Shown in pieces: positions 1-64,000 of a stretch of 64,000 bases of DNA. Below the pieces are notes generated by a model. The model was given only the letters and a program-made list of their open reading frames with translations. It made no database searches and had not been told where the DNA came from. The position numbers and the translations under genes were made by a program. The stretch is from an uncultured Actinomycetota bacterium (GTDB taxonomy: Bacteria > Actinomycetota > Actinomycetes > Mycobacteriales > Jatrophihabitantaceae), in contig CAVPSV010000004.1 in NCBI GenBank assembly GCA_963708625.1, positions 321,960 through 385,959 of the forward strand, written 5' to 3'. Each line of letters starts with the position of its first letter. Positions within the stretch are counted from its first letter, which is position 1.

Positions 1-2
1 GC

Positions 3-1451
3 TACGTGCCGCAGGACGACCTGCTGCACACCACCCTCACCGTGCGCAAGGCGCTCGAGTTCGGTGCCCAACTGCGGTTCCCGCCGGACGTCACCGCGGC
101 CGAACGCACCGCCCGGGTCGACGAGGTGCTCAGCGAACTCGGCTTGACCCAGCACGCGAACACCCAGGTGGCCCGGCTGTCCGGCGGGCAGCGCAAGCGC
201 ACCAGCGTCGCCCTCGAACTGCTCACCAAACCGTCGCTGCTCTACCTGGACGAGCCGACATCCGGCCTCGACCCGGGCTTGGACAAGTCGGTGATGCAGT
301 CGCTGCGCACGCTCGCCGACGACGGCCGCACGGTCGTGGTGGTCACCCACAGCGTGGCCAATCTCGATGTCTGCGACTTCGTGCTGATGCTGGCGCCCGG
401 TGGGTACGTCGCCTATTTCGGACCGCCCGGCGGCGCCCTCGGCTACTTCGACAAGCCCGACTTCCCGGACGTGTTCCTCGCGTTGGAAGCGACGCCCGGC
501 GCGGAATGGGGTGAGAAATTCCGCTCGTCGAAGTTCCACAAGGCGCGGCCGGCGGACTCCTCCGCAGCGCGGGTGCCGGAGGAACTGCCCAACATCCGCC
601 AGCAGTCCGTGGCCAGGCAGCTGTCCACCCTGGTGCGGCGCTACGTGTCGGTGATCGCCTCGGACCGGTCCTATACCCGGCTGATGATCCTGTTCCCGTT
701 GCTGCTCGGGGTGATCCCCCGGGTCGTGCCGGCGAAGAACGGGTTGCGCGTGGTGGCCGCCCAGCCGAACACGGACGCGCCGACGGTGTTGCTGGTGCTG
801 ATCCTGTGCGCCTGCTTCATGGGCATGGCCAATTCGGTGCGCGAGATCGTCAAGGAACGCGCGATCTTCCGGCGCGAGCGTTCCATCGGCCTGTCGATGA
901 CCGCCTACCTGGGTTCCAAGATCGTGGTGTTGACCGTGATCACCGCGGTGCAGGCGCTGGTATTCACGTTGATCGGTGTGCTCGGCCGCACCCCGAGCAA
1001 GGGCGCGCTGATAAGTCCGGGCCTGGTGGAGGTCGCACTCGCGGTCATCGTCACCGCCGTGGTGTCGATGTTGCTCGGTCTGGTCATCTCCGCCCTCGTC
1101 GACAACGCGGACAAGACGATGCCACTGCTGGTGCTGATCACCATGGCCCAGCTGGTGCTCTCCGGTGGCCTGGTGCCGCTGGTCGGCAAGCCGGGCCTGG
1201 AGCAGGTGGCGTGGTTGGCACCGGCCCGCTGGGGCGGTGGCGCCGTCGGGTCGTCCATCGACCTGAACCGGGTCATCGAAGCCGGCAACAAGGCGGTCAA
1301 GGCCCCGCCGCACGACCCGATCTGGGACCACACCGCGTCGACCTACCTCACCGATCTCGGATATTGCCTCGTGGTCGGTGTCGTCTGCGCGGTGCTGTGC
1401 GCGGTGCTGCTGCGTCGCGGTGACCCCAAGCCCGGCCGGCGCCGCGCCTGA
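3..1451 (+). CDS. ABC transporter, fused ATP-binding domain + ABC-2 type permease (5' end outside window)
   Basis: ABC signature LSGGQRKRTSVA and Walker B LLYLDEPTSGLD, followed by ~6 hydrophobic helices (ABC-2 permease). The ORF is open to position 1. Confidence 0.8.
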   Translation, partial: YVPQDDLLHTTLTVRKALEFGAQLRFPPDVTAAERTARVDEVLSELGLTQHANTQVARLSGGQRKRTSVALELLTKPSLLYLDEPTSGLDPGLDKSVMQSLRTLADDGRTVVVVTHSVANLDVCDFVLMLAPGGYVAYFGPPGGALGYFDKPDFPDVFLALEATPGAEWGEKFRSSKFHKARPADSSAARVPEELPNIRQQSVARQLSTLVRRYVSVIASDRSYTRLMILFPLLLGVIPRVVPAKNGLRVVAAQPNTDAPTVLLVLILCACFMGMANSVREIVKERAIFRRERSIGLSMTAYLGSKIVVLTVITAVQALVFTLIGVLGRTPSKGALISPGLVEVALAVIVTAVVSMLLGLVISALVDNADKTMPLLVLITMAQLVLSGGLVPLVGKPGLEQVAWLAPARWGGGAVGSSIDLNRVIEAGNKAVKAPPHDPIWDHTASTYLTDLGYCLVVGVVCAVLCAVLLRRGDPKPGRRRA

Positions 1452-1486
1452 TTCCAACTGCAGACCGGACGCTGGGAGGGGTTTGG

Positions 1487-1975
1487 ATGCGACGTCGAAG
1501 AACACCGTGGTTCGCCGCGGGTGTGCTGGCGATGGCAGTGGTGGCCGGCTGCGCGTCCACCAAGGCTTCGGTCACCCAGGGCATCGGCACGGCGAACTCA
1601 CCGACGACCGGGAGCGCAACCGGCGCGTCATCGTCCGGCGTGCCGGTCCCAGCCACGACGCCCGCCACCGCACCGGCGTCGTCGGCCTCGAGCGACGCCG
1701 CGGCCGCAGCGTGCCTGAGCGCGGCGCAGGCCTTCGCCATCGTGATGCAGGCGGCCGGCCCCCAGATCGCGCTGGACAGCGAGCACGGATACGGCTGCCT
1801 CGACGGCTGGGCCTACGTGAACTACCACCACGTGCCCGAGGGCAACCACGCCACGAAGGCGCTGCAATACCTGCACGGAAGTTGGGTGATCGGCGACCGC
1901 GTGCTCGGCTGCGGCGACGGCACGCACCCGCCCGCGATGCCACCGGGGATCATGCAATACGGCTGCGCGAACTAG
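1487..1975 (+). CDS. secreted lipoprotein, function unknown
   Basis: N-terminus MRRRRTPWFAAGVLAMAVVAGCAS has a lipobox-like AGC. Thr/Ser/Ala-rich linker. GGA-rich RBS upstream. Confidence 0.5.
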   Translation: MRRRRTPWFAAGVLAMAVVAGCASTKASVTQGIGTANSPTTGSATGASSSGVPVPATTPATAPASSASSDAAAAACLSAAQAFAIVMQAAGPQIALDSEHGYGCLDGWAYVNYHHVPEGNHATKALQYLHGSWVIGDRVLGCGDGTHPPAMPPGIMQYGCAN

Positions 1976-2013
1976 ACGAGGGCGCGCGCTCGGCGCGTCA
2001 ATCGCCGGGCCGG

Positions 2014-2868
2014 CTAGGTCGTCAGCGTCGCCGCAACCTGGCGGGTAGGGGCGAGCCAGTCCAGCCACTCGTCCAGACCGTCGCCGCGGGTGGCGGAGAC
2101 CGGCAGGATCTGCGCGCGCCGGTTGACCAGACCCACGTCGTGCTCGAACCGGTCGGCGTCGAAGTCGACGTAGGGCAACAGGTCGATCTTGTTCAGACGA
2201 CCACGATCGAGGCCGCCGCGAAGATGTGCGGGTACTTCAGCGGCTTGTCCGCGCCCTCGGTCACCGACATGATCACGACTCGGGCGTCCTCGCCGAGGTC
2301 GAACAGCGCCGGGCACACCAGGTTGCCGACGTTCTCGATCAGCACCAGGCCGTCGTGCGGGTCGAGCCGGCGCAACGCCGGTCGCACCATCGTCGCGTCG
2401 AGGTGGCACCCGGACCCGGTGTTGACCTGCAGCACCGGCGCACCCGCGGCGGCGATCCGGTCGGCGTCGAACGTCGTCTCCTGATCGCCCTCGATGACGC
2501 GCACCGGCACCGAACCCGCGAGCGCGGTGATCGTGCGCTCCAGCAGCGTCGTCTTGCCCGAGCCGGGTGAACTCATCAGGTTGACGGCACGCACGCCGCG
2601 GCCCGCAACCAGGCTGCGGTTCTGCGCGGCGAGCTCGTCGTTCTTGGCGAGTATCCGGGTCTCGAGCGTCAGCGTCTCGGTGTCGCGGCTGTGCCGTGGG
2701 TGTGGCCGTCGGCGTGCGGCGTGAGTATGCGTGTGCGGCCGTCGTCGGCATGCGCGTGGGTGTGGCCGTCCGCATGTGCGTATGCGTGTGCCCGTCGGCA
2801 TGGCGTGTGCGTACCGGATCGACGATCCGGGCGCCGGCATCGTCGCCACAGCCGCACGTCGCGCACAT
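2014..2868 (-). pseudogene. hypB: hydrogenase nickel-incorporation GTPase HypB, reading frame broken at least twice (frameshifts or sequencing indels)
   Basis: N-terminus [10 protein letters not shown]...HADGHTHTH (frame of ORF 2014..2946). His-rich segment plus GTPase core [11 protein letters not shown]...KPLKYPHIF (ORF 2193..2849). C-terminus [13 protein letters not shown] (back in the first frame). A third frame (2669..2866) also reads His-rich [13 protein letters not shown]. Confidence 0.8.
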
Positions 2869-3203
2869 CAGCGACTCACCTCGACCGACAGAATGCGCAG
2901 TTCCTCGCCGGCCAGCACCCGGACGTCCGAGCTGCCGCACCCGCACAGCAGGATCGGGTCCTCGACGACGAACTCCTCACCGCAGGTGACGCAGTGCGCC
3001 CGCCCGGGTGGCTCGTCGATGACCAGCGTGGCGCCGTCCGCGGCGGTGTCGGCGGCCGCCAACTCGAAGCAGAACCGCAGCGCATCGGCGGACACGCCGG
3101 ACAGCCGCCCGACCTCGAGCCGGACCTCGCGCACGGTGCGCTCGCCGGTGCGCGCGGTGATCGTCTCGATGACGCTCTCCGCGATCGCCAACTCGTGCAC
3201 CCG
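2868..3203 (-). CDS. hypA: hydrogenase maturation nickel metallochaperone HypA
   Basis: V/MHELAIAESVIETI... with CxxC...CxxC zinc motif (CVTCGEEF...CGCGS). GTG start preceded by AAGGTGG. Its stop overlaps the hypB ATG (TGATG). Confidence 0.8.
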   Translation of the reverse strand, partial: RVHELAIAESVIETITARTGERTVREVRLEVGRLSGVSADALRFCFELAAADTAADGATLVIDEPPGRAHCVTCGEEFVVEDPILLCGCGSSDVRVLAGEELRILSVEVSR

Positions 3204-3385
3204 GCCACCACCTTCGCGCTGGATCTGGTCGTAGAACCTCACCATACGAGCGCGCACGCCTGGGTTGGAGAGCCGAAAAACCTCGATTCCGGGAATCACC
3301 GATTCTCTCCAAAACGGTCCGCCGATCGCGCGAACCGTTCTACGGTCAAGTGAACTCTCGGCTGTCGCGCGAAAGGCGATGCCCC

Positions 3386-4460
3386 ATGACGACCGCCACA
3401 GAAGCCCCTGTACTGCACGTTCTCTGGATCAACGCCGGGCTCAGCTGCGACGGCGACTCGGTCTCGCTGACCGCGGCGACCCAGCCCAGCATCGAGGAGA
3501 TCGTGCTCGGCGCGCTGCCGGGCCTGCCGAACATCCAGGTGCACTGGCCGCTCATCGACTTCGAGTGCGGTCCGGAGACCGGCGCCGACAACTTCATCGA
3601 GTGGTGGTGGAAGGCCGACCGCGGCGAACTCGAGCCGTTCGTCCTCGTCGTCGAGGGCTCGATCCCGAACGAGTCGATCAAGTCCGAGGGCTACTGGTGC
3701 GGCTTCGGCAACAACCCGCTCACCGGCCAGCCGGTGACGACCAGCGAATGGCTCGACCAGCTCGCGCCGAAGGCCACCGCCATCGTCGCGGTCGGCACCT
3801 GCGCCACCTACGGCGGCATCCACGCGATGGCCGGCAACCCGACCGGCGCGATGGGCGTGCCCGACTACCTCGGCTGGGACTGGAAGTCCAAGGCGGGCCT
3901 GCCCATCGTCTGCGTGCCCGGCTGCCCGATCCAGCCCGACAACCTGTCCGAGACGCTGCTCTACCTGCTCTACCAGGTCGCCGGCCAGGCGCCGATGATC
4001 CCGCTCGACGACCAGCTGCGCCCGCCCTGGCTGTTCGGCGCCACCGTGCACGAGGGCTGCGACCGCGGCGGCTACTACGAGCAGGGCGAGTTCGCCGACC
4101 GCGTACGGCCAGCCGACCTGCCTGGTGAAGCTCGGCTGCTGGGGACCGGTCGTCAAGTGCAACGTCACCAAACGCGGCTGGATGAACGGCATGGGCGGCT
4201 GCCCGAACGTCGGCGGCATCTGTATCGGCTGCACCATGCCCGGCTTCCCGGACAAGTTCATGCCGTTCATGGACGAGCCACCCGGCGGCAAGGTGTCGGC
4301 GACCGCGAGCGGCACCTACGGCAAGGTGATCCGGCGGCTGCGCAAGGTCACCGCTCGACACGCGTCGAACAAGGAACCGAAGTGGCGCCATCCGGGCCGC
4401 GAGCTGACCACCGGCTACACGCCACAGCAACTGGACTCCAGCAGGGGGAGCACACCGATG
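3386..4460 (+). pseudogene. hhyS: [NiFe]-hydrogenase small subunit, group 1h/5 type (no Tat signal), +1 frameshift near 4100; 3' end uncertain
   Basis: MTTATEAPVLHVLWINAGLSCDGDSV...GTCATYGG...CVPGCPIQPD...GGYYEQGEFA in frame 2. Continues in frame 0 as KLGCWGPVVKCNVTKRGWMNGMGGCPNVGGICIGCTMPGFPDKFMPF. Frame 0 stays open to 4649, implying a further unrecognised shift or stop. Confidence 0.8.
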
Positions 4461-4486
4461 ACCGACGTACAGGACCAGGCCCGAGC

Positions 4487-6269
4487 ATGGCGCAGCACGC
4501 CGACACCGACGTCGTGGAGATGGCGTGGGATCCGATCACCCGCATCGTCGGCAGCCTCGGCATCTACGCCAGCGTCGACTTCAAGCAGAAGATCGTGCGC
4601 GAGTGCCACAGCACGTCGTCGATCTTCCGCGGCTACAGCATCTTCATGAAGGGCAAGGATCCGCGCGACGCGCACTTCATCACCAGCCGCATCTGCGGCA
4701 TCTGCGGCGACAACCACGCCACCTGCTCGGTGTACGCGCAGAACATGGCCTACGGCGTCGCGCCGCCGCACCTCGGCGAATGGATCATCAACTGCGGCGA
4801 GGCCGCCGAGTACATGTTCGACCACAACATCTTCCAGGAGAACCTGGTCGGCGTGGACTACTGCGAACGGATGGTCCGCGAGACCAACCCGGGCGTGCTC
4901 GAACGCGCCAACAGCACCGAGGCGCCGCACGCCGGCGACCACGGCTACAAGACCATCGGCGACATCATGCGCTCGCTCAACCCGATCGAGGGCGACTTCT
5001 ACCGCGAGGCGCTGCAGGTCAGCCGCTACACGCGCGAGATGTTCTGCCTGATGGAGGGCCGCCACGTCCACCCGTCGACGCTCTACCCGGGCGGCGTCGG
5101 CACCGTCGCCGACCGTGCAGCTGTTCACCGACTACTACATCCGGCTGATGCGCTACATCGAGTTCCTGAAGAAGGTCGTGCCGCTGCACGACGACCTGTT
5201 CGACTTCTTCTACGAGGCGCTGCCCGGCTACGAGCACGTCGGCGAGCGGCGCATCCTGCTCGGCTGCTGGGGCAGCCTGAACGACCCGGCGGTCTGCGAC
5301 TTCAAGTACCAGAACATGACCAACTGGGGACGCGCGATGTTCGTCACCCCCGGCGTCGTCGTCGACGGCAAGCTCGTCACCAACGACCTCGTCGACATCA
5401 ACCTGGGCATGCGCATCCTGCTCGGTCACTCGTTCTACGACGACTGGGAGGGCTCGGGCAACGAGGTCTTCGTCGACCGCGACCCGCTCGGCAACCCGGT
5501 CGACATCCGGCACCCGTGGAACCAGCACACGCTGCCCCAGCCCGCAGAAGCGCGACTTCGACAAGCAAGTACAGCTGGACGATGTCGCCGCGCTGGTTCG
5601 ACGGCACCGACCACCTCGCGCTGGACACCGGCGGCGGCCCGCTCGCCCGGCTGTGGTCGACGGCGCTGTCCGGCCTGGTCGACATCGGCGGACTACGTGA
5701 AGGCAACCGGGCACAGCGTGCAAGTTCGAGCTGCCGCGCACGCGCGCTCAAGCCGGCGGCCAGCTACGAGTGGCAGATCCCGCAGTGGAGCAACGCGCTG
5801 GAGCGCAACCGGGCCCGCACCTACTTCCAGCTCTACGCCGCCGTGCGCCGCGCTGCACTTCGTCGAGATGGGACTGGCCGAGGTACGCGCCGGACGCACC
5901 GAGACGTGGACGCCGTTCACCGTCCCGGACGAGGCGATCGCGGTCGGCTTCACCGAGGCGGTGCGCGGCGTGCTCAGCCACCACATGGTGATCCGCGACG
6001 GCAAGATCGCGAACTACCACCCGTACCCGCCGACGCCGTGGAACGGCAGCGTGCGCGACTGCTACGGCACGCCCGGACCCTACGAGGACGCGGTGCAGAA
6101 CACGCCGATCTTCGAGGAGAACCCGCCGGAGCGGTTCAAGGGCATCGACATCATGCGGGCCGTGCGCAGCTTCGACCCGTGCCTGCCGTGCGGCGTGCAC
6201 ATGTACACCGGCAACGGCGGCAAGGTCGAGCAGGTCCACTCGCCGGCCGTCGCCGTCAAGCCGTACTGA
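4487..6269 (+). pseudogene. hhyL: [NiFe]-hydrogenase large subunit, group 1h/5 type, interrupted by about 5 single-nucleotide insertions
   Basis: L1 motif TSRICGICGDNHATCS and C-terminal L2 motif SFDPCLPCGVH. Conserved segments alternate between frames 2, 0 and 1 (shifts near 5107, 5545, 5709, 5731 and ~5850). Examples: PGGVGTVA|TVQLFTDYY, HPWNQHTLPQP|QKRDFDKQ, ATGHSV|KFELPRT|ALKPAASYEWQIPQW. Confidence 0.85.
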
Positions 6270-6270
6270 C

Positions 6271-6850
6271 ATGGACGGCCACGGACGTCCGAGCGAGCTG
6301 CCCGGCCCGCATCGAGGCGCTGCTGGACGAACTGAGCGCAACTCGGCGACCCGGCGGTCAGCGAGCGGGCCGAGGAACTCGTGGCCGCCGTCGTCACTCT
6401 GTACGGCGCCGGACTCGAACGCATCGTCGAGCTGCTCGGCGCAGCGAGCCGGACGGCGCCGAGCTGCTGCGCCGGCTGTGCCGGCGACGACCTGGTCGCG
6501 AACCTGCTGATGCTGCACGAGCTGCACCCCGACGACGTCGGACGCGCGGGTACAGGCCGCGCTGGACAAGGTCCGGCCGTACCTCGGCTCGCACGCCGGC
6601 GGCATCGAGTTTCTCGGCGTCGATGACGACGGCGTGGCGCAGCTGCGGCTGGAGGGCAGCTGCGACGGCTGCGCCGGCTCGACCGCGACCGTGCAGAACG
6701 CGGTCGAGCGGGCCGTGCTCGAGGCGGCCCCGGAAGTGGTCGAGCGTCGAGGTCGAGGGCATGGTCGAGCCGAAGCCGGCGACTGCCGGTCTGCTGCAGA
6801 TCCGGCATGCGCTGCCCGGACGGCGACTGGCTGAGGCGGTCGGCGCGTGA
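6271..6850 (+). pseudogene. NifU C-terminal-domain (Nfu-like) hydrogenase accessory protein, at least 4 frameshifts
   Basis: Segments RIEALLDEL / LGDPAVSERAEELVAAVVTLYGAGLERIVELLG / VQAALDKVRPYLGSHAGGIEFLGVDDDGVAQLRLEGSCDGCAGSTATVQNAVE / VEVEGMVEPKPATAGLLQI. These lie in three different frames. Confidence 0.55.
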
Positions 6851-6885
6851 CGCAGGCCGACCGACCCGTTCGGAGTCCTGCGCCG

Positions 6886-7506
6886 GGTGCTGCAGCCGCG
6901 CGAGCGGCCGCGGCCCGGCGAGGCGTGCGAGATGTGCGGCGAGCCGATCGCCGAGCCGCACAGCCACGTCGCGAGCCTCAGCGAGCGGCGGCTGCTGTGC
7001 ACCTGCCGCGCCTGCTACCTGCTGTTCACCGCCCAGGGCGCCGGCGCGCCGGCGGCTGCGCGCTGTGCCGGAGCGGGTCGTGCTGGCCAGCGACTTCACC
7101 TTCACCCAGGCGCAGTGGGACGACCTGGCGATTCCGGTCGATCTCGTGTTCCTGTTCCAGCAGAGCGACGTCGACGGACGTCGAGGCCCCGACGGCGCTC
7201 GTCGCCTGCTACCCGAGCCCGGCCGGCGCGACCGAGTCCGAGCTCGACCTCGTCGGCCTGGGCCGACATCGTCGCGGACAACCCGACCCTGGCCGACGTC
7301 GAGCCCGACGTCGAGGCGGTGCTGGTCCGCCGCAACGGCGAGCGGCGACTTCACCTGCCTCGTCGTGCCGATCGACGCCTGCTACGAACTCGTCGGCATC
7401 GTGCGCCAGTACTGGTCCGGCTTCCAGGGCGGCGCCGAGGTGTGGCAGCGCATCGACGACTTCTTCGCCCGGCTGCACACTCGAGCCCGCGGCCCGACGG
7501 GGCTGA
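6886..7506 (+). pseudogene. conserved Cys-rich hydrogenase-associated protein, frameshifted
   Basis: GEACEMCGEPIAEPHSHVASLSERRLLCTCRACYLLFT then RAVPERVVLASDFTFTQAQWDDLAIPVDLVFLFQQSDVD... then GDFTCLVVPIDACYELVGIVRQYWSGFQGGAEVWQRIDDFF. Each piece is in a different frame. Confidence 0.45.
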
Positions 7507-7507
7507 C

Positions 7508-9570
7508 ATGCCTGAGCTCGAGTTCGCCTGCACCGGCGCGCACCCGGACCATCGCGCGGCCGCGCCGACGATCTCGCTGCGCCTGCACATCACCGAAACG
7601 ACCGGCGACGACCGGTGCACGCGCTCGTCGCTGCGCACCCAGATCCGCATCGAACCGCGCAAGCGCCGCTACGACGACACCGAAGCCGAGGCGATGCGCG
7701 ACCTGTTCGGCGAGCGGGCACGGTGGGGCGACACGCTCAAGCCGCTTGCAGCTCGCCTTCGTCAACCAGGTGGTGCCGAGCTTCACCGGCGAGACCGACG
7801 ATCGACGTGGCGCTGCCGTGCAGCTACGACTTCGACGTCGCGGCGAACAAGTACCTCTACGCGCTCGACGACGGCGAGATGCCGCTGCTGCTGCTGTTCA
7901 GCGGCACCGTATTCACCGTCGGGCGCGAACGGCTTCTCGGTCGTAGCCGGTGCCCGTGGGACAAGGAGGCCACCTTCCGGCTGCCGGTCGGCGTCTGGAA
8001 GCAGACGATGCAGCTGCACTTCCCCGGCACGCGCCTGGCTGCGGCTGAGCGAGCGAGACCTTCGACGCGTTGCACCGCTACCGCACCGACCAGCAGCTGC
8101 GTCAGCTGGGACGACGCGATCGACCGGCTGCTGAAGGAGGCCGAGCGAGTGAGCGCGCACGCGTGCACGGCACTCGCGGCGCATGCGATCGCCGACACCG
8201 TGCTGTTCGAGGGCTACATGCTCTACCCGTATCGCGCCAACGATCCGAAGAACCGGGTGCGCTGGCAGTTCGGCGTGCTGGCGCCGCCCGCGTTCGCCGC
8301 CGCGCGACCCGTCCGAGCGCGTCGTTCCTGCAGGCCGACTGCCTGCTCGAGGGCGCGATGTCGAGCTCGAGCGTGCAGGTGCGGTTCCTGCACGTGCAGC
8401 GGCGCACGGTCGAGCGTCTCGACGGCGACGGGTTCCGCGACGTCGACTCCCTCGACGTCGGCGACGCCACCTACCTGCCGTGGGACGAGGCGGTCGTCAC
8501 GAATCCGAGACGACGTTCCGGCTCGCCGACCTCGACGCGGCCGAAGCAGACCACCGCGATCGCGCGCCGATGCCGCGGCCGAGATCGAGGCGCTGTCCGA
8601 CGCCGACGGAGCGATCGTCGGCCGGCTGGCCCGTGCGCGCACGCGCCGCTACCGGACGCGCTGTCGTGCGACGGCCGAGCCGCTGCCCGGTCCCTACGGC
8701 GTCCGGCGGCTGCGGCTGCGGCTGGAGAACACCACGCCATGGAGCCGAGCACTGGATCGGGTGCGCCGGACCGTCCCGACGCGCTGCGGCACGCCCTGGT
8801 CGCCGCGCACCTGCTGCTGTCGGCTGCGCGGCGGCGCGTTCATGTCGCTGATCGACCCGCCGGAATGGGCATCCGGCTACGCCGGCGGCCTGCGAGCAGA
8901 TCGGCGCCTTCCCGGTGCTGGCCGGGCCGGCCGGTGACGCGTCGATCTGTGCTCGCGTCGCCGATCATCCTGTACGACCACCCGAGGTCGCGCCGGAAAG
9001 CGCGTCGCAGTTCTGCGACGCGACCGAGATGGACGAGATGCTGACGCTGCGCACGCTGACGCTGACCGACGAGGAGAAGCGACTACGTGCGCGGCAGCGA
9101 CGCCCGCGGCGCGGCACTGGTCGACGAGGTCGACAACCTGCCGCCCGAGCTGATGGACCGCCTGCACGGCGCGATCCGCTCGATGACGCAGCGTGGCCCG
9201 GCCCGCGGCGGCGACGCCGGCGGCCGTTGCGCCGGACGAGACCCCGCCGTTCGCGAATGCTCCGTTCCTGAACGCGGAAGAGGACGCACGCTTCGACCCG
9301 GAGACCGACGTGGTCATGGTGCAGGGCGTGCCGCTGTCGAAGGGCGCGTCGGTGCGGCTGCGCCCGGGTACGCGGCGCACCGACGCGCAGGACATGTTCC
9401 TGGACGGCCGCAGCGCCACCGTCGAGGCCGTGCTGTTCGACGTCGACGGCGCTACCGCACCTCGCGGTCACGCTGGACGACCTGGTCGAGCTGTCCGAAC
9501 TGGGCTACAACCCGCACGGCCGCTTCCTGTACTTCGCGCCGGACGAGGTCGAGCCGATCGAAGGTGGACG
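7508..9570 (+). pseudogene. one or more conserved hydrogenase-cluster proteins of unknown function, heavily fragmented by frameshifts
   Basis: Frame-hopping conserved-looking segments: MPELEFACTGAHPDH...IRIEPRKRRYDDTEAEAMRDLFGERARWGDTLKPL; LPCSYDFDVAANKYLYALDDGEMPLLLLFSGTVF; RCPWDKEATFRLPVGVWKQTMQLHFPG; LFEGYMLYPYRANDPKNRVRWQFGVLAPP; TEMDEMLTLRTLTLTDEEKRL; ALVDEVDNLPPELMDRLHGAI; VAVTLDDLVELSELGYNPHGRFLYFAPDEVEPIEGG. Gene boundaries not resolvable by eye. Confidence 0.35.
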
Positions 9571-9571
9571 C

Positions 9572-10106
9572 ATGATGCGCATCCTGGTCGCCGGCCTCGG
9601 CAACATCTTCGAAGGCGACGACGGCTTCGGCGTCGAGGTCGTGCAGCGACTGCGCACAGCGGTCGTGGCCCGAGGGCGTCGAGGTGCGCGACTTCGGCAT
9701 CCGCGGCGTGCACCTGGCCTATCAACTGCTCGAGCCCTACGACCTCGTCGTCATCGTCGATGCGGTCGCGCGCGGCGAAGCGCCGGGCACCCTCTACGTC
9801 ATCGAGCACGGCCCGGACCATGACGCCGCCGAACCGGCCGACGACGCGGCGCTGATGGACGCACACGACCTGGCCCCGGACGGCGTGCTCGCGCTCGTCC
9901 CCCGCCTCGGTGGCACGCTGGGCCGCGTCGTCGTGATCGGGTGCGAGCCCGAATCGATCACGCCGGACATGGCGCTTTCACCGGCAGTCGCGGGTAGCGT
10001 CGACAAGGCGGCCCAACTCGTGACCGACCTCGTCACCGACCTCGTCACCGACTCGTCACCGACCTCGTCACCGACCTCGTCACCGACCTCGTCACCGACC
10101 TTGTGA
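9572..10106 (+). pseudogene. hupD: hydrogenase maturation endopeptidase (HupD/HyaD/HycI family), frameshift near 9655 and inside the C-terminal repeat
   Basis: MMRILVAGLGNIFEGDDGFGVEVVQRL then (other frame) VEVRDFGIRGVHLAYQLLEPYDLVVIVDAVARGEAPGTLYVIEHGP...VVVIGCEPE. The C-terminus runs into an (LVTD)n / (SSPT)n repeat. Confidence 0.7.
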
Positions 10107-10110
10107 CGGA
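10017..10110 (+). repeat. tandem 12-nt repeat (ctcgtcaccgac) x~7 with one 11-nt unit, at the 3' end of hupD
   Basis: Direct reading gives ctcgtgaccgacctcgtcaccgacctcgtcaccgaCTCGTCACCGAcctcgtcaccgacc.... It is translated LVTDLVTDLVTD then, after the short unit, SSPTSSPTSSPT. Confidence 0.8.
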
Positions 10111-10303
10111 CCCGACGACCAACATCGTGCAGAGCGCACGGCCGGGTGCCATGCCCGGCACCGAGATACGAGTGGGAGGCGGTTGACCATGGGTCGATTG
10201 CTGGCGTACCGGATGATGCTCGGTGCCGCGGCCAGGATGTCCGTGTCGTTCTCCGACATCCGCCGTTACTTCCGAATGCGCAAGATGTGAGGGTGAGCGC
10301 GTC

Positions 10304-10534
10304 ATGTGTCTAGGCATTCCCGGACGAATCGTCGAGGTCCTCGACGGCGGCGACGTCGCGCTCGTCGACGTCGCCGGTGTCGTGCGCGAGATCAACCTGG
10401 GCATCTTGGACGGGCCGTACGACCCTGGCTCCTACATCCTGATCCACAGCGGCTTCGCGCTGGAGCACATGTCGGCCGAGCAGGCCGCGGACGCGCTGCA
10501 GGTGTTCAGCGACGGATCGATGACCTCGGGCTGA
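10304..10534 (+). CDS. hypC: hydrogenase maturation factor HypC
   Basis: MCLGIPGRIVEVLDGGDVALVDVAGVVREINLGIL...YILIHSGFALEHM, 76 aa, intact. Confidence 0.85.
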   Translation: MCLGIPGRIVEVLDGGDVALVDVAGVVREINLGILDGPYDPGSYILIHSGFALEHMSAEQAADALQVFSDGSMTSG

Positions 10535-10901
10535 AACTCCGATCCGGCACGTCGGTGCCGAGGATCAGCGACGACGCCGCGCGCTCGGGCGCGATGGCTT
10601 CGGGCACCGGCTCGGCAGCTGATTCACGCCGGTGAGGCTTCAACGGCGTCGCCGCGTCGTCCGGCTCCCACCGGTGCGCGTCGTCGGTCAGTCCGAGCAG
10701 GTAGGTGACGGTGCAATCGAGCGCCGTGGCCAGCTCGGGCAGCTTCGCCACATCCAGTCCGGTGCCGTGTTCGAGACTCGACAGCGCGCGGTTGGTGGTG
10801 TGCAGCCCGCACCGCCCGAGCCGGGTCACCACCTGCTTCTGGGTCAGCCCGAGGTCGTCGCGCCGCTGCCGCAGCCGCTGCGTGATCAACAGATGGCGCA
10901 T
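10506..10901 (-). CDS. XRE-family helix-turn-helix transcriptional regulator
   Basis: MRHLLITQRLRQRRDDLGLTQKQVVTRLG...LSSLEHG is an HTH_3 motif. The 3' end overlaps hypC convergently. Confidence 0.55.
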   Translation of the reverse strand: MRHLLITQRLRQRRDDLGLTQKQVVTRLGRCGLHTTNRALSSLEHGTGLDVAKLPELATALDCTVTYLLGLTDDAHRWEPDDAATPLKPHRRESAAEPVPEAIAPERAASSLILGTDVPDRSFSPRSSIRR

Positions 10902-10927
10902 CGAGATATCGACGTCCGAGGCGATGG

Positions 10928-11218
10928 TCACGAGTCACGCTCCCGCGCTTGACTGAGCGACGACATCTCCGCCAGCGGATAGATGTCGTAGCGAGCGAAA
11001 TTGAAGATCGGTGCCCGGGCCAGCAGCCGTTCGAACTCCTCGTGCGAGTCCACGTCGTAGATCCAGGCGCCGCCGTGCGCGCCGACGATGTGATAGCGGG
11101 CGTCCACCTTGCCCTCTTCCTCGAGGGTGGAGCCGTACTGCGCCATCCGCCCTACCGCCTGGGCCATCTCCCGGGACAGCAGGTTGAGCTCCATCCGCCA
11201 CAACACCAGGAACTTCAT
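10928..11218 (-). CDS. muconolactone-isomerase-like small protein
   Basis: 96 aa, MKFLVLWRMELNLLSREMAQAVGRMAQYG..., ferredoxin-like alpha+beta pattern typical of the MLI family. Confidence 0.35.
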   Translation of the reverse strand: MKFLVLWRMELNLLSREMAQAVGRMAQYGSTLEEEGKVDARYHIVGAHGGAWIYDVDSHEEFERLLARAPIFNFARYDIYPLAEMSSLSQARERDS

Positions 11219-11955
11219 GACGCCAACCGTTCATTGGTCACGGCGAGCTGCCAGCCGGTGCACTCACGCAGCCGGTGCAGGTTCTCCTCACAGAGGCGTT
11301 CGCAGACGGAGTCCCAGTGCAACGCGAGCCAGTCGCCCTCGACCGGACTCGCGACGAAGCCGATACCGTCGATCGCGCGGCGAACTCGCTCGGGTTCGGG
11401 CTCGGCAAGGTGCAGTGCTCGTCCGTCCCAGCGCAGGCGTTGCGACGACACGACGACGTGGTCGCCGTCGGTGTCCACGACCTGGCCCCAGCGAATGCGG
11501 CAGTTGTCGAGGACGTGCAGGGCGTGGGCCGGTAGCTCGCCGAGCAGGCGCGTCCACGGGTAGACGCCGAAGACGTGGAACCCGTGCGTGGGCGCGGCCT
11601 CCGGCAGCAAGTCCGCAGTGAGATGCCCCCAGTAGCGCCCGGCCTCCGCGCCGATGCGGTCCAGCAGCTTCACCCCGAAGTCGGCGCGATCGACCGCATC
11701 GAGCAGCGGACCACCGGTCCAGTACGCGCGCATCACCCGCTCGTCGAGTGGATCGGCGACGCCGGCCATCTCGGCAAGCAACGCCGCATACGGCCACGCG
11801 CCGGAGAACCGGCGCGCGATCGCGTGCACATCGGCGTTCGTCTCGCCGGAAACGCCCAGATCGAACAGCGCCTGCGTCTCGGCCGGCCCGCAGTAGCCCA
11901 GCTCGTTCGGTGCATAGGCGTACCGAGCGAAAAGCACCAGTCCGGGCGCGGACAT
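11215..11955 (-). CDS. conserved hypothetical protein
   Basis: 246-aa intact ORF, 4-nt overlap with the upstream gene. No motif recognised. Confidence 0.45.
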   Translation of the reverse strand: MSAPGLVLFARYAYAPNELGYCGPAETQALFDLGVSGETNADVHAIARRFSGAWPYAALLAEMAGVADPLDERVMRAYWTGGPLLDAVDRADFGVKLLDRIGAEAGRYWGHLTADLLPEAAPTHGFHVFGVYPWTRLLGELPAHALHVLDNCRIRWGQVVDTDGDHVVVSSQRLRWDGRALHLAEPEPERVRRAIDGIGFVASPVEGDWLALHWDSVCERLCEENLHRLRECTGWQLAVTNERLAS

Positions 11956-11963
11956 GGTCTGGC

Positions 11964-13098
11964 TCAGGTCCGCGCTGACTGACCGACGAGTTCCGCCGTC
12001 TCACGATGCAGCCGGCCGAAGTTGTAGTACGCCGCGCAGGCGCCTTCGGGCGACACCATGCAGGTGCCGATCGGTGTCTCGGGCGTGCATGCGGTGCCGA
12101 ACACCTTGCACTCCCACGGCTTGATCACGCCCTTGAGCACCTCACCGCACTGGCACGCCTTCGGGTCGGCCACCCGGATGCCGGGCATCTCGTACCGCAA
12201 TTCGGCGTCGAACTCCGAGTACTTGTCGTTCAGCTTGAGCGCGCTCTGGCTGATGAATCCCAGACCCCGCCATTCGAAATGCGGACGCAGCTCGAACACC
12301 TCTGCCAGTAGCGCGATGGCCTGCGGATTGCCTTCATCGCGCACGACCCGGCTGTACTGGTTCTCGACCTCGCAGCGCCCCTCGCGAATCTGCGCCAGCA
12401 GCATGTGCACCGACTGCAGGATGTCGAGCGGTTCGAAGCCGGCCACCACGATCGGCTTCCCGTACACCTCGGGCACGAACCGGTACGGCCGGTTGCCCAC
12501 GACGGTCGAGACATGGCCAGGGCCGAGGAAGCCGGACAGGCGCAGGTCGGGCGAGTCGAGGATGGCCTTGATCGGCGGCACGATCGTGACGTGGTTGCAG
12601 AACACGGTGAAGTTCGTGACGCCGAGGTCCTTGGCGCGGACCAGCGTCACCGCGGTCGACGGCGCAGTCGTCTCGAAGCCGACCGCGAAGAACACGACCT
12701 GCTTGTCCGGGTTCTCGACCGCGATGCGCAGCGCGTCCAGCGGCGAGTACACGAAGCGGACGTCCGCGCCGCGCGCCTTCGCCTCGAGCAGGCTGCCCTT
12801 GCTGCCGGGTACGCGCATCATGTCGCCGAAGGAGGTGAAGATGACGTCGGGCCGTTCGGCCAGCCACATCGCGTCATCGACGCGGCCCATCGGGATCACG
12901 CAGACCGGGCAGCCCGGCCCGTGCACCAGCTCGATGTTGGGCGGCAGGATGTGCTCGATGCCGTGCCGGTAGATCGTGTGCGTGTGCCCCCCACACACCT
13001 CCATGAACTTGAACTCGTCGTCGCGCGGCCAGCTCCTTGATGGACGCTACCAGGGCACGGGCGGCAGCCGGATCGCGGAATTCGTCGACGAACTTCAT
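11964..13098 (-). pseudogene. hypD: hydrogenase maturation factor HypD, +1 frameshift near 13010-13040
   Basis: N-terminus MKFVDEFRDPAAARALVASIKEL (frame A). Then (frame B) MEVCGGHTHTIYRHG...GPGCPVCV...CNHVT, 346 aa reading to the stop. Confidence 0.8.
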
Positions 13099-13109
13099 AG
13101 TTTTGCTCC

Positions 13110-13393
13110 CTAGACGATCGCGGTGGAGTTGAACGCGGACAGTTCGTCGGTGTAGCTCTGACCCATCTGTTTCACGGCCTCGAGCGTGAGGTCGGCTTCG
13201 TGCTGATCGATCTTTGCCATTGCGAAGCCGACGTGCACGAGCACCCAATCGCCGGCGTATCAGGTTGTCCTTCGCCAGCAGGCGCACGCTGATCGTCCGC
13301 TTGATGCCGTTCACGTCCACCTTCGCCAGGTGGTTGTCGGCGTCGACGATCTCGACCACCTGGCCGGGAATCCCGAGACACATGTCAGGTCCT
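13110..13393 (-). pseudogene. hypC: second HypC-family maturation factor, single-nt insertion near 13210
   Basis: MCLGIPGQVVEIVDADNHLAKVDVNGIKRTISVRLLAKDNL then (other frame) [32 protein letters not shown]... Confidence 0.65.
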
Positions 13394-13411
13394 CTCCTCG
13401 TGCATCGACGT

Positions 13412-14520
13412 TCAGCAGATCCGCGGCAGCGGGTCACCGACGAGCATGTCGACGATCCGGCTGCCGCCGAACGGTGTGCGCAGGGCAACGATGCCCTCGG
13501 GTTCGGCGACGATCTCGCCGATGACAGCCGCGTTCTGGCCGAGCGGATGCGGCGCGCAACGCGGCGATCGCCGCCTGCGCCTCGTCCGGCGGTACGACCG
13601 CGACGAACTTGCCCTCGTTGGCGACGTACACCGGGTCGATGCCGAGCAGGTCGCACGCGCCCTGGACCATCGGCGCCACCGGGAGCAGCTCCTCGTCGAG
13701 GATGACCGCGACCGATGCGTCCTGGGCCAGCTCGTTGCAGATCGTGCCGAGTCCGCCGCGCGTCGGGTCGCGCATCCAGCGCGTGTTCGGGGCGGCGGCG
13801 AGCAACGCCTCGACCATCGTGTGCACCGCGGCCGTGTCCGACTCGATCTCCGCTTCGATGTCCAGGTCACCGCGGGCCATCATCACCGACATGCCGTGGT
13901 CGCCGAGCGTCCCGGACAGCACCACCCGGTCGCCCGGACGCACCAGGTGCGCACCCAGTTCCCGGCCGGCCGGCATCGACGCCGATGCCCGTGGTGGTGA
14001 TGTAGAGCCCGTCCGCGGCGCCCTTCGGCACGACCTTGGTGTCGCCGGTGACGAGCAGCACGCCGGCGTCGGCCGCGGCTGCGGCCATGTCGGCGACGAT
14101 CTCCTTGAGTTCGGCGATCGCGAATCCCTCGGCGATGACGAAGGCTGCGGACAGCCACTGCGGCTTCGCGCCGCTCACCGCCAGGTCGTTCACGGTGCCG
14201 TGCACGGCGAGCTGGCCGATCGAGCCGCCGGGGAACCGGCGTGGCGAGACCACGAACGAGTCGGTGCTGAACGCCAGCCGCTCACCGGAGGGCAGCGTGA
14301 GCAGCGCGCCGTCACCGAGCTGTTCCAGCTCGGGGTTGCGGAACGCTTCGAGGAACACCGCATCGACGAGAGCCGCGGACGACTTGCCGCCCGCGCCGTG
14401 CGCGAGCGTGATCACTTCATCGATCAGCCGGGGCCGCCGCTTGCGGAAGTTCTGGATCTTCTCCAGCACGCGGTCCTCACGCGAGACGACGTCCTCGACG
14501 GGAATGATCTGACCGGTCAT
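13412..14520 (-). pseudogene. hypE: hydrogenase maturation factor HypE, at least 2 frameshifts
   Basis: MTGQIIPVED...ITLAHGAGGKSS... (13867..14520 frame). MSVMMARGDLDIEAEIESDTAAVH...GGLGTICNELA (13434..13976 frame). AVIGEIVAEPEGIVALRTPFGGSRIVDMLVGDPLPRIC (13412..13870 frame). Confidence 0.8.
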
Positions 14521-15203
14521 GCTGCGCCTCCTACGGCGCTCGACGCCACGTCGTTCGCCGATGTAGCGAGCGCGCGCTGCGTCGCGGCCCAGAGTTGGTA
14601 GCCGAGCAGCGCCTGGCTCTCCTGGATGCGGTGGATGCTCTGCGAAGCGACCACGAAACAGTGATCCACCGCGTCCGATTCGGCCATTTCGCCGCCGCGG
14701 TAGCCGGCGAAGCCGATGGTCATCAGGCCGCGTCGATTCGCTTCCCGCAGCGCGTTCATCAGATCGGCGGAGTTGCCGCTCGTCGAAAACGCGACCGCGA
14801 TGTCGCGCCCAGAGGCGTGCGCGATGATCTGGCGGGAGAAGACCAGCTCGAAACCCACGTCGTTACCGAGCGCGGTGACCACTGCCTGATCGGCGGCCAG
14901 GTTCAGCGCGGGCAACGGGCGACCACTGACCGGCTGGGCGAACAGTGCGGCGAATGTCGCCGCGTCGGTAGAGCTGCCGCCGTTGCCGAAGACGTAGAGG
15001 CGACCGCCGTGGGCGAATCGATCGGCCATCTCGCTCGCGGCGGTCAGCACCCGTTCCGCGCACGCGGCCAGAGTGGCCTGTTGCAAACCGGCGCTCTCCC
15101 GCGCCTTCTCCCGGGCTGAGGCCGCCAGATCGGCGAGCAGCGACCCCGAATCGCGTTCGTCGCCGTCGATGAAGGGATAGAGAAAACCGGTCTGTTCGCT
15201 CAT
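14517..15203 (-). CDS. SIS-domain protein (GmhA/DiaA-like phosphosugar isomerase fold)
   Basis: RLYVFGNGGSSTDAATFAALF...AVAFSTSGNS. 228 aa from MSEQTGF. ATGA overlap with hypE. Confidence 0.7.
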   Translation of the reverse strand: MSEQTGFLYPFIDGDERDSGSLLADLAASAREKARESAGLQQATLAACAERVLTAASEMADRFAHGGRLYVFGNGGSSTDAATFAALFAQPVSGRPLPALNLAADQAVVTALGNDVGFELVFSRQIIAHASGRDIAVAFSTSGNSADLMNALREANRRGLMTIGFAGYRGGEMAESDAVDHCFVVASQSIHRIQESQALLGYQLWAATQRALATSANDVASSAVGGAA

Positions 15204-15965
15204 CGCGGCCCCCCGATCCGAGTCAGGGCCGAGCCGGCGTGCACCAGCAGCAGATCCCCTGGATCGACGTCGCCGATCAGTGTGGTGTCGACGTGTTCGT
15301 CGCCCTGCGCGGTGCGCACCAGCGCGGCGCCCAACGGTCCGTCGCGGCCCACGATCACTTCCGCCGGGACGACCTTCGTCGCTGCAGGTGATGCAGACCT
15401 CGTCGGTGCAGTCGGAGTCACGCTCGACGAGCAATCCGGGATGCTCGAAACACACGTGCGTCAGCTCCCACAGCAGGTGATACATCAGTACGAAGCGGCC
15501 GGTCGCGGGCGCCAGCGGGTTGGCGTCGTCGATCCACAGCACCTGGTCGGCCGCGCCGGCCGGCGGGCGTTCGCCCGAGCCGATCCAGACGCTCAGCGCC
15601 CCCCAGGCGGGCGTGCGGCGCATCAGGTCCTGCACCGCCCGGTCGCCGGCACCGGCCACTGCGATGACGATGTCGCCAGGACGGACCGAGACTCGCGCCT
15701 GAGCGACGACGTCCCCCGAGGTGAGCGCGAATGCCGGCAGCGCCCGTTTGCCCACGATGACGGGGTGGACGAACTCGACGGCCATGTGGTGCGCGTGTGG
15801 CTCCCACTGCGGCGCGACGCACCACATGGTGGCGCCGGCGTGATAGCGGCGTGCGAGCGAGAGCGCGGCCGCGGCCAGGTCCTCGGCCAGGCCACGGTCC
15901 AGGATGTCCGGGGTGATGCCGGAAGAGACGTCCAGCTCGGGCGTCGTTACGAAATCGACGGTCAC
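15200..15965 (-). pseudogene. hydrogenase-associated protein with C-terminal HupF/HypC-like domain, frameshift near 15420-15450
   Basis: The N-terminal ~190 aa (MTVDFVTTPELDV...HVCFEHPGLL...DEVCITCSDEG) read through into the SIS gene. The real C-terminus is in another frame (15200..15421): AEVIVGRDGPLGAALVRTAQGDEHVDTTLIGDVDPGDLLLVHAGSAL, with the stop just before the SIS start. Confidence 0.45.
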
Positions 15966-18360
15966 GGTGCTACCCCCTGTTGGCGTGCATAGCCGACGGC
16001 ACCGATCACGGCTTGGCCGAGCGCGAGACCCCCGTCGTTGGGCGGGACGAGGCGGTGGGTCAGGACTCGCAGGCCGCTGCCCTCGAGGCGTCGGCGGCAG
16101 AGGTCCAGCAGCAGGACGTTCTGGAAGACGCCGCCGGTCAGCCCGACCAAATCTTGATCATGTGAATCGCATACCCGGATCGCGACCGCGGTAACCGCGT
16201 CGGCAACGGCTACGTGGAACCAGTGCGCAAGCGTGGCCGTGTCCACGCCCGCACGCAGGCCCGCCACCAGGCCGCGAACGACCGGTGCGTAGTCCAGCCG
16301 TCCGTCCTCGATCGCGAACGCCCACGGCGGCACGGCGCTGGCCGGGTCCGCGACGGCCGGGTCCGCGCCGGCGGCTGCACTCGCAGCCAAGATCTCGAGT
16401 TCGATCGCGGCCTGCGCCTCGTAGCCGATTCGCTGGCGCACGCCGAGGATCGAGGCGACGGCGTCGAAGAGCCTGCCCATGCTCGAGCACGGCACCGTCG
16501 CACGCCCGGACGTCAGCTGCGACCGGACCGCGGCGAGTTCGCGCGGCTCGCAGGCGGCAACCGGCGCCACGTCGTCATCCCACGCGACATCGCTGGCGGC
16601 GAGGTAGGCCAGCGCGGCTCGACAGGGGTTGCGCACCGCCGCGTCCCCACCGGGCAGATCCACGGTGCGCAGGTGGCCGACCCGCTCGTAGCTGGTCACG
16701 TCCGCGGACACCTGCAGGAACTCGCCACCCCAGATGGTGCCGTCGTCCCCGTAGCCGGTGCCGTCGAACGCGACGCCCAGGGCCGATACCCCGAGCAGGT
16801 TGTGTTCGGCCAGCAGGGACACCACATGTGCGTGATGGTGCTGGACGAGTCGCAGCTGCGGCTCGCCCGGCCGACCGGTGTGGCGCTGCGCCCACTCGCG
16901 GGTCAGGTACGCGGGGTGCGCGTCCACCGCGACGATCTCGGGAGCGAGGCGGTGCAGCGTGGTCAGCTGATCCACCGCGCGCTCGAAGGCGCGCAGCGTG
17001 TCGAGGCTGCCCATGTCCCCGACGTGCGCCGAGCAGAACGCGTTCGTCGCGTCCACGAGGCAGAAGGTGTTCTTCAGCTCGCCACCGACGGCAAGCGTCG
17101 GGGGCAGCGCGTGGCCCAATGGCACCGGCAACGGCGCCAAGCCACGCGAGCGGCGGATCGGCAACTCGCGGCCATCGAAGACACGCACCACGCTGTCGTC
17201 GCACGGCACGTGAATGCCACGGTCGTGGGTGAGTACGGCGTCGGCGAGCGAGGGCAATCGCCGCTGCGCGTCGATGTCGTCGAAGCACAGCGGCTCGTCG
17301 CTGACGTTCGCACTCGTCAGCACGAGCATGCCGGCGCCGGTGCGCCGGCGTCGGGCACCGGCGCGAGCAACAGATGGTGGATCGGGCTGTAGGCGAGCAT
17401 CACCCCGAGCAGCGGGTTGCCCGGCGCCACACTGTCCGCGACCGGCGCGTCCGGCCGGCGGCGGAGCAGGACTATCGGCCGGGCGCGGCTGGTCAGCACC
17501 TGAGCTTCGGCCTCGTCGATGACAGCGAGGCGGTGCGCGGTGGGCAGGTCACGCACAAGCAGCGCGAACGGCTTCTGGTCGCGCGACTTCCGCTCCCGCA
17601 GTCGTGCCACCGCAGCCGGGTCGTCCGCGCGGCAGGCGAGGTGATACCCACCGATACCCTTGACGGCGACGATCTGCCCGTCGGCCAGCGCGTGCTGAGC
17701 GTGGGCCAACGCGGAGTCGCCGACGGCTGCCGTCGCGCCGTCGCGCTCGAAACGAAGTACCGGCCCGCAGTTCGGGCAGGCGACGGGCTGGGCATGGAAG
17801 CGGCGATCGGCCGGATTCGCGTACTCGCGCGCGCAGTCGGCACACATGGCAAAGTCCGCCATGGTTGTGGCGGGCCGGTCGTAGGGCAGATCGCGAATGA
17901 TCGTCAGCCGCGGTCCGCAATCCGTGCAGGTGATGAAGGGATGGCGGTAACGGCGGTCGGTCGGGTCGAACAACTCGGCGAGGCAGTTGTCGCAGGTGGC
18001 CACGTCGGGCGGGATGAGCGTTCGCGCGCCCTCGGCCGCACGGCTGGCGACGATGCGGAACCCGCTGTCTTCGACCAGCGGTAGCGGCGTGCTGGTGACG
18101 GAGATGACGAACGCCATCGGCGGCGCATCGATGCGAACTCGGCGCTCGAACTCCGCCAGTAGCCCGGCCGGACCCTGCACCTCAGCGAAGACGGCCTCCG
18201 CGTCGTTGCCGACGAAGCCGCTGAGGCCTAGTTCGGTGGCCAACCGGTGGACGAATGGGCGGAAACCGACGCCCTGGACGACACCGGTTATCGAAAGCCG
18301 CGCCCGTTCTCGCGCTGCAGCATCCGGGCGGAAGGCGAGCGAGCGGGCCGTCGCGGTCAT
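15962..18360 (-). pseudogene. hypF: carbamoyltransferase HypF, one frameshift near 17320
   Basis: N-terminal part (17317..18360 frame): acylphosphatase VQGVGFRPFV, Zn fingers CDNCLAELFDP...CTDCGPR and CADCAREY...CPNCGP. C-terminal part (15962..17329 frame): YrdC/Kae1-like region ...VFQNVLLL.... Confidence 0.85.
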
Positions 18361-18516
18361 GTCGGCCGTTGGGCGTTGTGGTCTTGCACCGCGTCCGTGT
18401 GTTTTACGGATTCGGTGATAGGGAGAATCCCGCCGGTGCGGCAAATAGCCACTCACCCAACATAGGTAGACCGATCGTTCTCTGTCTAGACTCAATTTCA
18501 GGATCAGGAGTGCAGA

Positions 18517-19155
18517 TTGGCCAGCCAGCCGGAGACGAATGCGAGCGATTCGTCCGCGCGAGAGCGAATCCTCGATACGGCCTACGACCTGTTCGCGCGC
18601 CGCGGTATTCGCGATGTCGGGGTCGATGAGATCGTCGAGCGCGCCGGCATTGCGCGGGCGACGCTGTACCGCCATTTCAAGTCGAAGGACGAACTCGTCC
18701 TGGCGTTCCTGAGGCGACGCGAAGAACGCTGGACGTTCGGTTCGGTCGAAGCCGAGGCGCGCCGACGCGGCAAGACTCCGGAGGGGCGGCTCCTGGCGAT
18801 CTTCGACGTCTTCGACGAGTGGTTTCACCGGGGCGACTTCGAAGCCTGCTCGTTCGTGAACGTGCTGTTCGAAATGCGTCCGAGCCACCCGCTCGGGCAG
18901 GCGAGCATCCAACACCTGGCGAACATCCGAGGCATGGTCGAGCGGCTGGCCACCGAAGCCGGGCTGGCCGACGTCACCGAGTTCAGCAGGTCGTGGCACA
19001 TCCTGATGAAGGGCTCGATCGTCGCTGCGACCGAAGGTGACCTCCGGGCCGCGCGTCGCGCGCAACAGATGGCGAAGACGCTGATCGCGAAACACGGCGG
19101 CCATCTCCCCGAGCAGCCCGCCCAGCTACCCGTAAGTACCGTGACGCATAGATGA
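18517..19155 (+). CDS. TetR-family transcriptional regulator, divergent from hypF
   Basis: ERILDTAYDLFARRGIRDVGVDEIVERAGIARATLYRHFKSKDELV is a TetR_N HTH. Confidence 0.8.
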   Translation: MASQPETNASDSSARERILDTAYDLFARRGIRDVGVDEIVERAGIARATLYRHFKSKDELVLAFLRRREERWTFGSVEAEARRRGKTPEGRLLAIFDVFDEWFHRGDFEACSFVNVLFEMRPSHPLGQASIQHLANIRGMVERLATEAGLADVTEFSRSWHILMKGSIVAATEGDLRAARRAQQMAKTLIAKHGGHLPEQPAQLPVSTVTHR

Positions 19156-19184
19156 GGTGAGCGTCGGCTATCTGAGGGAGCGAG

Positions 19185-19766
19185 ATGTTCGATCTGGAAC
19201 CTGCGACCCGCACTGTCGCCGATATCGTGGCCGGCGTCCGCGATGATCAACTCGGCGGACCGACGCCGTGTCCGGAGATGTCGGTCGGCGCGATCCTCGA
19301 TCACATGGGCGGATTCGCGCTGGCATTCACCGCGGCCGCGAACCACACCGAGCCACCTGGCGGCAGCAGGCCGCCGTCGCCCAGCGAGTCCGGGCTGCCC
19401 GATGATTGGCGCACGTCGATACCGGCCAGGCTCGCCGAACTGGCCGACGCCTGGCGCGACGAGGCCGCCTGGTCGGGCATGACGAAAGCCGGCGGCCAAG
19501 ACCTGCCCAGCGAGATCGCCGGCGTCATTGCGTTGGACGAAGTGGTCATGCACGGCTGGGACCTCGCCATCGCTACCGGCCAGCCATATGCCGTCGAGAC
19601 TGAGCTGCTGCACGCGGTGTTCGGTTTCGTGTACGGAGCCGCCGAGCAGAACCCGCAAGGAACGCCAGGTCTGTTCGGGCCGCCGATCTTCCTTCCGGAC
19701 GGCACGCCGCTGCTGGACCGCGTCGTCGGACTCGCCGGGCGCGACCCCAGCTGGACGCCCGCCTAA
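19185..19766 (+). CDS. DinB_2 / mycothiol-dependent maleylpyruvate isomerase N-terminal-domain family protein (TIGR03086-like)
   Basis: 193 aa with conserved His/Asp pattern MFDLEPATRTVADIVAGVRDDQLGGPTPCPEMSVGAILDHM... Confidence 0.55.
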   Translation: MFDLEPATRTVADIVAGVRDDQLGGPTPCPEMSVGAILDHMGGFALAFTAAANHTEPPGGSRPPSPSESGLPDDWRTSIPARLAELADAWRDEAAWSGMTKAGGQDLPSEIAGVIALDEVVMHGWDLAIATGQPYAVETELLHAVFGFVYGAAEQNPQGTPGLFGPPIFLPDGTPLLDRVVGLAGRDPSWTPA

Positions 19767-19828
19767 CCGACCGCGGCCCGAGGCTACGGGCTCGTCGTCA
19801 GGGCCGTCGGCATCGCCAGCAGAGGAAC

Positions 19829-20494
19829 TCAGTCGGACGGGATCATCGACCGCAGGCCGTCCACATCGTCGATGATGATCTGCCGCCGTCCCAGCGAGAT
19901 GACACCGCGGCTCACCAGTCGCTGCAGCACCTGATTCACCGTCGGCCGGGCCGCGCCGGTCATCATCGCCAGATCACCCTGCGACAGCGGGATCACCGCG
20001 GCGCCCGGTGTGCCGCCGTAGATGTCGGCCAGGGCGATCAGCCGCCGGTAGACGCGGCGGTCCACGCCGAAGTACAGCGCCTCCAGCAGCTGCCGACTCA
20101 GATCCTCCACGCGCTGGGCGAGTGCGGCGACCACCAGCCCGTCGATCTCCGGGTGCGAGTTGCGCAGCGTCGCGAAGGCCGTGCCGGCCAGCGCCAACGT
20201 CTGGCCGGGGGTCAATGCCGCGACGGTGGCGCTGCGCCGCGGCGTCTGACCCGACTGCAGCAGCGCGAGCTCACCGAAGAAGTCGCCGCCGGAGAGCACG
20301 TTGACGGTCAGCCGGTCACCGTTGGCCGCGGTGACGTGCACCGCGAACAGGCCACTGTCGATCAGGTGCATGCTGTCGGCGGGATCACCCTCGTGAAACA
20401 CCACCTCGCCGCGCGCGAACGTGCGCCGGCGTGCAGAGCTCAGCACCTCTTCGCGCGCCTGCGCCGGCAGCGTGTCCAGCAGCGGCCACTGCAT
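19829..20494 (-). CDS. Crp/Fnr-family cNMP-binding transcriptional regulator
   Basis: cNMP-binding fold (FFGELALL...RSATVAALT) plus C-terminal HTH (SQGDLAMMTGAARPTVNQVLQRL). Its ATG overlaps the stop of the upstream cyclase gene (TGATG). Confidence 0.75.
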   Translation of the reverse strand: MQWPLLDTLPAQAREEVLSSARRRTFARGEVVFHEGDPADSMHLIDSGLFAVHVTAANGDRLTVNVLSGGDFFGELALLQSGQTPRRSATVAALTPGQTLALAGTAFATLRNSHPEIDGLVVAALAQRVEDLSRQLLEALYFGVDRRVYRRLIALADIYGGTPGAAVIPLSQGDLAMMTGAARPTVNQVLQRLVSRGVISLGRRQIIIDDVDGLRSMIPSD

Positions 20495-23400
20495 CAGCGC
20501 ACCCACATCTGGTCGAAGAACACGCCGAGCACCGAGCTGCGGGTGTAGTTGTGCACCCTCGGCGAGAGGACGTCCACCCACGACGGCGTCACCAGGCCCA
20601 CCCACGCGGCCTGATCGATGAGTTGGCGGTCCAGCTGTGCCCAGGTGGCGGCAGCCGCGGCCGGTGAACTCGCCTGCTCCTGTTCGGCTCGTGCGGTGAG
20701 GGCGTCCAATGCCGGATCGCAGAACTCGCTGGGGTTCAGGCTTGCATCCGAATTCGGCACGAACCCCGAGCACTCGAACTGGGGCACGATGAAGTCCTCC
20801 GGATTGGGCGGTTCGGCGACCCAACCCGCAAAAGATGCCTGGACTTTGTTGGCGGAATTGCCGATGTAGCTGAAGTAGTCGTCCTTGGGGTAGACGACCA
20901 GCTTCGCTCGATACCCGAGCTGGTCAAGCGCGCCGACGACGTCCTGCATACCCGCCGCGGTCCTGGGTCCGGTGACAACATCCACGGCCATGCCTTTGGT
21001 GTGCGACTGGTCGACCAGGCGCTCGGCCGTCGGGAAGTCAGGCGCGGACCAGGCGCCGGCCGTGCCGGGCCGAAGCGTGTACGGGCAGTACGGGCGATAT
21101 CCCGGGAAGTTGGGCGGCAGCAGTTGGCAGGTCGGAATCGCCGGGGTGAACCAGTCGTCGGCCACCGCCTGCCGGTCGATCGCGTACGCAAGTGCGCGGC
21201 GTACCCGCACATCGTTGAACGGCGCGATCCGGGTGTTGAGCGCGACGCCGTGCGCCGCCTCGGTCGGGGTCAGGTACAGCCGCACGCCGAAGCGAGCTTG
21301 CAGTTGCGCCAGTGGCGCGGCGCCGCGCGCGTCGGCCCAGTCCGCCGATCCCGCCGCAACGCGGTTCACCGCGTCCTTGGTGTCCGCGCCGTTCGCGTCG
21401 ACGTTCCACGTGATCGAATCGGGATATCCCGCCGGCTGGGCGGCCGGGGACCACTCGTGGAAGGAGGGGTTGCGGCTAAGGACGATCTGTTTGCCGTCGT
21501 CTCGGGTGATCGCGTACGGCCCAGTTGCGGGGATGGGCTTGGCGCCCTGGTCAGCCAGCGGGGTCGCCGCGGGTGTGGCCACGGCGGCAGCCAGCAGATC
21601 CAGGAAGTCGCCGCTCGGCCGGTTCAGCGTTATCGCGACGGTGTCGGCGCCGGCGTCCGCGGTGACGCCCGAGATCGTGCACCGCTGCGTGGTACACGCC
21701 GAGGCGCCGACGATTTCCTGCGGCAGGCCGGGCAGGCCGCTGGCCACGATCCGCTCCAGCCCACGTTGCACGTCGGCGACGCTCACCACCGCCCCGGTCG
21801 ACCAGCGCACGCTGCCGCGCAGCTGAAATGTGTAGGTGCGGCCGCCGTTCGTCGGCTCGGGAATCGACGTCGCCAGGTCGGGCACCAACTCGCTGCCCTC
21901 CGCCCCATTCGCGTGGCGGAAGCCGACGAGTGCGTCGAAGCTGTCGTTGATCAGCCACAGCGTCCACGGGGTGCCGAAGTAGTCCGGGTCGACCGAACCA
22001 GGGTCCTGCCCGTCCACCGTGATCGATCCGCCGACGTGCCGCGCGGGGTCGATGGTGGTGGTGACCCACAGTCGCCCGCCTGAACTCACCAACGCGGTCG
22101 GAGTGGCTCCGGTGGGCACGGTGCGCACCGGGCGGCTGGACTTGGTGTCGAACTCCCTCAGCGATCGGGATCCCTCGCTGGCGACCCAGAGCGCAGTGCC
22201 GAGGACCGCGATCTTCGTCGGTTCCTCGGCCACCGGCACCGTCTCGGCCACCGAACCGGTGCCGACGTCGATGCGGGTCACGGTTGCGTCCAGATTGTTG
22301 GTCACCCAGGCGCTACTGCCGGAGACCGCGACATCGCGCGGGTCGTTGCCGACATGCACCGTCTGGGTCACCGTGCCGCTCGCCGGGTCGATCACGCTGA
22401 CCGTGTTCGAGGTGGCGTTCACGATCCAGACCGAGTGCGCGACCGCAATGCCGTCCGGGCCGTCGCCGACGCCGATGGTGGCCGTCACCGTGTCGTCGCC
22501 GGGATCGATGCGCGAGACGGTGCCGTCGGCGGTGTTGGTGACCCACACCGATCCGTCGCCCACCGCCAAGCCGGCCGGTGACGTACCGACGACGACGGTC
22601 TGGACCCCATACGTCGTGGGGTCGATGCGCGAGACGGTGCCGGAGCCACTGTTCGCCACCCACACCGAGTCGAAGCCGAAGGCCACTGCCGACGGTGCCT
22701 GGCCGACGCTCACCGTGTTCGTGACGCGTTTGCTCCCGGTGTCGATCCGGCTGATCGTGTTGGCGCCGGTATTGGCGGTCCAGATCGCGCCGGGCGCCGC
22801 GGCCGCTGCCGTGGGTGACAGGTCGACGCCGAGTTGAGCCACGATGTGGCCGTTCTTCGGGTCGATGACACCGACCGCATTCTCGGCCACGCGGTGCAGG
22901 TCGTGCGACGTTCCGGACGTCAGCACCAGTCCGACGGCGGTGCCGGCCACGGCAATGCCGACCGCGGCACCGATCGCGACTGCCCGGCGGCCGCGCCACC
23001 ACCGGGGTCGTCGGTCGCCGGTGCGAGGGAGCGGACGAGCGGCGGCGATGAGTGCGCTCATCTGTCGCGCCGGGTCGTGTCCGTCCGGCACGACCCGCAC
23101 CATGCGGACCGCGTCGCGCAGGCCCTTCACATCCACGGTGCCGCCCGCGACGTAGCGGATGCCGTCGATCGTGCGAGCCAGGTGCGTCACCTCGTGGCTG
23201 GCCAGCGTCTCGCCCGCCTTGGCCAGGCCGCACAACCGGGCCGCGAGGTTGAGCGCGCCGCCGCGGTATCCGTCCGCGCTGCGAACCGCCTCGCCGACGT
23301 CGACGCCGATACCGACAGTCAGCGGCAGGGAGGGATCAGTCACCGTTTCCGTGACGAACCGCTGTTGCAGCGCCACCGCGGCGCGCAGCGACAACCTGGG

Positions 23401-23676
23401 CGAGGCGAACACGCACATGGCCTCGTCGCCACGCAGTTCGAACACCGATCCGCTGAATTGCGCCACTACGTCGCGGACCATGTCGGCGAACCTGGCGGTG
23501 AGCCGGGCGGCCGCCTCGTCGCCGTTGTTCTGGGTGAATGTCGTGTAACCGCGGATATCGGCAAAGAGAAATGTCAGGAGTTCAGACGATTCCGCTCCCG
23601 GTTTCCCGGTTTCGGGTTCGTTCGGCGGGCCGTTGGCGGCGCCGTCCGGCGACATGGCGCCGAGTATGGACCACAT
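20494..23676 (-). CDS. class III adenylate/guanylate cyclase - TM - YVTN/NHL beta-propeller - family-5 solute-binding-protein domain fusion
   Basis: N-terminus LLTFLFADIRGYTTF...RGDEAMCVFASP (cyclase catalytic core). One TM helix (AVAIGAAVGIAVAGTAVGLVL). About 7 repeats of the type VSVGxxPxxxAxxxxxxWVxNxxxxTVSRID. C-terminal SBP_bac_5-like region (PGYRPYCPYTLRPG...). Confidence 0.75.
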   Translation of the reverse strand: MWSILGAMSPDGAANGPPNEPETGKPGAESSELLTFLFADIRGYTTFTQNNGDEAAARLTARFADMVRDVVAQFSGSVFELRGDEAMCVFASPRLSLRAAVALQQRFVTETVTDPSLPLTVGIGVDVGEAVRSADGYRGGALNLAARLCGLAKAGETLASHEVTHLARTIDGIRYVAGGTVDVKGLRDAVRMVRVVPDGHDPARQMSALIAAARPLPRTGDRRPRWWRGRRAVAIGAAVGIAVAGTAVGLVLTSGTSHDLHRVAENAVGVIDPKNGHIVAQLGVDLSPTAAAAAPGAIWTANTGANTISRIDTGSKRVTNTVSVGQAPSAVAFGFDSVWVANSGSGTVSRIDPTTYGVQTVVVGTSPAGLAVGDGSVWVTNTADGTVSRIDPGDDTVTATIGVGDGPDGIAVAHSVWIVNATSNTVSVIDPASGTVTQTVHVGNDPRDVAVSGSSAWVTNNLDATVTRIDVGTGSVAETVPVAEEPTKIAVLGTALWVASEGSRSLREFDTKSSRPVRTVPTGATPTALVSSGGRLWVTTTIDPARHVGGSITVDGQDPGSVDPDYFGTPWTLWLINDSFDALVGFRHANGAEGSELVPDLATSIPEPTNGGRTYTFQLRGSVRWSTGAVVSVADVQRGLERIVASGLPGLPQEIVGASACTTQRCTISGVTADAGADTVAITLNRPSGDFLDLLAAAVATPAATPLADQGAKPIPATGPYAITRDDGKQIVLSRNPSFHEWSPAAQPAGYPDSITWNVDANGADTKDAVNRVAAGSADWADARGAAPLAQLQARFGVRLYLTPTEAAHGVALNTRIAPFNDVRVRRALAYAIDRQAVADDWFTPAIPTCQLLPPNFPGYRPYCPYTLRPGTAGAWSAPDFPTAERLVDQSHTKGMAVDVVTGPRTAAGMQDVVGALDQLGYRAKLVVYPKDDYFSYIGNSANKVQASFAGWVAEPPNPEDFIVPQFECSGFVPNSDASLNPSEFCDPALDALTARAEQEQASSPAAAAATWAQLDRQLIDQAAWVGLVTPSWVDVLSPRVHNYTRSSVLGVFFDQMWVR

Positions 23677-23771
23677 TTCTCACGCGTGCCCGCCCGTGCC
23701 CGAGGACGTGGCCCGAGAAGGTGCCCGAGGACCGACGCGGCACGACGCTCAAACCGGACGTCCAGGCTCGA

Positions 23772-25214
23772 TCATTCTTTGGCGAGCAGGGCGAGTTCCT
23801 CGCGCAGCCATTGGATGAGCAGGTGCAGATCGGGCATCCGGTCCCGATCGGCGATCAGGCCGAAGTCCAGATGACCGCAATAGCTCATCACGGTGATGTT
23901 CAGTCCCATGCCGTCGGTGATCACCGAGATCGGATAGTTCGCGACCAATCGCGCGCCGGCCAGGTAGAGCGGCAGCTGCGGCCCGGGCACGTTGGAGATC
24001 ACCAGATTCCAGGGCGGGCGACCCGCGGCCGAGGTGGCCAGCGCGAACGTCGAACGTGCGGCCAGGGCGAATACCGCGGGCGGGATGAAATGGTTGGCGT
24101 CCTGCAACAGCTCCGCCGGCAGCGCGCGGTGGCGTTGCTTCATGTCGCCGAGCGCGTCGTGCGTCAGGCGCAACCGCTCGACCGGATCCGCTACCTGGGT
24201 GAACAGCGGCGTGGTCTGCAGCATGATCCGGTTGCCGTAGGTACCGGTCTGTTCTTCGGTGCGGACCGAGATCGGGATCTGTGCCACCAACGACTCGGCC
24301 GGCAGCGCGTCGTGTTCGATCAACCAGCGCCGCACCACACCCGCACACAGCGCGACGACGACGTCGTTCACGGTCGTCCCGTACCGATCCTTGACCGCCT
24401 TGACGTCGGCGAGGCTCAACTGCCCGAAGGCAACCTTGCGATGCCCCGAAACGCGGCCGGAGAACGGGGTGCGCGGCGCGGGCAGTCCCGGCAAGCTCTT
24501 GTGCCGCGGCTTGCGCAGCGCCACCTCCCGGGTGCGCTTGACCACCTGGCCGAACGTGCCGACGCCCGGCACCACCGCCAGCGAGCGCACCTCGGCCAGA
24601 TTCGGTAGCGCGGCCGGCGCCGAGCGGGCAAAGCGCACCGGGAACTTCAGTGCACCGACCACCCCGCGAACAAGCATCTCGCCGCTACCGGGCATGCGGT
24701 CGAAGCGAGATGACGGTTCCGGCACCTCGCGACCCTCGGGCGTCAGGTCCAGCAGCGAGGCCATGATCTCGGCCCCGGACAGACCGTCCACCACCGCGTG
24801 ATGGATCTTCGTCAGCACCGCGGCGTGGCCGTCCTCCAGACCCTGGATCAGGTACAGCTCCCACAACGGTCGCCGGCGATCAAGCGGCCGCGCGACGATG
24901 CGCGCCACCTGTTCGGCGAGCTGCGCCTCGTTGCCCGGGGCGGGCAGCGCGATCTCCCGCACGTGGAACTCCAGATCGAAGTCCGGGTCGTCCACCCAAT
25001 AGGGGTAGTCGAGATTCAACGGAACCTCGGCCAGCCGCCACCGCAACGGCGGGACCAGCGGCAACCGCTGTCCGATCAGCTCCTGCACCGCGGCCAGATC
25101 GAGACCACCCGGACGAGTGGACGGATCGAGAATGGCCAATCCACCGACATGCCCGTATTGCGAGGCAGTCTCCATGGCGAGAAATTGCGCATCGAGGCTG
25201 GTCAGCTGCCGCAT
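23772..25214 (-). CDS. wax ester synthase / diacylglycerol acyltransferase (WS/DGAT, Tgs family)
   Basis: Catalytic HHxxxDG motif (KIHHAVVDGLSG). N-terminus MRQLTSLDAQFLAMET. Confidence 0.8.
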   Translation of the reverse strand: MRQLTSLDAQFLAMETASQYGHVGGLAILDPSTRPGGLDLAAVQELIGQRLPLVPPLRWRLAEVPLNLDYPYWVDDPDFDLEFHVREIALPAPGNEAQLAEQVARIVARPLDRRRPLWELYLIQGLEDGHAAVLTKIHHAVVDGLSGAEIMASLLDLTPEGREVPEPSSRFDRMPGSGEMLVRGVVGALKFPVRFARSAPAALPNLAEVRSLAVVPGVGTFGQVVKRTREVALRKPRHKSLPGLPAPRTPFSGRVSGHRKVAFGQLSLADVKAVKDRYGTTVNDVVVALCAGVVRRWLIEHDALPAESLVAQIPISVRTEEQTGTYGNRIMLQTTPLFTQVADPVERLRLTHDALGDMKQRHRALPAELLQDANHFIPPAVFALAARSTFALATSAAGRPPWNLVISNVPGPQLPLYLAGARLVANYPISVITDGMGLNITVMSYCGHLDFGLIADRDRMPDLHLLIQWLREELALLAKE

Positions 25215-25384
25215 GCCGTCCACCGTGTCCCGCGACGCGCCATCTGTCCAGCGAGGGTGGTGGTGGGCTAGCACTCCTCCCGAACATGGGGCTGACTTCC
25301 TGGTGCCGGGCAATCAGCGCGAACAGACTGTGCGGATGGCGACGTCGCGCTCGGCGCACGCGCAGCTGCCGGCCGGGTGAGCCG

Positions 25385-27925
25385 ATGTCGCTGCGGTTCG
25401 GCTGGTACGGCCTGCGCGTCAACCTGCGCCGGCGCCTGGGCGGCTTGCTTGCCGTGGTCCTGCTCGTCGGACTGATCGGCGGCACCGCGATGGCCTCGAT
25501 CGCCGGCGCCCGGCGCACCCAGTCGTCATACCCCGAGTTCCTGCGCAGCACGAACCCGTCCGCCCTGGTGGTGTCGTCCTTCGGCGCCAACACGTCGCCG
25601 TCCTCGAGCAACGCCGCCAACACCGTGACCGAGCAGAGCATGGCGCGGCTGCCGGATGTCGCCTCGGTCCGCAGCGTGATCGCGTTCACCAGCCTGCCGC
25701 TGGACGCATCGGGCAAGCCGGACCCGACGAACGTCCCGATGCTCGCGGCTGCAGGCAGCTTCGACGGGCTGGCATTCACACAGGACCGGGTCGCGGTACG
25801 GCACGGACGATTACCGAACCTGGCTCGATCGGATGAGTTCGTTTCGACGGTCGACGGTGCGCACCTGCTCGGGATGCAGATCGGCCAGGTGAAGTCGTTC
25901 GGGGTGTATACGTCCGCGCAGGCAGTGCTGCCGGGGTTCGGCACGGCTCGTGTCGCGCCCTACTACACGATCACCGCGCGGCTGGTCGGCACCGTGGTGC
26001 TGAACAACCAGCTGATACAGGACGACATCGACCGCTATCCGGCGTTCCTGTTCTTCACGCCGGCGACGACGCGGCACCTGCTCGCGGCGGCGAATGCCAC
26101 GCTGTTCGGCCTGCAGTTGCGCCACGGCGATGCCGACGTGCCTGCGGTCGAGCAGGCGTTCGTACATTCCGTTCCCGCGGGTTCCACCTACGAGTTCCAC
26201 GAAACGGCGAGCATCGAGGCGCGGGTCGAACGGGCACTGCGACCGGAGAGCATCGCGCTCGGGGTCTTCGGCCTCATCGCCGGGGTGGCAGCCCTGGTCA
26301 TCGGCATCCTCGCCTTGTCGCGCCAGCTGCAACGTGACGACAACTCAGCCGCCGTGCTGCGCGCGCTCGGCGCGGGGCCGTGGCTGGGTGTCGCCGACCA
26401 GATGATCGGCCTGGTCGCGGCGATCGTACTCGGGGCGATCGCGGCGGGCGTCGTGGCCGTCGCGCTGTCCCCACTCGCCCCGGTCGGCCCGGTACGGCCC
26501 GTCTACCCCCACCCCGGTGCCTCGTTCGACGCCACGGTGATCGGCCTCGGCGTGCTGGTCGTGGTCGTCGTCCTGGGTGGTTCGCTGGCCTTCCTGGGCT
26601 GGCGTTCGACGCGGCGAGGAGCTGTCGATCCGAATCGCGGCGCTTCGGCACGGCCGTCCGGCATCGCGCGCGCCGCGACGGCGGCGGGGTTGCCGGCCTC
26701 GGTCTGCGTCGGCATCCGCTTCGCACTCGAGACCGGCACCGGCCGGGTCGCGGTACCGATGCGCTCGGCCGCGGTGGGCGCGGTCCTCGCCCTGGTCACC
26801 GTAGTCAGCACGCTGACGTTCGGCAGCTCGCTGCACACGCTGGTCTCCCGCCCGGCGCTCTACGGCTGGAACTGGAACTACGTGCTGAACGCATCACAGG
26901 CCGTTCCAGCGCAAACACTGAAGGCGCTCGGTACCGATCCGGACGTGCTCGCCTGGGGTGACGCCACCGAAGCCGAGATGCAGCTGGACGGGCACAACGT
27001 GCCGGCGCAGATCATGACGCTGCCCGCGGCCGTCACCCCACCGATTCTGACCGGGCACGCGCTGCAGGCCGGCAACCAGATAGTGCTCGGCGCCGCGACG
27101 CTGGCGGAGCTGCACAAGCGCGTCGGTGACGTAGTCACGCTGACCTACGGATCGCCGCAGAACGCACCGATCTACGTGCCGCCGACGCGACTGATCATTG
27201 CCGGGACGGCGGCGTTGCCGGCGATCGGCTACTCCAGCTTCATCGCTGATCACACCTCGATGGGAGTGGGCGCACTCGTCTCGGACGCGATCGAGCCTGC
27301 GGCGTTCATCAAGGCGACGACCAACCCCGATCCGCTATTGAACGGGCCGCAGTTCGCGATGGTGCAGCTGCGCCCGGGCGTCTCGGCCAAGGCCGGCCTG
27401 GCGGACCTGCAGCGCCTGTCCAATGCCGCGGACGCCGCCTTCGCCGCGGACCCGAACGCGGTCGGCAACACCGTGACGCCGCTCGGGGTGCAGCGGCCGG
27501 CCGAGATTGTGAACTATCGGTCCACCGGTAACACGCCGCTGCTGCTGGCAGCCGGCCTGGCCGGTGGTGCCACGCTCGCGCTCGGACTGACCATCGCATC
27601 GTCGGTACGTCGCCGCCGGCGCGATCTCGCGGTGCTGAAGGCGCTCGGTTTCACGCCGCGGCAGCTCGTCTCCGTCGTTGTCTGGCAGGCGATGGTGCCG
27701 GCACTCGTCGGCGTAGCCATCGGGGTTCCCGTCGGCATCGCCGCGGGCCGGCTGTTGTGGAATGCGTTCGCCCGGACGATCTTCGTCGTACCGGAGCCGA
27801 GCGTGCCGCTGCTCGGCGTCGTCATCGCGGCCGTCGCCTCGCTGGCGTTGGCCGCACTTGTCGCCGTTGTGCCCGGGCTGGTGGCCAGCCGGATCCCGAT
27901 CGCAGAGGCCCTGCGGGCCGAATGA
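25385..27925 (+). CDS. ABC transporter permease with two FtsX domains (MacB/DevC-like), no adjacent ATPase
   Basis: ~845 aa. N-terminal TM plus large extracytoplasmic domain plus FtsX 4-TM bundle, duplicated. C-terminal block LAVLKALGFTPRQL.... Confidence 0.7.
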   Translation: MSLRFGWYGLRVNLRRRLGGLLAVVLLVGLIGGTAMASIAGARRTQSSYPEFLRSTNPSALVVSSFGANTSPSSSNAANTVTEQSMARLPDVASVRSVIAFTSLPLDASGKPDPTNVPMLAAAGSFDGLAFTQDRVAVRHGRLPNLARSDEFVSTVDGAHLLGMQIGQVKSFGVYTSAQAVLPGFGTARVAPYYTITARLVGTVVLNNQLIQDDIDRYPAFLFFTPATTRHLLAAANATLFGLQLRHGDADVPAVEQAFVHSVPAGSTYEFHETASIEARVERALRPESIALGVFGLIAGVAALVIGILALSRQLQRDDNSAAVLRALGAGPWLGVADQMIGLVAAIVLGAIAAGVVAVALSPLAPVGPVRPVYPHPGASFDATVIGLGVLVVVVVLGGSLAFLGWRSTRRGAVDPNRGASARPSGIARAATAAGLPASVCVGIRFALETGTGRVAVPMRSAAVGAVLALVTVVSTLTFGSSLHTLVSRPALYGWNWNYVLNASQAVPAQTLKALGTDPDVLAWGDATEAEMQLDGHNVPAQIMTLPAAVTPPILTGHALQAGNQIVLGAATLAELHKRVGDVVTLTYGSPQNAPIYVPPTRLIIAGTAALPAIGYSSFIADHTSMGVGALVSDAIEPAAFIKATTNPDPLLNGPQFAMVQLRPGVSAKAGLADLQRLSNAADAAFAADPNAVGNTVTPLGVQRPAEIVNYRSTGNTPLLLAAGLAGGATLALGLTIASSVRRRRRDLAVLKALGFTPRQLVSVVVWQAMVPALVGVAIGVPVGIAAGRLLWNAFARTIFVVPEPSVPLLGVVIAAVASLALAALVAVVPGLVASRIPIAEALRAE

Positions 27926-27939
27926 CCGCCGGCGCGCCG

Positions 27940-28608
27940 TTAACCGCGCGCTGTTGCGACTCGGCTCGGGATCCGATCGTGGCGGGCCACGAACGCCTCG
28001 ACGTCGGGCGAGTCGATCTCGTCCCGGTGCCGTGCGATCTTCTCATCCGGCCAGTCCCACCAGGCGATCCGCAGCAGCGCCGCTCTGGTCGGCTCGTCGA
28101 AGCGGTACCTGATGTGCCGAATCGGATTGCCGCCGACGATCTCGAACGGCTCGACGTCGCGGGTCACCACCGCACGCGACGCGACGACGGCGCCGTGCCC
28201 GATGGTCACGCCGGAGAGCACCAGTGCCTCGAAACCGATGAGCACGTCGCTGCCGATCACGACCGGGCCGTTACTGCGCACCGACGACTGCGGAATCGCC
28301 AGCCGGCCGTCCGGGCGCAGATGCGCGTGCGCCACCCCAACCCATTCCGGGTGATGCATTCCGCCGTGCAGGATGGTGGCGGAGTGCGCGATCGCGCTGT
28401 ACCTGCCGACCGTGACGGGATCGCCGTCGTGGCGGTGGAACTGGATCAGCCGCACATCAGCGGTCGTCGTGTCGTCATGCAGGATCCGGCGGCGCGGGTC
28501 GCCGGGAAAGTTGGCCTCCGGCCCGAAGATCCAGCGTTGCACCCGGCGTCGAGCCGCGTCGCGCAGTCGCGCGCGAACTGAATGGCTGTGTATGCGTTCG
28601 GTTGCCAC
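27940..28608 (-). CDS. xenobiotic acetyltransferase (XAT, CatB/Vat-like hexapeptide-repeat)
   Basis: Left-handed beta-helix repeats (IGSDVLIGFEALVLSGVTIGHGAVVASRAVVTRDVEPFEIVGGNP) followed by the AWWDWPDEKI tail typical of CatB/Vat enzymes. Confidence 0.7.
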   Translation of the reverse strand: MATERIHSHSVRARLRDAARRRVQRWIFGPEANFPGDPRRRILHDDTTTADVRLIQFHRHDGDPVTVGRYSAIAHSATILHGGMHHPEWVGVAHAHLRPDGRLAIPQSSVRSNGPVVIGSDVLIGFEALVLSGVTIGHGAVVASRAVVTRDVEPFEIVGGNPIRHIRYRFDEPTRAALLRIAWWDWPDEKIARHRDEIDSPDVEAFVARHDRIPSRVATARG

Positions 28609-28693
28609 ACCGGGACGTTAACCGGACGTAGCTGAGCCCGGGCGCCGCGTCTCAGCAGTGTGCCAACCCGCCGCGCATCGCGGCTCGGACGGC

Positions 28694-28984
28694 TCAGGCC
28701 GTCCGTCGCCGGCCGCTGCTCATCCAGGCCAGCACGAACGCGATCAGCGCAACAACTGCGGCAGCAATGCCGTGCTTGGTGTGATGGTGCGTGCTCCCGG
28801 ACTGGTGGCCGGGGAAGAACGACGGCAGATGCCCAGCGGTCCGCGAGAAATACACGACTGCAATCACGGCAAGGACGACGCCGATGATCACCAGGAGCAG
28901 GGTCACCCAGACCGGCGCCAGACGGCGACCATTGCGAGCCATTCGGGCAGCGTATGGAGCCGCCCATGCCGTCGCACTCGACAC
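28694..28984 (-). CDS. small membrane protein (2 TM), unknown function
   Basis: Two hydrophobic helices flanking the His-rich loop HQSGSTHHHTKH. Confidence 0.35.
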   Translation of the reverse strand: MSSATAWAAPYAARMARNGRRLAPVWVTLLLVIIGVVLAVIAVVYFSRTAGHLPSFFPGHQSGSTHHHTKHGIAAAVVALIAFVLAWMSSGRRRTA

Positions 28985-29014
28985 CCAGCACCCACACAGG
29001 CACGCCGAGAGGAA

Positions 29015-29344
29015 CTATTCTGCGAGGCCGAGAAACACGATGAGCGCACGATCGAGCCTGATCAGATCGGCGTCCGGGAGCCGGCCGAGCTGATCCCGCA
29101 GATTCGCCCGCGGCATGGTGGTGATCTTGTCGACCATGATCATGCTGGGCTGCTCGATCCCGGTGGCGGGAGTGGGCTGCACCGAGATCCGAGTCAGCGG
29201 GGCCTCGACCGGATTCGTCGTGAGCGGGCAGACGGTGACCGACGTGGTGGCATCGAAGCGGTCATCCTGAACGATGACCACGGGCCTGGGCTTGCCGGTG
29301 TAGGCACCTCGCGCGGCGGCGACGCGAATATCGCCGCGGCTCAC
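29015..29344 (-). CDS. mazF: type II toxin, MazF/PemK family
   Basis: GKPRPVVIVQDDRF...VTVCPLTTN is MazF-like. 4-nt overlap with the upstream antitoxin gene. Confidence 0.65.
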   Translation of the reverse strand: MSRGDIRVAAARGAYTGKPRPVVIVQDDRFDATTSVTVCPLTTNPVEAPLTRISVQPTPATGIEQPSMIMVDKITTMPRANLRDQLGRLPDADLIRLDRALIVFLGLAE

Positions 29345-29565
29345 TCGGCCGAGGTCCCCTCATCGGACCAGTCGACGGAAATAGCGTCCACGAATTCCTG
29401 GTCGGCAGATTCGTACTCGCTGGCCGCAATTGCCGCCGACTGCCGGTGCGCCTCGGCCACAAATTCCGGCGCACGCACATCAGGCACCCAGATCTGGACC
29501 GGTCGCAGCCCCAACGCACGCAGCCGCTGCCGATGTTCTCGGACTCGTTCCCGCGTGGTCGCCAT
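29341..29565 (-). CDS. antitoxin partner of MazF (RHH/MazE-like)
   Basis: MATTRERVREHRQRLRALGLRPVQIWVPD. Position and overlap with mazF. The start could instead be at 29637. Confidence 0.5.
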   Translation of the reverse strand: MATTRERVREHRQRLRALGLRPVQIWVPDVRAPEFVAEAHRQSAAIAASEYESADQEFVDAISVDWSDEGTSAE

Positions 29566-29709
29566 ACACCCAATGTTACATGTAACGGAGGCCGGAGACA
29601 ACTGGCGTCGCAGCTCAAAGGGGGCGGACTGCTGCACCCGTCGTAATTATCAGCGGGTAGCGCTGTTGCGGCATTGTTAAGATGATCATTGGGCGCGTAG
29701 CGTTCAGGT

Positions 29710-30492
29710 ATGAAAACCCTGAGAGCCCCACGCGCCACATTGGTCGCGATCATTTCAGTATTCGGGCTCGTGATCAGCCTGCTGGCCGGCGGTGGCCTGG
29801 CCGGGGCCAACGTGCCGGGACCACCGGTGATCACCAACGTTCAGGCACCGACGGTGCAGTCCGTCGACCCGGGTCAGGTTGCGACGTTCCAGGCCATCGC
29901 CGACGAAACCGGCGTCGACCTCTCCGCTCCGCACGGCGTGAGTTGGCAGGTCTCCGCCGACCGAGGCACCACCTGGACGAACGTGGCCCCGTCCGCCGGT
30001 ACCGTCACCGACTGCGCCCCCGGCACGAACGAGCTGTGCTCGCAGTTCTCGTTCACGGCCACCCTGCCGGAGAACCAAACGATCTATCGCGTCCTCTGGG
30101 CGTTCTACCTGTGCCAGCCCACCTGCCATCTGCTGACACACGCCTCCCAGGCCGCCGTGCTGCTCGTGGGCACCGGCGAGCGAACCGTGGCGGTCACGAA
30201 GAACCCGTCCGATGCGACCGTGGCGCCTGGACAGTCCGCGCGATTCTCAGCCGCCGCCACCGGCAATCCCGCGCCGGTGGTGCAGTGGTACCAGCTGCCA
30301 CTCGGGTCCGACCAGTTGGCTGCCGTCACGCTGCCGACCGGCCGGTCGACGACACTGGTCGTGCCCGCCGCGAACGCGGTGAACGGCACCCGTTACGAGG
30401 CGTACTTCCTCAACTGGCTCGGCCTCGGCACGCCATATCAGTCGCCGTCAACCGCCACCACCACGCTTGCGACCCTGACGGTCACGGGCTGA
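29710..30492 (+). CDS. secreted protein with two Ig-like domains
   Basis: Signal peptide MKTLRAPRATLVAIISVFGLVISLLAGGGLAGA. Repeated beta-rich modules (VQWYQLP...). Confidence 0.45.
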   Translation: MKTLRAPRATLVAIISVFGLVISLLAGGGLAGANVPGPPVITNVQAPTVQSVDPGQVATFQAIADETGVDLSAPHGVSWQVSADRGTTWTNVAPSAGTVTDCAPGTNELCSQFSFTATLPENQTIYRVLWAFYLCQPTCHLLTHASQAAVLLVGTGERTVAVTKNPSDATVAPGQSARFSAAATGNPAPVVQWYQLPLGSDQLAAVTLPTGRSTTLVVPAANAVNGTRYEAYFLNWLGLGTPYQSPSTATTTLATLTVTG

Positions 30493-30665
30493 CGGGAACA
30501 TCCGGATCGGCGGCAGGTCTCGACCAGCGGCGCGTGGGTGTCGATGGTGCGGGTGATCACACCCGAGCCCGCGCACGTCAACAAACGCGGGGGTCGGCGC
30601 GGACGTTCCTGAGAACGGACCCGTCGCGACACACAACGGTCATCTGTCCGGGTGACCGTGGAGGC

Positions 30666-30830
30666 ATGAAGAAAGAACAACGACCCGTCGACCCGTCCCG
30701 CCACGATCTGTACCTCGCCAAGATCAACGATCTGATCGAGAACGGGCAGGAGTCCCTGATCTGGGTTCTCGTCGACGAATTCGACGAGCTTCACCGCGCC
30801 GCGCCGGTCACGACCAGCAAGGCCGCCTGA
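30666..30830 (+). CDS. small hypothetical protein (54 aa)
   Basis: GGAGG RBS 4 nt upstream of the ATG. MKKEQRPVDPSRHDLYLAKINDLIENGQESLIWVLVDEFDELHR. Confidence 0.3.
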   Translation: MKKEQRPVDPSRHDLYLAKINDLIENGQESLIWVLVDEFDELHRAAPVTTSKAA

Positions 30831-31063
30831 CACTCCGGCCCCGCCCCCATCGCCGGCCCCGCTCCGGCAATCGACCTGGCATGCGGTGCGCGCAGCATGC
30901 CCGCGCGGCGCTGCGCACACGGACACGCACACGCACACGCCCGGCGACCGCTCGGGTCGGCGGTGGGGCCATGTGCCGCCCGCCCGCAGAGGGCTAAGTT
31001 CGGTGAATGTGCGGGCTCGGATGATCTTGCTTGACCTAGGGAGCCGGTCCTCGGCGGGTTCTG

Positions 31064-31318
31064 ATGGGTAGGCCGGAGGACTCGCCGGTCGGGCTCGCCG
31101 GCAGGATCGTGACGGCCACGCGCGGCGCGGCCGGCCCCGGCGAGGTGCAGCTTCGCATTCGCGGTGGCACCGAGATCTTCATCGCGCGCAGCAAGGATCC
31201 GTTGCCGGTCGGCGCTGCCGTCATCGTCCTGGACACGCTTGGTCCGCGGACCGTCGTCGTGTTTCCGTGGGCTGACCCAGTGGACAGCATCCTCGATCTC
31301 ACCGATCCCCCAGCCTGA
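31064..31318 (+). CDS. NfeD-like short protein (OB-fold partner of flotillin)
   Basis: GRIVTATRGAAGPGEVQLRIRGGTEIFIARS...VIVLDTLGPRTVVV. Immediately upstream of the SPFH/flotillin gene. Confidence 0.55.
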   Translation: MGRPEDSPVGLAGRIVTATRGAAGPGEVQLRIRGGTEIFIARSKDPLPVGAAVIVLDTLGPRTVVVFPWADPVDSILDLTDPPA

Positions 31319-31331
31319 AGGAGACATTGCC

Positions 31332-32669
31332 ATGTTCGGATATCACGTACCTGCGCCGGACGAGGCGATGCTCATTTCCGGAGGTGGCGCGCGCGGCGAG
31401 GCGCCATTTCGGGTGGTCACCGGTCGCGGCGCCTACGTCGCGCCGGTGTTCCGCAAGGTCCGGTTCATCACGCTGTCGATGTCGGAGTCCGAGGTCGAGG
31501 AGACGTGCGTGACCAAGCAGGGCATCGCGCTGCAGGTCAAGGCGGTCATCGCGTTCAAGGTGGGCAACGACATCGAGTCGATCGTCAACGCCGCGCAGCG
31601 GTTCCTGTCCGACCAGTCCCAGATGTCGGTGCTGACCGGACGAATCTTCTCCGGGCACCTGCGCTCGATCATCGGCTCGATGACGGTCGAAGAGATCGTC
31701 ACCGAGCGGCAGAAATTGGCCACCGAGGTCCTCGACGGCTCCAAGGACGAGATGGCCAAGATCGGTCTCACGGTCGATGCACTGCAGATCCAATCCATCG
31801 ACGACATGGGCCTGGGCTACATCGCTGCGATGGCCGCGCCGCACAACGCGGCAATCCAGCGCGCCGCGAAAGTGGCGCTGTCCCAAGCCGATCAAGCGGC
31901 GGCCGAGGCACAGCAGGCATCGTTGCGCGCCCAGGCCGAATACATCCGGCAGACCGAAGTCGTGCAGGCTCAATACGCGGCCGACGTCGAGGCTGCGAAG
32001 TCCGCTGCGGCGGCGACGGCGGCCGCTGCGGCTCAGGAATCGGCCCGCAATCAGGCCAACTACGAGGCCGAGACGTCAGTGACCCGGTCCAAGGCGGCTC
32101 AGGTCTCGGCGGAGGCTCAGCAAGAGTCCGACCGCAATCAGGCGGACTTCGCGCGGCAGACGGCCGTCGCGAAGGCCCAGTTCGCCGCCGAAACCCAAGC
32201 CGCGCAGGCGAAGGCGGACCAGGCCGGCCCGTTGGCGCACGCGGTCGCTCAGCAGCAGGTGATCGACGCACAGACGGCGCTCGCCCAGCAGCAGGCCGAA
32301 CTCGCGCGGCAGACGCTGGTCTCGACGGTGGTGCGACCGGCCGAGGCCGACGCGCAGAAGGTCAAGATCCTTGCCGCGGCCGACGCCGAGCGGACCAAGA
32401 TCCTCGCCGAGGCGGCCCAGTCGCACAACCGGGTCGCGCTGGACCAGCAGATCATCACGCAGCTGCCACTCATCGTGGAGAAGGCTGCGCTAGGCCTGGC
32501 CGGAGCCAACCTCACCGTGCTGAACGGATCCGAGGGGATGACCGAGGTCGTCTCGTCGCTGGTCGGCCAAGGCTTGGCCATCCTGGAGTCCGTCAAGCGT
32601 GGCGTGGGCAACTCCGTCGAACTCGAGGGCGAAAGGTCGCCGCGAACGCCGCGCCGCACCGAGCCGTAG
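31332..32669 (+). CDS. flotillin-like SPFH (band 7) domain protein
   Basis: SPFH domain (VTKQGIALQVKAVIAFKV...) then long Ala/Gln/Glu-rich coiled-coil flotillin repeats. Confidence 0.8.
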   Translation: MFGYHVPAPDEAMLISGGGARGEAPFRVVTGRGAYVAPVFRKVRFITLSMSESEVEETCVTKQGIALQVKAVIAFKVGNDIESIVNAAQRFLSDQSQMSVLTGRIFSGHLRSIIGSMTVEEIVTERQKLATEVLDGSKDEMAKIGLTVDALQIQSIDDMGLGYIAAMAAPHNAAIQRAAKVALSQADQAAAEAQQASLRAQAEYIRQTEVVQAQYAADVEAAKSAAAATAAAAAQESARNQANYEAETSVTRSKAAQVSAEAQQESDRNQADFARQTAVAKAQFAAETQAAQAKADQAGPLAHAVAQQQVIDAQTALAQQQAELARQTLVSTVVRPAEADAQKVKILAAADAERTKILAEAAQSHNRVALDQQIITQLPLIVEKAALGLAGANLTVLNGSEGMTEVVSSLVGQGLAILESVKRGVGNSVELEGERSPRTPRRTEP

Positions 32670-32715
32670 TCACCGAGCCGTAGTCACCGCCGTCACGAGC
32701 AGATAGCCGCACAGG

Positions 32716-33216
32716 TCAGGCGCGGACTGCGTCGATCGCCTTCTTCAAGGCACTCGGCTGCAGCGGGCTGTGCGGCGCCTTCTTCTTCGCCTCGAGCAGG
32801 TCCGCGCCGAGTTCTTGCAACTGCTTGCGACCGAGGCCGGCACGAACCTTCGGGAACCACTCCGTCTCTTCTTCCTCGATGTGGTGACGCACGTTCTCGA
32901 TGAGGACGGTTGTCTTGGCGTTGAAGCGCTCGTTGTCCGGGGACATAGCGTGCAACTCCAGGCACAGCACGTCGGCGACATGGTGCTCCTCATATGACTC
33001 GAGCACGTCGTCCTCGACCTCTGGCAGCAGCTCGCGCACGCGCGGGTACATCACTTCGTTCTCGATGTAGGTGTGCACCGTCAGCAGCTCGATGATCTTG
33101 TCGACGATGCGGCCCTTCGTCGCGTGCGCGCCGTCGCCCGCGGCCTCGAATTCGCGGAACAGTCGCTGTACCTCCCGGTGGTCGCCCTTGAGCAGAACGA
33201 TTGCATCCGTGGACAT
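32716..33216 (-). CDS. hemerythrin HHE cation-binding domain protein
   Basis: H...HxxxE pattern (LLKGDHREV...HTYIENEVMYP...EEHHVADV...HHIEEEETEWFP). Confidence 0.7.
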   Translation of the reverse strand: MSTDAIVLLKGDHREVQRLFREFEAAGDGAHATKGRIVDKIIELLTVHTYIENEVMYPRVRELLPEVEDDVLESYEEHHVADVLCLELHAMSPDNERFNAKTTVLIENVRHHIEEEETEWFPKVRAGLGRKQLQELGADLLEAKKKAPHSPLQPSALKKAIDAVRA

Positions 33217-33407
33217 ATCTACCTCCGATGATGTCGTGCCTCGGTCGTGTCGGTCTCAGTCCGCGATGTCTGCACGCGCGGCAAGAACTCCCGGTAGACG
33301 AGTTCCCGTCCGCCGGTCGGCGCTAACACGCACGGCCCGCCACGTTTGCCCGGAGGTCAGCCCGGGTACTCGGTCCGGGTGACCCCATCTGCTGAAGGTG
33401 ACCCGGC

Positions 33408-34100
33408 ATGCCAACCGCGGTGACCCGGATTCCCGACGACCTGCGCGCCGTGCTGTTCGACGTCGACGGCACGCTCGTCGACAGCACCGCCGCGCACGCG
33501 CTGTGCTGGCACGAGGCGCTGCGCGCGTACGGGCACACCGTGCCGACCGCGAAGACGCACCGCGCCGTCGGCATGGGATCCCAGCGGCTGCTCGACTCGG
33601 TCTTGGCCGACGCCGAGGACCGCTCCCACGATGACGAGATCATCGAGGCGCACCGCGTGCTCTACCGCCTGTTCTGGGAGCGCCTCGCCCCGCTGCCCGG
33701 TGCCGTCGACCTCCTTCGCGCCTGCCACGACAACGGCCGGCGCGTGGTCTTGGCCTCCTCAGCAGCCGCCGACGAGCTGGCGATGCTGCGCCGGGTGCTC
33801 GACGCGGACCACCTGATCGATGCCGCGACGGACTCCTCCGACGTCGAGGCAACCAAGCCCGCGTCCGATCTGGTGGAGGTGGCGCTGTCGCGGGCGGGCG
33901 TCCGGGCCGAGCAGGCGCTGTTCGTCGGCGATGCCGTGTGGGACGGCCTGGCAGCCAGTGGCGCCGGCGTGGCGTTCGTGGGGGTTGCCTGTGGTGCGGT
34001 CAACGCGGACGAACTGCGCAAGGCCGGAGCGGTTGAGGTGGTCGCCACCCCGGGCGAGCTGGTGCCGATCCTGCAGTGGGCGGGGGGGCGGCGCGCATAG
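33408..34100 (+). CDS. HAD-superfamily hydrolase (beta-phosphoglucomutase-like subfamily)
   Basis: Motif I LFDVDGTLVDS, motif II SSAA, motif IV GDAVWDG. Confidence 0.75.
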   Translation: MPTAVTRIPDDLRAVLFDVDGTLVDSTAAHALCWHEALRAYGHTVPTAKTHRAVGMGSQRLLDSVLADAEDRSHDDEIIEAHRVLYRLFWERLAPLPGAVDLLRACHDNGRRVVLASSAAADELAMLRRVLDADHLIDAATDSSDVEATKPASDLVEVALSRAGVRAEQALFVGDAVWDGLAASGAGVAFVGVACGAVNADELRKAGAVEVVATPGELVPILQWAGGRRA

Positions 34101-34142
34101 GTCCCCCGCTTAACGATCACCCGCCGCGGGTAGGTCTGAGCC

Positions 34143-34376
34143 ATGACCACTTGGGGCGGGTACCGACGTCGCGCGGCACCAGGGCTGCTCAGTGCGGTGC
34201 TCGTGATCTGGCTGATCATCGGGGTTGTCGCCACCGCCCAGCGACACTACTTCTCCGGTTCGAATGAGACCTGCGCGAAGGCCGGCACCATCGCCGTGAC
34301 GATCCTCGCCGGCCCGCTGAACTATGTGGGCGTCAACCCGAAGATCACCTGCCACATCCCGCAGCCGAGCAAGTAG
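34143..34376 (+). CDS. small membrane protein
   Basis: 77 aa, one TM (LLSAVLVIWLIIGVVATA). Confidence 0.3.
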   Translation: MTTWGGYRRRAAPGLLSAVLVIWLIIGVVATAQRHYFSGSNETCAKAGTIAVTILAGPLNYVGVNPKITCHIPQPSK

Positions 34377-34484
34377 CGACCTGCTTCGCCCGTCGACGTT
34401 TACCGTGCGCGCTCGGCGGGCACATACGGGCTGTGACGGTCATGCAGTGGACCCGCCGCCAAGCGAGCGGGAAAGGAGTAACTG

Positions 34485-34709
34485 ATGCCGGGACGATCAG
34501 CGAACGTGAAGAATGAGAAGCAGTACGAAGCTCTCAAGGACAAGGGCATGTCCAAGCAGCGCGCCGCCCGCATCGCCAACTCACCGAGCGCCTCGAGCAA
34601 CGGCGGCAAGCGCAGCGGATCCGGCAGCAACGCCAATCAGGGCGGCACAACGGCGCAACACAAGGCGGCCGGGCGCAAGGGTGGCAAAGCCGCTGCGCGC
34701 AACTCCTGA
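34485..34709 (+). CDS. small basic Gly/Lys-rich protein (stress-protein-like)
   Basis: GGA-rich RBS. MPGRSANVKNEKQYEALKDKGMSKQRAARIA...GRKGGKAAARNS. Confidence 0.35.
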   Translation: MPGRSANVKNEKQYEALKDKGMSKQRAARIANSPSASSNGGKRSGSGSNANQGGTTAQHKAAGRKGGKAAARNS

Positions 34710-34732
34710 CGCGCGTTTACCCGGGCTGTCCA

Positions 34733-34944
34733 TGAAGCGCGGCGAGCACCCACAGCGAACGCCGTTCTACGGCGCGTTGCTGATGATCGCGGGGATGCTG
34801 ATCGGTGTCGCGGTCACTGCATGGTCGCATCCGGCCGCCGCCGTGCGGGCGACGTTTTTGGTGTTCGCATTGATCGTGGCGATCATCGGCTTCGGCATGA
34901 CGATGCGGGACAACTCGCGATTTCGTCGCCGCGACGGCAGCTAA
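34733..34944 (+). CDS. small membrane protein (2 TM)
   Basis: MKRGEHPQRTPFYGALLMIAGMLIGVAVTAWS...FLVFALIVAIIGFGMT. Confidence 0.3.
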
Positions 34945-34953
34945 CCGCGCACG

Positions 34954-35613
34954 TTACGCATCCGTGACGGCAGCGAGATCGCGAACGAGACCGTCGTAAA
35001 CCTCGCGGCGCTTGGCGCCCGCCCGCAGGACCGCGGAGGGGTGGATGGTCGCGAACGCGGCGCGGGCCGGTGCCGCTCGCTGCGCCAGGGGTCCTTCGCG
35101 CGGCGGCCATGGCAGGGGTTGCCCCCGGTGCGAAGTGAGGGTGAATGCGGGCCCGAACAGCGCGGCCGTTGCCACCGCACCGAGCGCGACGAGCAGGTCC
35201 GGGCGGACGATGTCGAGTTCCGCGGCGAGCCACGGACGGCACGCGTTGATGTGCCGAGCGGCGGGCTTGTCGTGGATCCGCCGCTTGCCGCGTTCGGCAG
35301 GTTTCCAGCGGAAGTGCTTCACGGCGTTGGTCAGATAGACCTCTGCCCGGTCGATGCCGGCATCGCTCAGCGCCGAGTCCAGCAGCCTGCCCGCCGGACC
35401 GACGAAGGGCTCGCCGCGCCGGTCTTCAACGTCACCGGGCTGTTCGCCGACGAGCATGATCCGCGCAGTGCGCGGCCCGGCGCCGAAGACGGTCTGGGTG
35501 GCAGACGCGAACAGCTCGCAGCCCTGGCAGTCGGCGGCAGCGGCGGCCAGCGAGCGCAGGCTATGCGTGCGCGGAACGAACTCCTCGGCGCCGCCCGCAG
35601 ATTTCACATCCAA
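34954..35613 (-). CDS. udgX: family-4 uracil-DNA glycosylase superfamily protein of the UdgX type
   Basis: 4Fe-4S Cys pattern (CQGCEL...), motif A GEQPG, and the UdgX-specific insertion HFRWKPAERGKRRIHDKP (KRRIH loop). Confidence 0.65.
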   Translation of the reverse strand: MDVKSAGGAEEFVPRTHSLRSLAAAAADCQGCELFASATQTVFGAGPRTARIMLVGEQPGDVEDRRGEPFVGPAGRLLDSALSDAGIDRAEVYLTNAVKHFRWKPAERGKRRIHDKPAARHINACRPWLAAELDIVRPDLLVALGAVATAALFGPAFTLTSHRGQPLPWPPREGPLAQRAAPARAAFATIHPSAVLRAGAKRREVYDGLVRDLAAVTDA

Positions 35614-35736
35614 CTGATCCCCGCCCCGCGTTGAGAACTAACGACGCTCCCAGGCGATCGAGTTCGCACCGTGGCGGCTCGCCACCATGTACCTCTTTCG
35701 CGCGTCCTGACTGCGAGCATCGCATCGCTGGCCGTT

Positions 35737-35770
35737 GCGCCTAGCCGCGCCTAGCCGCGCCTAGCCGCGC
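35737..35770. repeat. 10-bp tandem repeat (ctagccgcgc) x3 spanning the GCS2 stop codon
   Basis: gcgc ctagccgcgc ctagccgcgc ctagccgcgc acgg, read directly. Each unit carries CTAG (a TAG stop on both strands). Confidence 0.7.
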
Positions 35771-36933
35771 ACGGTGAGTGCATCCAGAACCGCGTCGAAA
35801 CCCCCGGTCCGGTGGGCGGCGCGCTGCTCGTCCGCGCCCGTCCCGCGCTCGCGTAGCCGGCGCAATTCGTGCCGGACCCGCTCGACGTCGCCACTGCCGG
35901 CGAGGGAGTCTGCGACGTGGCTGAGCAACGTCTCGACGCACTCCCACGCCGGCCGCAACTGAGGCCGCTGAGCCGGCTGGTCGGCAACGTCCACCAACTT
36001 GCCGGCCATCCCCCAACGCGCGGCGCGCCAAGCGCTGGCCCGCAGAGCTTCGATGCGTTCAGCCGACCGGGACACACCGTCGCGCCACGCACGTGCTGCC
36101 GTGTCGACGAGCGCGCGGCCCAGCGCAGCGATCAAGATTGCGGTGCCCACATCGTGGTTCACGTCGGCGACCCGCAGTTCCACCGTCGGATAGTTGGCCG
36201 AGAGGCGAATGTCGAAGTAGAGCATCCCGTCATCCAGCGCGGCACCGGTGTCGAGCAGCGCCTGCTGTGTTCGGCGATAGGTGTCCAGGTCACCGAACGG
36301 CGCGGTCGGCCCGGCGGTCGGCCACTGCCCCCACAACACGCTGCGGTAGCTCGCGTAGTCGGTGTCCTCGCCGTGGTGAAACGGCGAGTTGGCGCTCAAC
36401 GCGGTGAGCAACGGCAGCCAGCGCTGCACCCGATCGATGACCGCAACGCCCTCCTCGGGCGAGTCGACCGAAACGTGGACGTGCATGCCACACGTCAGCT
36501 GCTGACGCGCAACGAGACCGAAGGCCTCCGTCATCCGCCGGTAGCGCTGATCGGCGGTGGTGGCCGGATGCCGCGCGCTCGGATGGGTGCCGCTCGCGAT
36601 CAGCCGTGCGCCGGTGTCCGCCGCGGCGGTGACGAACTCGCGACGTAGCCGTCGCAGGTCTGCCTCCAGCGCGTCGAGGTCGGACGCCGGCGACGAGCCG
36701 AGTTCGGCTTGGGCCTGCTTCAACTCGTGCTCGAACTGTCCGTCCGGGTCGCGTCCGGCCGCATCCCGAACCACCTCGTCGCCGTCGTCGGCAAGCTCGC
36801 CCCGGCCGCGAACGAGCAGAAACTCCTCCTCGACGCCGACAGTGCGGCCGTCCCACCGGTTTGGGGAATGTTTTGGCCGTATAGGGGCCACAACCTTCCC
36901 CAAACCGGTGATTGGTTCATCGCGCTCGCTCAT
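35761..36933 (-). CDS. carboxylate-amine ligase, glutamate-cysteine ligase family 2 (YbdK/GCS2)
   Basis: VGVEEEFLLV N-terminal motif and overall GCS2 architecture, 390 aa. Confidence 0.8.
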   Translation of the reverse strand: MSERDEPITGLGKVVAPIRPKHSPNRWDGRTVGVEEEFLLVRGRGELADDGDEVVRDAAGRDPDGQFEHELKQAQAELGSSPASDLDALEADLRRLRREFVTAAADTGARLIASGTHPSARHPATTADQRYRRMTEAFGLVARQQLTCGMHVHVSVDSPEEGVAVIDRVQRWLPLLTALSANSPFHHGEDTDYASYRSVLWGQWPTAGPTAPFGDLDTYRRTQQALLDTGAALDDGMLYFDIRLSANYPTVELRVADVNHDVGTAILIAALGRALVDTAARAWRDGVSRSAERIEALRASAWRAARWGMAGKLVDVADQPAQRPQLRPAWECVETLLSHVADSLAGSGDVERVRHELRRLRERGTGADEQRAAHRTGGFDAVLDALTVRG

Positions 36934-36950
36934 CAGGTGTTCACCGGCCG

Positions 36951-37533
36951 CTAGTCGACGATGCCTTCGCGCTGGGCGACCGAGCCCGGCACTGTGGTCC
37001 AGACATCCATCAGGAAATCGTCCTCGACGTGCCGCGCCAACCGATACATGCCGACACCAAGCGCGGCATGGACCACGTCCGCGGACTGCGGATAGTCCGG
37101 TGCGCTATGGCGCCAATGACATGCCACGACGACCGCGTCGCGCCGAAGCAGTCCGTGCACCGCCGACCGCAACGCGTCGAGGTCGGCAACGTAGTAGCCG
37201 ACCTCGGACAGCACGACGAGATCGAAGGTCCCGGGCGGCAGGTCGTCCGGTAGCGATCCCTCGCACACCGTGACGCCCGGAAAGTCGGCCGCGTGTTGTC
37301 GAGTGAGCTCAACGGCCCGCGGCACCACGTCCATGGCGAGCACCTCGTCGCAGCGCTCGGCAAGCTGCCGGGTGACCAGACCGAGGGCGCAGCCCGGCTC
37401 GAAGGCCCGCTCGAACCGCTCCCGCGGCAGGGCCGCCATCAGCAGCGCGAGCTTGCGCCGCTCGTAGAACCCCCGCGCCAGACCCCACGGATCGTCGCTG
37501 GCGGCATAGAGATCGTCGAAGTAGCCGGGTCGC
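36951..37533 (-). CDS. class I SAM-dependent methyltransferase (NodS-like)
   Basis: GTG start overlapping the stop of the PIG-L gene (cTGAccGTG). Motif I EPGCALGLVTRQL. 194 aa. Confidence 0.6.
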
Positions 37534-37537
37534 ACGG

Positions 37538-38308
37538 TCAGGTCCCGGCCGGAGTGATGACCAAGAAGCACTCGAAATCGCGGGCGAAATAGGCCAGCGA
37601 GTCCGGGCCGACGACCGCCTCGTCGCCAGCATCCGCGGACAGCGGCTGGATCTGGCTCGGAAAGCACGCGATCGCCGCCTGTTTCCGTTCGCGCCGTTCG
37701 GCGCCTAGCGTCAATCGGCGGGTAGCCGCGGCCTCGGGATCGAGTTCGGCGAGTTCCTGGCGCGCGGCCCAGTGCCAGGCCCAGATCGGAAACTCCAGCA
37801 GCTCGATGCCAGGCTCCGCGGCGACGACAGCCCGTGCGGCCCGCGCACATGCCTCGTGATCGGGATGACGATCGTGTGCCCACGGCGCGAGCAGCACCGT
37901 GTCGCCCGAGCAAGCCCGCCGCAGGGCCGTGCACAGTTCGCCGGCGTGTGCCGCGAGCTCGCCGTCGGGCAAGCCGAGGAACTCCAGCGTGGCCTGGGGC
38001 GCCAGCGTGGCCATCGCGTCGGCGACCTCGTTCTTGCGTAGCGCGGCCAGGCGAGCAGGCGAATGCGTGCGCGATCGCGGATGCGATCCCGCTCCGTCGC
38101 TGGCCACGATGACGTGCACGTCCAGGCCGGTGTCGGCGGCGAGCCCGATCAGGCCGGCAGCGCCGAGTGTCTCGTCGTCGGGGTGGGCCGACAACACAAC
38201 CAGCCGCGTCCCGGTGAGCGTCTCCAGTTCAGGAGCCGCTCGCAGCCACGCGCACTCCTGCCAGGCCCGCTCACTGGTACCCGGCAGCTGGCCGTCGAAC
38301 GTGCTCAC
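37538..38308 (-). CDS. PIG-L/LmbE-family N-acetylglucosaminyl deacetylase
   Basis: VVLSAHPDDETLGAAG...HRDHEA is the zinc-binding pattern of the MshB/BshB family. Confidence 0.75.
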   Translation of the reverse strand: MSTFDGQLPGTSERAWQECAWLRAAPELETLTGTRLVVLSAHPDDETLGAAGLIGLAADTGLDVHVIVASDGAGSHPRSRTHSPARLAALRKNEVADAMATLAPQATLEFLGLPDGELAAHAGELCTALRRACSGDTVLLAPWAHDRHPDHEACARAARAVVAAEPGIELLEFPIWAWHWAARQELAELDPEAAATRRLTLGAERRERKQAAIACFPSQIQPLSADAGDEAVVGPDSLAYFARDFECFLVITPAGT

Positions 38309-39292
38309 GCCTCAGCAGCCAACAGGCGTGCGCCGAGCGCGGCCAGGTCTCGCTCGGCGTGATGCTGCCGGACGTAGAGCTCGAGATCGGCGACCCGCCG
38401 CACGTGCACCGGGTCGAAGCCCAGCGGCCTGGGCCCGAGTGCATGTGCGACGTGCCGCAGCGTCAGCTCCACCGCGTCGGCAACCACGGCGCGCACCCGC
38501 AGGGCCAGTAGTGCAGCGTCGGATACATCCGCGGCATCGATCGCGGTTGCCGCCGCGGCCAGTACGGTTCGCGCCCCGTGCAGGGCAGCGTCGACGGCGC
38601 CGAGGTGCATCTCGCCCAGGCTGCCGCCACGGCTGCCACCGGCCACCCCGTCGCGCAGCGTGGCGGCCAGTCCCGCTGCTCCGCCCAGCCAGCACGCCGC
38701 AACGCCGAGACCACCCCAGGCGAAACCCGGACGGATGAGGTACCACTCGGGCGCACCGACCGGCGTCGCAGCCACCGCGTCGAAGTGGACGGGCACGGTC
38801 GCGACGGTGCGCAGCCCGCGGGCCACCCATGCCTGAGTCGCCTCCGCATGCACCCCGCCTGCACGCAGATCCACCGCGAACAGGCGGCGGCCGTTCTCGG
38901 CGCGAGCGGTCACCAGGCCGTGATCCAGCGACCCGCCGAGCGAGCACCAGGGCTTGGTGCCGGTCACCGTCCAACCCTGCTCGGACTCCTTCGCCTCGAG
39001 TTGCACATCGGGCGCCTCCGCGGCGAAGACGCCCCAACTGCCGGGTTTCGGGTCGAGACCGGCCTCGGCAAGGATGGCGAGCGCGTCGGCGTGGGCTTCG
39101 AGCACCCGCGCCACAGTCAGGTCCACTTCGGCGACGGCAGCCAACAGCGACCAGCGCAGCGCGGTTCGGCCGCGCCCCGGTTCGGGCAGCCGATGACCGA
39201 ACTCGACGGCGACATCGATCGCGGCGACGGCGTCGTCGCTGGCACCGCGCGCGGCGGACAGCAGCGACTCGGCCCACTCCACGATCGCCATG
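38305..39292 (-). CDS. acyl-CoA dehydrogenase-like protein (short form)
   Basis: MAIVEWAESLL...GWTVTGTKPWCSLGGSLDHGLVTA...; ACAD middle and C-terminal domains. ATGA overlap with the PIG-L gene. Starts 2 nt after the Rieske stop. Confidence 0.55.
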
Positions 39293-39293
39293 C

Positions 39294-40195
39294 CTAGACC
39301 GGGTTCGATCGCAGTGCACGCGCCTCTTCGGGGCGGCGCACCTGGACCCGCTCGCCGACGATGCGGGCTTCGAAGCTTGGCTGTGGCCGGGTGGCCGGAC
39401 CGCGCACCACGACGCCGGTGCTGAGATCGAAGATGCTGTGGTGCCACGGGCAGACGATGCAGTCGTTCTGGAGCTCGGCCGTCGTGCAGCGGCCCACCGC
39501 GGTGGGTGCAGCGATCGGCCAGCGCGACCAGCCCGGTCTCCAGACGCACGACCAGCACCGCGGTTTCCCCAGCCGCGCCGTGCAACCGGGCGCCCACCGC
39601 GGCCACCTCCGATGCCGTGCCGATGTCGGCCCACTCGGCATCCATGTGCTGGAACGCGGTGGTGTCGACGCCGACCCCGAGGGCGTAGGTGAGATGGCCG
39701 CCCAGCCACCCTCCGACGGAAAGGACGCCCGAACCGAGCAGGGCCAGCGCTACCCCGCGCGCATGACGTCCCCGACCGCGCGCCGACCAGCTACCGGCAT
39801 AGCATCCGATCGCGGTCGCGTTCGTCAGCCGCATGAACGAGTCCGACACGGCGCTCGGCGCCGCCGGTGTCGAGCCAATCGGACCAGCCGGTGACTGCCG
39901 TCGGTGCCGCGGTCAGCAGTCCGAATCCCACCAGCCGGCGGGCACTGCGCCGTGCTGCTCGGCCACCCACGATGTCGAGCAGACCCGCCGAGGCCCACGC
40001 ACCCATCGGTACCGCCACGATCGCCGGGTGTACCGCGTGGCCGATCGGCGTGCCGGAGGCGAGATCGCGCGCGCGCCCGGTGCGCACGCTGTCGGGCACC
40101 ACGGCGGCGATCCGGTCGGCGATCGCATCGAGGAACGACGCGCGTTCGATCGCGTGCGTGATGCGGTCAGCGCGGCGTGGTCTACGGTGCGGCAC
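39294..40195 (-). pseudogene. membrane-anchored (DUF2231-like) Rieske [2Fe-2S] protein, 2 frameshifts
   Basis: TM/DUF2231 part in frame of 39791..40195. Box I CTHRGGPLHDG in frame of 38305..39849. Box II CPWHHSIFDLSTG in frame of 39294..39641. Confidence 0.55.
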
Positions 40196-40291
40196 GCTCG
40201 ACTCCTACCCGCGGCGGCCCGGGCTCACACAATGCGGCCCGGCGGTGCGCAGGCGTCGGGGCCGCTGCCGCGTACGGCGTCGTGGCGGCGG

Positions 40292-41080
40292 TCAGCCCTC
40301 GCTGGTCGCGGCCTGTCCGTACTCGACGCGGGTCGCGATGTCGCGCAGGTGGCCGGCGAAGCCGATCGAGGTTCGGCCGGCGCGGCGCGCCGAGGTACAC
40401 ACCGCAACATCCATTGCCCACGTCACGGGGATACCGGCCGCCTGCGCGCGCCGGATGAGATCGACGTCTTCCTCGTGCGGTACGGCTCGGAACCCGTCCA
40501 GGGCCAGATAGGTGTCGGCGCGAATGCCGAGGTTCGCGCCGTGGATGTGGCCGTGGCCGTCCCCGGCCAGGCCGGCCTCGTACTGCTGCCGGTACACGTC
40601 CTCGACGGCCGGTTGCCAGCACGTCCAGTCCTGCACGTCGACGGTGCCGGCGACGATCACGGCGCCGGCTCGAGCGTGCGCGGTGTGGCCGGCGATCCAG
40701 TTGGTCGGGACGAGCGAGTCGGCATCGGTGGTGGCGATCCAGATCGAGGCCGGGTCCACTGGATCCACCGCGCCGAACTCGTCAAGCAGGTGCTGGACGC
40801 CTTCTCGGCGGGCGCCGCCGACCGTGGCGGCAGCAGAGGTCATGCACCGCGAGGGCAGCGAAAGGCTGTCGAGCATGCCCGCGACAACCGCCTCGGACTC
40901 GTCGGTGCAGCTGTCCAGGACCACAACCGTGAGCACGGGAAGCGTCGCGGAGGCGACGGCCGCCGAGAGCGCGCGCAAGCAGCCGGGAAGTGCCAACTCC
41001 TCGTTGCGGGCCGGGACCACGATCCCCACCCGCTCGATGTCCACGCGCGCCGCAGTCATCTCCGCAGGCTCACTCACCAT
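40292..41080 (-). CDS. family-2 glycosyltransferase
   Basis: GIVVPARNEE...VVVLDSCTDES...TTDADS is a GT-A fold DxD region. Confidence 0.6.
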   Translation of the reverse strand: MVSEPAEMTAARVDIERVGIVVPARNEELALPGCLRALSAAVASATLPVLTVVVLDSCTDESEAVVAGMLDSLSLPSRCMTSAAATVGGARREGVQHLLDEFGAVDPVDPASIWIATTDADSLVPTNWIAGHTAHARAGAVIVAGTVDVQDWTCWQPAVEDVYRQQYEAGLAGDGHGHIHGANLGIRADTYLALDGFRAVPHEEDVDLIRRAQAAGIPVTWAMDVAVCTSARRAGRTSIGFAGHLRDIATRVEYGQAATSEG

Positions 41081-41083
41081 GGA

Positions 41084-41335
41084 TCACTGCTCGGCTGCCA
41101 CGCAATGCGCGAGGCTGCTCGGCCGCATGAGTTCCACCCGCCCGTTCGCAAACTGAACCTCGACCTCGCCGGCGGGCGAGATGCCGGCCACCTCGCCGCG
41201 AGTCCCGCGCGCAACCCGAGGCCGGAACAGGCCGACCGCGTAGAGCGCAACGACACAATCGCCGACGCTGAAGGCATCGGGCCGGGGTTCGACGTCGGGC
41301 ATCACGAGCAATATGTGCCCGTAGGTGTCGTCCAA
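41084..41335 (-). CDS. small hypothetical protein (83 aa)
   Basis: ORF only. 4-nt spacing to the GT2 gene. Confidence 0.25.
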   Translation of the reverse strand: MDDTYGHILLVMPDVEPRPDAFSVGDCVVALYAVGLFRPRVARGTRGEVAGISPAGEVEVQFANGRVELMRPSSLAHCVAAEQ

Positions 41336-41419
41336 CTATCCATCGGGGAACGGATGATCGGTTTCCGTGCCGCAACGGGCGGGCAGGGCGGCGGGATCAG
41401 CAGCCGCCCCGGGCCAGGA

Positions 41420-42427
41420 TCAGTCGTAGTGCCGCTCGGTGTTCACCCATTGATCAATGAGCTCCCACTGGCGCTCGAGCCAGGTGCGGATGGCTTGCTC
41501 CTCGCGCGGAACGTCTGCCGCGGGGTGCAGCCACACCCGGATTCGCATGGGTCGAAGGTGCAGCGGCAGCGCTCGCCAGATCTGCCCGGGGTTCACCAGC
41601 CTGTCCAGTCCCGCGTGCGCGACGACGAGCACATCGGTGTCGTTGCGCGCGGACAACGCTGCCACCGTGCCGCCGGGCCGGGGTGGCAGCACGTTGGTGC
41701 GAGCGCGGACGCGATCTGCTTCTCGCCGGCGGCCGGCTCGCAGTAGCCGCACCACGGACCGGCGGTGCCGGCGCGGGGTCCAGTTGCCGCCTTCGGGGAA
41801 GAGCAAGAGGGCGTCGCTCGGCTCCAATTGGCGGCACAGTTCGGCGACGGCCGCGGCGCGGTCCTCGCCCGCGCCCGACGTCGAGGGCAGGAATTCGCAG
41901 TCGAGGCGGGTCAGCACGACGTCCAAGCCGGGGTCCCATTGCAACGCCTGCTTGAGGATGACCCGCGGGTTGCGGTCCAACCGGGTCGTCAGCAGGTGGA
42001 CGAGGGTGAACGAGTCGCCCGGTCCGGCATGGCGGGCCAGCACCACCAGTGGTCGGTCGTGCTGGGCCAGCGGTTGGCTGCCGACGAACTGCACGTCGTA
42101 GCCGAGCAGCGCGTGCGCGGCAGCCAGTAGTCGGGTCAGGGTACGAGCCAGCAGGGCGGAATGCCGCTCCCGCCACTGCAGCTCGTCGCGATCAGCGTTG
42201 GGATAGCGCAGCCACAGCCAGGTGCAGCCGAGCAGCAACCGTAGATCCAGGTACAGGTACACAGCGCCCAGCAGCGCGACGCGCAGCACGCGGCGCCTTC
42301 GGGTGAACGGCGCGAGCACCGCAGCTACCAGCGCCGTCGCGAGGAGCAGCAGGCCGAGCGCGATCGCCAGCGGGATCCAGAGTGGGTCAATGGCCAGGCG
42401 GCGGATCGCTCGGGGCGGCACCTTCAC
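41420..42427 (-). CDS. PlsC-family lysophospholipid acyltransferase with N-terminal TM segments
   Basis: HxxxxD motif (LARHAGPGDS) and downstream PEGG-like region (LFPEGGNWTP). Confidence 0.6.
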   Translation of the reverse strand: MKVPPRAIRRLAIDPLWIPLAIALGLLLLATALVAAVLAPFTRRRRVLRVALLGAVYLYLDLRLLLGCTWLWLRYPNADRDELQWRERHSALLARTLTRLLAAAHALLGYDVQFVGSQPLAQHDRPLVVLARHAGPGDSFTLVHLLTTRLDRNPRVILKQALQWDPGLDVVLTRLDCEFLPSTSGAGEDRAAAVAELCRQLEPSDALLLFPEGGNWTPRRHRRSVVRLLRAGRRREADRVRARTNVLPPRPGGTVAALSARNDTDVLVVAHAGLDRLVNPGQIWRALPLHLRPMRIRVWLHPAADVPREEQAIRTWLERQWELIDQWVNTERHYD

Positions 42428-43262
42428 CTAGCTGTCGACCGTCTCGACGCCATCCAGGTAGCGCATGGAAGCCCGGTAGGCGGCGTCGATCCGTGCGGTC
42501 ACCCCGCGGGTGCTTCGGTAGCGCACATTGACCGACGGTGTCGCGCCACCGCCGGTCGGCAACACGTGCACCTCGACACCGGCGGGCAACCGGCTCATCT
42601 CTTCCACGAACCGGTGCCGGCGCGCGATCTCGAATGCCACCAGGGCAACCTCCCACGGCCACCTCGGCGGGCGCAGCGGCTGTTCGATCCGACCCACGTG
42701 CAGGACGAAGATCCGCTCTGCGCCCAACTCGACGGCTCGCCCGACCGGGATGGAGTGCACCAGCCCGCCGTCGAAGAAGTGTTCTTCCCCCACTCGCTGC
42801 GGCCGGAAACAGGCCAGGCACCGCACAGGAAGCAACGACGGCATCCGCGAGCGAGCCCTCGCTGAACCAATGTGCAGCGGAACGCTCGATGCTCGCGGCC
42901 ACGCATTCGAAATGGATCGGGAGCTCCTCGAACCGTTGCACCGGCAATCGCTGCCGAATCAATTGCCGCAACGGCTCGGCCGACTGCAGGTGCGTGCGAT
43001 GCCTGGCCAGCCGGGCAGCTTGGGACATGACCGAGTCGGCGAAGACGCCCGCTTCGGAGAACGAGGACCACAATTCACGAAGCACCTGCACCGACGCGGT
43101 GGACAGGCCCGTTGCGATCATTGCTCCGTTGACCGCGCCGACGCTCGCGCCGACCACCAGATCCGGACGAACGTCGCGCTCGGCCAACGCCGCCAACATG
43201 CCCACCTGCGCCGAACCGAGAACGCCGCCGCCACCGAGCACCAGGGCGGTTCGGCGAGCCAT
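42428..43262 (-). pseudogene. patatin-like phospholipase, frameshift near 42850
   Basis: GGGVLGSAQVGML...GASVGAVNGA (Gly-rich region and GxSxG Ser) in the 42387..43262 frame. C-terminal DGG motif region EHFFDGGLVHSIPV in the 42428..42844 frame. Confidence 0.7.
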
Positions 43263-43354
43263 CCTCGCAGGATATCGACGCGGTGCCCGCGGGGTAGCCG
43301 ATCGCTGACCCGCACCGTTTGACCCGGCGCCCGGTGGGTAAGCCGTTTGGCATG

Positions 43355-43915
43355 GGCAATGAACTCAACGGAAAGAAGATCGCGTTTCTGGTCGCGAACG
43401 AGGGCGTCGAAGAGGTGGAACTCACCTCGCCATGGGATGCCGTGCAGCGCGCCGGCGGTGAGCCGGTCCTGATAGCTCCGAAGACCGGCGACGTGCAGAC
43501 GTTCAACCACCTGGACAAGAGCGACGTCTATCAAGCCACCGTGCAAACCGGCGAACTCGACGTGGCGGCCTACGACGGTGTGGTCCTGCCGGGTGGCGTC
43601 GCCAATCCCGACCAGCTACGCACCGACGACGCCGCGGTGTCATTCCTGCGGCAGTGGACGCGGGCCGGCAAGCCGATCGCCGCGATCTGCCACGGACCGT
43701 GGACGCTCGTCGAGGCAGATGCCGTCCGAGGCAAGACCTTGACCAGCTGGCCGAGCCTGAAGACCGACATCCGCAACGCCGGTGGTGAGTGGGTGGACGA
43801 GCAGGTGTCTCGCTGCGAGGCCGGCGACTACACCCTCATCACCAGCCGCAAACCCGATGATCTCGAGGAATTCGACAAGGCGCTCGTGGATCTGTTCGGG
43901 CGCCGCGTCGACTAG
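43355..43915 (+). CDS. DJ-1/PfpI-family protein
   Basis: KIAFLVANEGVEEVEL...AICHGPW (nucleophile Cys elbow). Confidence 0.75.
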   Translation, partial: GNELNGKKIAFLVANEGVEEVELTSPWDAVQRAGGEPVLIAPKTGDVQTFNHLDKSDVYQATVQTGELDVAAYDGVVLPGGVANPDQLRTDDAAVSFLRQWTRAGKPIAAICHGPWTLVEADAVRGKTLTSWPSLKTDIRNAGGEWVDEQVSRCEAGDYTLITSRKPDDLEEFDKALVDLFGRRVD

Positions 43916-45512
43916 TAGCGGTTCAGCCAGCGATCCAACGGTCGCCGGCCATCCGGGTCGTACATCGTTCGGTACAGCGGCGTCGCCCAGGCACGAGTTC
44001 GTGCTGGCAGGTGCGCCGATGGCAGCGGTCGTAGTTGCCCGGCCGGACGCGGACTCGTGCCCTCCCCCGCCGCCCAGCGCTCGAGTCGTTCGGCGGCGTC
44101 GGCGAATGCGGTGAATGTCGTCTCCGGATCCGCCAGGTCGATCTCGTCCTGCTCGGACAGGCCCAAGTGTTCGCGCGCGAGCGCGACGCGCAGATCTCGG
44201 GCGTACGCCCGCGGCTCGTCCGCGTCCGAGCTTCCTCCGCTGTGCGCACCGGCAGGGGTGTGGTCCCAGATCGAGGCGGTGAGTTCGGAGTCGTGCGTCC
44301 AGGAGCGTCGATTGAAGTTGTCCGATCCGGTGGTGGCCCACACGTCGTCGATGACGCACACCTTGGCGTGCACGTAGATCGGCGTGCCGGCTCGGTTCTC
44401 GATGCCGTACACACCCACCCGGCCTGGCGCAGCGGCGAGGATCGAGGCCAGCGCGGCCGCGCGACCGACGAGGTTCGGCGGCATCGCGACCTTGCCGTCC
44501 TGATCGGGGTGCAGCGGCAAGACGGCGATCATCCGGAGTTCGGACTGTTTGCGCAAGGCATCGGCGATGCACGTCGCGACCTCACGTGACCACAGGTACT
44601 GGTCCTCGATGTAGATCAGCCGGCGCGCTTGCCGCATCGCCTTGACGTAGCCACGCGCCACGCTTCGCTCCCCACGTGGCGCGAACTGGTACCCACCCAG
44701 CCGCGGCGGATACGTGCGTAGCAGCTGCACCGAATGCGAGCCGCTGGCAGTCGGTGCCGGTGCCCGGGGCGGCAGCGGCGCTCGCGCGTCGTCGTCGGAA
44801 CGAAGGCGATCGGCCAGGATGTGCAACGGGTTGCGCGTGAGGGGTTGGGGGTCGCTCCATCGTTCGCGGAACACGGTTTCGACGGCCGCGACAGCGGGCC
44901 CCTGGATCGCGAGCTGCACGTCGTGCCAGGGTGGCCGCGGTCCGTACACCGCTGCCATCGGCTGGGCCTGCGGGTCGCCGTGGTGGTCGGCGTCGTCGCG
45001 GCGGCTGTGGCACAGGTCGATGCCGCCGAGGAACGCCACGTCGAGCGCCGGCCGCCTGGATGGCGCACGACGACGAACTTCTGATGATGCGAGCCACCGA
45101 CGCGCACCCGCATGTCGAGGACGCAGTGCCCGCCGGCGGCGTTGATCTCCTCGTCCAGGTGCCGGTTTTCCTTCGCCGAGAACTGGAACCGATCGAGATG
45201 TGATCGCCAGACCAAGCCGTACACGCCGACGCCCCGCGCAGCGGCGCGGCACAGCAGCGGCGCTATCTGGGAGTCGCTGTCGCTGGTGAGTTGCTCGTCG
45301 GGATCGCCGCGCCAGTCAGCGAACATGATCGTGTCGCCGGAGCGGGTTCGGGTGATCGTCTCGGCGAGTTCAGCGAAGTACACCGAGCCGTGGATGAGTG
45401 GACGGACGTGGTTGCCGTCGCTCCACGCGGTACCGGGTGCGGCGTCGTCGTCGAGCACGGTCGCGGGGTTTCCCCGCTCGGCTCGACTGAGCATCCAGTC
45501 CTGTATCGGCAT
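43912..45512 (-). pseudogene. phospholipase D / cardiolipin-synthase-like protein with two HKD motifs, frameshift near 45050
   Basis: HKD-1 HHQKFVVV in the 44616..45512 frame. HKD-2 HAKVCVIDDVWATTGSDNFNRRS in the 43912..45252 frame. Confidence 0.75.
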
Positions 45513-45604
45513 CCCTTCTGCCTACAGGGGGCACACACGGCTGACAATGAGACCGCGAGCTTTACCGCCGTTTGACGCGCCGATCGGCGGGGTAGGTCAC
45601 ACCC

Positions 45605-46423
45605 GTGACGACCCTCGCGGCCTCTACCCGCCGGGCGGCGCGCGGTCCGCTGGTCGCGTCCGCAGCGCACCTGGGCCTGGCCACGCGCGGCGTGCTGTAC
45701 CTGGTGATCGCGTGGCTGGCCGGCAGCATCGCGCTGGGTCACACCCGGCAGCAGGCGAATCAGAAGGGGGCCATCGCCACGCTCGCCGGGCATCGGGGTG
45801 GCTCGGTCACCCTGTGGATTCTCGGGCTTGGCCTGGCCGCATACTCCTTCTGGCGGCTGACCGAGGCGGTCGTCGGCACGGCCGCCGAGGGACGAAAGCT
45901 CGGACCACGAGTGCAATCCTTGGTGCGCGCGCTCAGCTACGCCGCGTTTGCGGTCATCGCGTTCCAGTTCGTGTTGGGCGCGCACGGGCAGGGTCAGGAT
46001 CAGCAGCAGCAGTCCGCGACGGCCCGATTGATCAGGCACCCGTCGGGTCGGCTGCTCGTCGGCGCGATCGGGGTCGTCGTCGTCGCGATCGGGCTGTGGA
46101 TGATCGCCGACGGGTTGCGCAAGCGGTTCGTCCGCGAGTTACGGGTGCAGGAACTGCCGCGAAGCACGCGAGAGCTCGTGATAGTCCTCGGCGTAGTCGG
46201 CAATACCGCGCGAGGCGCAGTCTTCGCGCTGGCCGGCTGGCTCGCGCTCGACGCCGCGATGACCAGCCACCCCGACAAGTCCGCAGGCCTGGACGGAGCT
46301 TTGCGCACGCTCGCGAACCGTCCGTACGGGCCACTACTGCTGCTCGCGGTCGCAGCGGGTCTGTTCGCGTTCGGGCTGTACGGGCTGGCGGCTGCGCGGT
46401 GGGCCAAGGTCCAGCCACGCTGA
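45605..46423 (+). CDS. DUF1206-family membrane protein
   Basis: Repeated Trp-containing TM modules (GVLYLVIAWLAG...LWILGLGLAAYSFWRL...). Confidence 0.55.
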   Translation: MTTLAASTRRAARGPLVASAAHLGLATRGVLYLVIAWLAGSIALGHTRQQANQKGAIATLAGHRGGSVTLWILGLGLAAYSFWRLTEAVVGTAAEGRKLGPRVQSLVRALSYAAFAVIAFQFVLGAHGQGQDQQQQSATARLIRHPSGRLLVGAIGVVVVAIGLWMIADGLRKRFVRELRVQELPRSTRELVIVLGVVGNTARGAVFALAGWLALDAAMTSHPDKSAGLDGALRTLANRPYGPLLLLAVAAGLFAFGLYGLAAARWAKVQPR

Positions 46424-46480
46424 TCACGCCGCGAGCGAACGACCGGTGACATCGCGGCGGGCCACTGGGACGCTCGCGGG

Positions 46481-47158
46481 GTGAAGCCGACCTTGGTGCT
46501 GATCCCTAGTCCGCTACTGGGACCCGCGACCTGGGAGCCGGTAGCGGGCGCATTGGCACGGCTCGGGCAGTCGGTGCGGGTGCCGGGCCTGGCGGGCGTA
46601 TCGCGTGCTGCGCCGCCGTATTGGCCGGCCGGCGTTGACGCGATCGCGCGTTCGGTCGGGAACGAGCCGGCCGTTCTCGTTCCGCACAGCAACTCCGGGC
46701 TGTATATGCCCGCCGTGGTGGACGCGCTCGGCGACCGGATCCGTGGCGTGGTCTTCGTCGACGCTGCTTTGCCAGGCGCGGGTTACTACGCGCAGCGGGA
46801 TTTCTTGAATACGTTGGCAGACGCGGACGGGCGGCTGCCGGTGTGGACGTCGTGGTGGGACCAGTCCGACGTCGCCGAGCTCTTTCCGAACGCTCAGGTG
46901 CAGGCCCGGGTGCAGGCCGAGCAGGCGCGGATGCCACTTGCCTACTACGACCACCTGCCGCCCGCTCCGGATCCGTGGCACGGGCCGCCGTGCGGGTTCA
47001 TCTGGTTCGCCGAACCGTACGATTCCGGCGCCGAACAGGCGTCTGCGCACGGCTGGCCCACCAAGCAGGTTCCGGGCAGGCATTTGCACATGCTCCTCGA
47101 CCCGGCGGCGGTGGCCGCAGCCGTAGTCGAGATGGCCGGCCTGCTGAGCCGCGGCTGA
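46481..47158 (+). CDS. alpha/beta hydrolase
   Basis: Nucleophile elbow HSNSG, ~225 aa. Confidence 0.55.
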   Translation: MKPTLVLIPSPLLGPATWEPVAGALARLGQSVRVPGLAGVSRAAPPYWPAGVDAIARSVGNEPAVLVPHSNSGLYMPAVVDALGDRIRGVVFVDAALPGAGYYAQRDFLNTLADADGRLPVWTSWWDQSDVAELFPNAQVQARVQAEQARMPLAYYDHLPPAPDPWHGPPCGFIWFAEPYDSGAEQASAHGWPTKQVPGRHLHMLLDPAAVAAAVVEMAGLLSRG

Positions 47159-47276
47159 TGATCGCCGGTGTTGACAGGGGCGGTCCGGCTGACTTAGATA
47201 CGTGGCTGCAGAGATCGCAACATCACGCTTTGCCCAGTAAGTGATTCGTCCGAGGCTCGACCATCGTCGGAGGATG

Positions 47277-47486
47277 ACCATGAGCATGGCTGTATCGACC
47301 TCGCGCGTGCCATGTCCGGCATGTGGCGCCAGCGCCACCCTGACTGTGCGTACAGCCTTCGGCACCGGCAATGAGTCCAGCTCGATGTCGCTGGCTTGTG
47401 ACAATGGCTGCCAGCCCGATGATGGCGAACTCGCCGCGCATTTTCCTGGTCCGCAGACGCTGGTCGAGGCTATGGAACCGGAGTGA
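47277..47486 (+). CDS. small Cys-containing hypothetical protein
   Basis: GGAGG RBS. CPACG...CDNGC pattern. Candidate TTGACA-N17-TTAGAT promoter at 47171-47199. Confidence 0.25.
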   Translation, partial: TMSMAVSTSRVPCPACGASATLTVRTAFGTGNESSSMSLACDNGCQPDDGELAAHFPGPQTLVEAMEPE

Positions 47487-47501
47487 CGTTATAGCGCCAG
47501 A

Positions 47502-47927
47502 TCAACGGAGACTGCAGGGCAATTCGGTCGTGTAACTCGGGTCGCACTGCAGGTGGGCCCACACCGTGGTGCGCTTGTCGGGCTCACGCGTCACCCCCCA
47601 CGAGGTCGTCAGGACTTCGACGATCTGCAGCCCGCGACCACTCGTTTCGTGCGCATCCGGCCGCCGCGGGATCGGCCAGCCGTTGGCGTCGTCGGTGACG
47701 GCGACTTCGATCCGATCGTGATGAAGCTCCAGCACCAACTCGACCGCGTGAGCTCCGGCGCGGACCGCGTTCGCAACCAGTTCGTCGGCCACCAGCGCGG
47801 TGTCCTCGACCAATTCGGTAGGGGGGAGAGTAATCGCGTCGCGAATTACCTCAGTTGCGGCGTAGCGCGCCGCCCGCACCGTGGCTGCATCGACGCCCGC
47901 GAAGCGGCGCAACGCACGTTGACACAT
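47502..47927 (-). CDS. anti-sigma regulatory factor (RsbW-like Ser/Thr kinase, HATPase_c)
   Basis: ELVANAVRAG...DDANGWP is an N-box/G-box-like GHKL fold, 141 aa. Confidence 0.65.
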   Translation of the reverse strand: MCQRALRRFAGVDAATVRAARYAATEVIRDAITLPPTELVEDTALVADELVANAVRAGAHAVELVLELHHDRIEVAVTDDANGWPIPRRPDAHETSGRGLQIVEVLTTSWGVTREPDKRTTVWAHLQCDPSYTTELPCSLR

Positions 47928-48127
47928 ATGTGCACCACCCGACGATGTCGAAACCGACCAAATCCGTCATTCTCACCATCAGCTATACCCGCTGACCTGC
48001 CGTGCCACACCCCACCGGAGATCAAGTTCCGAACAACCGGATGGCCGCCGGGCTGCTCGCCCTCGAGCCAACCGGCAGGCAGGGTCTAGCTCACCGTTGA
48101 GCCGTTCGAAGGAGCAGAATCGACGAC

Positions 48128-48448
48128 ATGGCCGAGCAACCGACCAAAGCCGAACTAGCCGCACGGATCGATGAACTCAATCAGGCGGCCATCGTCGATC
48201 ACGAGATCATCGCCCATCTTGAGCAGGAAGGCGTGATCGACCGCGACAAGATCGCCAACATGGAGGTGGCGCTCGTGACATGCCGCCGAATCGGTGCCGC
48301 GATGGGCATTCTCATGGCGTCGATGAAGCTGACCGAAGATGCCGCGTTCGATCTGCTGCGGGTCACCAGTCAGCACACCCACCGCAAGCTGCGCGAGATC
48401 GCTGAGAGTGTGGTCCTCACCGGGACGGTCGAACCGCCGCCAGGCTGA
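48128..48448 (+). CDS. ANTAR-domain RNA-binding regulator
   Basis: IIAHLEQEGVIDRDKIANMEVALVTCRRIGAAMGILMASMKLTEDAAFDLLRVTSQHTHRKLREIAE matches the ANTAR consensus. Confidence 0.65.
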   Translation: MAEQPTKAELAARIDELNQAAIVDHEIIAHLEQEGVIDRDKIANMEVALVTCRRIGAAMGILMASMKLTEDAAFDLLRVTSQHTHRKLREIAESVVLTGTVEPPPG

Positions 48449-48525
48449 ATTTCTTGCGACGACGACGCACCGCGTCACCCGCACCCGGCCAGCGGGGCGA
48501 TGCCTTCGACGATCTAGGCGGATGG

Positions 48526-48867
48526 CTACGCGATGCGTTCGTTATCGCTCGGGGTGATATCGAACTCGCCCAGCAGGCCCGTTATCGCAATGACCTTCCG
48601 GACCCGCGGATGGACCGCGCGCAGTTCTACCCGCTGCCCCTGGCGTGCCGCGGCGTTGCGGATCTCGATCAACGCGCCCAGCCCGGTCGAGTCCATGAAC
48701 TGCACGTCTGTCAGGTCGATGACGAGGCGGCGGCCGTTGTCGAGGGATTCCATCGCGAGTCGACCCACCGCGGCCAGGTCGTCGGCGTGTTCGATGTCGA
48801 TGTCACCCGACACCGCGACCACGCACGCCGCAGCGTCGCCATTCAGTTCGATTGCAAAGCCAGACAT
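48526..48867 (-). CDS. STAS-domain anti-sigma-factor antagonist
   Basis: VIDLTDVQFMDSTGLGALI with the phosphorylatable Ser in the DST motif. Confidence 0.75.
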   Translation of the reverse strand: MSGFAIELNGDAAACVVAVSGDIDIEHADDLAAVGRLAMESLDNGRRLVIDLTDVQFMDSTGLGALIEIRNAAARQGQRVELRAVHPRVRKVIAITGLLGEFDITPSDNERIA

Positions 48868-49007
48868 TGTTCGTGCCCCCGTTGCACCTGCCGGCCCTGG
48901 CTACCGGTTGAGCCGAGCGGAAGCATACGTCCGCTTGAACAAAATGCAACCGAGCCGCGGGGCTGTTCGCTAGTGGCTCCCTATTGGCCCGGATACCGAG
49001 TGGCGAG

Positions 49008-49051
49008 TTGACATGCACATGACCTACGTGCTTACGCACATGACCTATGTA
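49008..49051 (+). promoter_or_regulatory. TTGACA -35-like hexamer followed by two direct repeats CACATGACCTA(C/T)GT(G/A) spaced 21 bp, overlapping the deoR start
   Basis: ttgacatgCACATGACCTACGTGcttacgCACATGACCTATGTAcg, read directly. Candidate DeoR operator/promoter. Confidence 0.35.
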
Positions 49052-49820
49052 CGATCAAGACATGGAGGCTGTCGAGCGGGTGAGCCGGCTGGTGGACGCA
49101 TTGCGGCGCGACGGCCGCGTCGAGGTGGCGACGGCGGCGGTTGAGTTCGGCGCCGCCGAGATGACCATCCGCCGCGACCTCGATCAGCTGGTGGCGCGCG
49201 GTGTGGCGCGTCGCGTGCGCGGCGGGGCGATCAACCTGCTGATGCGCGGCGAGGAGCTGCCTTTCGCGATGCGGGAACTCGACGCGGTGGATGCCAAGCG
49301 GCGGATCGCCCGCGTCGTCGCCGATCTGATCGACGACGGCGAGGCGGTCGGCCTGGACAGCGGAACGACGATGGTGGCGGTGGCGGGTGCGATCGCGGCC
49401 AAACGGGTCACGGTAATGCCGCTGTCGTTACACGCCGCCAGCGCGCTGGCTGCCGGAACGGGAGTCCAGTTGATCATGCCGGGCGGGGCATGCCGGCCCG
49501 GCGAGCTAGCGATGGTGGGCCCACTGGCCCTGGCCAGCATCGCCGCGGTCCGGTTCGACACGGTGGTCATCGGCTGCTGCGGGGTATCCGCCGAGGGACA
49601 CGTGCTGGCTCATGATCTCGGCGATGCCGCGGTGAAGCAGGCGCTGCTCGCTTCGGCCAATCGCAGCGTGCTCGCGCTCGACGGAGCCAAGTTCGGCCGG
49701 GGGGCGCTGGCCGTCGTGCAAGAGGTTTCGACGTTCGATGTCGTTGTCACCGACGACGCCGCGCCGGAGAACGTGCTCGCCCGGCTGCGCGCCGACGGTG
49801 TCGAGGTGCACCGTGCCTGA
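49047..49820 (+). CDS. DeoR-family transcriptional regulator
   Basis: N-terminal HTH (VEVATAAVEFGAAEMTIRRDLDQL) plus C-terminal sugar-phosphate-binding DeoR_C domain. Confidence 0.8.
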   Translation: MYDQDMEAVERVSRLVDALRRDGRVEVATAAVEFGAAEMTIRRDLDQLVARGVARRVRGGAINLLMRGEELPFAMRELDAVDAKRRIARVVADLIDDGEAVGLDSGTTMVAVAGAIAAKRVTVMPLSLHAASALAAGTGVQLIMPGGACRPGELAMVGPLALASIAAVRFDTVVIGCCGVSAEGHVLAHDLGDAAVKQALLASANRSVLALDGAKFGRGALAVVQEVSTFDVVVTDDAAPENVLARLRADGVEVHRA

Positions 49821-49835
49821 GTCAATCGTTTCGTC

Positions 49836-51104
49836 GTGACTCCCGAGGCGACGGCACCTAACGGGATGACACCCGACGCGACGGGCGGCCCACCCTCGTC
49901 GGCGTCGTCACGGCGGCCCTGGCCGCGCATCGCGGTGACCAGCGTGTTCGCGGTGCACGGTCTGTTGTTCGCGTCGTGGACCGCGCACATCCCACACGTG
50001 AAAGCGCGACTCGGCCTGACCGACGGGACGCTCGGCTACGCCCTGCTCGGCGCCCCGATCGGGTCGATCTGCGCGATGCTCGTGGCGGCCTACCTGCTGC
50101 CGCGGGTGGGCAGCCGGCGCGTTGTGCAGATCGCGCTGGTCGGGTACTGCGCCGCCGGGCCGCTGGTCGGGCTCACCGGGAGTCTGGTCGCGTTGATGGG
50201 TGCGTTGTTCGTGTGGGGAGCATTCCAAGGCGCGCTCGACGTAGCCATGAACACGCAGGCGATTGCGGTGGAACGTACCGCTCGCCAGTTGTTGATGTCC
50301 GGGCTGCACGGCACGTGGAGCATCGGCTCGTTCGTCGGCGCGGGTATCGGCGCGGTCGCCGTCGGCGTCGGTATCTCGCTTACCCCCCAACTTCTCGTGC
50401 TCGGCACACTGGCCCTGCTGGCTGCCGGGATGCTGACCACCCGGATGCTGCCCGACGTGGTGGCGCGGCCCGACGCAAACAGCCACGGCCCGCGCAGCGC
50501 CGACCGGAAACCGGCTGGGCCATCGCGGTGGTCGGGCGGAATGGTGCTCCTCGGCGCGATCGCGTTCGCGTGCATGCTGTGCGAAGGTGCCGCTGCCGAC
50601 TGGGCCTCGGTCTATCTGGCCGGGCCACTGCATGCCGCCGGCATTGAGTCCGGCCTCGGCTATGCGTCGTTCGCCTTGGCCATGGTGGCCGTGCGGCTCT
50701 CGGGCAACCGGCTGCTGGCCCGCTACCGGCCGGACCGCCTGCTACCTGCCCTCGCCGCCCTGGCGACAGTGGGCTTCGCTACCGGGTTGCTGATCGGAAA
50801 ACCCGTCGCAGCGATCATTGGATTCGCATTCCTGGGCGCCGGGGTCGCCTCGGTCGTGCCGGCGGTGTTCAGCGCCGCCGGTCGGATCCCCGGGCTGCAC
50901 CCGGGCACCGCCGTCGCCACAGCCTCGGCCTTCGGGTGGTCGGGATTCGTCTGCGGGCCACCGCTGATCGGGCGCCTGGCATCCATATCCTCGCTGTCCA
51001 CCGCGCTGTTCGTGCTGCCCGCACTCACCGCGTTCATCGTCGCGGGCACATCGATCGCACGCGCGCTCAAACCCGAGCCGACCTCTGCTCCGGTCAGGGT
51101 GTGA
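49836..51104 (+). CDS. MFS transporter
   Basis: 12 predicted TM helices, 422 aa, 16 nt downstream of deoR. Confidence 0.75.
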   Translation: MTPEATAPNGMTPDATGGPPSSASSRRPWPRIAVTSVFAVHGLLFASWTAHIPHVKARLGLTDGTLGYALLGAPIGSICAMLVAAYLLPRVGSRRVVQIALVGYCAAGPLVGLTGSLVALMGALFVWGAFQGALDVAMNTQAIAVERTARQLLMSGLHGTWSIGSFVGAGIGAVAVGVGISLTPQLLVLGTLALLAAGMLTTRMLPDVVARPDANSHGPRSADRKPAGPSRWSGGMVLLGAIAFACMLCEGAAADWASVYLAGPLHAAGIESGLGYASFALAMVAVRLSGNRLLARYRPDRLLPALAALATVGFATGLLIGKPVAAIIGFAFLGAGVASVVPAVFSAAGRIPGLHPGTAVATASAFGWSGFVCGPPLIGRLASISSLSTALFVLPALTAFIVAGTSIARALKPEPTSAPVRV

Positions 51105-51356
51105 GGTCCGGGAACAGGGCGATTGCCTGCAGCGCCGCCGCGATGTCGCGTGCAGACCTGGCTAGGCACTTCCCGCCGCGGGAGTCGATCGGCTGATCGG
51201 CTCCGGGTGACAACGCAGAACGGTGTGGCGATCGAGGCTGCCCCGGAAGCCGTCGGCGCGACCCGGCGGGCGCCGGTTTGGCGGTGGCGCGTGGCCCGTC
51301 GGCGATTCGAGGCCCGGCGGAGGCAACCTGGCCGGATAGGAGTACGACCTACAGTC

Positions 51357-52046
51357 ATGCAACGACTACGTGTCGCCGCGATCGTCGCCGGTCTCGGCCT
51401 GACCGGGGCAGTGGCCTGCAGTGCCGGATCCACGCCGGCCGCCCGCGGTTCCGTGTCGCCGCCGTCGGCCACGAGTCATGCGTTGAGCGGTTCGCACCCG
51501 GGCGCGACGGCCTCGGCCACCGGCACGAGCACTTCCGCGAACCCGATCGCGAACCCCATCGCGGACCCGGGCGCGGCCACCACGACGCCGAGCGCGGCGA
51601 CGCTCGTCAGCTATGTCCGCACCGGCCGCGCCGTTTCCGGCGCCGGCTATCGGGTGGGGGCGTCCGCGCCGGGCCAGCCCATGATCGCGACTCCGGGCGT
51701 CGACGAGTTCACGACACCGAGCGGCAACATCTCCTGCGGGATCCTCGGTTCCGGCGTCCAGGTCACGTGCTCGGTAAAGGACTACTCCTTTGCGACACCG
51801 GCCCGGCCGGCGAACTGCCAGCTCAACTACGCGCCGGGATGGGTGAGCCTCGACTCGTCCGGCGTGACCCGTTCGCTGTGCCTGGGCGGGCCGCCGTTCG
51901 CACCGATCAGCCGCACGCTGTCCTACGGATCGACACTGTCCGAGGGCCAGCTGTCCTGCCGAAGTGAGGCGGCGTTCCTGGCCTGCGCCGACACCGGCAC
52001 CGGCCACGGCTTCGTCGTCAACCGCACCGCGTTGACGACGTACTGA
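51357..52046 (+). CDS. lipoprotein, unknown function
   Basis: MQRLRVAAIVAGLGLTGAVACSAG lipobox. Ser/Thr/Pro/Ala linker then a Cys-containing globular domain. Confidence 0.45.
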   Translation: MQRLRVAAIVAGLGLTGAVACSAGSTPAARGSVSPPSATSHALSGSHPGATASATGTSTSANPIANPIADPGAATTTPSAATLVSYVRTGRAVSGAGYRVGASAPGQPMIATPGVDEFTTPSGNISCGILGSGVQVTCSVKDYSFATPARPANCQLNYAPGWVSLDSSGVTRSLCLGGPPFAPISRTLSYGSTLSEGQLSCRSEAAFLACADTGTGHGFVVNRTALTTY

Positions 52047-52060
52047 CGAAGCCGTGTGCG

Positions 52061-52804
52061 TCAATCCTTCGTGCCGGGCCAGCTCCTGCGCGTGATCAGT
52101 CCGCGGTCGACCAGATCCAGGAACGCGTTGATCAGCGTTTCCTGAGCGGCAGGCGCTTCGCCGGCCAACGGACCGAGAAGTAGCCCCGACAGGCCGTGTA
52201 CGGCGGCCCACGCGTTGGTGGCGGCGATGTCGCGGTCCGCTTCGTCCAAGACCCCCGCGTCGAGCATGCCATCGAGTGCCTTGCCGAGAATTTCGTACGG
52301 ACCAAGACCTGAGTCGCCGACACCCCGCGGTCCATCAGCCTTGTCAGCGGCATTGCCGGCCCCGCGAGGCGGCGCATCGCCGACCTGCGCGGCCCCCTTG
52401 CGCGGCGCGAACGCAGTGGCGAACAGCCCAGGTTCGGCTAGCGCGAAGTGGATGTAACCACGTCCCACCGCGTCCAGCCTCGCGATGGCGTCGGACCCCG
52501 CCTGCCCGGTGGGCTGGCATTTCGCCAGCTCAGCTTCCATCGAGCGTGCCAACGCGGACAGGGCGTCGGCGGCCACCGCCTGGACCAGATCGGGTAGCGA
52601 GCCAAAATGCCGGTACGCCGCGTTCGCCGAGACGCCGACTCGCCGGGCCGCTTCGCGCAGCACGATTGCGGCCGGTCCGCCCTCACGGGCGAGCTCGATG
52701 CCCGCCTGCACCAGGGCGTGACGCAGGTTGCCGTGGTGATACGGCCCGAGCCGACTCGCGTCCGATGTCGTCACGACACGCAATGTTGACAGCGTGAACT
52801 TCAT
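52061..52804 (-). CDS. TetR-family transcriptional regulator
   Basis: GNLRHALVQAGIELAREGGPAAIVLREAARRVGVSANAAYRHFGS is a TetR_N HTH. Divergent from mmpL. Confidence 0.8.
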   Translation of the reverse strand: MKFTLSTLRVVTTSDASRLGPYHHGNLRHALVQAGIELAREGGPAAIVLREAARRVGVSANAAYRHFGSLPDLVQAVAADALSALARSMEAELAKCQPTGQAGSDAIARLDAVGRGYIHFALAEPGLFATAFAPRKGAAQVGDAPPRGAGNAADKADGPRGVGDSGLGPYEILGKALDGMLDAGVLDEADRDIAATNAWAAVHGLSGLLLGPLAGEAPAAQETLINAFLDLVDRGLITRRSWPGTKD

Positions 52805-52828
52805 GTGGCAAGTTCACGCTGTCAACAT
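52783..52828. promoter_or_regulatory. perfect 19-bp inverted repeat (ATGTTGACAGCGTGAACTT-N8-AAGTTCACGCTGTCAACAT), candidate TetR operator
   Basis: Read directly from the sequence. Overlaps the tetR start codon and lies 18 nt upstream of the mmpL GTG/RBS. Confidence 0.6.
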
Positions 52829-52846
52829 CGAGCGAGGGAGTTCGCC

Positions 52847-54994
52847 GTGTTCTACCGCCTCGGTCTCAAGATCTTCGCCCGAGCACGGCTGGTACTGACG
52901 CTGGGCGTTCTCGCACTTGTCGTCGCGGCCGCTCTGGGCATCGGCGCGTTCGGAAGATTGCTCAGCGGCGGGTTCGACGACCCGTCCTCCTCGTCGAGCC
53001 AGGCGAAGGTGCTGTTGGACCACAAGTTCGGCGGCGACCCAGACCTGATCTTCCTCGTCCAGGCTCGCGACGGCAGCGTCGACAGCCCTGCGGTCCGCAT
53101 GGCCGGCCAGCAGCTGACCAGCAGGTTGAGCGCCGACGACAGATTGCGCGGCGTCACCTCGTACTGGGCGAACGGGTCACCCGGACTGCGATCGCGCGAC
53201 GGGAGCGACGCACTGATTCTGGCCAACGTCCTCGGCGACGAGCAGACCGCCGACAAGAACTCCACCGGCCTGCTGAAGGACTACGCCCACCTCGACAACG
53301 CTGCGGTGACCGTGCGCATCGGTGGCGAGCAGGGCACCGATATCGGCACCCAGGTCGGCAAGGACCTCGCCGTCGCCGAGAGCATCGCCGTGCCCATCAC
53401 CGTGCTCCTGATGATCATCGTGTTCGGCAGCCTGGTCGCGTCCCTGCTGCCGTTGGCAATCGGCGTGCTCGCGATCCTCGCCACCTTCGCGACTCTTGAT
53501 CTGCTCACCCATGTCACCAACGTCAGCATCTTCGCCATCAACCTGGCCACCGGTCTCGGTCTCGGCCTCGGGATGGACTACGCCCTGCTGATGGTCAGCC
53601 GCTTCCGGGAAGAACTGGCCAAGGGAATACCCGTTCGCGACGCGGTGGCGCGCACGATGTCCACCGCCGGGCGCACCATCGCGTTCTCAGCGCTCGCCGT
53701 CGCCGCCGCCTTGTCCGCGATGCTGGTGTTCCCGGTGTACTTCCTCAAGTCGTTCGCCTATGCCGGCGTCAGCGTCACCATCTTCTCGGCGGCCAGCGCA
53801 CTGCTGGTCCTGCCGGCGTTGCTCGGGGTGCTCGGCGGACGGGTCAACTCCGGGCGCGTTCGCGGGATACGCCCGATGCGTAGCGTCGAAGCGCCATTCT
53901 GGGGCAAGCTGGCCGCCGCCGTGATGCGCCGCCCCGTCGTGGCTGCGCTGCCGGTGGTCGCGGTGCTGCTCTTTCTGGCGACGCCGCTGCTGTCGGTCAC
54001 GTTCGGCACCCCGGACGAGCGGGTGCTGCCCACCAACGCAGCGAGCCACCGGGTCGGGGATGTCCTGCGCACCGACTTCGCCACTACCCCGGACGTGATT
54101 GACGTACTGATCACCCCCGCCCTCGCACAGCCGGAGCTGGACAGCTACACCCAGCAACTAGGCCGGCTCAGCGGTGTGCAACGAACGACCGTGAGCGTCG
54201 GCAACGGTCCGGCCGGGCAGCCGGTTACACAACGAGTGAGCCTGAGCACCGGACTGGACTCCGCCTCCGGCGCGGCGCAACACCTGGTGCGGCAGGTGCG
54301 CGCGGTGCCGGTGCCTGCCGGAACCACAGCGCTCGTCGGCGGCGCCACGGCGACCCTCGTCGACGCGAAGCACGCGATCAGCTCGCACCTGCTGTTGGCC
54401 GGCGGGCTGATCGTGGCGACCACGTTCATCCTGCTGTTCCTGTTCACCGGCAGCATCCTGCAACCGCTGCGCGCGCTGCTCGGCAACGCGCTCACCCTCG
54501 GCGCGACGCTCGGCACCATGGTGTGGATCTTCCAGGACGGGCACTTCTCCTCCGTCCTGGGCTTCACGCCACGGCCTACCGACACCGCGATGCCGGTGCT
54601 GTTGTTCTGCATCGCGTTCGGGCTCTCGATGGACTACGAGCTGTTCGTCATCAGCCGGATCAAGGAACTGCACGATTCCGGCGAGCCCAACGCGCAGTCC
54701 GTCACGGCCGGCCTGGCGCGCACCGGACGTATCGTCTCGACGCTCGCCGCGCTGCTCTCGGTCGGTTTCTTCGCCTTCGGGACCAGCCACGTCAGCTTCA
54801 TCCAATTGTTCGGGCTGGGTACCGGGCTGGCGATCCTCATCGACGCCACGCTGGTGCGCGGCGTCCTGGTCCCCGCTTTCATGCGCGCGTTCGGCGAGCG
54901 GAGTTGGTACGCGCCACCGCTCATGCGCCGGATCCACGACCGAATCGGCGTCAACGAGGCGCCGTCCGACGCACGACGCCTGGTCCATGCCTGA
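52847..54994 (+). CDS. mmpL: MmpL-family (RND superfamily) membrane transporter
   Basis: Two 6-TM bundles each followed by periplasmic loops. MMPL signature blocks (GMDYALLMVSRFREE, GLSMDYELFVISRIKE). GTG start with GAGGGAG RBS (an alternative GTG lies at 52805). Confidence 0.8.
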   Translation: MFYRLGLKIFARARLVLTLGVLALVVAAALGIGAFGRLLSGGFDDPSSSSSQAKVLLDHKFGGDPDLIFLVQARDGSVDSPAVRMAGQQLTSRLSADDRLRGVTSYWANGSPGLRSRDGSDALILANVLGDEQTADKNSTGLLKDYAHLDNAAVTVRIGGEQGTDIGTQVGKDLAVAESIAVPITVLLMIIVFGSLVASLLPLAIGVLAILATFATLDLLTHVTNVSIFAINLATGLGLGLGMDYALLMVSRFREELAKGIPVRDAVARTMSTAGRTIAFSALAVAAALSAMLVFPVYFLKSFAYAGVSVTIFSAASALLVLPALLGVLGGRVNSGRVRGIRPMRSVEAPFWGKLAAAVMRRPVVAALPVVAVLLFLATPLLSVTFGTPDERVLPTNAASHRVGDVLRTDFATTPDVIDVLITPALAQPELDSYTQQLGRLSGVQRTTVSVGNGPAGQPVTQRVSLSTGLDSASGAAQHLVRQVRAVPVPAGTTALVGGATATLVDAKHAISSHLLLAGGLIVATTFILLFLFTGSILQPLRALLGNALTLGATLGTMVWIFQDGHFSSVLGFTPRPTDTAMPVLLFCIAFGLSMDYELFVISRIKELHDSGEPNAQSVTAGLARTGRIVSTLAALLSVGFFAFGTSHVSFIQLFGLGTGLAILIDATLVRGVLVPAFMRAFGERSWYAPPLMRRIHDRIGVNEAPSDARRLVHA

Positions 54995-55033
54995 CGCACG
55001 GCCCGACCCACCCGCTGACCAGGAGCTGCCGAC

Positions 55034-56947
55034 ATGACCTACCGCGAAACCAACCTGATCGACACGATCGAGCGACTGTCCGGGATGGACCTCGACACCC
55101 TGACCCAAGCTCAACGAGACCAGTTCGACCAGTTCCACAGCGGCGGCAGCGAGGCCGTCGACCGGCTGCTGCCGAGCCTGCACGCGGCGGCGGGCCTGAC
55201 CGTGCTCGACGTCGGCTCAGGGTTCGGCGGACCGGCACGCCAGATCGCCCGCAGTGCCGGCTGCACCGTTGTCGGCATCGACATCACCGCCGCCTACGTC
55301 GACGCCGCCCGGGCGCTGACCCGCGCCGCCGGCCTCGACGGGCAGGTCAGCTTTACCTGCACCGACATCGCAGCGCTCGAAAGCTTCGACTTCGATGCCG
55401 CGTACACCATGCACGTCCAGATGAACGTCGAGGACAAGAAGAGCTTCTTCGGCGAGATCGCCCGACGGCTGCGGCCGGGTGCGCACTTCGCCACCTTCGA
55501 GGTCTGCCGCACCGGTGCGAGCCGACCGAGCCTTCCCCTACCGTGGTCACTCGACGGCTCGGACAGTCACCTCGCCACCGCGCAGGAGCTGTGCGACACG
55601 ATCACGTCGAGTGGTTTCGAGCTGCTGGAATGGGTGGACGAGACGGCGTGGGTCGTGGATTGGTTTGCGGGGGTAGCCGAGCGTACGGCGTTGGCCGCCA
55701 GCTCAGCGATCCTGCCGGCGCTGCTCGACGACGGACCAGGGCGCATGATGAACTTCGCCGTGGCCCTCAACGCCGGCGTGGTCGTCGATTCAGCGCGGCT
55801 CGTTCATCCGGCGCGCAACACCGAGGCATCCGTAATGGTCGACGCGAATGATCGGACGCCAGCGACACGCGGCACCGAGGCTGCCGGGCTGGCCACGCGA
55901 ACTGCGTCAAGCCTGGCCGTCTCGGACGAATTCGATGCCGACGGCCTATACCTCGACACCGCGACCATGGGACTGCCGCCGCGCCGTACCGTCGACGCAC
56001 TGCACACGACCCTCGATCGCTGGCAACGCGGGCTCAGCAGCGCTACCGACTTCGACGAGGCGGTGAACCGATCGCGCGCCAGCTATGCGGCATTGGTGGG
56101 CATCGATCCCGCCGCCGTCGCGATCGGGCCGCAGGTAAGCGTCTTCAGCGGCCAGATCGCAGCATCACTTCCCGCCGGTGCCGAAGTGATCACTGCCTGC
56201 AATGAGTTCACCAGCGTGACGTTCCCGTTCTGGGCCCGCGGTTTGAACGTGCGAGAGGTCCCGCTGCTCGGTATCGCCGACGCACTGACCGAGCGGACCG
56301 CCATGGTCGTGGTCTCCGCGGTGCAGTCGGCCGACGGCACAGTGCTCGACCTCGACGCCGTGCTCGGCGCCGCCGCTCGGACGAGGACCAAGGTGTTGCT
56401 GGATACCACCCAAGCGGTCGGCTGGCTGCCGGTCGACGCGTCGCTAGTCGACTACACGGTCTGCGGCGGCTACAAGTTCCTCCTCGCACCTCGGGGCACG
56501 GCGTTTCTGACGGTACGTCCGGACCTGTTCGCCGAGACACCCGCTGGCAACGCCAACTGGTATGCCGGCGAACAACCATGGGACTCGATCTACGGCGGAC
56601 CGCTTCGGCTGGCCACCAACGCGCGGCGCTTCGACATCTCACCGGCCTGGCATTCGTGGGTTGGGCAAGCCGCCAGCCTGGACCTACTCACCGAGGTGGG
56701 CACGTCCACCTTGCACCGGCACGCGTTGAGGCTGGCCAACGGTTTCCGGCACGCGATGGGCCTCGCGGCCGGCAACAGCGCGATCGTGAGTGTCGAGGTC
56801 GTGGGCGATGTAGACGCCACCCTGCGCGCGACACATCTTCGAGCGGCCTCCCGCAACGGCAGACTCCGCCTTGCCTTCCACCTCAACAACACCGATAACG
56901 ACCTCGACCACGCGGTGGCGGCGCTGCGGGAGCACGTAGTGCGGTGA
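55034..56947 (+). CDS. fusion protein: class I SAM-dependent methyltransferase (N) + class V PLP-dependent aminotransferase/C-S lyase-like domain (C)
   Basis: MTase motif I VLDVGSGFGGPARQIA (residues ~60-280). C-terminal ~350 aa with class-V fold features and candidate PLP-Lys in TVCGGYKFLLAPRGTAFL. Confidence 0.6.
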   Translation: MTYRETNLIDTIERLSGMDLDTLTQAQRDQFDQFHSGGSEAVDRLLPSLHAAAGLTVLDVGSGFGGPARQIARSAGCTVVGIDITAAYVDAARALTRAAGLDGQVSFTCTDIAALESFDFDAAYTMHVQMNVEDKKSFFGEIARRLRPGAHFATFEVCRTGASRPSLPLPWSLDGSDSHLATAQELCDTITSSGFELLEWVDETAWVVDWFAGVAERTALAASSAILPALLDDGPGRMMNFAVALNAGVVVDSARLVHPARNTEASVMVDANDRTPATRGTEAAGLATRTASSLAVSDEFDADGLYLDTATMGLPPRRTVDALHTTLDRWQRGLSSATDFDEAVNRSRASYAALVGIDPAAVAIGPQVSVFSGQIAASLPAGAEVITACNEFTSVTFPFWARGLNVREVPLLGIADALTERTAMVVVSAVQSADGTVLDLDAVLGAAARTRTKVLLDTTQAVGWLPVDASLVDYTVCGGYKFLLAPRGTAFLTVRPDLFAETPAGNANWYAGEQPWDSIYGGPLRLATNARRFDISPAWHSWVGQAASLDLLTEVGTSTLHRHALRLANGFRHAMGLAAGNSAIVSVEVVGDVDATLRATHLRAASRNGRLRLAFHLNNTDNDLDHAVAALREHVVR

Positions 56948-57139
56948 ACGGCCATCGGCCAGGCGACGTCTGCTGTGGACGAGTAGCGCATGGGCGTCGA
57001 ACACGCAGCCGCAGCGAGGTTCCCCGCCCTCACCAGTCAGACGCGCCAGCGTGCCGGCGGGGAGCGCTTGCGGGTCGTACTTTGCGGTGCGACACCGAGG
57101 TCGGCAACTCTGTAGCCCGCGGGTTCGGCCCGCGCCTGG

Positions 57140-57364
57140 TCAAGACTTCTTTGTGGAGCGCTTCTTGCCGATGCTGGGGAATCGCTTCTTCACCGCGGCC
57201 CTAACCTTCTTCTGCTCGGCGGGCGTGCCGTTCTGGGCGACCCGCGCCAGTGCGTTGCGGGCGTGCGCCTTGTCCGGGATCGGATACTTGCGCTTGCCGG
57301 GCAGCGCGAACGATTTCTTGCTCAGCTTCTTACGTTCCTTCGTCCCACTGAGGTCCTTAGCCAT
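57140..57364 (-). CDS. small Lys-rich basic protein
   Basis: 74 aa, MAKDLSGTKERKKLSKKSFALPGKRKYPIPDKAHARNALAR.... Confidence 0.35.
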   Translation of the reverse strand: MAKDLSGTKERKKLSKKSFALPGKRKYPIPDKAHARNALARVAQNGTPAEQKKVRAAVKKRFPSIGKKRSTKKS

Positions 57365-57569
57365 GGACGAAGTGTTCCCACGCGGACCGCGCGATCACGC
57401 GAATTCGGTGCCGTTGTCAGCCATCACGGCGGATCGGTCTACTTCCACACCGACTGACCGACCAGCTTCTCGCCCACGCGCGCGCCCGAACTCGGGTGGC
57501 CGCAGTCCCGGTACGCCCCTAGTCTGCATTCGTCGTCGCCTCGACTGCGAACGCCGATGAGGAGGACTC

Positions 57570-58496
57570 ATGCCGCCGATCCTTCGTGGACGTAGATCCC
57601 GACTGCGAGGTCAGCTGCTGGTGACCGCGCTGGCGACGGCAGCCGTTGTTGCGGGTGGTCTCGTCGTGGCGAAGGGTGCCACGGCTGCGGGGCCGTTGAA
57701 TTACGTCGCGATGGGCGACTCGTACAGCACGGTCGGCAAGCTCACCTCGGTGGCCCATGGTTCGCCGCCAGAATGTGGCCGCGACACCGACAGTTACCCC
57801 TTCGTCGTCGCCCACGCACTCGGCGCATCACTGACCGACGTTGCCTGCGGCGGTGCGGTGTCAGCGAGTCTGACCGGCTCGCAATACCCGGGGGTACCGC
57901 CTCAATTGGCCGCTCTCAGCCCGTCGACGGACATTGTGACGATCACTATCGGTGGCAACGACAACAGCAAGAATCCGTCCGACCCGAACTCCGCCGATGG
58001 CTTCTTGGCCCAGTTCATCCTCAAGTGCGGAGCCGCCGACCTGGCACATCTGTGGACCGGAACCCCCTGCAAGAACATGTACCAGGCGCAATTGCAGACG
58101 TTGCTCGCCGCCGAGAAGCCGATCATCGACGCAGATTTCACTGAAATCGACGCCGCCGCACCGAACGCGGCCCTCTTCGTCATCGGCTACGCCGACATCC
58201 TGCCGCAGACGGGCGCCTGCTTCCCGACGATCCCGCTGTCAGTCGGTGACACGGCGTTCATGAACGGCATCGAGGTACAGATCAATCAGCTCGCCGCAGC
58301 CGCGGCGGCGGCCCACCACGCCACCTTCGTCGACGCCTACACACTCTCGATCGGGCACGACGCCTGCCAGCCCGAACGCAACCGCTGGGTCGAACCACTG
58401 ATCCCTGGCACCGACGCCGCTCCGGTCCACCCGAACGCGAAGGGCCAGCGTGCAATCGGGACATTCGTCGCGGCCACCATCGCCGCTCAACTGTGA
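57570..58496 (+). CDS. secreted SGNH/GDSL hydrolase (lipase/esterase)
   Basis: Signal peptide. Block I AMGDSYST (GDS-x). Later G and DxxH blocks (...DACQPERNRWVEPLIPGTDAAPVHPN). Confidence 0.75.
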   Translation: MPPILRGRRSRLRGQLLVTALATAAVVAGGLVVAKGATAAGPLNYVAMGDSYSTVGKLTSVAHGSPPECGRDTDSYPFVVAHALGASLTDVACGGAVSASLTGSQYPGVPPQLAALSPSTDIVTITIGGNDNSKNPSDPNSADGFLAQFILKCGAADLAHLWTGTPCKNMYQAQLQTLLAAEKPIIDADFTEIDAAAPNAALFVIGYADILPQTGACFPTIPLSVGDTAFMNGIEVQINQLAAAAAAAHHATFVDAYTLSIGHDACQPERNRWVEPLIPGTDAAPVHPNAKGQRAIGTFVAATIAAQL

Positions 58497-58609
58497 CACG
58501 TCCAGGACATCGCCTGGCTGAGCGTCAGTACGACGTCGGACCGTAGGTTCGCCGCCTCTGCTGTGCGATAGCGATCGGGTCCGCGTTGCATCGGGTCCGA
58601 CGACCAGGT

Positions 58610-59335
58610 TCAGTTTGCACAGTCGCGGCGGTTGCCGGTTTTGGTGCTGACGTGCCCGGCCGCGGTGATGAACGCCGACATGCATTCCCCATGGCTGGGC
58701 ACGTCCAGGCGGATGAAGAGGGTGCCGTTGTTGGTGCCGTGGTCCAGGCCGGCAGGCCCCGTCTCGACCGTAACCGGCGGACCGAATGCGGCCCTCACTT
58801 GCTGGTCAACTGTGCCGGCATCGGTGGTGTGATCGGCCACCAGGCGCCGGAGGATGCCAGCCAGCTTGGCCGCCGCCGCTGGGTCGAAGTCGGGTTCAGG
58901 TACGGGCTGGGTCAGTGTGACGACGTGATCGGTGCAGGGCACGTCGGCCGGCGTCTGATCGCTCATCTCGTGCCGAAACGTGTACGCGTAGCACTTGGTT
59001 GCCGAGCCGCCGCCGAACTCGCTGGGATCCTCGACGGTGATCCGGAGCACGACCTTGCCGTCGTAGGTGGTGCCCTCGACCTCGAGAGCGTCAATCGTGT
59101 CGTCAACGCCCGTGCCCACGACAAGGTAGGCAGCGTCGTTGGTCGATCGTTCCCAGTTGTCGCGGATCATGACAGTGCCCGCGACGGTGGCGTGCTGGTC
59201 GGCGGACTTCTCCGCAGAGGTTTCGGTCAGCCATCCAGTGGTGCCGCAGGCTGTGATCGGAATGGCGAGGAGGGAGAGGAGCACGAGCCCTCGCCTGCGC
59301 CCCGTGCGACGTGATGAAGATGTCCGCATGCTCAT
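58610..59335 (-). CDS. lipoprotein, unknown function
   Basis: LVLLSLLAIPITACGT lipobox. The start could instead be at 59371. Confidence 0.45.
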   Translation of the reverse strand: MSMRTSSSRRTGRRRGLVLLSLLAIPITACGTTGWLTETSAEKSADQHATVAGTVMIRDNWERSTNDAAYLVVGTGVDDTIDALEVEGTTYDGKVVLRITVEDPSEFGGGSATKCYAYTFRHEMSDQTPADVPCTDHVVTLTQPVPEPDFDPAAAAKLAGILRRLVADHTTDAGTVDQQVRAAFGPPVTVETGPAGLDHGTNNGTLFIRLDVPSHGECMSAFITAAGHVSTKTGNRRDCAN

Positions 59336-59417
59336 GCGCCCATGGTCGGGCGCGGGCGAGGTCGACGTCATGAGTACATGTGCTCAATCCGGTCGACGAC
59401 GTCGCAGCGATTCGCCT

Positions 59418-60072
59418 TTACTCGCTCATGCCCGTCTCGATCGCCCATCTGGTGAGTTCGACCTTGTTGTGAAGTTGAAGCTTTCGCAGCGTGTTCTGGA
59501 CGTGGTTCTGGACTGTGCGGTGTGAGACGACCAACCGATCGGCAACCTGCCTCGCGGTGAGCCCCTTCGCGACCAACCTCAAGATCTCCGTCTCGCGTTC
59601 GGTCAGGAGCGGGGCGTTGCTCGGTGGTCTCGGACAGCATTCGCTGGTACTCGCCCAGGACGAGCGCGGCGAGACCGGGCGAGAAGATCGCCTCCCCCTC
59701 GGCGGTGCGGCGAACTGCGTCTACCAGCCCGTCGGCCGGCGTGGACTTCACTAAGTAACCGCGCGCCCCCGCCTGCGCCGCGGCGAGGACATCGCTGTCC
59801 TCGCCGGACGAGGACAACATCAACACTCGGACTGATGGATCGGCTCGCACAATGTGAGCGGTCGCATCGACTCCGGTCATCGCGTGCAGTTGTAGATCCA
59901 TGAGAACCACGTCAGGACGGACAGCGGGTGCAACGCGTACTGCGGTCTCGCCGTCTCCGATGCATGCGACCACCTCGAACCCGGCGGCGGTCAGATCTCG
60001 TTCGACCGCCGCGCGCCAGATCGGGTGGTCGTCAACAATCATCACTCGTGTCCGCGCGGCGCCGGCCATCAC
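59418..60072 (-). pseudogene. NarL/FixJ-family response regulator, +1 frameshift in a C4 run near 59640
   Basis: Receiver domain VMIVDDHPIWRAAV...VVLMDLQL in the ORF frame. The LuxR HTH (LTERETEILRLVAKGLTARQVADRLVVSHRTVQNHVQNTLRKLQLHNKVELTRWAIETGMSE) is in the neighbouring frame. Confidence 0.75.
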
Positions 60073-61247
60073 CGCGCACCGGCAGATTCCGGGTAAGGAA
60101 CGATGATCTCCACCTCGGTACCCTCGCCAGGTACCGAGCTGAATCGGACACGACCGCCTAGTTCGGCGACTCGTCCGCAGATCGAATTCGCTACTCCTAG
60201 ACGCCCCTCGGCGAGTGCATCATCGATGCGCCCTGCGGCCATTCCGACCCCGTCGTCGCGCACCGTCACGGCAAACTCGACGCCGAGATCTTCGAGGAAC
60301 ACCCACGCACGGGCTGAATCACCGGCGTGCTGTTCGACGTTGCGTAGCGCTGCCTGAACCGCGCTGAGGACTTCGCTGGATTCGTGTGACGGCAGGTGGA
60401 TCGACGTTCCAGCCACCGACACGACGACACGGGAGGACCGAAGTGTCGCCAGTTCCGCCGCGAGATTGCGCAAGCCCGTTGGCGCGGCGACGATGGCCTG
60501 ACTCGTGATCAGCGCACGCAGGGCAGCTTCTTGTGCGGCGGCATCCCGCGCCAATTCGGCCCACTCGCCACCCGCCGCGATTCCGCGGCGATGAACGAGT
60601 CCGAGGGTTTGCAATACCCCGTCGTGAATCGACCGCGATAGCCGTTCGCGCTCGGCCAGCTTGGCGGTCTCGGCCGCGATGTGGCTACGTTCCTGCTCTA
60701 CGCGCACCGTGACCGTGGCAAGGTAGCCGCCGATGACGCCGACGATGATGACCAACAGGCCGTTCAGTAACGTCCGGCCGTCATATCCATCGCGAACGAC
60801 GACGTTCGCGATGAACTGAAGGACACCGGCAGCTCCGCCGGCCGCGGCGCCAAGGACCAATCCCATTTCTATCGCCGGGCCGGCCGCCCAGATAGAGGTC
60901 AGTGTGGGCATGCCGCCGTGAAGCTGACTAGGACGTTGCGCCAGCCTTGTGAGCAGAGTCAGGACGATGCAGATCAGGACGTCCGCCGATACCAAGATCA
61001 GCCGGTTCGCCCGGCCCTGTGCGACAACCACGGCCACGGCCGCGGTCACGGCCACCATCGCTGCGCCGACGCCGAAGGCCACCGCGGGCTTGGCATAAAG
61101 ATCGTGCCACCGCATGATGAGGTACAGGCTGAGCAACAGGGCGGCGACCCGGAATCCGACCGCGGCTCGCCACAGCGTCAGCAGAACGCCGGTGACTGGC
61201 GCCGGTGGCGAGGCCATGATCCGCACGCTAGTCGGGCACCGGCGCAT
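60069..61247 (-). CDS. sensor histidine kinase (HisKA_3 + HATPase_c), partner of the adjacent response regulator
   Basis: 4-5 N-terminal TM helices. H-box ERERLSRSIHDGVLQTL. ATPase blocks (...VRDDGVGM...GRLGVANSICGRV...). ATGA overlap with the regulator gene. Confidence 0.75.
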   Translation of the reverse strand: MRRCPTSVRIMASPPAPVTGVLLTLWRAAVGFRVAALLLSLYLIMRWHDLYAKPAVAFGVGAAMVAVTAAVAVVVAQGRANRLILVSADVLICIVLTLLTRLAQRPSQLHGGMPTLTSIWAAGPAIEMGLVLGAAAGGAAGVLQFIANVVVRDGYDGRTLLNGLLVIIVGVIGGYLATVTVRVEQERSHIAAETAKLAERERLSRSIHDGVLQTLGLVHRRGIAAGGEWAELARDAAAQEAALRALITSQAIVAAPTGLRNLAAELATLRSSRVVVSVAGTSIHLPSHESSEVLSAVQAALRNVEQHAGDSARAWVFLEDLGVEFAVTVRDDGVGMAAGRIDDALAEGRLGVANSICGRVAELGGRVRFSSVPGEGTEVEIIVPYPESAGAR

Positions 61248-61573
61248 TCGCGATGAGGGAGTGAAGGCCCTTCGGGGAGATCCATGTCAATCGGCCGCTC
61301 ACCAGAAGCGCGGCTGTCCGGGGATCGACGCCAGGTCGTTGAGCAGCAGGGTGCGTTCCTCGTCCTCCTGAATGTCTTCGGCCGCGGTCAGCGCCTGCTC
61401 GGTGTATGCACGGGGGCCGTCGCGATCACCGCCGACCGCCCTGGCCCGTGCCAGAGCTTCGAACGCGAACGCTCGGTCCCAATCAGGCCGCTGCGCCGCA
61501 CGGCAACGCGGTTGCGATATCTGCGTCCCACGCGGTCGATTGGCCCACGCCTCGCGCGCGGGGTCAACCGCGA

Positions 61574-63049
61574 TCAGACGAGTGCCGGGTCGCGTCCGTT
61601 TGTCGCCGGTGTGCATCGGGGGGCGATGACGTCGAGCGAACTGACGGCGGCCGAACTGGCGTAGTCCGAACTGACATCCACGGCAGCGACGTCGGCCGCA
61701 ACAATGTCCGCGGCAGTGACGTCGGCACGGATGACGTCGGCGGTGGTGTCGTGGGCGTGGTTGCGTTGTGGTGTGTGGGTGGGGTCGAGCCAGCTGGGCG
61801 CGGTCCAGTGCGGTATTCCGTCGAGCATGGCGCAGCTCCAGCCGAGGGTGGGGTGTTCGCGGTGGTGGTAGCCGCAGAGCAGGGTGCCGTTGTCGATGGT
61901 GGTTGGTCCGCCGTCTGCCCAGTCGATGATGTGGTGGGCCTGGCACCAGGCGGGTGGCGCGGTGCAGCCGGGGAAGCTGCAGCCTTGGTCGCGGCTGATC
62001 ATGGCTAGGCGTTGGCCAGGGGTGAATAGGCGTTGGGTGTGGCCGTAGGCCTCGATGCGTTTGGTGCGTGCGAGTAGGACCGGGATCAGCTGCGCGTCGC
62101 CGGCCAGCCGCAGTGCTTCGGAGGTCGGGATCAGCGCGCCGTGCCCGGTCGTGGCGACGCCGCGGCCGCGCCTGAGGTCCTCGTCGGTGATGGTGAGCAG
62201 GATGGTGGTGGTGATTCCGCCGCACGCGGGCAATTCGTCGCTGCGCAGCAGGGTGAGCATGGCGTCGTGCAGGCCGTCGTGGCGTCGCTGTGCGGCGGTG
62301 CGCGAATCTGGCTGAGGAACGCCGCTCGCACCGTCGCCGTCGCCGGGGCGCGCGGGTTTGGGCCGGGCGAGTGTGTCGAGCACGGTGAGCAGTGCTTCCG
62401 CGCACAGCGGCGCCAGTTCCGCCTCCAGGTGTGCCGAGCCGTCCGGGCGCTGGGTGAGGGTCAGGTGCCGGCGGCGTTTGCGGTCCTCGATCTCGGTGAG
62501 GGTGCCGTCCGGATCGAGGGTGTCGCTGATGCGCCGGGCCAGCAGCGCCAGCTGCGCCGGGTTGCACCGCCGCGCTTCCGACACCAGGAACGTCTCGACC
62601 GAACGATCGTGCTCAGCCTGCACCGCACACGGCAATGCATCGACGGTGCGGACGATCACCGTGGCGTGCCGACCGGAAATCTCGCCCGCCGACATCGCCT
62701 GCGCCACCGTGGGGAACACCGGCTCACGCGGCTGCCCCGTCAACGCCCGCCGCGGGCCGAGGTTGGCCGCCGCGCGAATACGCGAGGCCGCGTCGCGGGG
62801 ATGCAGCCGCAACACCTGCGTCAACAGGGCAGCGGTCGATGCACAGGCGCGTTGACCCGCCAACCCCCGTGCGTGCACTTCCGCAACAATCGCAGCGTCG
62901 AGCGCCGCCAACCGGGCCTTCGCCGCTTCCATATCGCGCAACATGTCCAGCAGCGCGTCATCGCCGGCCGTGCCCAGGGACAACCCAGCCAGCACATCGA
63001 CCGCAACGCGCAGCCCAGCGCCGGGCACGCGCCGGCGGAGCCGCACCAT
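61574..63049 (-). CDS. DUF222 + HNH endonuclease domain protein (REP13E12-family-like)
   Basis: C-terminal HNH: CSFPGCTAPPAWCQAHHIIDWADGGPTTIDNGTLLCGYHHREH. N-terminal DUF222-like region. Confidence 0.75.
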   Translation of the reverse strand: MVRLRRRVPGAGLRVAVDVLAGLSLGTAGDDALLDMLRDMEAAKARLAALDAAIVAEVHARGLAGQRACASTAALLTQVLRLHPRDAASRIRAAANLGPRRALTGQPREPVFPTVAQAMSAGEISGRHATVIVRTVDALPCAVQAEHDRSVETFLVSEARRCNPAQLALLARRISDTLDPDGTLTEIEDRKRRRHLTLTQRPDGSAHLEAELAPLCAEALLTVLDTLARPKPARPGDGDGASGVPQPDSRTAAQRRHDGLHDAMLTLLRSDELPACGGITTTILLTITDEDLRRGRGVATTGHGALIPTSEALRLAGDAQLIPVLLARTKRIEAYGHTQRLFTPGQRLAMISRDQGCSFPGCTAPPAWCQAHHIIDWADGGPTTIDNGTLLCGYHHREHPTLGWSCAMLDGIPHWTAPSWLDPTHTPQRNHAHDTTADVIRADVTAADIVAADVAAVDVSSDYASSAAVSSLDVIAPRCTPATNGRDPALV

Positions 63050-63221
63050 TCAGGTCCTGATCGAACATACGTACTAATATATCATACGAATCCACGACGG
63101 CGATAGCCGAGGAGTTCCTGCGGGCGTTGCCGCACGTCTGCCCGAGGACGCCGAGGAGGTCCGGGAGCGGACCCGGGCACCCGGCCGGAGAAAGTTCGCG
63201 CTGCGCGGGCCGTCCCGGGCA

Positions 63222-63968
63222 TCAGCGGGATTGGGGATGCAGAGACTCGGAACGAGCCCGGGCGGATGCCGCGCCGAGGGCGGTGAGCAACTGCTGGGCT
63301 TCCTCGGCGTCGCGGTCGCTGGCCTTGGCATGCCATCCGCGCCCGGCAACGTCGACGTGCACGGTGGCCAACCGGAGCAGGCGCTGAACCGGGCCCTGCG
63401 ACCACCGCACGCTCTGCACCTTGTGCAGTGGGATCAACACAGTGCGTCGTTGCAGGCGACCGGTCGTGGCGGCAACGTGGGTGTCACTGTGCCAAACGCC
63501 AAGGGATCGATAGGACAACGGAGCTTTGATCATGGCTCGTCGAGGTGGGCGAGTTAGGGCGGGGGTTGCCGTGGCCGACGGCAGCACCCACGTCACCACC
63601 AACGCGATGTCAGCCGCGTACCCGACCGGCACCAAAGCGCGGCTCAACAGTGAGCTGTCAGACTCCGAACCACGGCGGCCCGATCGCCGTTGTCGCGCCA
63701 CATCGACCTCAACGCGGAACCACCCGAGAGTTCGCCACAACAGCGGTTGACTCCACCGCACGGCCTGCACGCGTCCCGGCGGGATGGTCTGGGCTCGCGT
63801 CTGCACCAAGCCCGCATGCAGCCGTAGTCCGTCGCCGGCCTGCCCGACTCGAAACCCGTACTCGGCGACGATCCGCCGGACCACGGTCGTCAGCAGCACG
63901 ATCGCTGTCGGAATCAGCGTTGCGCCCAGAGCCCCCGCAGCGTGTCCTGAACCAATCGCTGCCGTCAC
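63222..63968 (-). CDS. bacterial PH-domain (DUF304/YdbT-like) membrane protein, possibly continuing beyond the window
   Basis: Two bPH_2-like modules (...RVQAVRWSQPLLWRTLGWFRVEVDVA... / ...KVQSVRWSQGPVQRLLRLATVHVDVAG). Confidence 0.45.
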   Translation of the reverse strand: MTAAIGSGHAAGALGATLIPTAIVLLTTVVRRIVAEYGFRVGQAGDGLRLHAGLVQTRAQTIPPGRVQAVRWSQPLLWRTLGWFRVEVDVARQRRSGRRGSESDSSLLSRALVPVGYAADIALVVTWVLPSATATPALTRPPRRAMIKAPLSYRSLGVWHSDTHVAATTGRLQRRTVLIPLHKVQSVRWSQGPVQRLLRLATVHVDVAGRGWHAKASDRDAEEAQQLLTALGAASARARSESLHPQSR

Positions 63969-64000
63969 CCCGAACGCAACGCCGACGATTGCGATAAGGC

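Follow-up and report, generated by a model that had tools for sequence, protein, structure and literature searches.

Several described systems resemble the gene set analysed here, among the closest being the operon ACICU_02432-02435 of Acinetobacter baumannii, which shares four protein families with it (glycosyltransferase, SAM methyltransferase, LmbE and an ACAD-related protein) in collinear order and with tblastn identities of 29-50%. This operon adjoins BOF and blsA; its four-gene layout is also found in Xanthomonas, Comamonas, Streptomyces and Rhodococcus. Co-transcribed and co-regulated, it is listed as a single operon that is 31-62-fold down in two A. baumannii mutants dependent on colistin (PMC5660220), and no function is given for it in the papers that mention it. 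Likenesses are also found in three pathways that act on N-acetylated aminosugars. In mycothiol and bacillithiol biosynthesis (MshA/B/C/D, BshA/B/C), a GlcNAc glycoside is formed by a glycosyltransferase and loses its acetyl group to a PIG-L-family zinc enzyme. For Nod factors, terminal GlcNAc is de-N-acetylated by NodB, and the free amine is then N-methylated with SAM by NodS. The tailoring of aminoglycosides and glycopeptides involves both deacetylation of GlcNAc glycosides, by PIG-L enzymes of the BtrD/NeoL and Dbv21/Orf2* types, and aminosugar N-methylation, e.g. by the gentamicin 3''-N-methyltransferase. The ACAD fold is also used by flavoenzymes that do not dehydrogenate acyl-CoA, such as the monooxygenases DszC/TdsC, nitroalkane oxidase and the aminosugar nitrososynthase DnmZ/KijD3.

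The window, i.e. the whole 64,000-nucleotide stretch analysed, features the following genes and sequence breaks in the region of interest, where L001 and L002 denote two nearly identical relatives:

35761-36933, minus strand: GCS2, YbdK-type carboxylate-amine ligase (Pfam GCS2, E 2.9e-56)
36951-37535, minus strand: NodS-like class I SAM-dependent methyltransferase, 194 aa (Pfam NodS, E 1.7e-13)
37538-38308, minus strand: PIG-L/LmbE-family zinc de-N-acetylase, 256 aa (Pfam PIG-L, E 4.7e-24)
38305-39291, minus strand: compact acyl-CoA-dehydrogenase-fold (ACAD-like) flavoprotein, 328 aa, core member
39294-40195, minus strand: DUF2231-Rieske gene, a DUF2231 membrane domain joined to a Rieske [2Fe-2S] domain, with two 1-nt insertions (intact version in L001/L002 matches both domains)
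39828, minus strand: first Rieske frame break, an extra C relative to L001/L002 (base-by-base comparison)
39475, minus strand: second Rieske frame break, an extra A relative to L001/L002 (base-by-base comparison, three-frame translation)
40292-41080, minus strand: GT2-family glycosyltransferase of GT-A fold, 262 aa (Pfam Glycos_transf_2, E 5.3e-10)
41084-41335, minus strand: small ORF of uncertain status, 83 aa, predicted as a gene in both L001 and L002
41420-42427, minus strand: membrane PlsC-type acyltransferase, 335 aa, with N-terminal TM segments (Pfam Acyltransferase, E 1.5e-9)

The positions, shared strand and family assignments given in the original prediction are confirmed, as is its 2-nt spacing between the Rieske and ACAD-like genes (stop TAG, then GC, then start ATG). 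The two ATGA overlaps that it reported were not found: at the ACAD/PIG-L junction the sequence is GTGA, with the PIG-L GTG start lying over the ACAD stop, and PIG-L and methyltransferase are separated by a 2-nt spacer (TGA-CC-GTG). The 83-aa ORF stops 3 nt before the GT2 start; it has no match in Pfam or PADLOC, nor by tblastn in 81 related loci. A patatin gene abuts the PlsC gene on its upstream side, and UdgX is another co-directional neighbour in the window.

Synteny was counted over 81 related genome loci, all of which contain the ACAD-like gene. It occurs together with the NodS-like methyltransferase in 77, with GT2 in 73 and with PIG-L in 71 of them, and no other gene family is found in more than 14. 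Homologues of all four proteins stand in collinear order in Streptomyces rimosus, Comamonas antarctica and A. baumannii, as well as in J. telluris and Rhodococcus, and in Xanthomonas campestris, C. endophytica and one further genome. The coupling extends to gene fusions. PIG-L and methyltransferase, separate genes in the window, are read in a single frame in 66 of 71 loci, and proteins joining ACAD, PIG-L and NodS (876 and 851 aa), GT2 and ACAD (534 aa), or sulfotransferase, GT2 and ACAD (962 aa) also exist. Catalytic motifs are invariant across phyla (HPDDE and DxHxDHE in PIG-L, ExGCxxG in the methyltransferase, TDAD in GT2), and TM segments are absent from all four core proteins. The region thus contains a real four-enzyme operon, found from soil actinobacteria to A. 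baumannii, whose functional unit of soluble GT2, PIG-L, NodS-like methyltransferase and compact ACAD-fold flavoprotein is conserved across phyla. Gene order differs between lineages: A. baumannii has ACAD-PIG-L-methyltransferase-GT2 without Rieske or GCS2, whereas in the lineage of the window GT2 lies upstream and the DUF2231-Rieske gene is inserted. The proposal of a conserved, tightly coupled and biosynthetic-looking cassette is therefore borne out, and no paper assigning it a function was found in the literature. Its boundaries have to be redrawn, however: of the genes whose lack of synteny in relatives had been put forward as a refuting result, GT2, ACAD, PIG-L and methyltransferase are syntenic across phyla, but GCS2 and PlsC are not. 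The pathway does not include GCS2, PlsC, patatin or UdgX, which are neighbours on the same strand.

The status of GCS2 bears directly on the low-molecular-weight thiol analogy originally drawn for this locus, in which GCS2 stood in for MshC/BshC. On that analogy, a GT2-made GlcNAc glycoside would be deacetylated by PIG-L, GCS2 would add Cys or Glu to the amine, and methyltransferase, flavoprotein and Rieske protein would tailor the product. GCS2 is intact and begins 17 nt past the methyltransferase stop on the same strand, its family (YbdK) has a known weak gamma-glutamylcysteine ligase activity, and glycosyltransferase plus PIG-L constitute the first half of the msh/bsh logic. Nevertheless, GCS2 occurs near the ACAD-like gene in just 1 of 81 loci, there on the opposite strand, convergent, and without PIG-L, methyltransferase or GT2. 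It does not follow the methyltransferase in J. telluris or in the three closest non-identical relatives (L003, L089 and L090), in which the operon ends with Dps or STAS/catalase, and in proteobacteria such as Comamonas and Xanthomonas the cassette has no GCS2 beside it. The enzymes themselves also differ from their mycothiol and bacillithiol counterparts: the glycosyltransferase is of the inverting GT2 family and not a retaining GT4 enzyme like MshA/BshA, PIG-L scores far under the BshB and Mca equivalog cutoffs, and the cassette, which coexists with glutathione-using proteobacteria, has no MshC/BshC-like cysteine ligase. Its conserved next enzyme is the methyltransferase, and the PIG-L-methyltransferase fusion points to methylation as the next step, making amino-acid ligation after deacetylation unlikely. 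A thiol pathway is largely refuted by synteny, and we consider it very improbable. GCS2 itself scores 414 bits against NF010041 (cutoff 332), with E. coli YbdK as its best solved relative; the alternative assignment to EgtA is ruled out by a profile score of 35.7 against 370.8 bits.

Clues on the chemistry come from the relatives of the core enzymes. The AlphaFold model of GT2 (pLDDT 92.8) resembles GT2/GT-A enzymes generically, so that the fold search carries no information on donor or acceptor. The DXD-type motif is DAD, within an invariant T118-D119-A120-D121. Some GT2 homologues bear an automatic UniRef label of carotenoid glycosyltransferase. The nearest solved relatives of PIG-L are GlcNAc-glycoside deacetylases, and Dbv21 is among its solved relatives. 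In the PDB, the methyltransferase matches 4ISC (E 2e-41), NodS (structure 3OFJ, E 8e-14) and the gentamicin 3''-N-methyltransferase (E 6e-6), the latter two, both aminosugar N-methyltransferases, being its nearest characterised solved relatives. As the methyltransferase scores 73 on the NodS equivalog, far below its cutoff of 300, N-methylation is suggested by analogy. Two of these relatives, Dbv21 and the gentamicin enzyme, belong to antibiotic tailoring; in contrast to such systems, the cassette lies outside any large secondary-metabolite cluster, as a compact operon of three to five genes found across phyla among stress genes. The ACAD-like protein has the complete ACAD fold and belongs to a distinct family. 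As judged from by-eye alignment and the secondary structure of the model, its catalytic loop lacks the canonical YEG glutamate and would carry an invariant Gln-x-His in that place, the loop between the last two helices (model residues 310-311) falling within the invariant Q309-x-H311.

From gene content, synteny, fusions, conservation of catalytic motifs and co-regulation in A. baumannii, we propose as the best explanation, with a probability of about 0.55, an aminosugar-modifying pathway that includes the Rieske protein as a clade accessory and excludes GCS2 and PlsC. With a nucleotide sugar as donor, GT2 would place an N-acetylhexosamine on an acceptor, PIG-L would take off the N-acetyl group, and the methyltransferase would methylate the freed sugar amine, on nitrogen rather than oxygen if the NodS analogy holds. 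N-methylation most likely comes after deacetylation, given that most relatives have the NodS-like methyltransferase fused to PIG-L. The flavoprotein may perform one oxidation, with either the product or the acceptor as its target, and in this clade the Rieske protein probably links it to the membrane redox pool. Since a deacetylation with subsequent NodS-type N-methylation mirrors NodB/NodS, and PlsC lies some 340 nt from GT2 on the same strand, one could imagine a Nod-factor-like lipo-aminosugar in which PlsC would N- or O-acylate the deacetylated, methylated sugar. Synteny contradicts this, however, as PlsC and patatin occur in 0 of 81 loci; moreover, GT2 is small and soluble, unlike the membrane synthases of the NodC type, PIG-L stands in place of a CE4 deacetylase like NodB, and NodA is absent, so that such a pathway is hardly credible.

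The surroundings of the cassette suggest a physiological setting. In two Comamonas species it is nested between otsA and otsB, with ferritin next, and the genes beside it include Dps (13 loci), ProV-like (13), catalase (9) and SigF-like sigma factor genes (6), counts given without a background control. Dps or STAS/catalase also follows it directly in the closest relatives. Upstream of the cassette, only 2 of 81 loci carry a strict SigF-type promoter motif, and the window has none. A metabolite or glycoconjugate associated with stress is the probable product. It could also be that the cassette alters a lipid-linked or envelope glycoconjugate, GT2 loading HexNAc onto polyprenyl phosphate or a lipid before deacetylation and methylation. 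ArnC/ArnD, FlmF2/NaxD and HpnI/HpnK work by this sequence of a GT2 and then a deacetylase; the fold matches of GT2 include ArnC and an archaeal DPM-like mannosyltransferase, and the strong decrease of the operon in colistin-dependent mutants, the membrane Rieske partner in this clade and the carotenoid label point in the same direction. Yet soluble GT2 enzymes match equally well, the core proteins have no TM segment, no flippase or transferase gene is conserved beside the cassette in the 81 loci, and the otsA/otsB nesting fits a cytoplasmic solute better, which makes an envelope role possible but rather doubtful. Less likely still is a catabolic or detoxifying function, with PIG-L as a Mca-like amidase whose N-acyl aminosugar substrate is imported or damaged, and the flavoprotein and methyltransferase processing the products. 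The PIG-L superfamily does include amidases such as Mca (a weak match here), ACAD-fold enzymes are mostly catabolic, and neighbouring genes often encode oxidoreductases, e.g. Zn-ADH or SDR. Glycosyltransferases and SAM methyltransferases are anabolic tools, however, no transporter or sugar kinase gene is conserved beside the cassette in the 81 loci, and fusions involving all four activities argue for a single assembly-type pathway.

In this Jatrophihabitans-like clade, the cassette has an accessory in the DUF2231-Rieske gene, inserted between GT2 and flavoprotein. Of the 81 loci, 8 have this gene near the cassette, as does L089; it lies inside or beside it, in at least 5 gene orders, and the 2-nt coupling to the ACAD-like gene is present in the lineage of the window. 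When searched from the Rieske side, cassette genes lie near a homologue in only 1 of 51 evaluable metagenome loci; the gene may simply be a fellow member of the same stress gene islands. Its dN/dS in relatives is 0.19-0.28. The two frame breaks noted originally are real in the window sequence, and the one at 39475 falls between CxH and CxxH, the two boxes with which the Rieske domain binds its cluster and which are read in different frames. Both insertions are absent from L001 and L002 (99.5% and 99.7% identical to the window), independently assembled contigs in which the intact gene has 299 codons (DUF2231, E 1e-12; Rieske, E 4e-16). The patatin gene is likewise broken by a 1-nt insertion (42802), and further parts of the window appear similarly fragmented, so that assembly indel noise is at least as likely an explanation of the Rieske breaks as true pseudogenisation.

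Ten minus-strand genes separated by short gaps occupy 34.9-43.3 kb of the window, the G+C content of which is about 69%. In order of transcription, they are as follows.

42428-43262, minus strand, patatin
41420-42427, minus strand, PlsC-type acyltransferase
41084-41335, minus strand, 83-codon open reading frame (orf83)
40292-41080, minus strand, GT2 glycosyltransferase
39294-40195, minus strand, DUF2231-Rieske protein
38305-39291, minus strand, ACAD-like protein
37538-38308, minus strand, PIG-L
36951-37535, minus strand, NodS-like methyltransferase
35761-36933, minus strand, GCS2
34954-35613, minus strand, UdgX-type uracil-DNA-binding protein

The Rieske/ACAD junction reads as originally predicted (stop TAG, GC, then ATG). 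The predicted ATGA overlap between the ACAD-like and PIG-L genes is GTGA in the sequence, and no overlap exists between the PIG-L and methyltransferase genes, where the sequence is TGA-CC-GTG. The gap from the methyltransferase to the GCS2 gene is 17 nt. Genes for DJ-1/PfpI, hemerythrin, HAD and DUF1206 proteins are found around the cassette. The small orf83, which stops 3 nt ahead of the GT2 start and was gene-called in two other assemblies, gave no family match and has no homologue among 81 related loci; it could be spurious or could encode a small protein confined to this lineage.

Homologues of all ten genes were sought in these 81 loci, which comprise one MAG contig and 80 genome loci that encode a relative of the ACAD-like protein, each taken with 10 kb flanks.

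Occurrence of homologues of the ten window genes in the 81 related loci
ACAD-like, 81/81
Methyltransferase, 77/81
GT2, 73/81
PIG-L, 71/81
Rieske, 8/81
GCS2, 1/81
UdgX, 1/81
PlsC, 0/81
Patatin, 0/81
orf83, 0/81

In all-against-all clustering of flanking ORFs, every other family was limited to 14 loci or fewer. The commonest gene order is ACAD-PIG-L-methyltransferase-GT2, and the order of the window, GT2-Rieske-ACAD-PIG-L-methyltransferase, recurs in three loci (L003, L039 and L089). The closest named relatives of the ACAD-like protein belong to Jatrophihabitans species; in J. telluris, topoisomerase IB and DJ-1/PfpI come after the arrangement GT2-ACAD-PIG-L-methyltransferase. Among the three closest non-identical relatives, with ACAD identities of 81, 79 and 75%, L089 and L090 have a convergent Dps/ferritin gene on the 3' side of the methyltransferase, and L003 has STAS and catalase genes there; none of the three has GCS2 at this place. 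The sole GCS2 match, in L056, is convergent, and its locus is without PIG-L, methyltransferase and GT2. With GCS2 missing from near relatives and PlsC from every locus, the adjacency of these two genes is therefore peculiar to the population represented by the window. PlsC, which had been hinted at as a partner, and patatin were both discarded as pathway members on the same counts. The unit to study in this window is GT2, Rieske, ACAD, PIG-L and methyltransferase.

The UdgX-family protein (TIGR03914, 238 bits against a cutoff of 190) is encoded 157 nt downstream of GCS2, and in one relative, L013, a UdgX homologue adjoins a cassette without GCS2. A 3-nt insertion near the start of the UdgX gene distinguishes the window from L001, a near-identical metagenome contig of the same locus. 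At about 35765, just past the end of GCS2, a 10-bp sequence (CTAGGCGCGC) that is present once in the window is tandemly duplicated in L001.

The original prediction of low-molecular-weight thiol biosynthesis with GCS2 as the ligase is contradicted by synteny and by family scores alike. Mycothiol and bacillithiol synthesis begin with a retaining GT4 enzyme (MshA/BshA), whereas the sole glycosyltransferase here is of family GT2. The PIG-L protein matches its family but scores far below the equivalog cutoffs for BshB1 (48.7 against 182.5 bits), BshB2 (32.4 against 195) and Mca (24.1 against 277), so that MshB/BshB orthology is not indicated, and no MshC or BshC cysteine ligase is linked to the cassette. 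The GCS2 protein is a YbdK-family carboxylate-amine ligase (TIGR02050, 296 against 176; NF010041, 414.5 against 332; E 2e-26 with the E. coli YbdK structure 1R8G), and its identification as EgtA was rejected (TIGR03444, 35.7 bits against 370.8). The thiol-ligase reading should be dropped for this window. Formation of a GlcNAc glycoside and its deacetylation by PIG-L is a logic common to the cassette, to mycothiol and bacillithiol synthesis, to the tailoring of aminoglycosides and glycopeptides, and to pathways of lipid-linked aminosugars; the second step of the cassette resembles NodB/NodS. An ACAD-fold flavoprotein, in contrast, is found in none of the known systems compared, and the cassette does not belong to any of them. 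An assignment to anti-phage defence was also rejected, as PADLOC gave only generic methyltransferase and generic patatin phospholipase matches. The claim that the cassette is undescribed stands. Full-text literature searches yielded no functional study of it, and only passing mentions of the A. baumannii genes.

The individual enzymes give clues on the likely chemistry. The PIG-L protein is a PIG-L/LmbE-type zinc de-N-acetylase (PF02585, 85.8 bits against a gathering threshold of 28.2) in which H42-P-D-D-E46 and D146-x-H-x-D-H-E152 are invariant across phyla; in MshB, such motifs supply the zinc-binding residues and the general base. The solved structures nearest to it are of enzymes that deacetylate GlcNAc glycosides (diacetylchitobiose deacetylase, BC1534, Dbv21 and BshB). 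The methyltransferase is a class I SAM-dependent enzyme with invariant motif I (E46-x-G-C-x-x-G52) and D69, and several Methyltransf_ families score above or near their cutoffs. It matches the Pfam NodS domain (51.3 against 24), but stays far below the NCBIfam equivalog cutoff for NodS (73.2 against 300). Its best structural match is the uncharacterised 4ISC (E 2e-41), followed by NodS and gentamicin 3''-N-methyltransferase. Both of the latter N-methylate aminosugars. Given these relationships and the PIG-L fusion, the simplest reading, made by analogy, is a two-step sequence in which PIG-L would remove the N-acetyl group and the methyltransferase would then N-methylate the amine so exposed. 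The GT2 enzyme (PF00535, 39.9 against 23.3; also PF13641) is small and soluble, with a GT-A fold (model pLDDT 92.8) and an invariant DXD-type motif, T118-D-A-D121; Foldseek retrieved generic GT2 enzymes only (TM 0.5-0.64), which say nothing on donor or acceptor. The ACAD-like protein has the three-domain ACAD fold. Canonical acyl-CoA dehydrogenases have their catalytic glutamate in the YEG loop that joins the last two helices, or at an alternative site on helix G. In the ACAD-like protein, the loop between helices 294-309 and 312-326 reads Q309-H310-H311, with Q309 and H311 invariant across phyla in an alignment made by eye, HMMER alignments ending at about residue 269, before this loop.

The four core genes are homologous and collinear in Streptomyces rimosus (with 4-nt overlaps), Comamonas antarctica and A. 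baumannii, and likewise in Rhodococcus, Xanthomonas campestris, C. endophytica and one further genome. Searched against cluster representatives of 1.84 billion proteins, the ACAD-like profile retrieved 585, 1483 and 2231 sequences at E<=1e-30, E<=1e-10 and E<=0.001, respectively, numbers that point to a distinct, moderately large family and not to the ACAD superfamily at large. PIG-L and methyltransferase share one frame in 66 of the 71 loci having both. Multi-domain relatives among the family representatives (P0254, P0322, P0313, P0329 and P0306) include ACAD-PIG-L-NodS fusions of 876 and 851 aa, a GT2-ACAD fusion (534 aa), a sulfotransferase-GT2-ACAD fusion (962 aa) and an ACAD-PIG-L fusion. 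Part of these could be gene-calling artefacts; the variety of fusions nevertheless argues that the four activities form one pathway, and the sulfotransferase fusion hints that the product is sulfated in some lineages. Among the best 80 matches, a cassette with about 52% ACAD identity to the window protein was found on a 13.8-kb contig labelled Stenotrophomonas maltophilia P13 (L075), which sits amid actinobacterial loci and could reflect contamination or horizontal transfer.

The Rieske gene, as predicted, carries two frame breaks. Base-by-base comparison with two contigs of the same locus from other assemblies, L001 (JGI 3300036815, 99.5% identity) and L002 (Logan SRR11836023, 99.7%), in both of which the gene is an intact ORF of 299 codons, located single-base insertions at 39828 and 39475. 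A third 1-nt insertion relative to L001, at 42802, splits the patatin gene (42428-43262), and no long homopolymers occur at any of the three positions. Rieske dN/dS values in relatives (0.19-0.28, against 0.11-0.41 for the other cassette genes; rough, with dS near saturation) indicate purifying selection on the gene in these relatives. A coarse coding-potential map suggests many further split genes elsewhere in the window, and such widespread breaks may stem either from indel noise or from gene decay across the source sequence. For the Rieske breaks, we lean towards assembly indel noise over a strain-specific pseudogene. Many short same-strand fragments are apparent on the map at about 7000-14500 (7-14.5 kb). 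A PLD-like gene also appears to be split, near 45060: ORF 44616-45512 has the first HKD motif, and ORF 43912-45252 has PLDc_2. A chimeric minus-strand ORF of 514 codons (38305-39849), which joins mid-Rieske sequence, an out-of-frame stretch and the whole ACAD-like gene, results from the two insertions and is a frame-shift artefact, not a natural fusion.

The insertion at 39475 falls between the CxH and CxxH boxes and puts them in different frames in the window; L001, L002 and nine relatives retain both cluster boxes, intact and invariant. Four invariant histidines in the membrane part, DUF2231 (H53, H56, H121 and H167 in L001 numbering; alignment A4, L001 3710-4609 and nine relatives), would fit ligation of two b-type hemes. 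A DUF2231-Rieske gene lies in or beside the cassette in 8/81 loci and in L089, in at least five gene orders.

Positions of the Rieske gene (R) relative to the cassette genes (MT, methyltransferase)
GT2-R-ACAD-PIG-L-MT
ACAD-GT2-R-PIG-L-MT
Divergent from ACAD
Separate operon downstream of PIG-L-MT
A few kb off

These cassette-associated proteins are clear orthologues, and the Rieske protein is plausibly the electron partner of the flavoprotein. Alternatively, it may simply belong to the same stress gene islands as the cassette. When dedicated partnership was tested from the Rieske side, 51 metagenome loci with a DUF2231-Rieske homologue (39-60% identity) could be evaluated, and only one of them has cassette genes nearby. 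A Zn-dependent dehydrogenase and topoisomerase IB are the few genes that recur around those homologues; both are also found next to the cassette, and they are uninformative. We regard the Rieske protein as a clade-specific accessory of the cassette.

Clues on physiological role come from neighbouring genes. In C. antarctica (L086, 5547-10543) and C. endophytica (L092, 6589-11557), otsA (trehalose-6-phosphate synthase) and otsB (trehalose phosphatase) enclose the cassette; the genes overlap or abut, and a convergent ferritin-like gene comes next. Within 10 kb, across 91 loci, raw counts without background control gave Dps in 13, a ProV-like osmoprotectant ATPase in 13, catalase in 9, a SigF-like sigma factor in 6 and a universal stress protein in 5. 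In S. rimosus, the neighbours include SRPBCC, HAMP and SpoIIE-phosphatase genes. The four A. baumannii genes (ACICU_02432-35) have been reported as one operon, with RPKM of 537-2670 in parental strains and 31-62-fold lower expression in two colistin-dependent mutants, in which flanking small genes drop too (PMC5660220); the same four genes are mentioned beside BOF and blsA (PMC6240043). Neither paper proposes a function for the operon. Adjoining the ACAD-like gene in A. baumannii is a divergent gene for a 77-aa DUF2171 protein (A1S_2230 / ACICU_02436; L084, 6379-6612, minus strand), reported to be extremely highly expressed and co-regulated with the operon (PMC5660220, PMC6330354). At moderate confidence, a stress-related function is the most that the context suggests; with trehalose, Dps and catalase genes as neighbours, a part in survival of desiccation, osmotic stress or stationary phase is an idea that can be tested in genetically tractable organisms.

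It is tempting to speculate that the product is an undescribed stress metabolite common to Actinomycetota and Proteobacteria (including A. baumannii and Xanthomonas), namely an N-methylated, possibly N-oxidised hexosaminide, which would be built on trehalose or trehalose-6-phosphate in Comamonas, the flavin step of the Jatrophihabitans-like clade being wired to the membrane via a dedicated DUF2231-Rieske protein. Taken jointly, we give this proposal about one chance in four. Should the cassette prove to make a defined metabolite, this would represent a new product class among the few pathways that begin with GlcNAc transfer and PIG-L deacetylation, i.e. those of mycothiol, bacillithiol, aminoglycosides, glycopeptides and GPI anchors, and would provide a function for an operon of many soil actinobacteria, of the plant-pathogen genus Xanthomonas and of the hospital pathogen A. 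baumannii. Many conserved operons lack a known function, but this one is unusually well defined by its fusions, cross-phylum spread and clear catalytic motifs, and tests can be made directly in A. baumannii, Xanthomonas, Streptomyces or Rhodococcus.

With regard to regulation, the strict SigF/SigB-type motif GTTT-N14-18-GGGWA occurs four times in the window, against 0.63 expected.

33344-33368, plus strand, SigF/SigB-type match
43317-43340, plus strand, SigF/SigB-type match
45570-45594, plus strand, SigF/SigB-type match
42785-42810, minus strand, SigF/SigB-type match

Three of these directly precede the genes for the HAD hydrolase, DJ-1/PfpI and DUF1206 proteins that flank the cassette region, and none lies upstream of the window's cassette itself. 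The related pattern G[GT]TT-N14-18-GGG[TA]A precedes the cassette in 2/81 loci (about 0.65 expected), and GGGTA[CT] alone is mildly enriched (13/80, against a background of 5%); this motif evidence is too weak to claim SigF/SigB regulation of the cassette. A scan of 34800-43500 for sigma-70 promoters and terminators gave matches at chance level. In M. smegmatis, the SigF-dependent GT2 gene MSMEG_1097 (PMC4694148), which is also among the genes down-regulated on ANTAR activation (preprint), may head the same cassette as its first gene. A GAF/ANTAR regulator gene adjoins the cassette in six loci, L087 (8867-9556), L015, L016, L017, L072 and L077.

What the first reader, a model, noticed from the sequence alone, without database searches (positions are those of the whole stretch)
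52061..56947. TetR - perfect 19-bp palindrome - MmpL - methyltransferase/aminotransferase fusion
ATGTTGACAGCGTGAACTT-N8-AAGTTCACGCTGTCAACAT (52783-52828) is a flawless inverted repeat overlapping the tetR start and sitting 18 nt upstream of the mmpL RBS. This is textbook repressor-operator geometry. Forty nt downstream of mmpL is a single 637-aa ORF fusing a class I SAM-MTase to a class V PLP-dependent aminotransferase/lyase-like domain. I have not seen this domain combination described. It may modify the MmpL substrate or be a biosynthetic enzyme for an exported lipid/siderophore-like compound.
Basis: partly seen in the sequence, partly recalled or inferred. Interest (0 to 1): 0.55.

Follow-up and report, generated by a model that had tools for sequence, protein, structure and literature searches.

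The report
TetR operator real; enzyme fusion spurious
The palindrome is a real, evolutionarily conserved but ordinary repressor binding site controlling a membrane exporter gene, whereas the "novel" methyltransferase-aminotransferase fusion comes from one extra base in an error-prone assembly and exists nowhere else.

Summary
The sequence observations hold. The 19-nt perfect inverted repeat is at 52783-52801 / 52810-52828, and a 637-aa ORF (55034-56947) hits both Methyltransf_25/11 and Aminotran_5.

The palindrome is a strongly conserved operator. It consists of two 15-bp dyads, GTTNAC-N3-GTNAAC. These occur only between divergent tetR and mmpL, and only in loci that keep the orthologous TetR (23 of 23 against 0 of 20). 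This spans Frankiales, Pseudonocardiales, Acidothermaceae, Kribbella, Streptomyces and Catenulispora. It is a new member of a known kind, comparable to MAB_4384/MmpL5.

The fusion is not a real domain architecture. A Logan contig matches 2886 nt of the window exactly, apart from a 36-nt patch. It lacks one G (window 55784) and encodes separate MTase (266 aa) and aminotransferase (370 aa) genes overlapping as TAATG. Removing that G restores the family's conserved MTase C-terminus. Of 85 related MTase loci, seven have the aminotransferase downstream, and none is fused. No protein among the 150 best of 1.84 billion representatives matches both halves.

The same window carries at least seven other single-base insertions in its [NiFe]-hydrogenase large-subunit gene. 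The fusion is therefore most likely an assembly artefact, or at most a very recent frameshift. Interest is low.

The parts
52061..52774 (-). tetR (237 aa from the conserved GTG start; the longest ORF would extend to ATG 52804)
   Evidence: Pfam TetR_N 28.8 bits (cutoff 24) and TetR_C_33 36.4 bits (cutoff 26.8). A start codon occupies this column in nearly all of the 17 aligned orthologous loci; L004 has ATG there.
52783..52828 (.). 46-bp operator region: perfect 19-nt inverted repeat with an 8-nt spacer
   Evidence: Nearly invariant across 17 loci whose MmpL proteins are 64-88% identical, while the flanks diverge.
52785..52799 (.). Operator sub-site O1, a 15-bp dyad GTTGAC-AGC-GTGAAC. It contains a TTGACA hexamer (52786-52791).
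   Evidence: Pattern GTTNAC-N3-GTNAAC has only 2 hits in the window, with 0.00 expected. The only variable base of the arm is the dyad centre.
52812..52826 (.). Operator sub-site O2, a 15-bp dyad GTTCAC-GCT-GTCAAC, centred 27 bp from O1
   Evidence: Centre-to-centre spacing is 27-28 nt in close relatives and 35-43 nt in Catenulispora/Streptomyces-type loci.
52834..52840 (+). mmpL ribosome-binding site GAGGGAG
   Evidence: Read. GGAG is invariant in alignment A2.
52847..54994 (+). mmpL (715 aa, GTG start); an MmpL3-like RND transporter without the long C-terminal domain
   Evidence: PF03176, 231.5 bits, two repeats. PDB MmpL3 7nvh, E 7e-99. The NCBIfam MmpL3 equivalog cutoff is not reached (373.6 against 1400).
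55034..55835 (+). Class I SAM-dependent methyltransferase gene. It is frameshifted in this assembly at 55784. The ancestral stop TAA at 55833-55835 lies in the +1 frame.
   Evidence: Deleting G55784 gives exactly the 266-aa protein P0121 of contig L001.
55780..55814 (+). 36-nt patch holding the only 4 differences from contig L001 (2886 nt): G/C at 55780, extra G at 55784, G/T at 55802, C/T at 55814
   Evidence: All three substitutions are synonymous third-position changes in the ancestral MTase frame.
55823..55826 (+). GAGG Shine-Dalgarno for the aminotransferase gene, 8 nt before its ATG
   Evidence: Read. A GAGG is also present at the same place in L045 and L046.
55835..56947 (+). Class-V-fold PLP-dependent enzyme gene (370 aa, own ATG). 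It overlaps the MTase stop as TAATG.
   Evidence: P0001 is 100% identical and called as a stand-alone 370-aa protein. Aminotran_5, 52.6 bits. The GYK lysine aligns with the GHK of 8kg1/1elq.

Best explanation
The locus is a conventional TetR-controlled exporter operon.

Regulation:
- tetR (52774 to 52061, minus strand) and mmpL-MTase-aminotransferase (52847-56947, plus strand) are transcribed divergently from a 72-nt intergenic region.
- That region holds two 15-bp dyads, GTTGAC-N3-GTGAAC and GTTCAC-N3-GTCAAC, centred 27 bp apart. Together they form the perfect 46-bp palindrome.
- Inferred mechanism: one TetR dimer binds each dyad. Each dyad carries a TTGACA hexamer that could serve as a -35 box for the promoter reading across it. 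Bound repressor would therefore block both promoters, autoregulating tetR and repressing the exporter operon, until a still unknown ligand releases it.

The 637-aa 'fusion':
- It is not a biological domain architecture.
- It arises from one extra G at 55784, 16 codons before the methyltransferase stop. This shifts the MTase reading frame into that of the downstream aminotransferase gene, whose ATG overlaps the MTase stop (TAATG).
- The true gene products are a 266-aa MTase and a 370-aa PLP enzyme, translationally coupled but separate.
- The extra base is most likely a consensus error of the assembly.
For: Operator:
- The palindrome is unique in the window and far beyond chance.
- In 43 genome loci fetched with the MmpL, all 23 with an orthologous divergent TetR carry the 15-bp motif in the tetR-mmpL spacer. 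None of the 20 without that TetR carries it, and there is no hit elsewhere in about 520 kb.
- The nine metagenome or genome loci analysed whose TetR is 66-84% identical also carry the pair.
- In a 17-locus alignment, 31 of the 38 arm positions are invariant while the flanks diverge. The one variable base per arm is the centre of the 15-bp dyad, and it does not covary between the arms.
- Distant relatives keep two dyads at 35-43 nt spacing, so the dyad is the unit, not the long hairpin.

Fusion:
- L001 (Logan, run ERR11523676) equals window 54428-57314 except for 4 changes in 36 nt. It encodes MT (266 aa) and AT (370 aa) separately.
- L047, from the same run, is 100% identical to window 49746-53550.
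- Removing G55784 restores the C-terminal motif GVVS[IV][QH]RGSF. All nine stand-alone homologues in alignment A3 have it, as do at least 73 of the 82 surveyed MTases with a complete C-terminus.
- Seven loci have MT followed by AT. In all seven the genes are in different frames and the MT has its own stop.
- The best 150 of 10,778 hits among 1.84 billion representatives match either aa 1-250 or aa ~285-635, never both.
- AT homologues at ~60% identity lie in unrelated contexts.

Error-prone assembly:
- The window's [NiFe]-hydrogenase large subunit aligns at 95.5% identity over 600 aa to P0276 only if about seven single-base insertions (5112-5844), plus one two-base shift near its start (4478), are allowed.
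- DUF5947 and DUF6084 are each split between frames.
Against: - No binding experiment exists. The consensus promoter scan found no sigma-70-like promoter in the spacer, so the promoter-occlusion geometry is inferred.
- The three substitutions flanking the extra G are all synonymous in the ancestral frame. This looks like genuine strain polymorphism rather than random error, so the window may represent a real second haplotype, and the extra G could be a real mutation in it.
- I could not retrieve the reads or the identity of the source record.
- The 637-aa ORF is present as a called protein in NCBI/ENA.
Confidence: 0.85

Rival explanations
1. The extra G is a real, very recent +1 frameshift in one strain. 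That strain makes a 637-aa polypeptide: an MTase lacking its last 16 residues, 17 out-of-frame residues, and then the complete PLP enzyme. The PLP enzyme may also be translated alone from its own SD/ATG.
For: - The neighbouring three differences from L001 are synonymous third-position changes, suggesting a genuine distinct haplotype.
- The rest of the locus (6.7 kb) shows no other discrepancy with the Logan contigs.
- A TAATG overlap makes fusion by a single upstream frameshift easy.
Against: - The same window shows at least seven single-base insertions in one hydrogenase gene that still encodes a 95.5%-identical protein once corrected. This is the signature of consensus error, not decay.
- The frameshift removes a motif conserved in nearly all of the 82 MTase homologues with a complete C-terminus.
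- No relative is fused.
- The synonymous pattern itself shows that the ancestral frame was the selected one until essentially now.
Confidence: 0.12
2. The 637-aa ORF is an evolved bifunctional methyltransferase/PLP enzyme that tailors the MmpL substrate.
For: - Both domains score above the Pfam thresholds in one ORF.
- The MT and AT genes are adjacent and overlapping in seven loci, and the MT often follows this MmpL (13 of 44 loci with enough upstream sequence), so co-expression is plausible.
Against: - It is a singleton: 0 of 7 MT-AT loci are fused.
- No two-domain hit appears among the 150 best of 1.84 billion representatives.
- A near-identical contig has two genes.
- The 'linker' is out-of-frame MTase coding sequence plus the AT's own N-terminus and SD.
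- The AT is absent from most TetR-MmpL(-MT) loci, and its homologues sit in unrelated contexts.
Confidence: 0.02
3. The palindrome acts as a nucleic-acid hairpin or cruciform (RNA attenuator or terminator) rather than as a protein operator.
For: A perfect 19-bp stem with an 8-nt loop would be very stable.
Against: - It lies between the 5' ends of divergent genes, so it cannot be a terminator.
- The variable arm positions change independently, without compensatory covariation. For example L002, L003, L004, L006, L007 and L035 have non-complementary centres.
- Distant relatives keep two self-symmetric 15-bp dyads at 35-43 nt spacing, sometimes in the same orientation, which cannot form the hairpin.
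- Motif presence tracks TetR presence perfectly.
Confidence: 0.03

Closest known systems
MAB_4384 (TetR) / mmpS5-mmpL5 of Mycobacterium abscessus (PMC5895659)
   Same: A TetR-family repressor is encoded divergently from an MmpL exporter operon. A palindromic operator lies in the shared intergenic region. The published model has two dimers on the operator repressing both transcription units.
   Different: - The published operator is 27 bp (two degenerate 13-nt repeats with a 1-nt spacer). Here there are two 15-bp dyads 27 bp apart, 46 bp in total.
- There is no mmpS gene here.
- The MmpL is a 715-aa MmpL3-like protein, not MmpL5-like.
- The hosts include non-mycolate actinomycetes.
- No experimental data exist.
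M. tuberculosis TetR regulators of mmpL genes (Rv1816, PDB 5d1r; also Rv3249c and Rv0302, from my own knowledge)
   Same: TetR-family proteins that control mmpL transcription. Rv1816 is a weak sequence hit (E 6e-4).
   Different: The sequence similarity is marginal. The best PDB hits are uncharacterised TetRs (3on2, 3bjb). The operator sequences are unrelated as far as I know; this was not tested.
QacR-IR1 type binding of two TetR dimers to one long palindrome (own knowledge, not tested here)
   Same: A long inverted repeat that exceeds the footprint of one dimer and overlaps a promoter.
   Different: QacR dimers bind overlapping sites on a 28-bp repeat. Here the two dyads are separate and individually symmetric, with variable spacing in relatives.
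MmpL3 trehalose-monomycolate exporter (PDB 7nvh, 6n40)
   Same: MMPL/RND fold with two MMPL repeats.
   Different: It falls below the NCBIfam MmpL3 equivalog cutoff (373.6 against 1400). It lacks the C-terminal domain. Orthologues occur in Kribbella, Streptomyces and Frankiales, which (own knowledge) make no mycolic acids, so the substrate must differ.
Cysteine desulfurase / C-DES cyst(e)ine C-S lyase / EgtE group of class-V PLP enzymes
   Same: Aminotran_5 fold. The PLP lysine aligns with GHK of 8kg1 and 1elq.
   Different: All NCBIfam equivalog scores are far below their cutoffs (EgtE 37.5 against 400; SufS 36 against 475). The substrate is unknown.
Chimeric ORFs created by indel errors in long-contig metagenome-assembled genomes
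   Same: A single-base insertion upstream of overlapping stop/start codons merges two genes. The same contig shows many further insertions in conserved genes. Related MAG loci (L010, L014, L032, L035, L040, L044) also show frame breaks.
   Different: The sequencing technology and the reads of the source record could not be checked.

Membership tests
TetR family repressor | N-terminal TetR-type HTH above the Pfam gathering score | tested here: met
   PF00440, 28.8 bits against cutoff 24; PF13305 TetR_C_33, 36.4 bits against 26.8.
TetR family repressor | Dyad-symmetric operator next to the regulated or own gene, conserved with the regulator | tested here: met
   Two 15-bp dyads. The motif is present in 23 of 23 loci with the orthologous TetR and in 0 of 20 without it.
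TetR family repressor | Specific DNA binding, relieved by a small-molecule ligand | not testable with these tools
   Needs EMSA or footprinting and a ligand screen.
MMPL (RND) transporter | Two MMPL repeats above the Pfam gathering score | tested here: met
   PF03176, 231.5 bits, 2 stretches. PDB MmpL3, E 7e-99.
MmpL3 orthologue (TMM exporter) | Score at or above the NCBIfam equivalog cutoff | tested here: not met
   NF052608, 373.6 bits against cutoff 1400.
Class I SAM-dependent methyltransferase | Rossmann-type SAM-binding domain with a GxGxG motif | tested here: met
   Methyltransf_25, 57.2 bits; Methyltransf_11, 56 bits. VLDVGSGFGG is invariant in A3.
Class I SAM-dependent methyltransferase | Intact conserved C-terminal segment GVVS[IV][QH]RGSF of this subfamily | tested here: not met
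   The window ORF diverges at aa 251. The motif is present only in the +1 frame.
Class-V (fold type I) PLP enzyme | Aminotran_5 domain with the Schiff-base lysine | tested here: met
   PF00266, 52.6 bits. The K of GGYKF aligns with the GHK of 8kg1/1elq.
EgtE / SufS / CsdA / kynureninase equivalogs | NCBIfam equivalog cutoff reached | tested here: not met
   All scores are 18-39 bits against cutoffs of 246-800.
Genuine bifunctional MTase-PLP fusion protein | Same in-frame architecture in independent sequence of the same organism | tested here: not met
   L001 is identical apart from the 36-nt patch and has two genes overlapping as TAATG.
Genuine bifunctional MTase-PLP fusion protein | Architecture conserved in relatives | tested here: not met
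   0 of 7 MT-AT loci are fused. No two-domain hit appears among the best 150 of 1.84 billion representatives. The longer AT homologues carry no MTase.
Genuine bifunctional MTase-PLP fusion protein | Read-level support for the fused frame | not testable with these tools

The most novel reading that the evidence does not exclude
The extra G at 55784 is real. On this reading the window captures a gene fusion at birth. A +1 frameshift in one soil actinomycete strain has just welded a C-terminally damaged SAM-methyltransferase to a complete class-V PLP enzyme, across a TAATG stop/start overlap. The unfused allele still circulates in the same population (contig L001).
Probability: 0.1. Interest if true: 0.3.

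Novelty: new member of a known kind. Interest (0 to 1): 0.15.

Why it matters
There are three practical lessons.

1. The 637-aa "fusion" is already deposited as a predicted protein. It should not be propagated as a new domain architecture. It illustrates how single-base insertions in long-contig MAGs turn translationally coupled genes into chimeric ORFs.

2. The TetR/two-dyad operator/MmpL module, often with the methyltransferase, is conserved across several actinobacterial orders that (own knowledge) lack mycolic acids. The operator consensus GTTSAC-N3-GTSAAC x2 can be used to annotate this regulon and to design EMSA or reporter assays aimed at finding the exporter's substrate.

3. None of this overturns current understanding.

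Tried and rejected
- **Promoter and terminator scans.** The consensus scan of the tetR-mmpL spacer found no sigma-70-like site. The scan of the operon's 3' part found no promoter-like site and two weak terminator-like sites within chance expectation. The TTGACA/-10 assignments therefore remain inference.
- **Folding downstream of the AT gene.** No terminator-like structure; z = 0.62.
- **Source record.** Looking up P0122 to name the source record returned "not on record".
- **Exact-pattern scan.** A scan of JGI metagenome contigs for either allele of the 55775-55800 region gave 0 hits.
- **GC3 frame-plot.** A frame-plot of the whole window, meant to find frameshifts automatically, was too noisy. 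I replaced it with Pfam split-domain detection and a frameshift-aware protein-DNA alignment.
- **Function of the MT and AT.** NCBIfam and PDB sequence searches gave only sub-threshold or generic hits.
- **Programmed ribosomal frameshifting at 55784.** Rejected. I see no recognisable slippery sequence (GTC GTC GAT), and the unshifted allele exists.
- **Error in L001 instead of the window.** Rejected. L001's frame recovers a 10-residue motif conserved in nearly all homologues, plus the stop/start overlap seen in relatives.
- **RNA hairpin or cruciform role for the palindrome.** Rejected for lack of covariation and because of the variable dyad spacing.
- **A conserved MT-AT enzyme pair.** Rejected. 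AT homologues at ~60% identity have unrelated neighbours, and only 6 of the 57 MT loci with enough downstream sequence have the AT.
Full report
**1. What is in the sequence**

The inverted repeat ATGTTGACAGCGTGAACTT / AAGTTCACGCTGTCAACAT is at 52783-52801 and 52810-52828, with an 8-nt spacer and 100% complementarity.
- It is the only match to its arm in the 64-kb window even with three mismatches allowed, against 0.00 expected in shuffles.
- All perfect inverted repeats of 12 nt or more with a short loop in the window come from this element. Twenty first-order Markov simulations gave none at 14 nt.

- a TetR on the minus strand (PF00440 and PF13305);
- an MMPL protein (PF03176, 231 bits, two repeats; GTG 52847 to 54994);
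- in ORF 55034-56947 (637 aa), Methyltransf_25/11 at aa 57-153 and Aminotran_5 at aa 379-569.

Small corrections:
- The palindrome ends 18 nt before the mmpL start codon and only 5 nt before its RBS GAGGGAG.
- The gap between the mmpL stop and the next ATG is 39 nt.
- The tetR start that overlaps the palindrome loop (ATG 52804) is merely the longest ORF.

**2. The operator**

A scan of one genome per species with the MmpL protein returned 43 loci. tblastn shows a divergent orthologous TetR in 23 of them. These cover Frankiales, Pseudonocardiales, Acidothermaceae, Kribbella, Streptomyces, Catenulispora, Actinacidiphila and uncultured Actinomycetota.

Conservation of the spacer:
- The upstream regions show the palindrome conserved almost base for base, while the surrounding sequence diverges.
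- In a 17-locus alignment, 31 of the 38 arm positions are invariant. The MmpL proteins of these loci are only 64-88% identical, and the TetRs 50-75%.
- The alignment fixes the tetR start at the GTG at window 52774. GTCAC is conserved there, and L004 has ATG at the same column. The loop ATG is absent from many loci. The palindrome is therefore entirely intergenic, within 52775-52846.

Each 19-nt arm is itself a 15-bp dyad of the form GTTSAC-N3-GTSAAC.
- The pattern GTTNAC-N3-GTNAAC has exactly two hits in the window, 52785-52799 and 52812-52826, with 0.00 expected.
- Across about 520 kb of fetched loci it occurs only in the tetR-mmpL spacer. It is present in all 23 TetR-bearing loci and in none of the 20 loci without that TetR.
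- The nine further loci with a TetR 66-84% identical also carry the pair.
- The single variable base in each arm is the centre of the 15-bp dyad. It varies independently in the two arms, with no covariation.
- In Catenulispora- and Streptomyces-type loci the two dyads are 35-43 nt apart instead of 27-28 nt.

These facts favour two protein-binding dyads, one TetR dimer each, over a hairpin. The window's "flawless" 46-bp symmetry is partly incidental.

Each dyad contains TTGACA on the strand reading toward the opposite gene. I infer, but have not shown, that these hexamers are -35 boxes of the divergent promoters and that bound TetR occludes both. The consensus promoter scan found nothing.

The closest characterised system is MAB_4384 with mmpS5/mmpL5 in M. 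abscessus. It has a divergent TetR, a 27-bp palindromic operator, and a two-dimer model (PMC5895659). The present case is a new member of that known kind.

**3. The "fusion"**

*Homologues of the 637-aa ORF.* The 120 best hits in a 5.8-billion-protein search are all stand-alone Aminotran_5 proteins of about 350-460 aa. The top hit, P0001, is 100% identical but only 370 aa.

*The near-identical contig.*
- P0001's contig L001 (Logan assembly of run ERR11523676, 2886 nt) carries a 266-aa methyltransferase gene and the 370-aa gene as separate ORFs overlapping by one base, TAATG.
- L001 equals window 54428-57314 except for four changes confined to 36 nt: G/C at 55780, an extra G at 55784 in the window, G/T at 55802 and C/T at 55814.
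- A second contig from the same run, L047, is 100% identical to window 49746-53550. The two sources therefore represent the same population.
- Without G55784 the window encodes exactly the L001 methyltransferase. All three substitutions are synonymous third-position changes in that frame.

*Conservation of the lost C-terminus.*
- The residues lost through the frameshift form the motif GVVS[IV][QH]RGSF, followed within about 5-20 residues by a stop.
- All nine stand-alone homologues aligned have it (39-100% identical over the aligned stretch). The window ORF departs from them at aa 251.
- At least 73 of the 82 MTases with a complete C-terminus in a wider survey match it by a strict pattern, and most of the rest match by eye.

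*Survey of relatives.*
- That survey covered 80 metagenome loci plus five loci fetched earlier. Seven loci have the aminotransferase downstream of the methyltransferase: L001, L045, L046, L053, L055, L061 and L062.
- In all seven the two genes are in different frames and the methyltransferase ends at its own stop.
- An exhaustive HMMER search of 1.84 billion cluster representatives with the 637-aa ORF gave 10,778 hits. Each of the best 150 matches either aa 1-250 or aa ~285-635, never both.
- The few longer aminotransferase homologues carry no methyltransferase.
- Caveat: a fused member could hide in a cluster represented by a single-domain protein, as the window's own ORF does.

*Independent translation of the aminotransferase.* It has its own GAGG Shine-Dalgarno 8 nt before its ATG, and this is conserved in L045 and L046.

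**4. Artefact or real mutation?**

The window itself shows that its assembly carries many single-base insertions.
- Pfam finds the [NiFe]-hydrogenase large-subunit domain, DUF5947 and DUF6084 each split between two reading frames within 4.6-8.2 kb.
- The source record's own gene call for the large subunit is a 384-aa fragment, whereas nearly all listed homologues are about 580-605 aa.
- tblastn shows the frame changing at 5110/5112, with a second-frame match at 5450-5836.
- A frameshift-aware protein-DNA alignment recovers 95.5% identity to P0276 over all 600 residues. It does so only by allowing seven single-base insertions between 5112 and 5844, plus a two-base shift at 4478.

A gene that still encodes a 95%-identical protein after correction of seven frameshifts has not decayed. 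The insertions are therefore consensus errors, of the same type (+1 nt) as G55784. Several related long-contig MAG loci show similar frame breaks in MmpL or TetR.

On the other side, the three synonymous substitutions beside G55784 look like true strain polymorphism. The window may be a second haplotype, and a real, very recent frameshift cannot be excluded.

My estimates are about 0.85 for artefact, about 0.12 for a real recent frameshift allele, and 0.02 or less for an evolved bifunctional enzyme.

**5. Function of the operon**

- The conserved core is TetR-operator-MmpL. In most relatives the gene after mmpL is convergent.
- In the window's subclade a methyltransferase follows the MmpL: 13 of 44 loci with enough upstream sequence, including L046, L056, L058, L059, L063 and L065.
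- The aminotransferase is a further add-on, in 6 of the 57 loci with enough downstream sequence.
- The MmpL resembles MmpL3 (PDB 7nvh, E 7e-99). It is far below the MmpL3 equivalog cutoff, and it occurs in non-mycolate actinomycetes.
- The methyltransferase resembles small-molecule MTases (4pne, 6uv6, PEAMT).
- The PLP enzyme retains the Schiff-base lysine but reaches no equivalog cutoff.
- A methylate-and-export or tailoring role is plausible. It rests only on gene linkage.

**6. Verdict**

The palindrome observation is confirmed and its interpretation upheld and refined, but it is textbook biology. The fusion, which was the reason for the finding's interest score, is not a real feature of the protein family. 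It is most probably not a real feature of the organism either. Overall interest is low (0.15).

Noticed in passing
window 4400-6300 (+): The [NiFe]-hydrogenase large-subunit gene is riddled with single-base insertions. A frameshift-aware alignment to the 600-aa homologue P0276 gives 95.5% identity. It requires +1 events near 5112, 5542, 5570, 5694, 5722, 5744 and 5844, plus a +2 event near 4478. The public gene call is a 384-aa fragment (P0275).
   Followed up: yes
window 6900-8200 (+): The hydrogenase-associated genes DUF5947 and DUF6084 are each split between two reading frames, with switches near 7340 and 7750-7795. These are further probable indel errors.
   Followed up: partly
window 3173-6850 (+): One stop-free frame contains both the hydrogenase small subunit (Oxidored_q6, aa 92-265) and the N-terminus of the large subunit (aa 486-565). 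This may be another artefactual read-through like the MT-AT case.
   Followed up: no
L010, L014, L032, L035, L040, L044 (MAG loci named 'MFD...bin'): tblastn hits to MmpL, TetR and the MT are broken into several pieces in different frames. For example, the L014 MmpL shifts at 5501/5503, and the L035 MT and MmpL fall into several pieces. This suggests that these long-contig MAGs share an indel-error problem.
   Followed up: partly
L056, L058, L059, L063, L065, L089, L046 and others: The gene order TetR-operator-MmpL-methyltransferase recurs in many soil metagenome contigs (MmpL 81-88% identical). The MT, but not the aminotransferase, is therefore a frequent operon partner of this MmpL.
   Followed up: partly
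window 55780-55814: The only four differences from contig L001 in 2886 nt cluster within 36 nt. The three substitutions are all synonymous in the ancestral MTase frame. This may be a short recombination tract or a strain-mixing point where the consensus also gained a base.
   Followed up: partly
window 49836-52046 (+): Upstream of tetR lie an MFS_1 transporter (422 aa) and a 229-307-aa ORF with no Pfam hit. It is unknown whether they belong to the same regulon. No operator motif lies near them.
   Followed up: no
window 57570-58496 (+) and 59368-60072 (-): A GDSL-like lipase/acylhydrolase (308 aa) and a response regulator receiver protein lie downstream of the operon. A link to the exporter was not examined.
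   Followed up: no
L018, L021 (Streptomyces / Actinacidiphila loci): The two operator dyads (GTTGACGCCGTTAAC / GTTAACNCCGTTAAC) are 41-43 nt apart and no longer form one long inverted repeat. The operator architecture has drifted while the dyad sequence is kept.
   Followed up: partly
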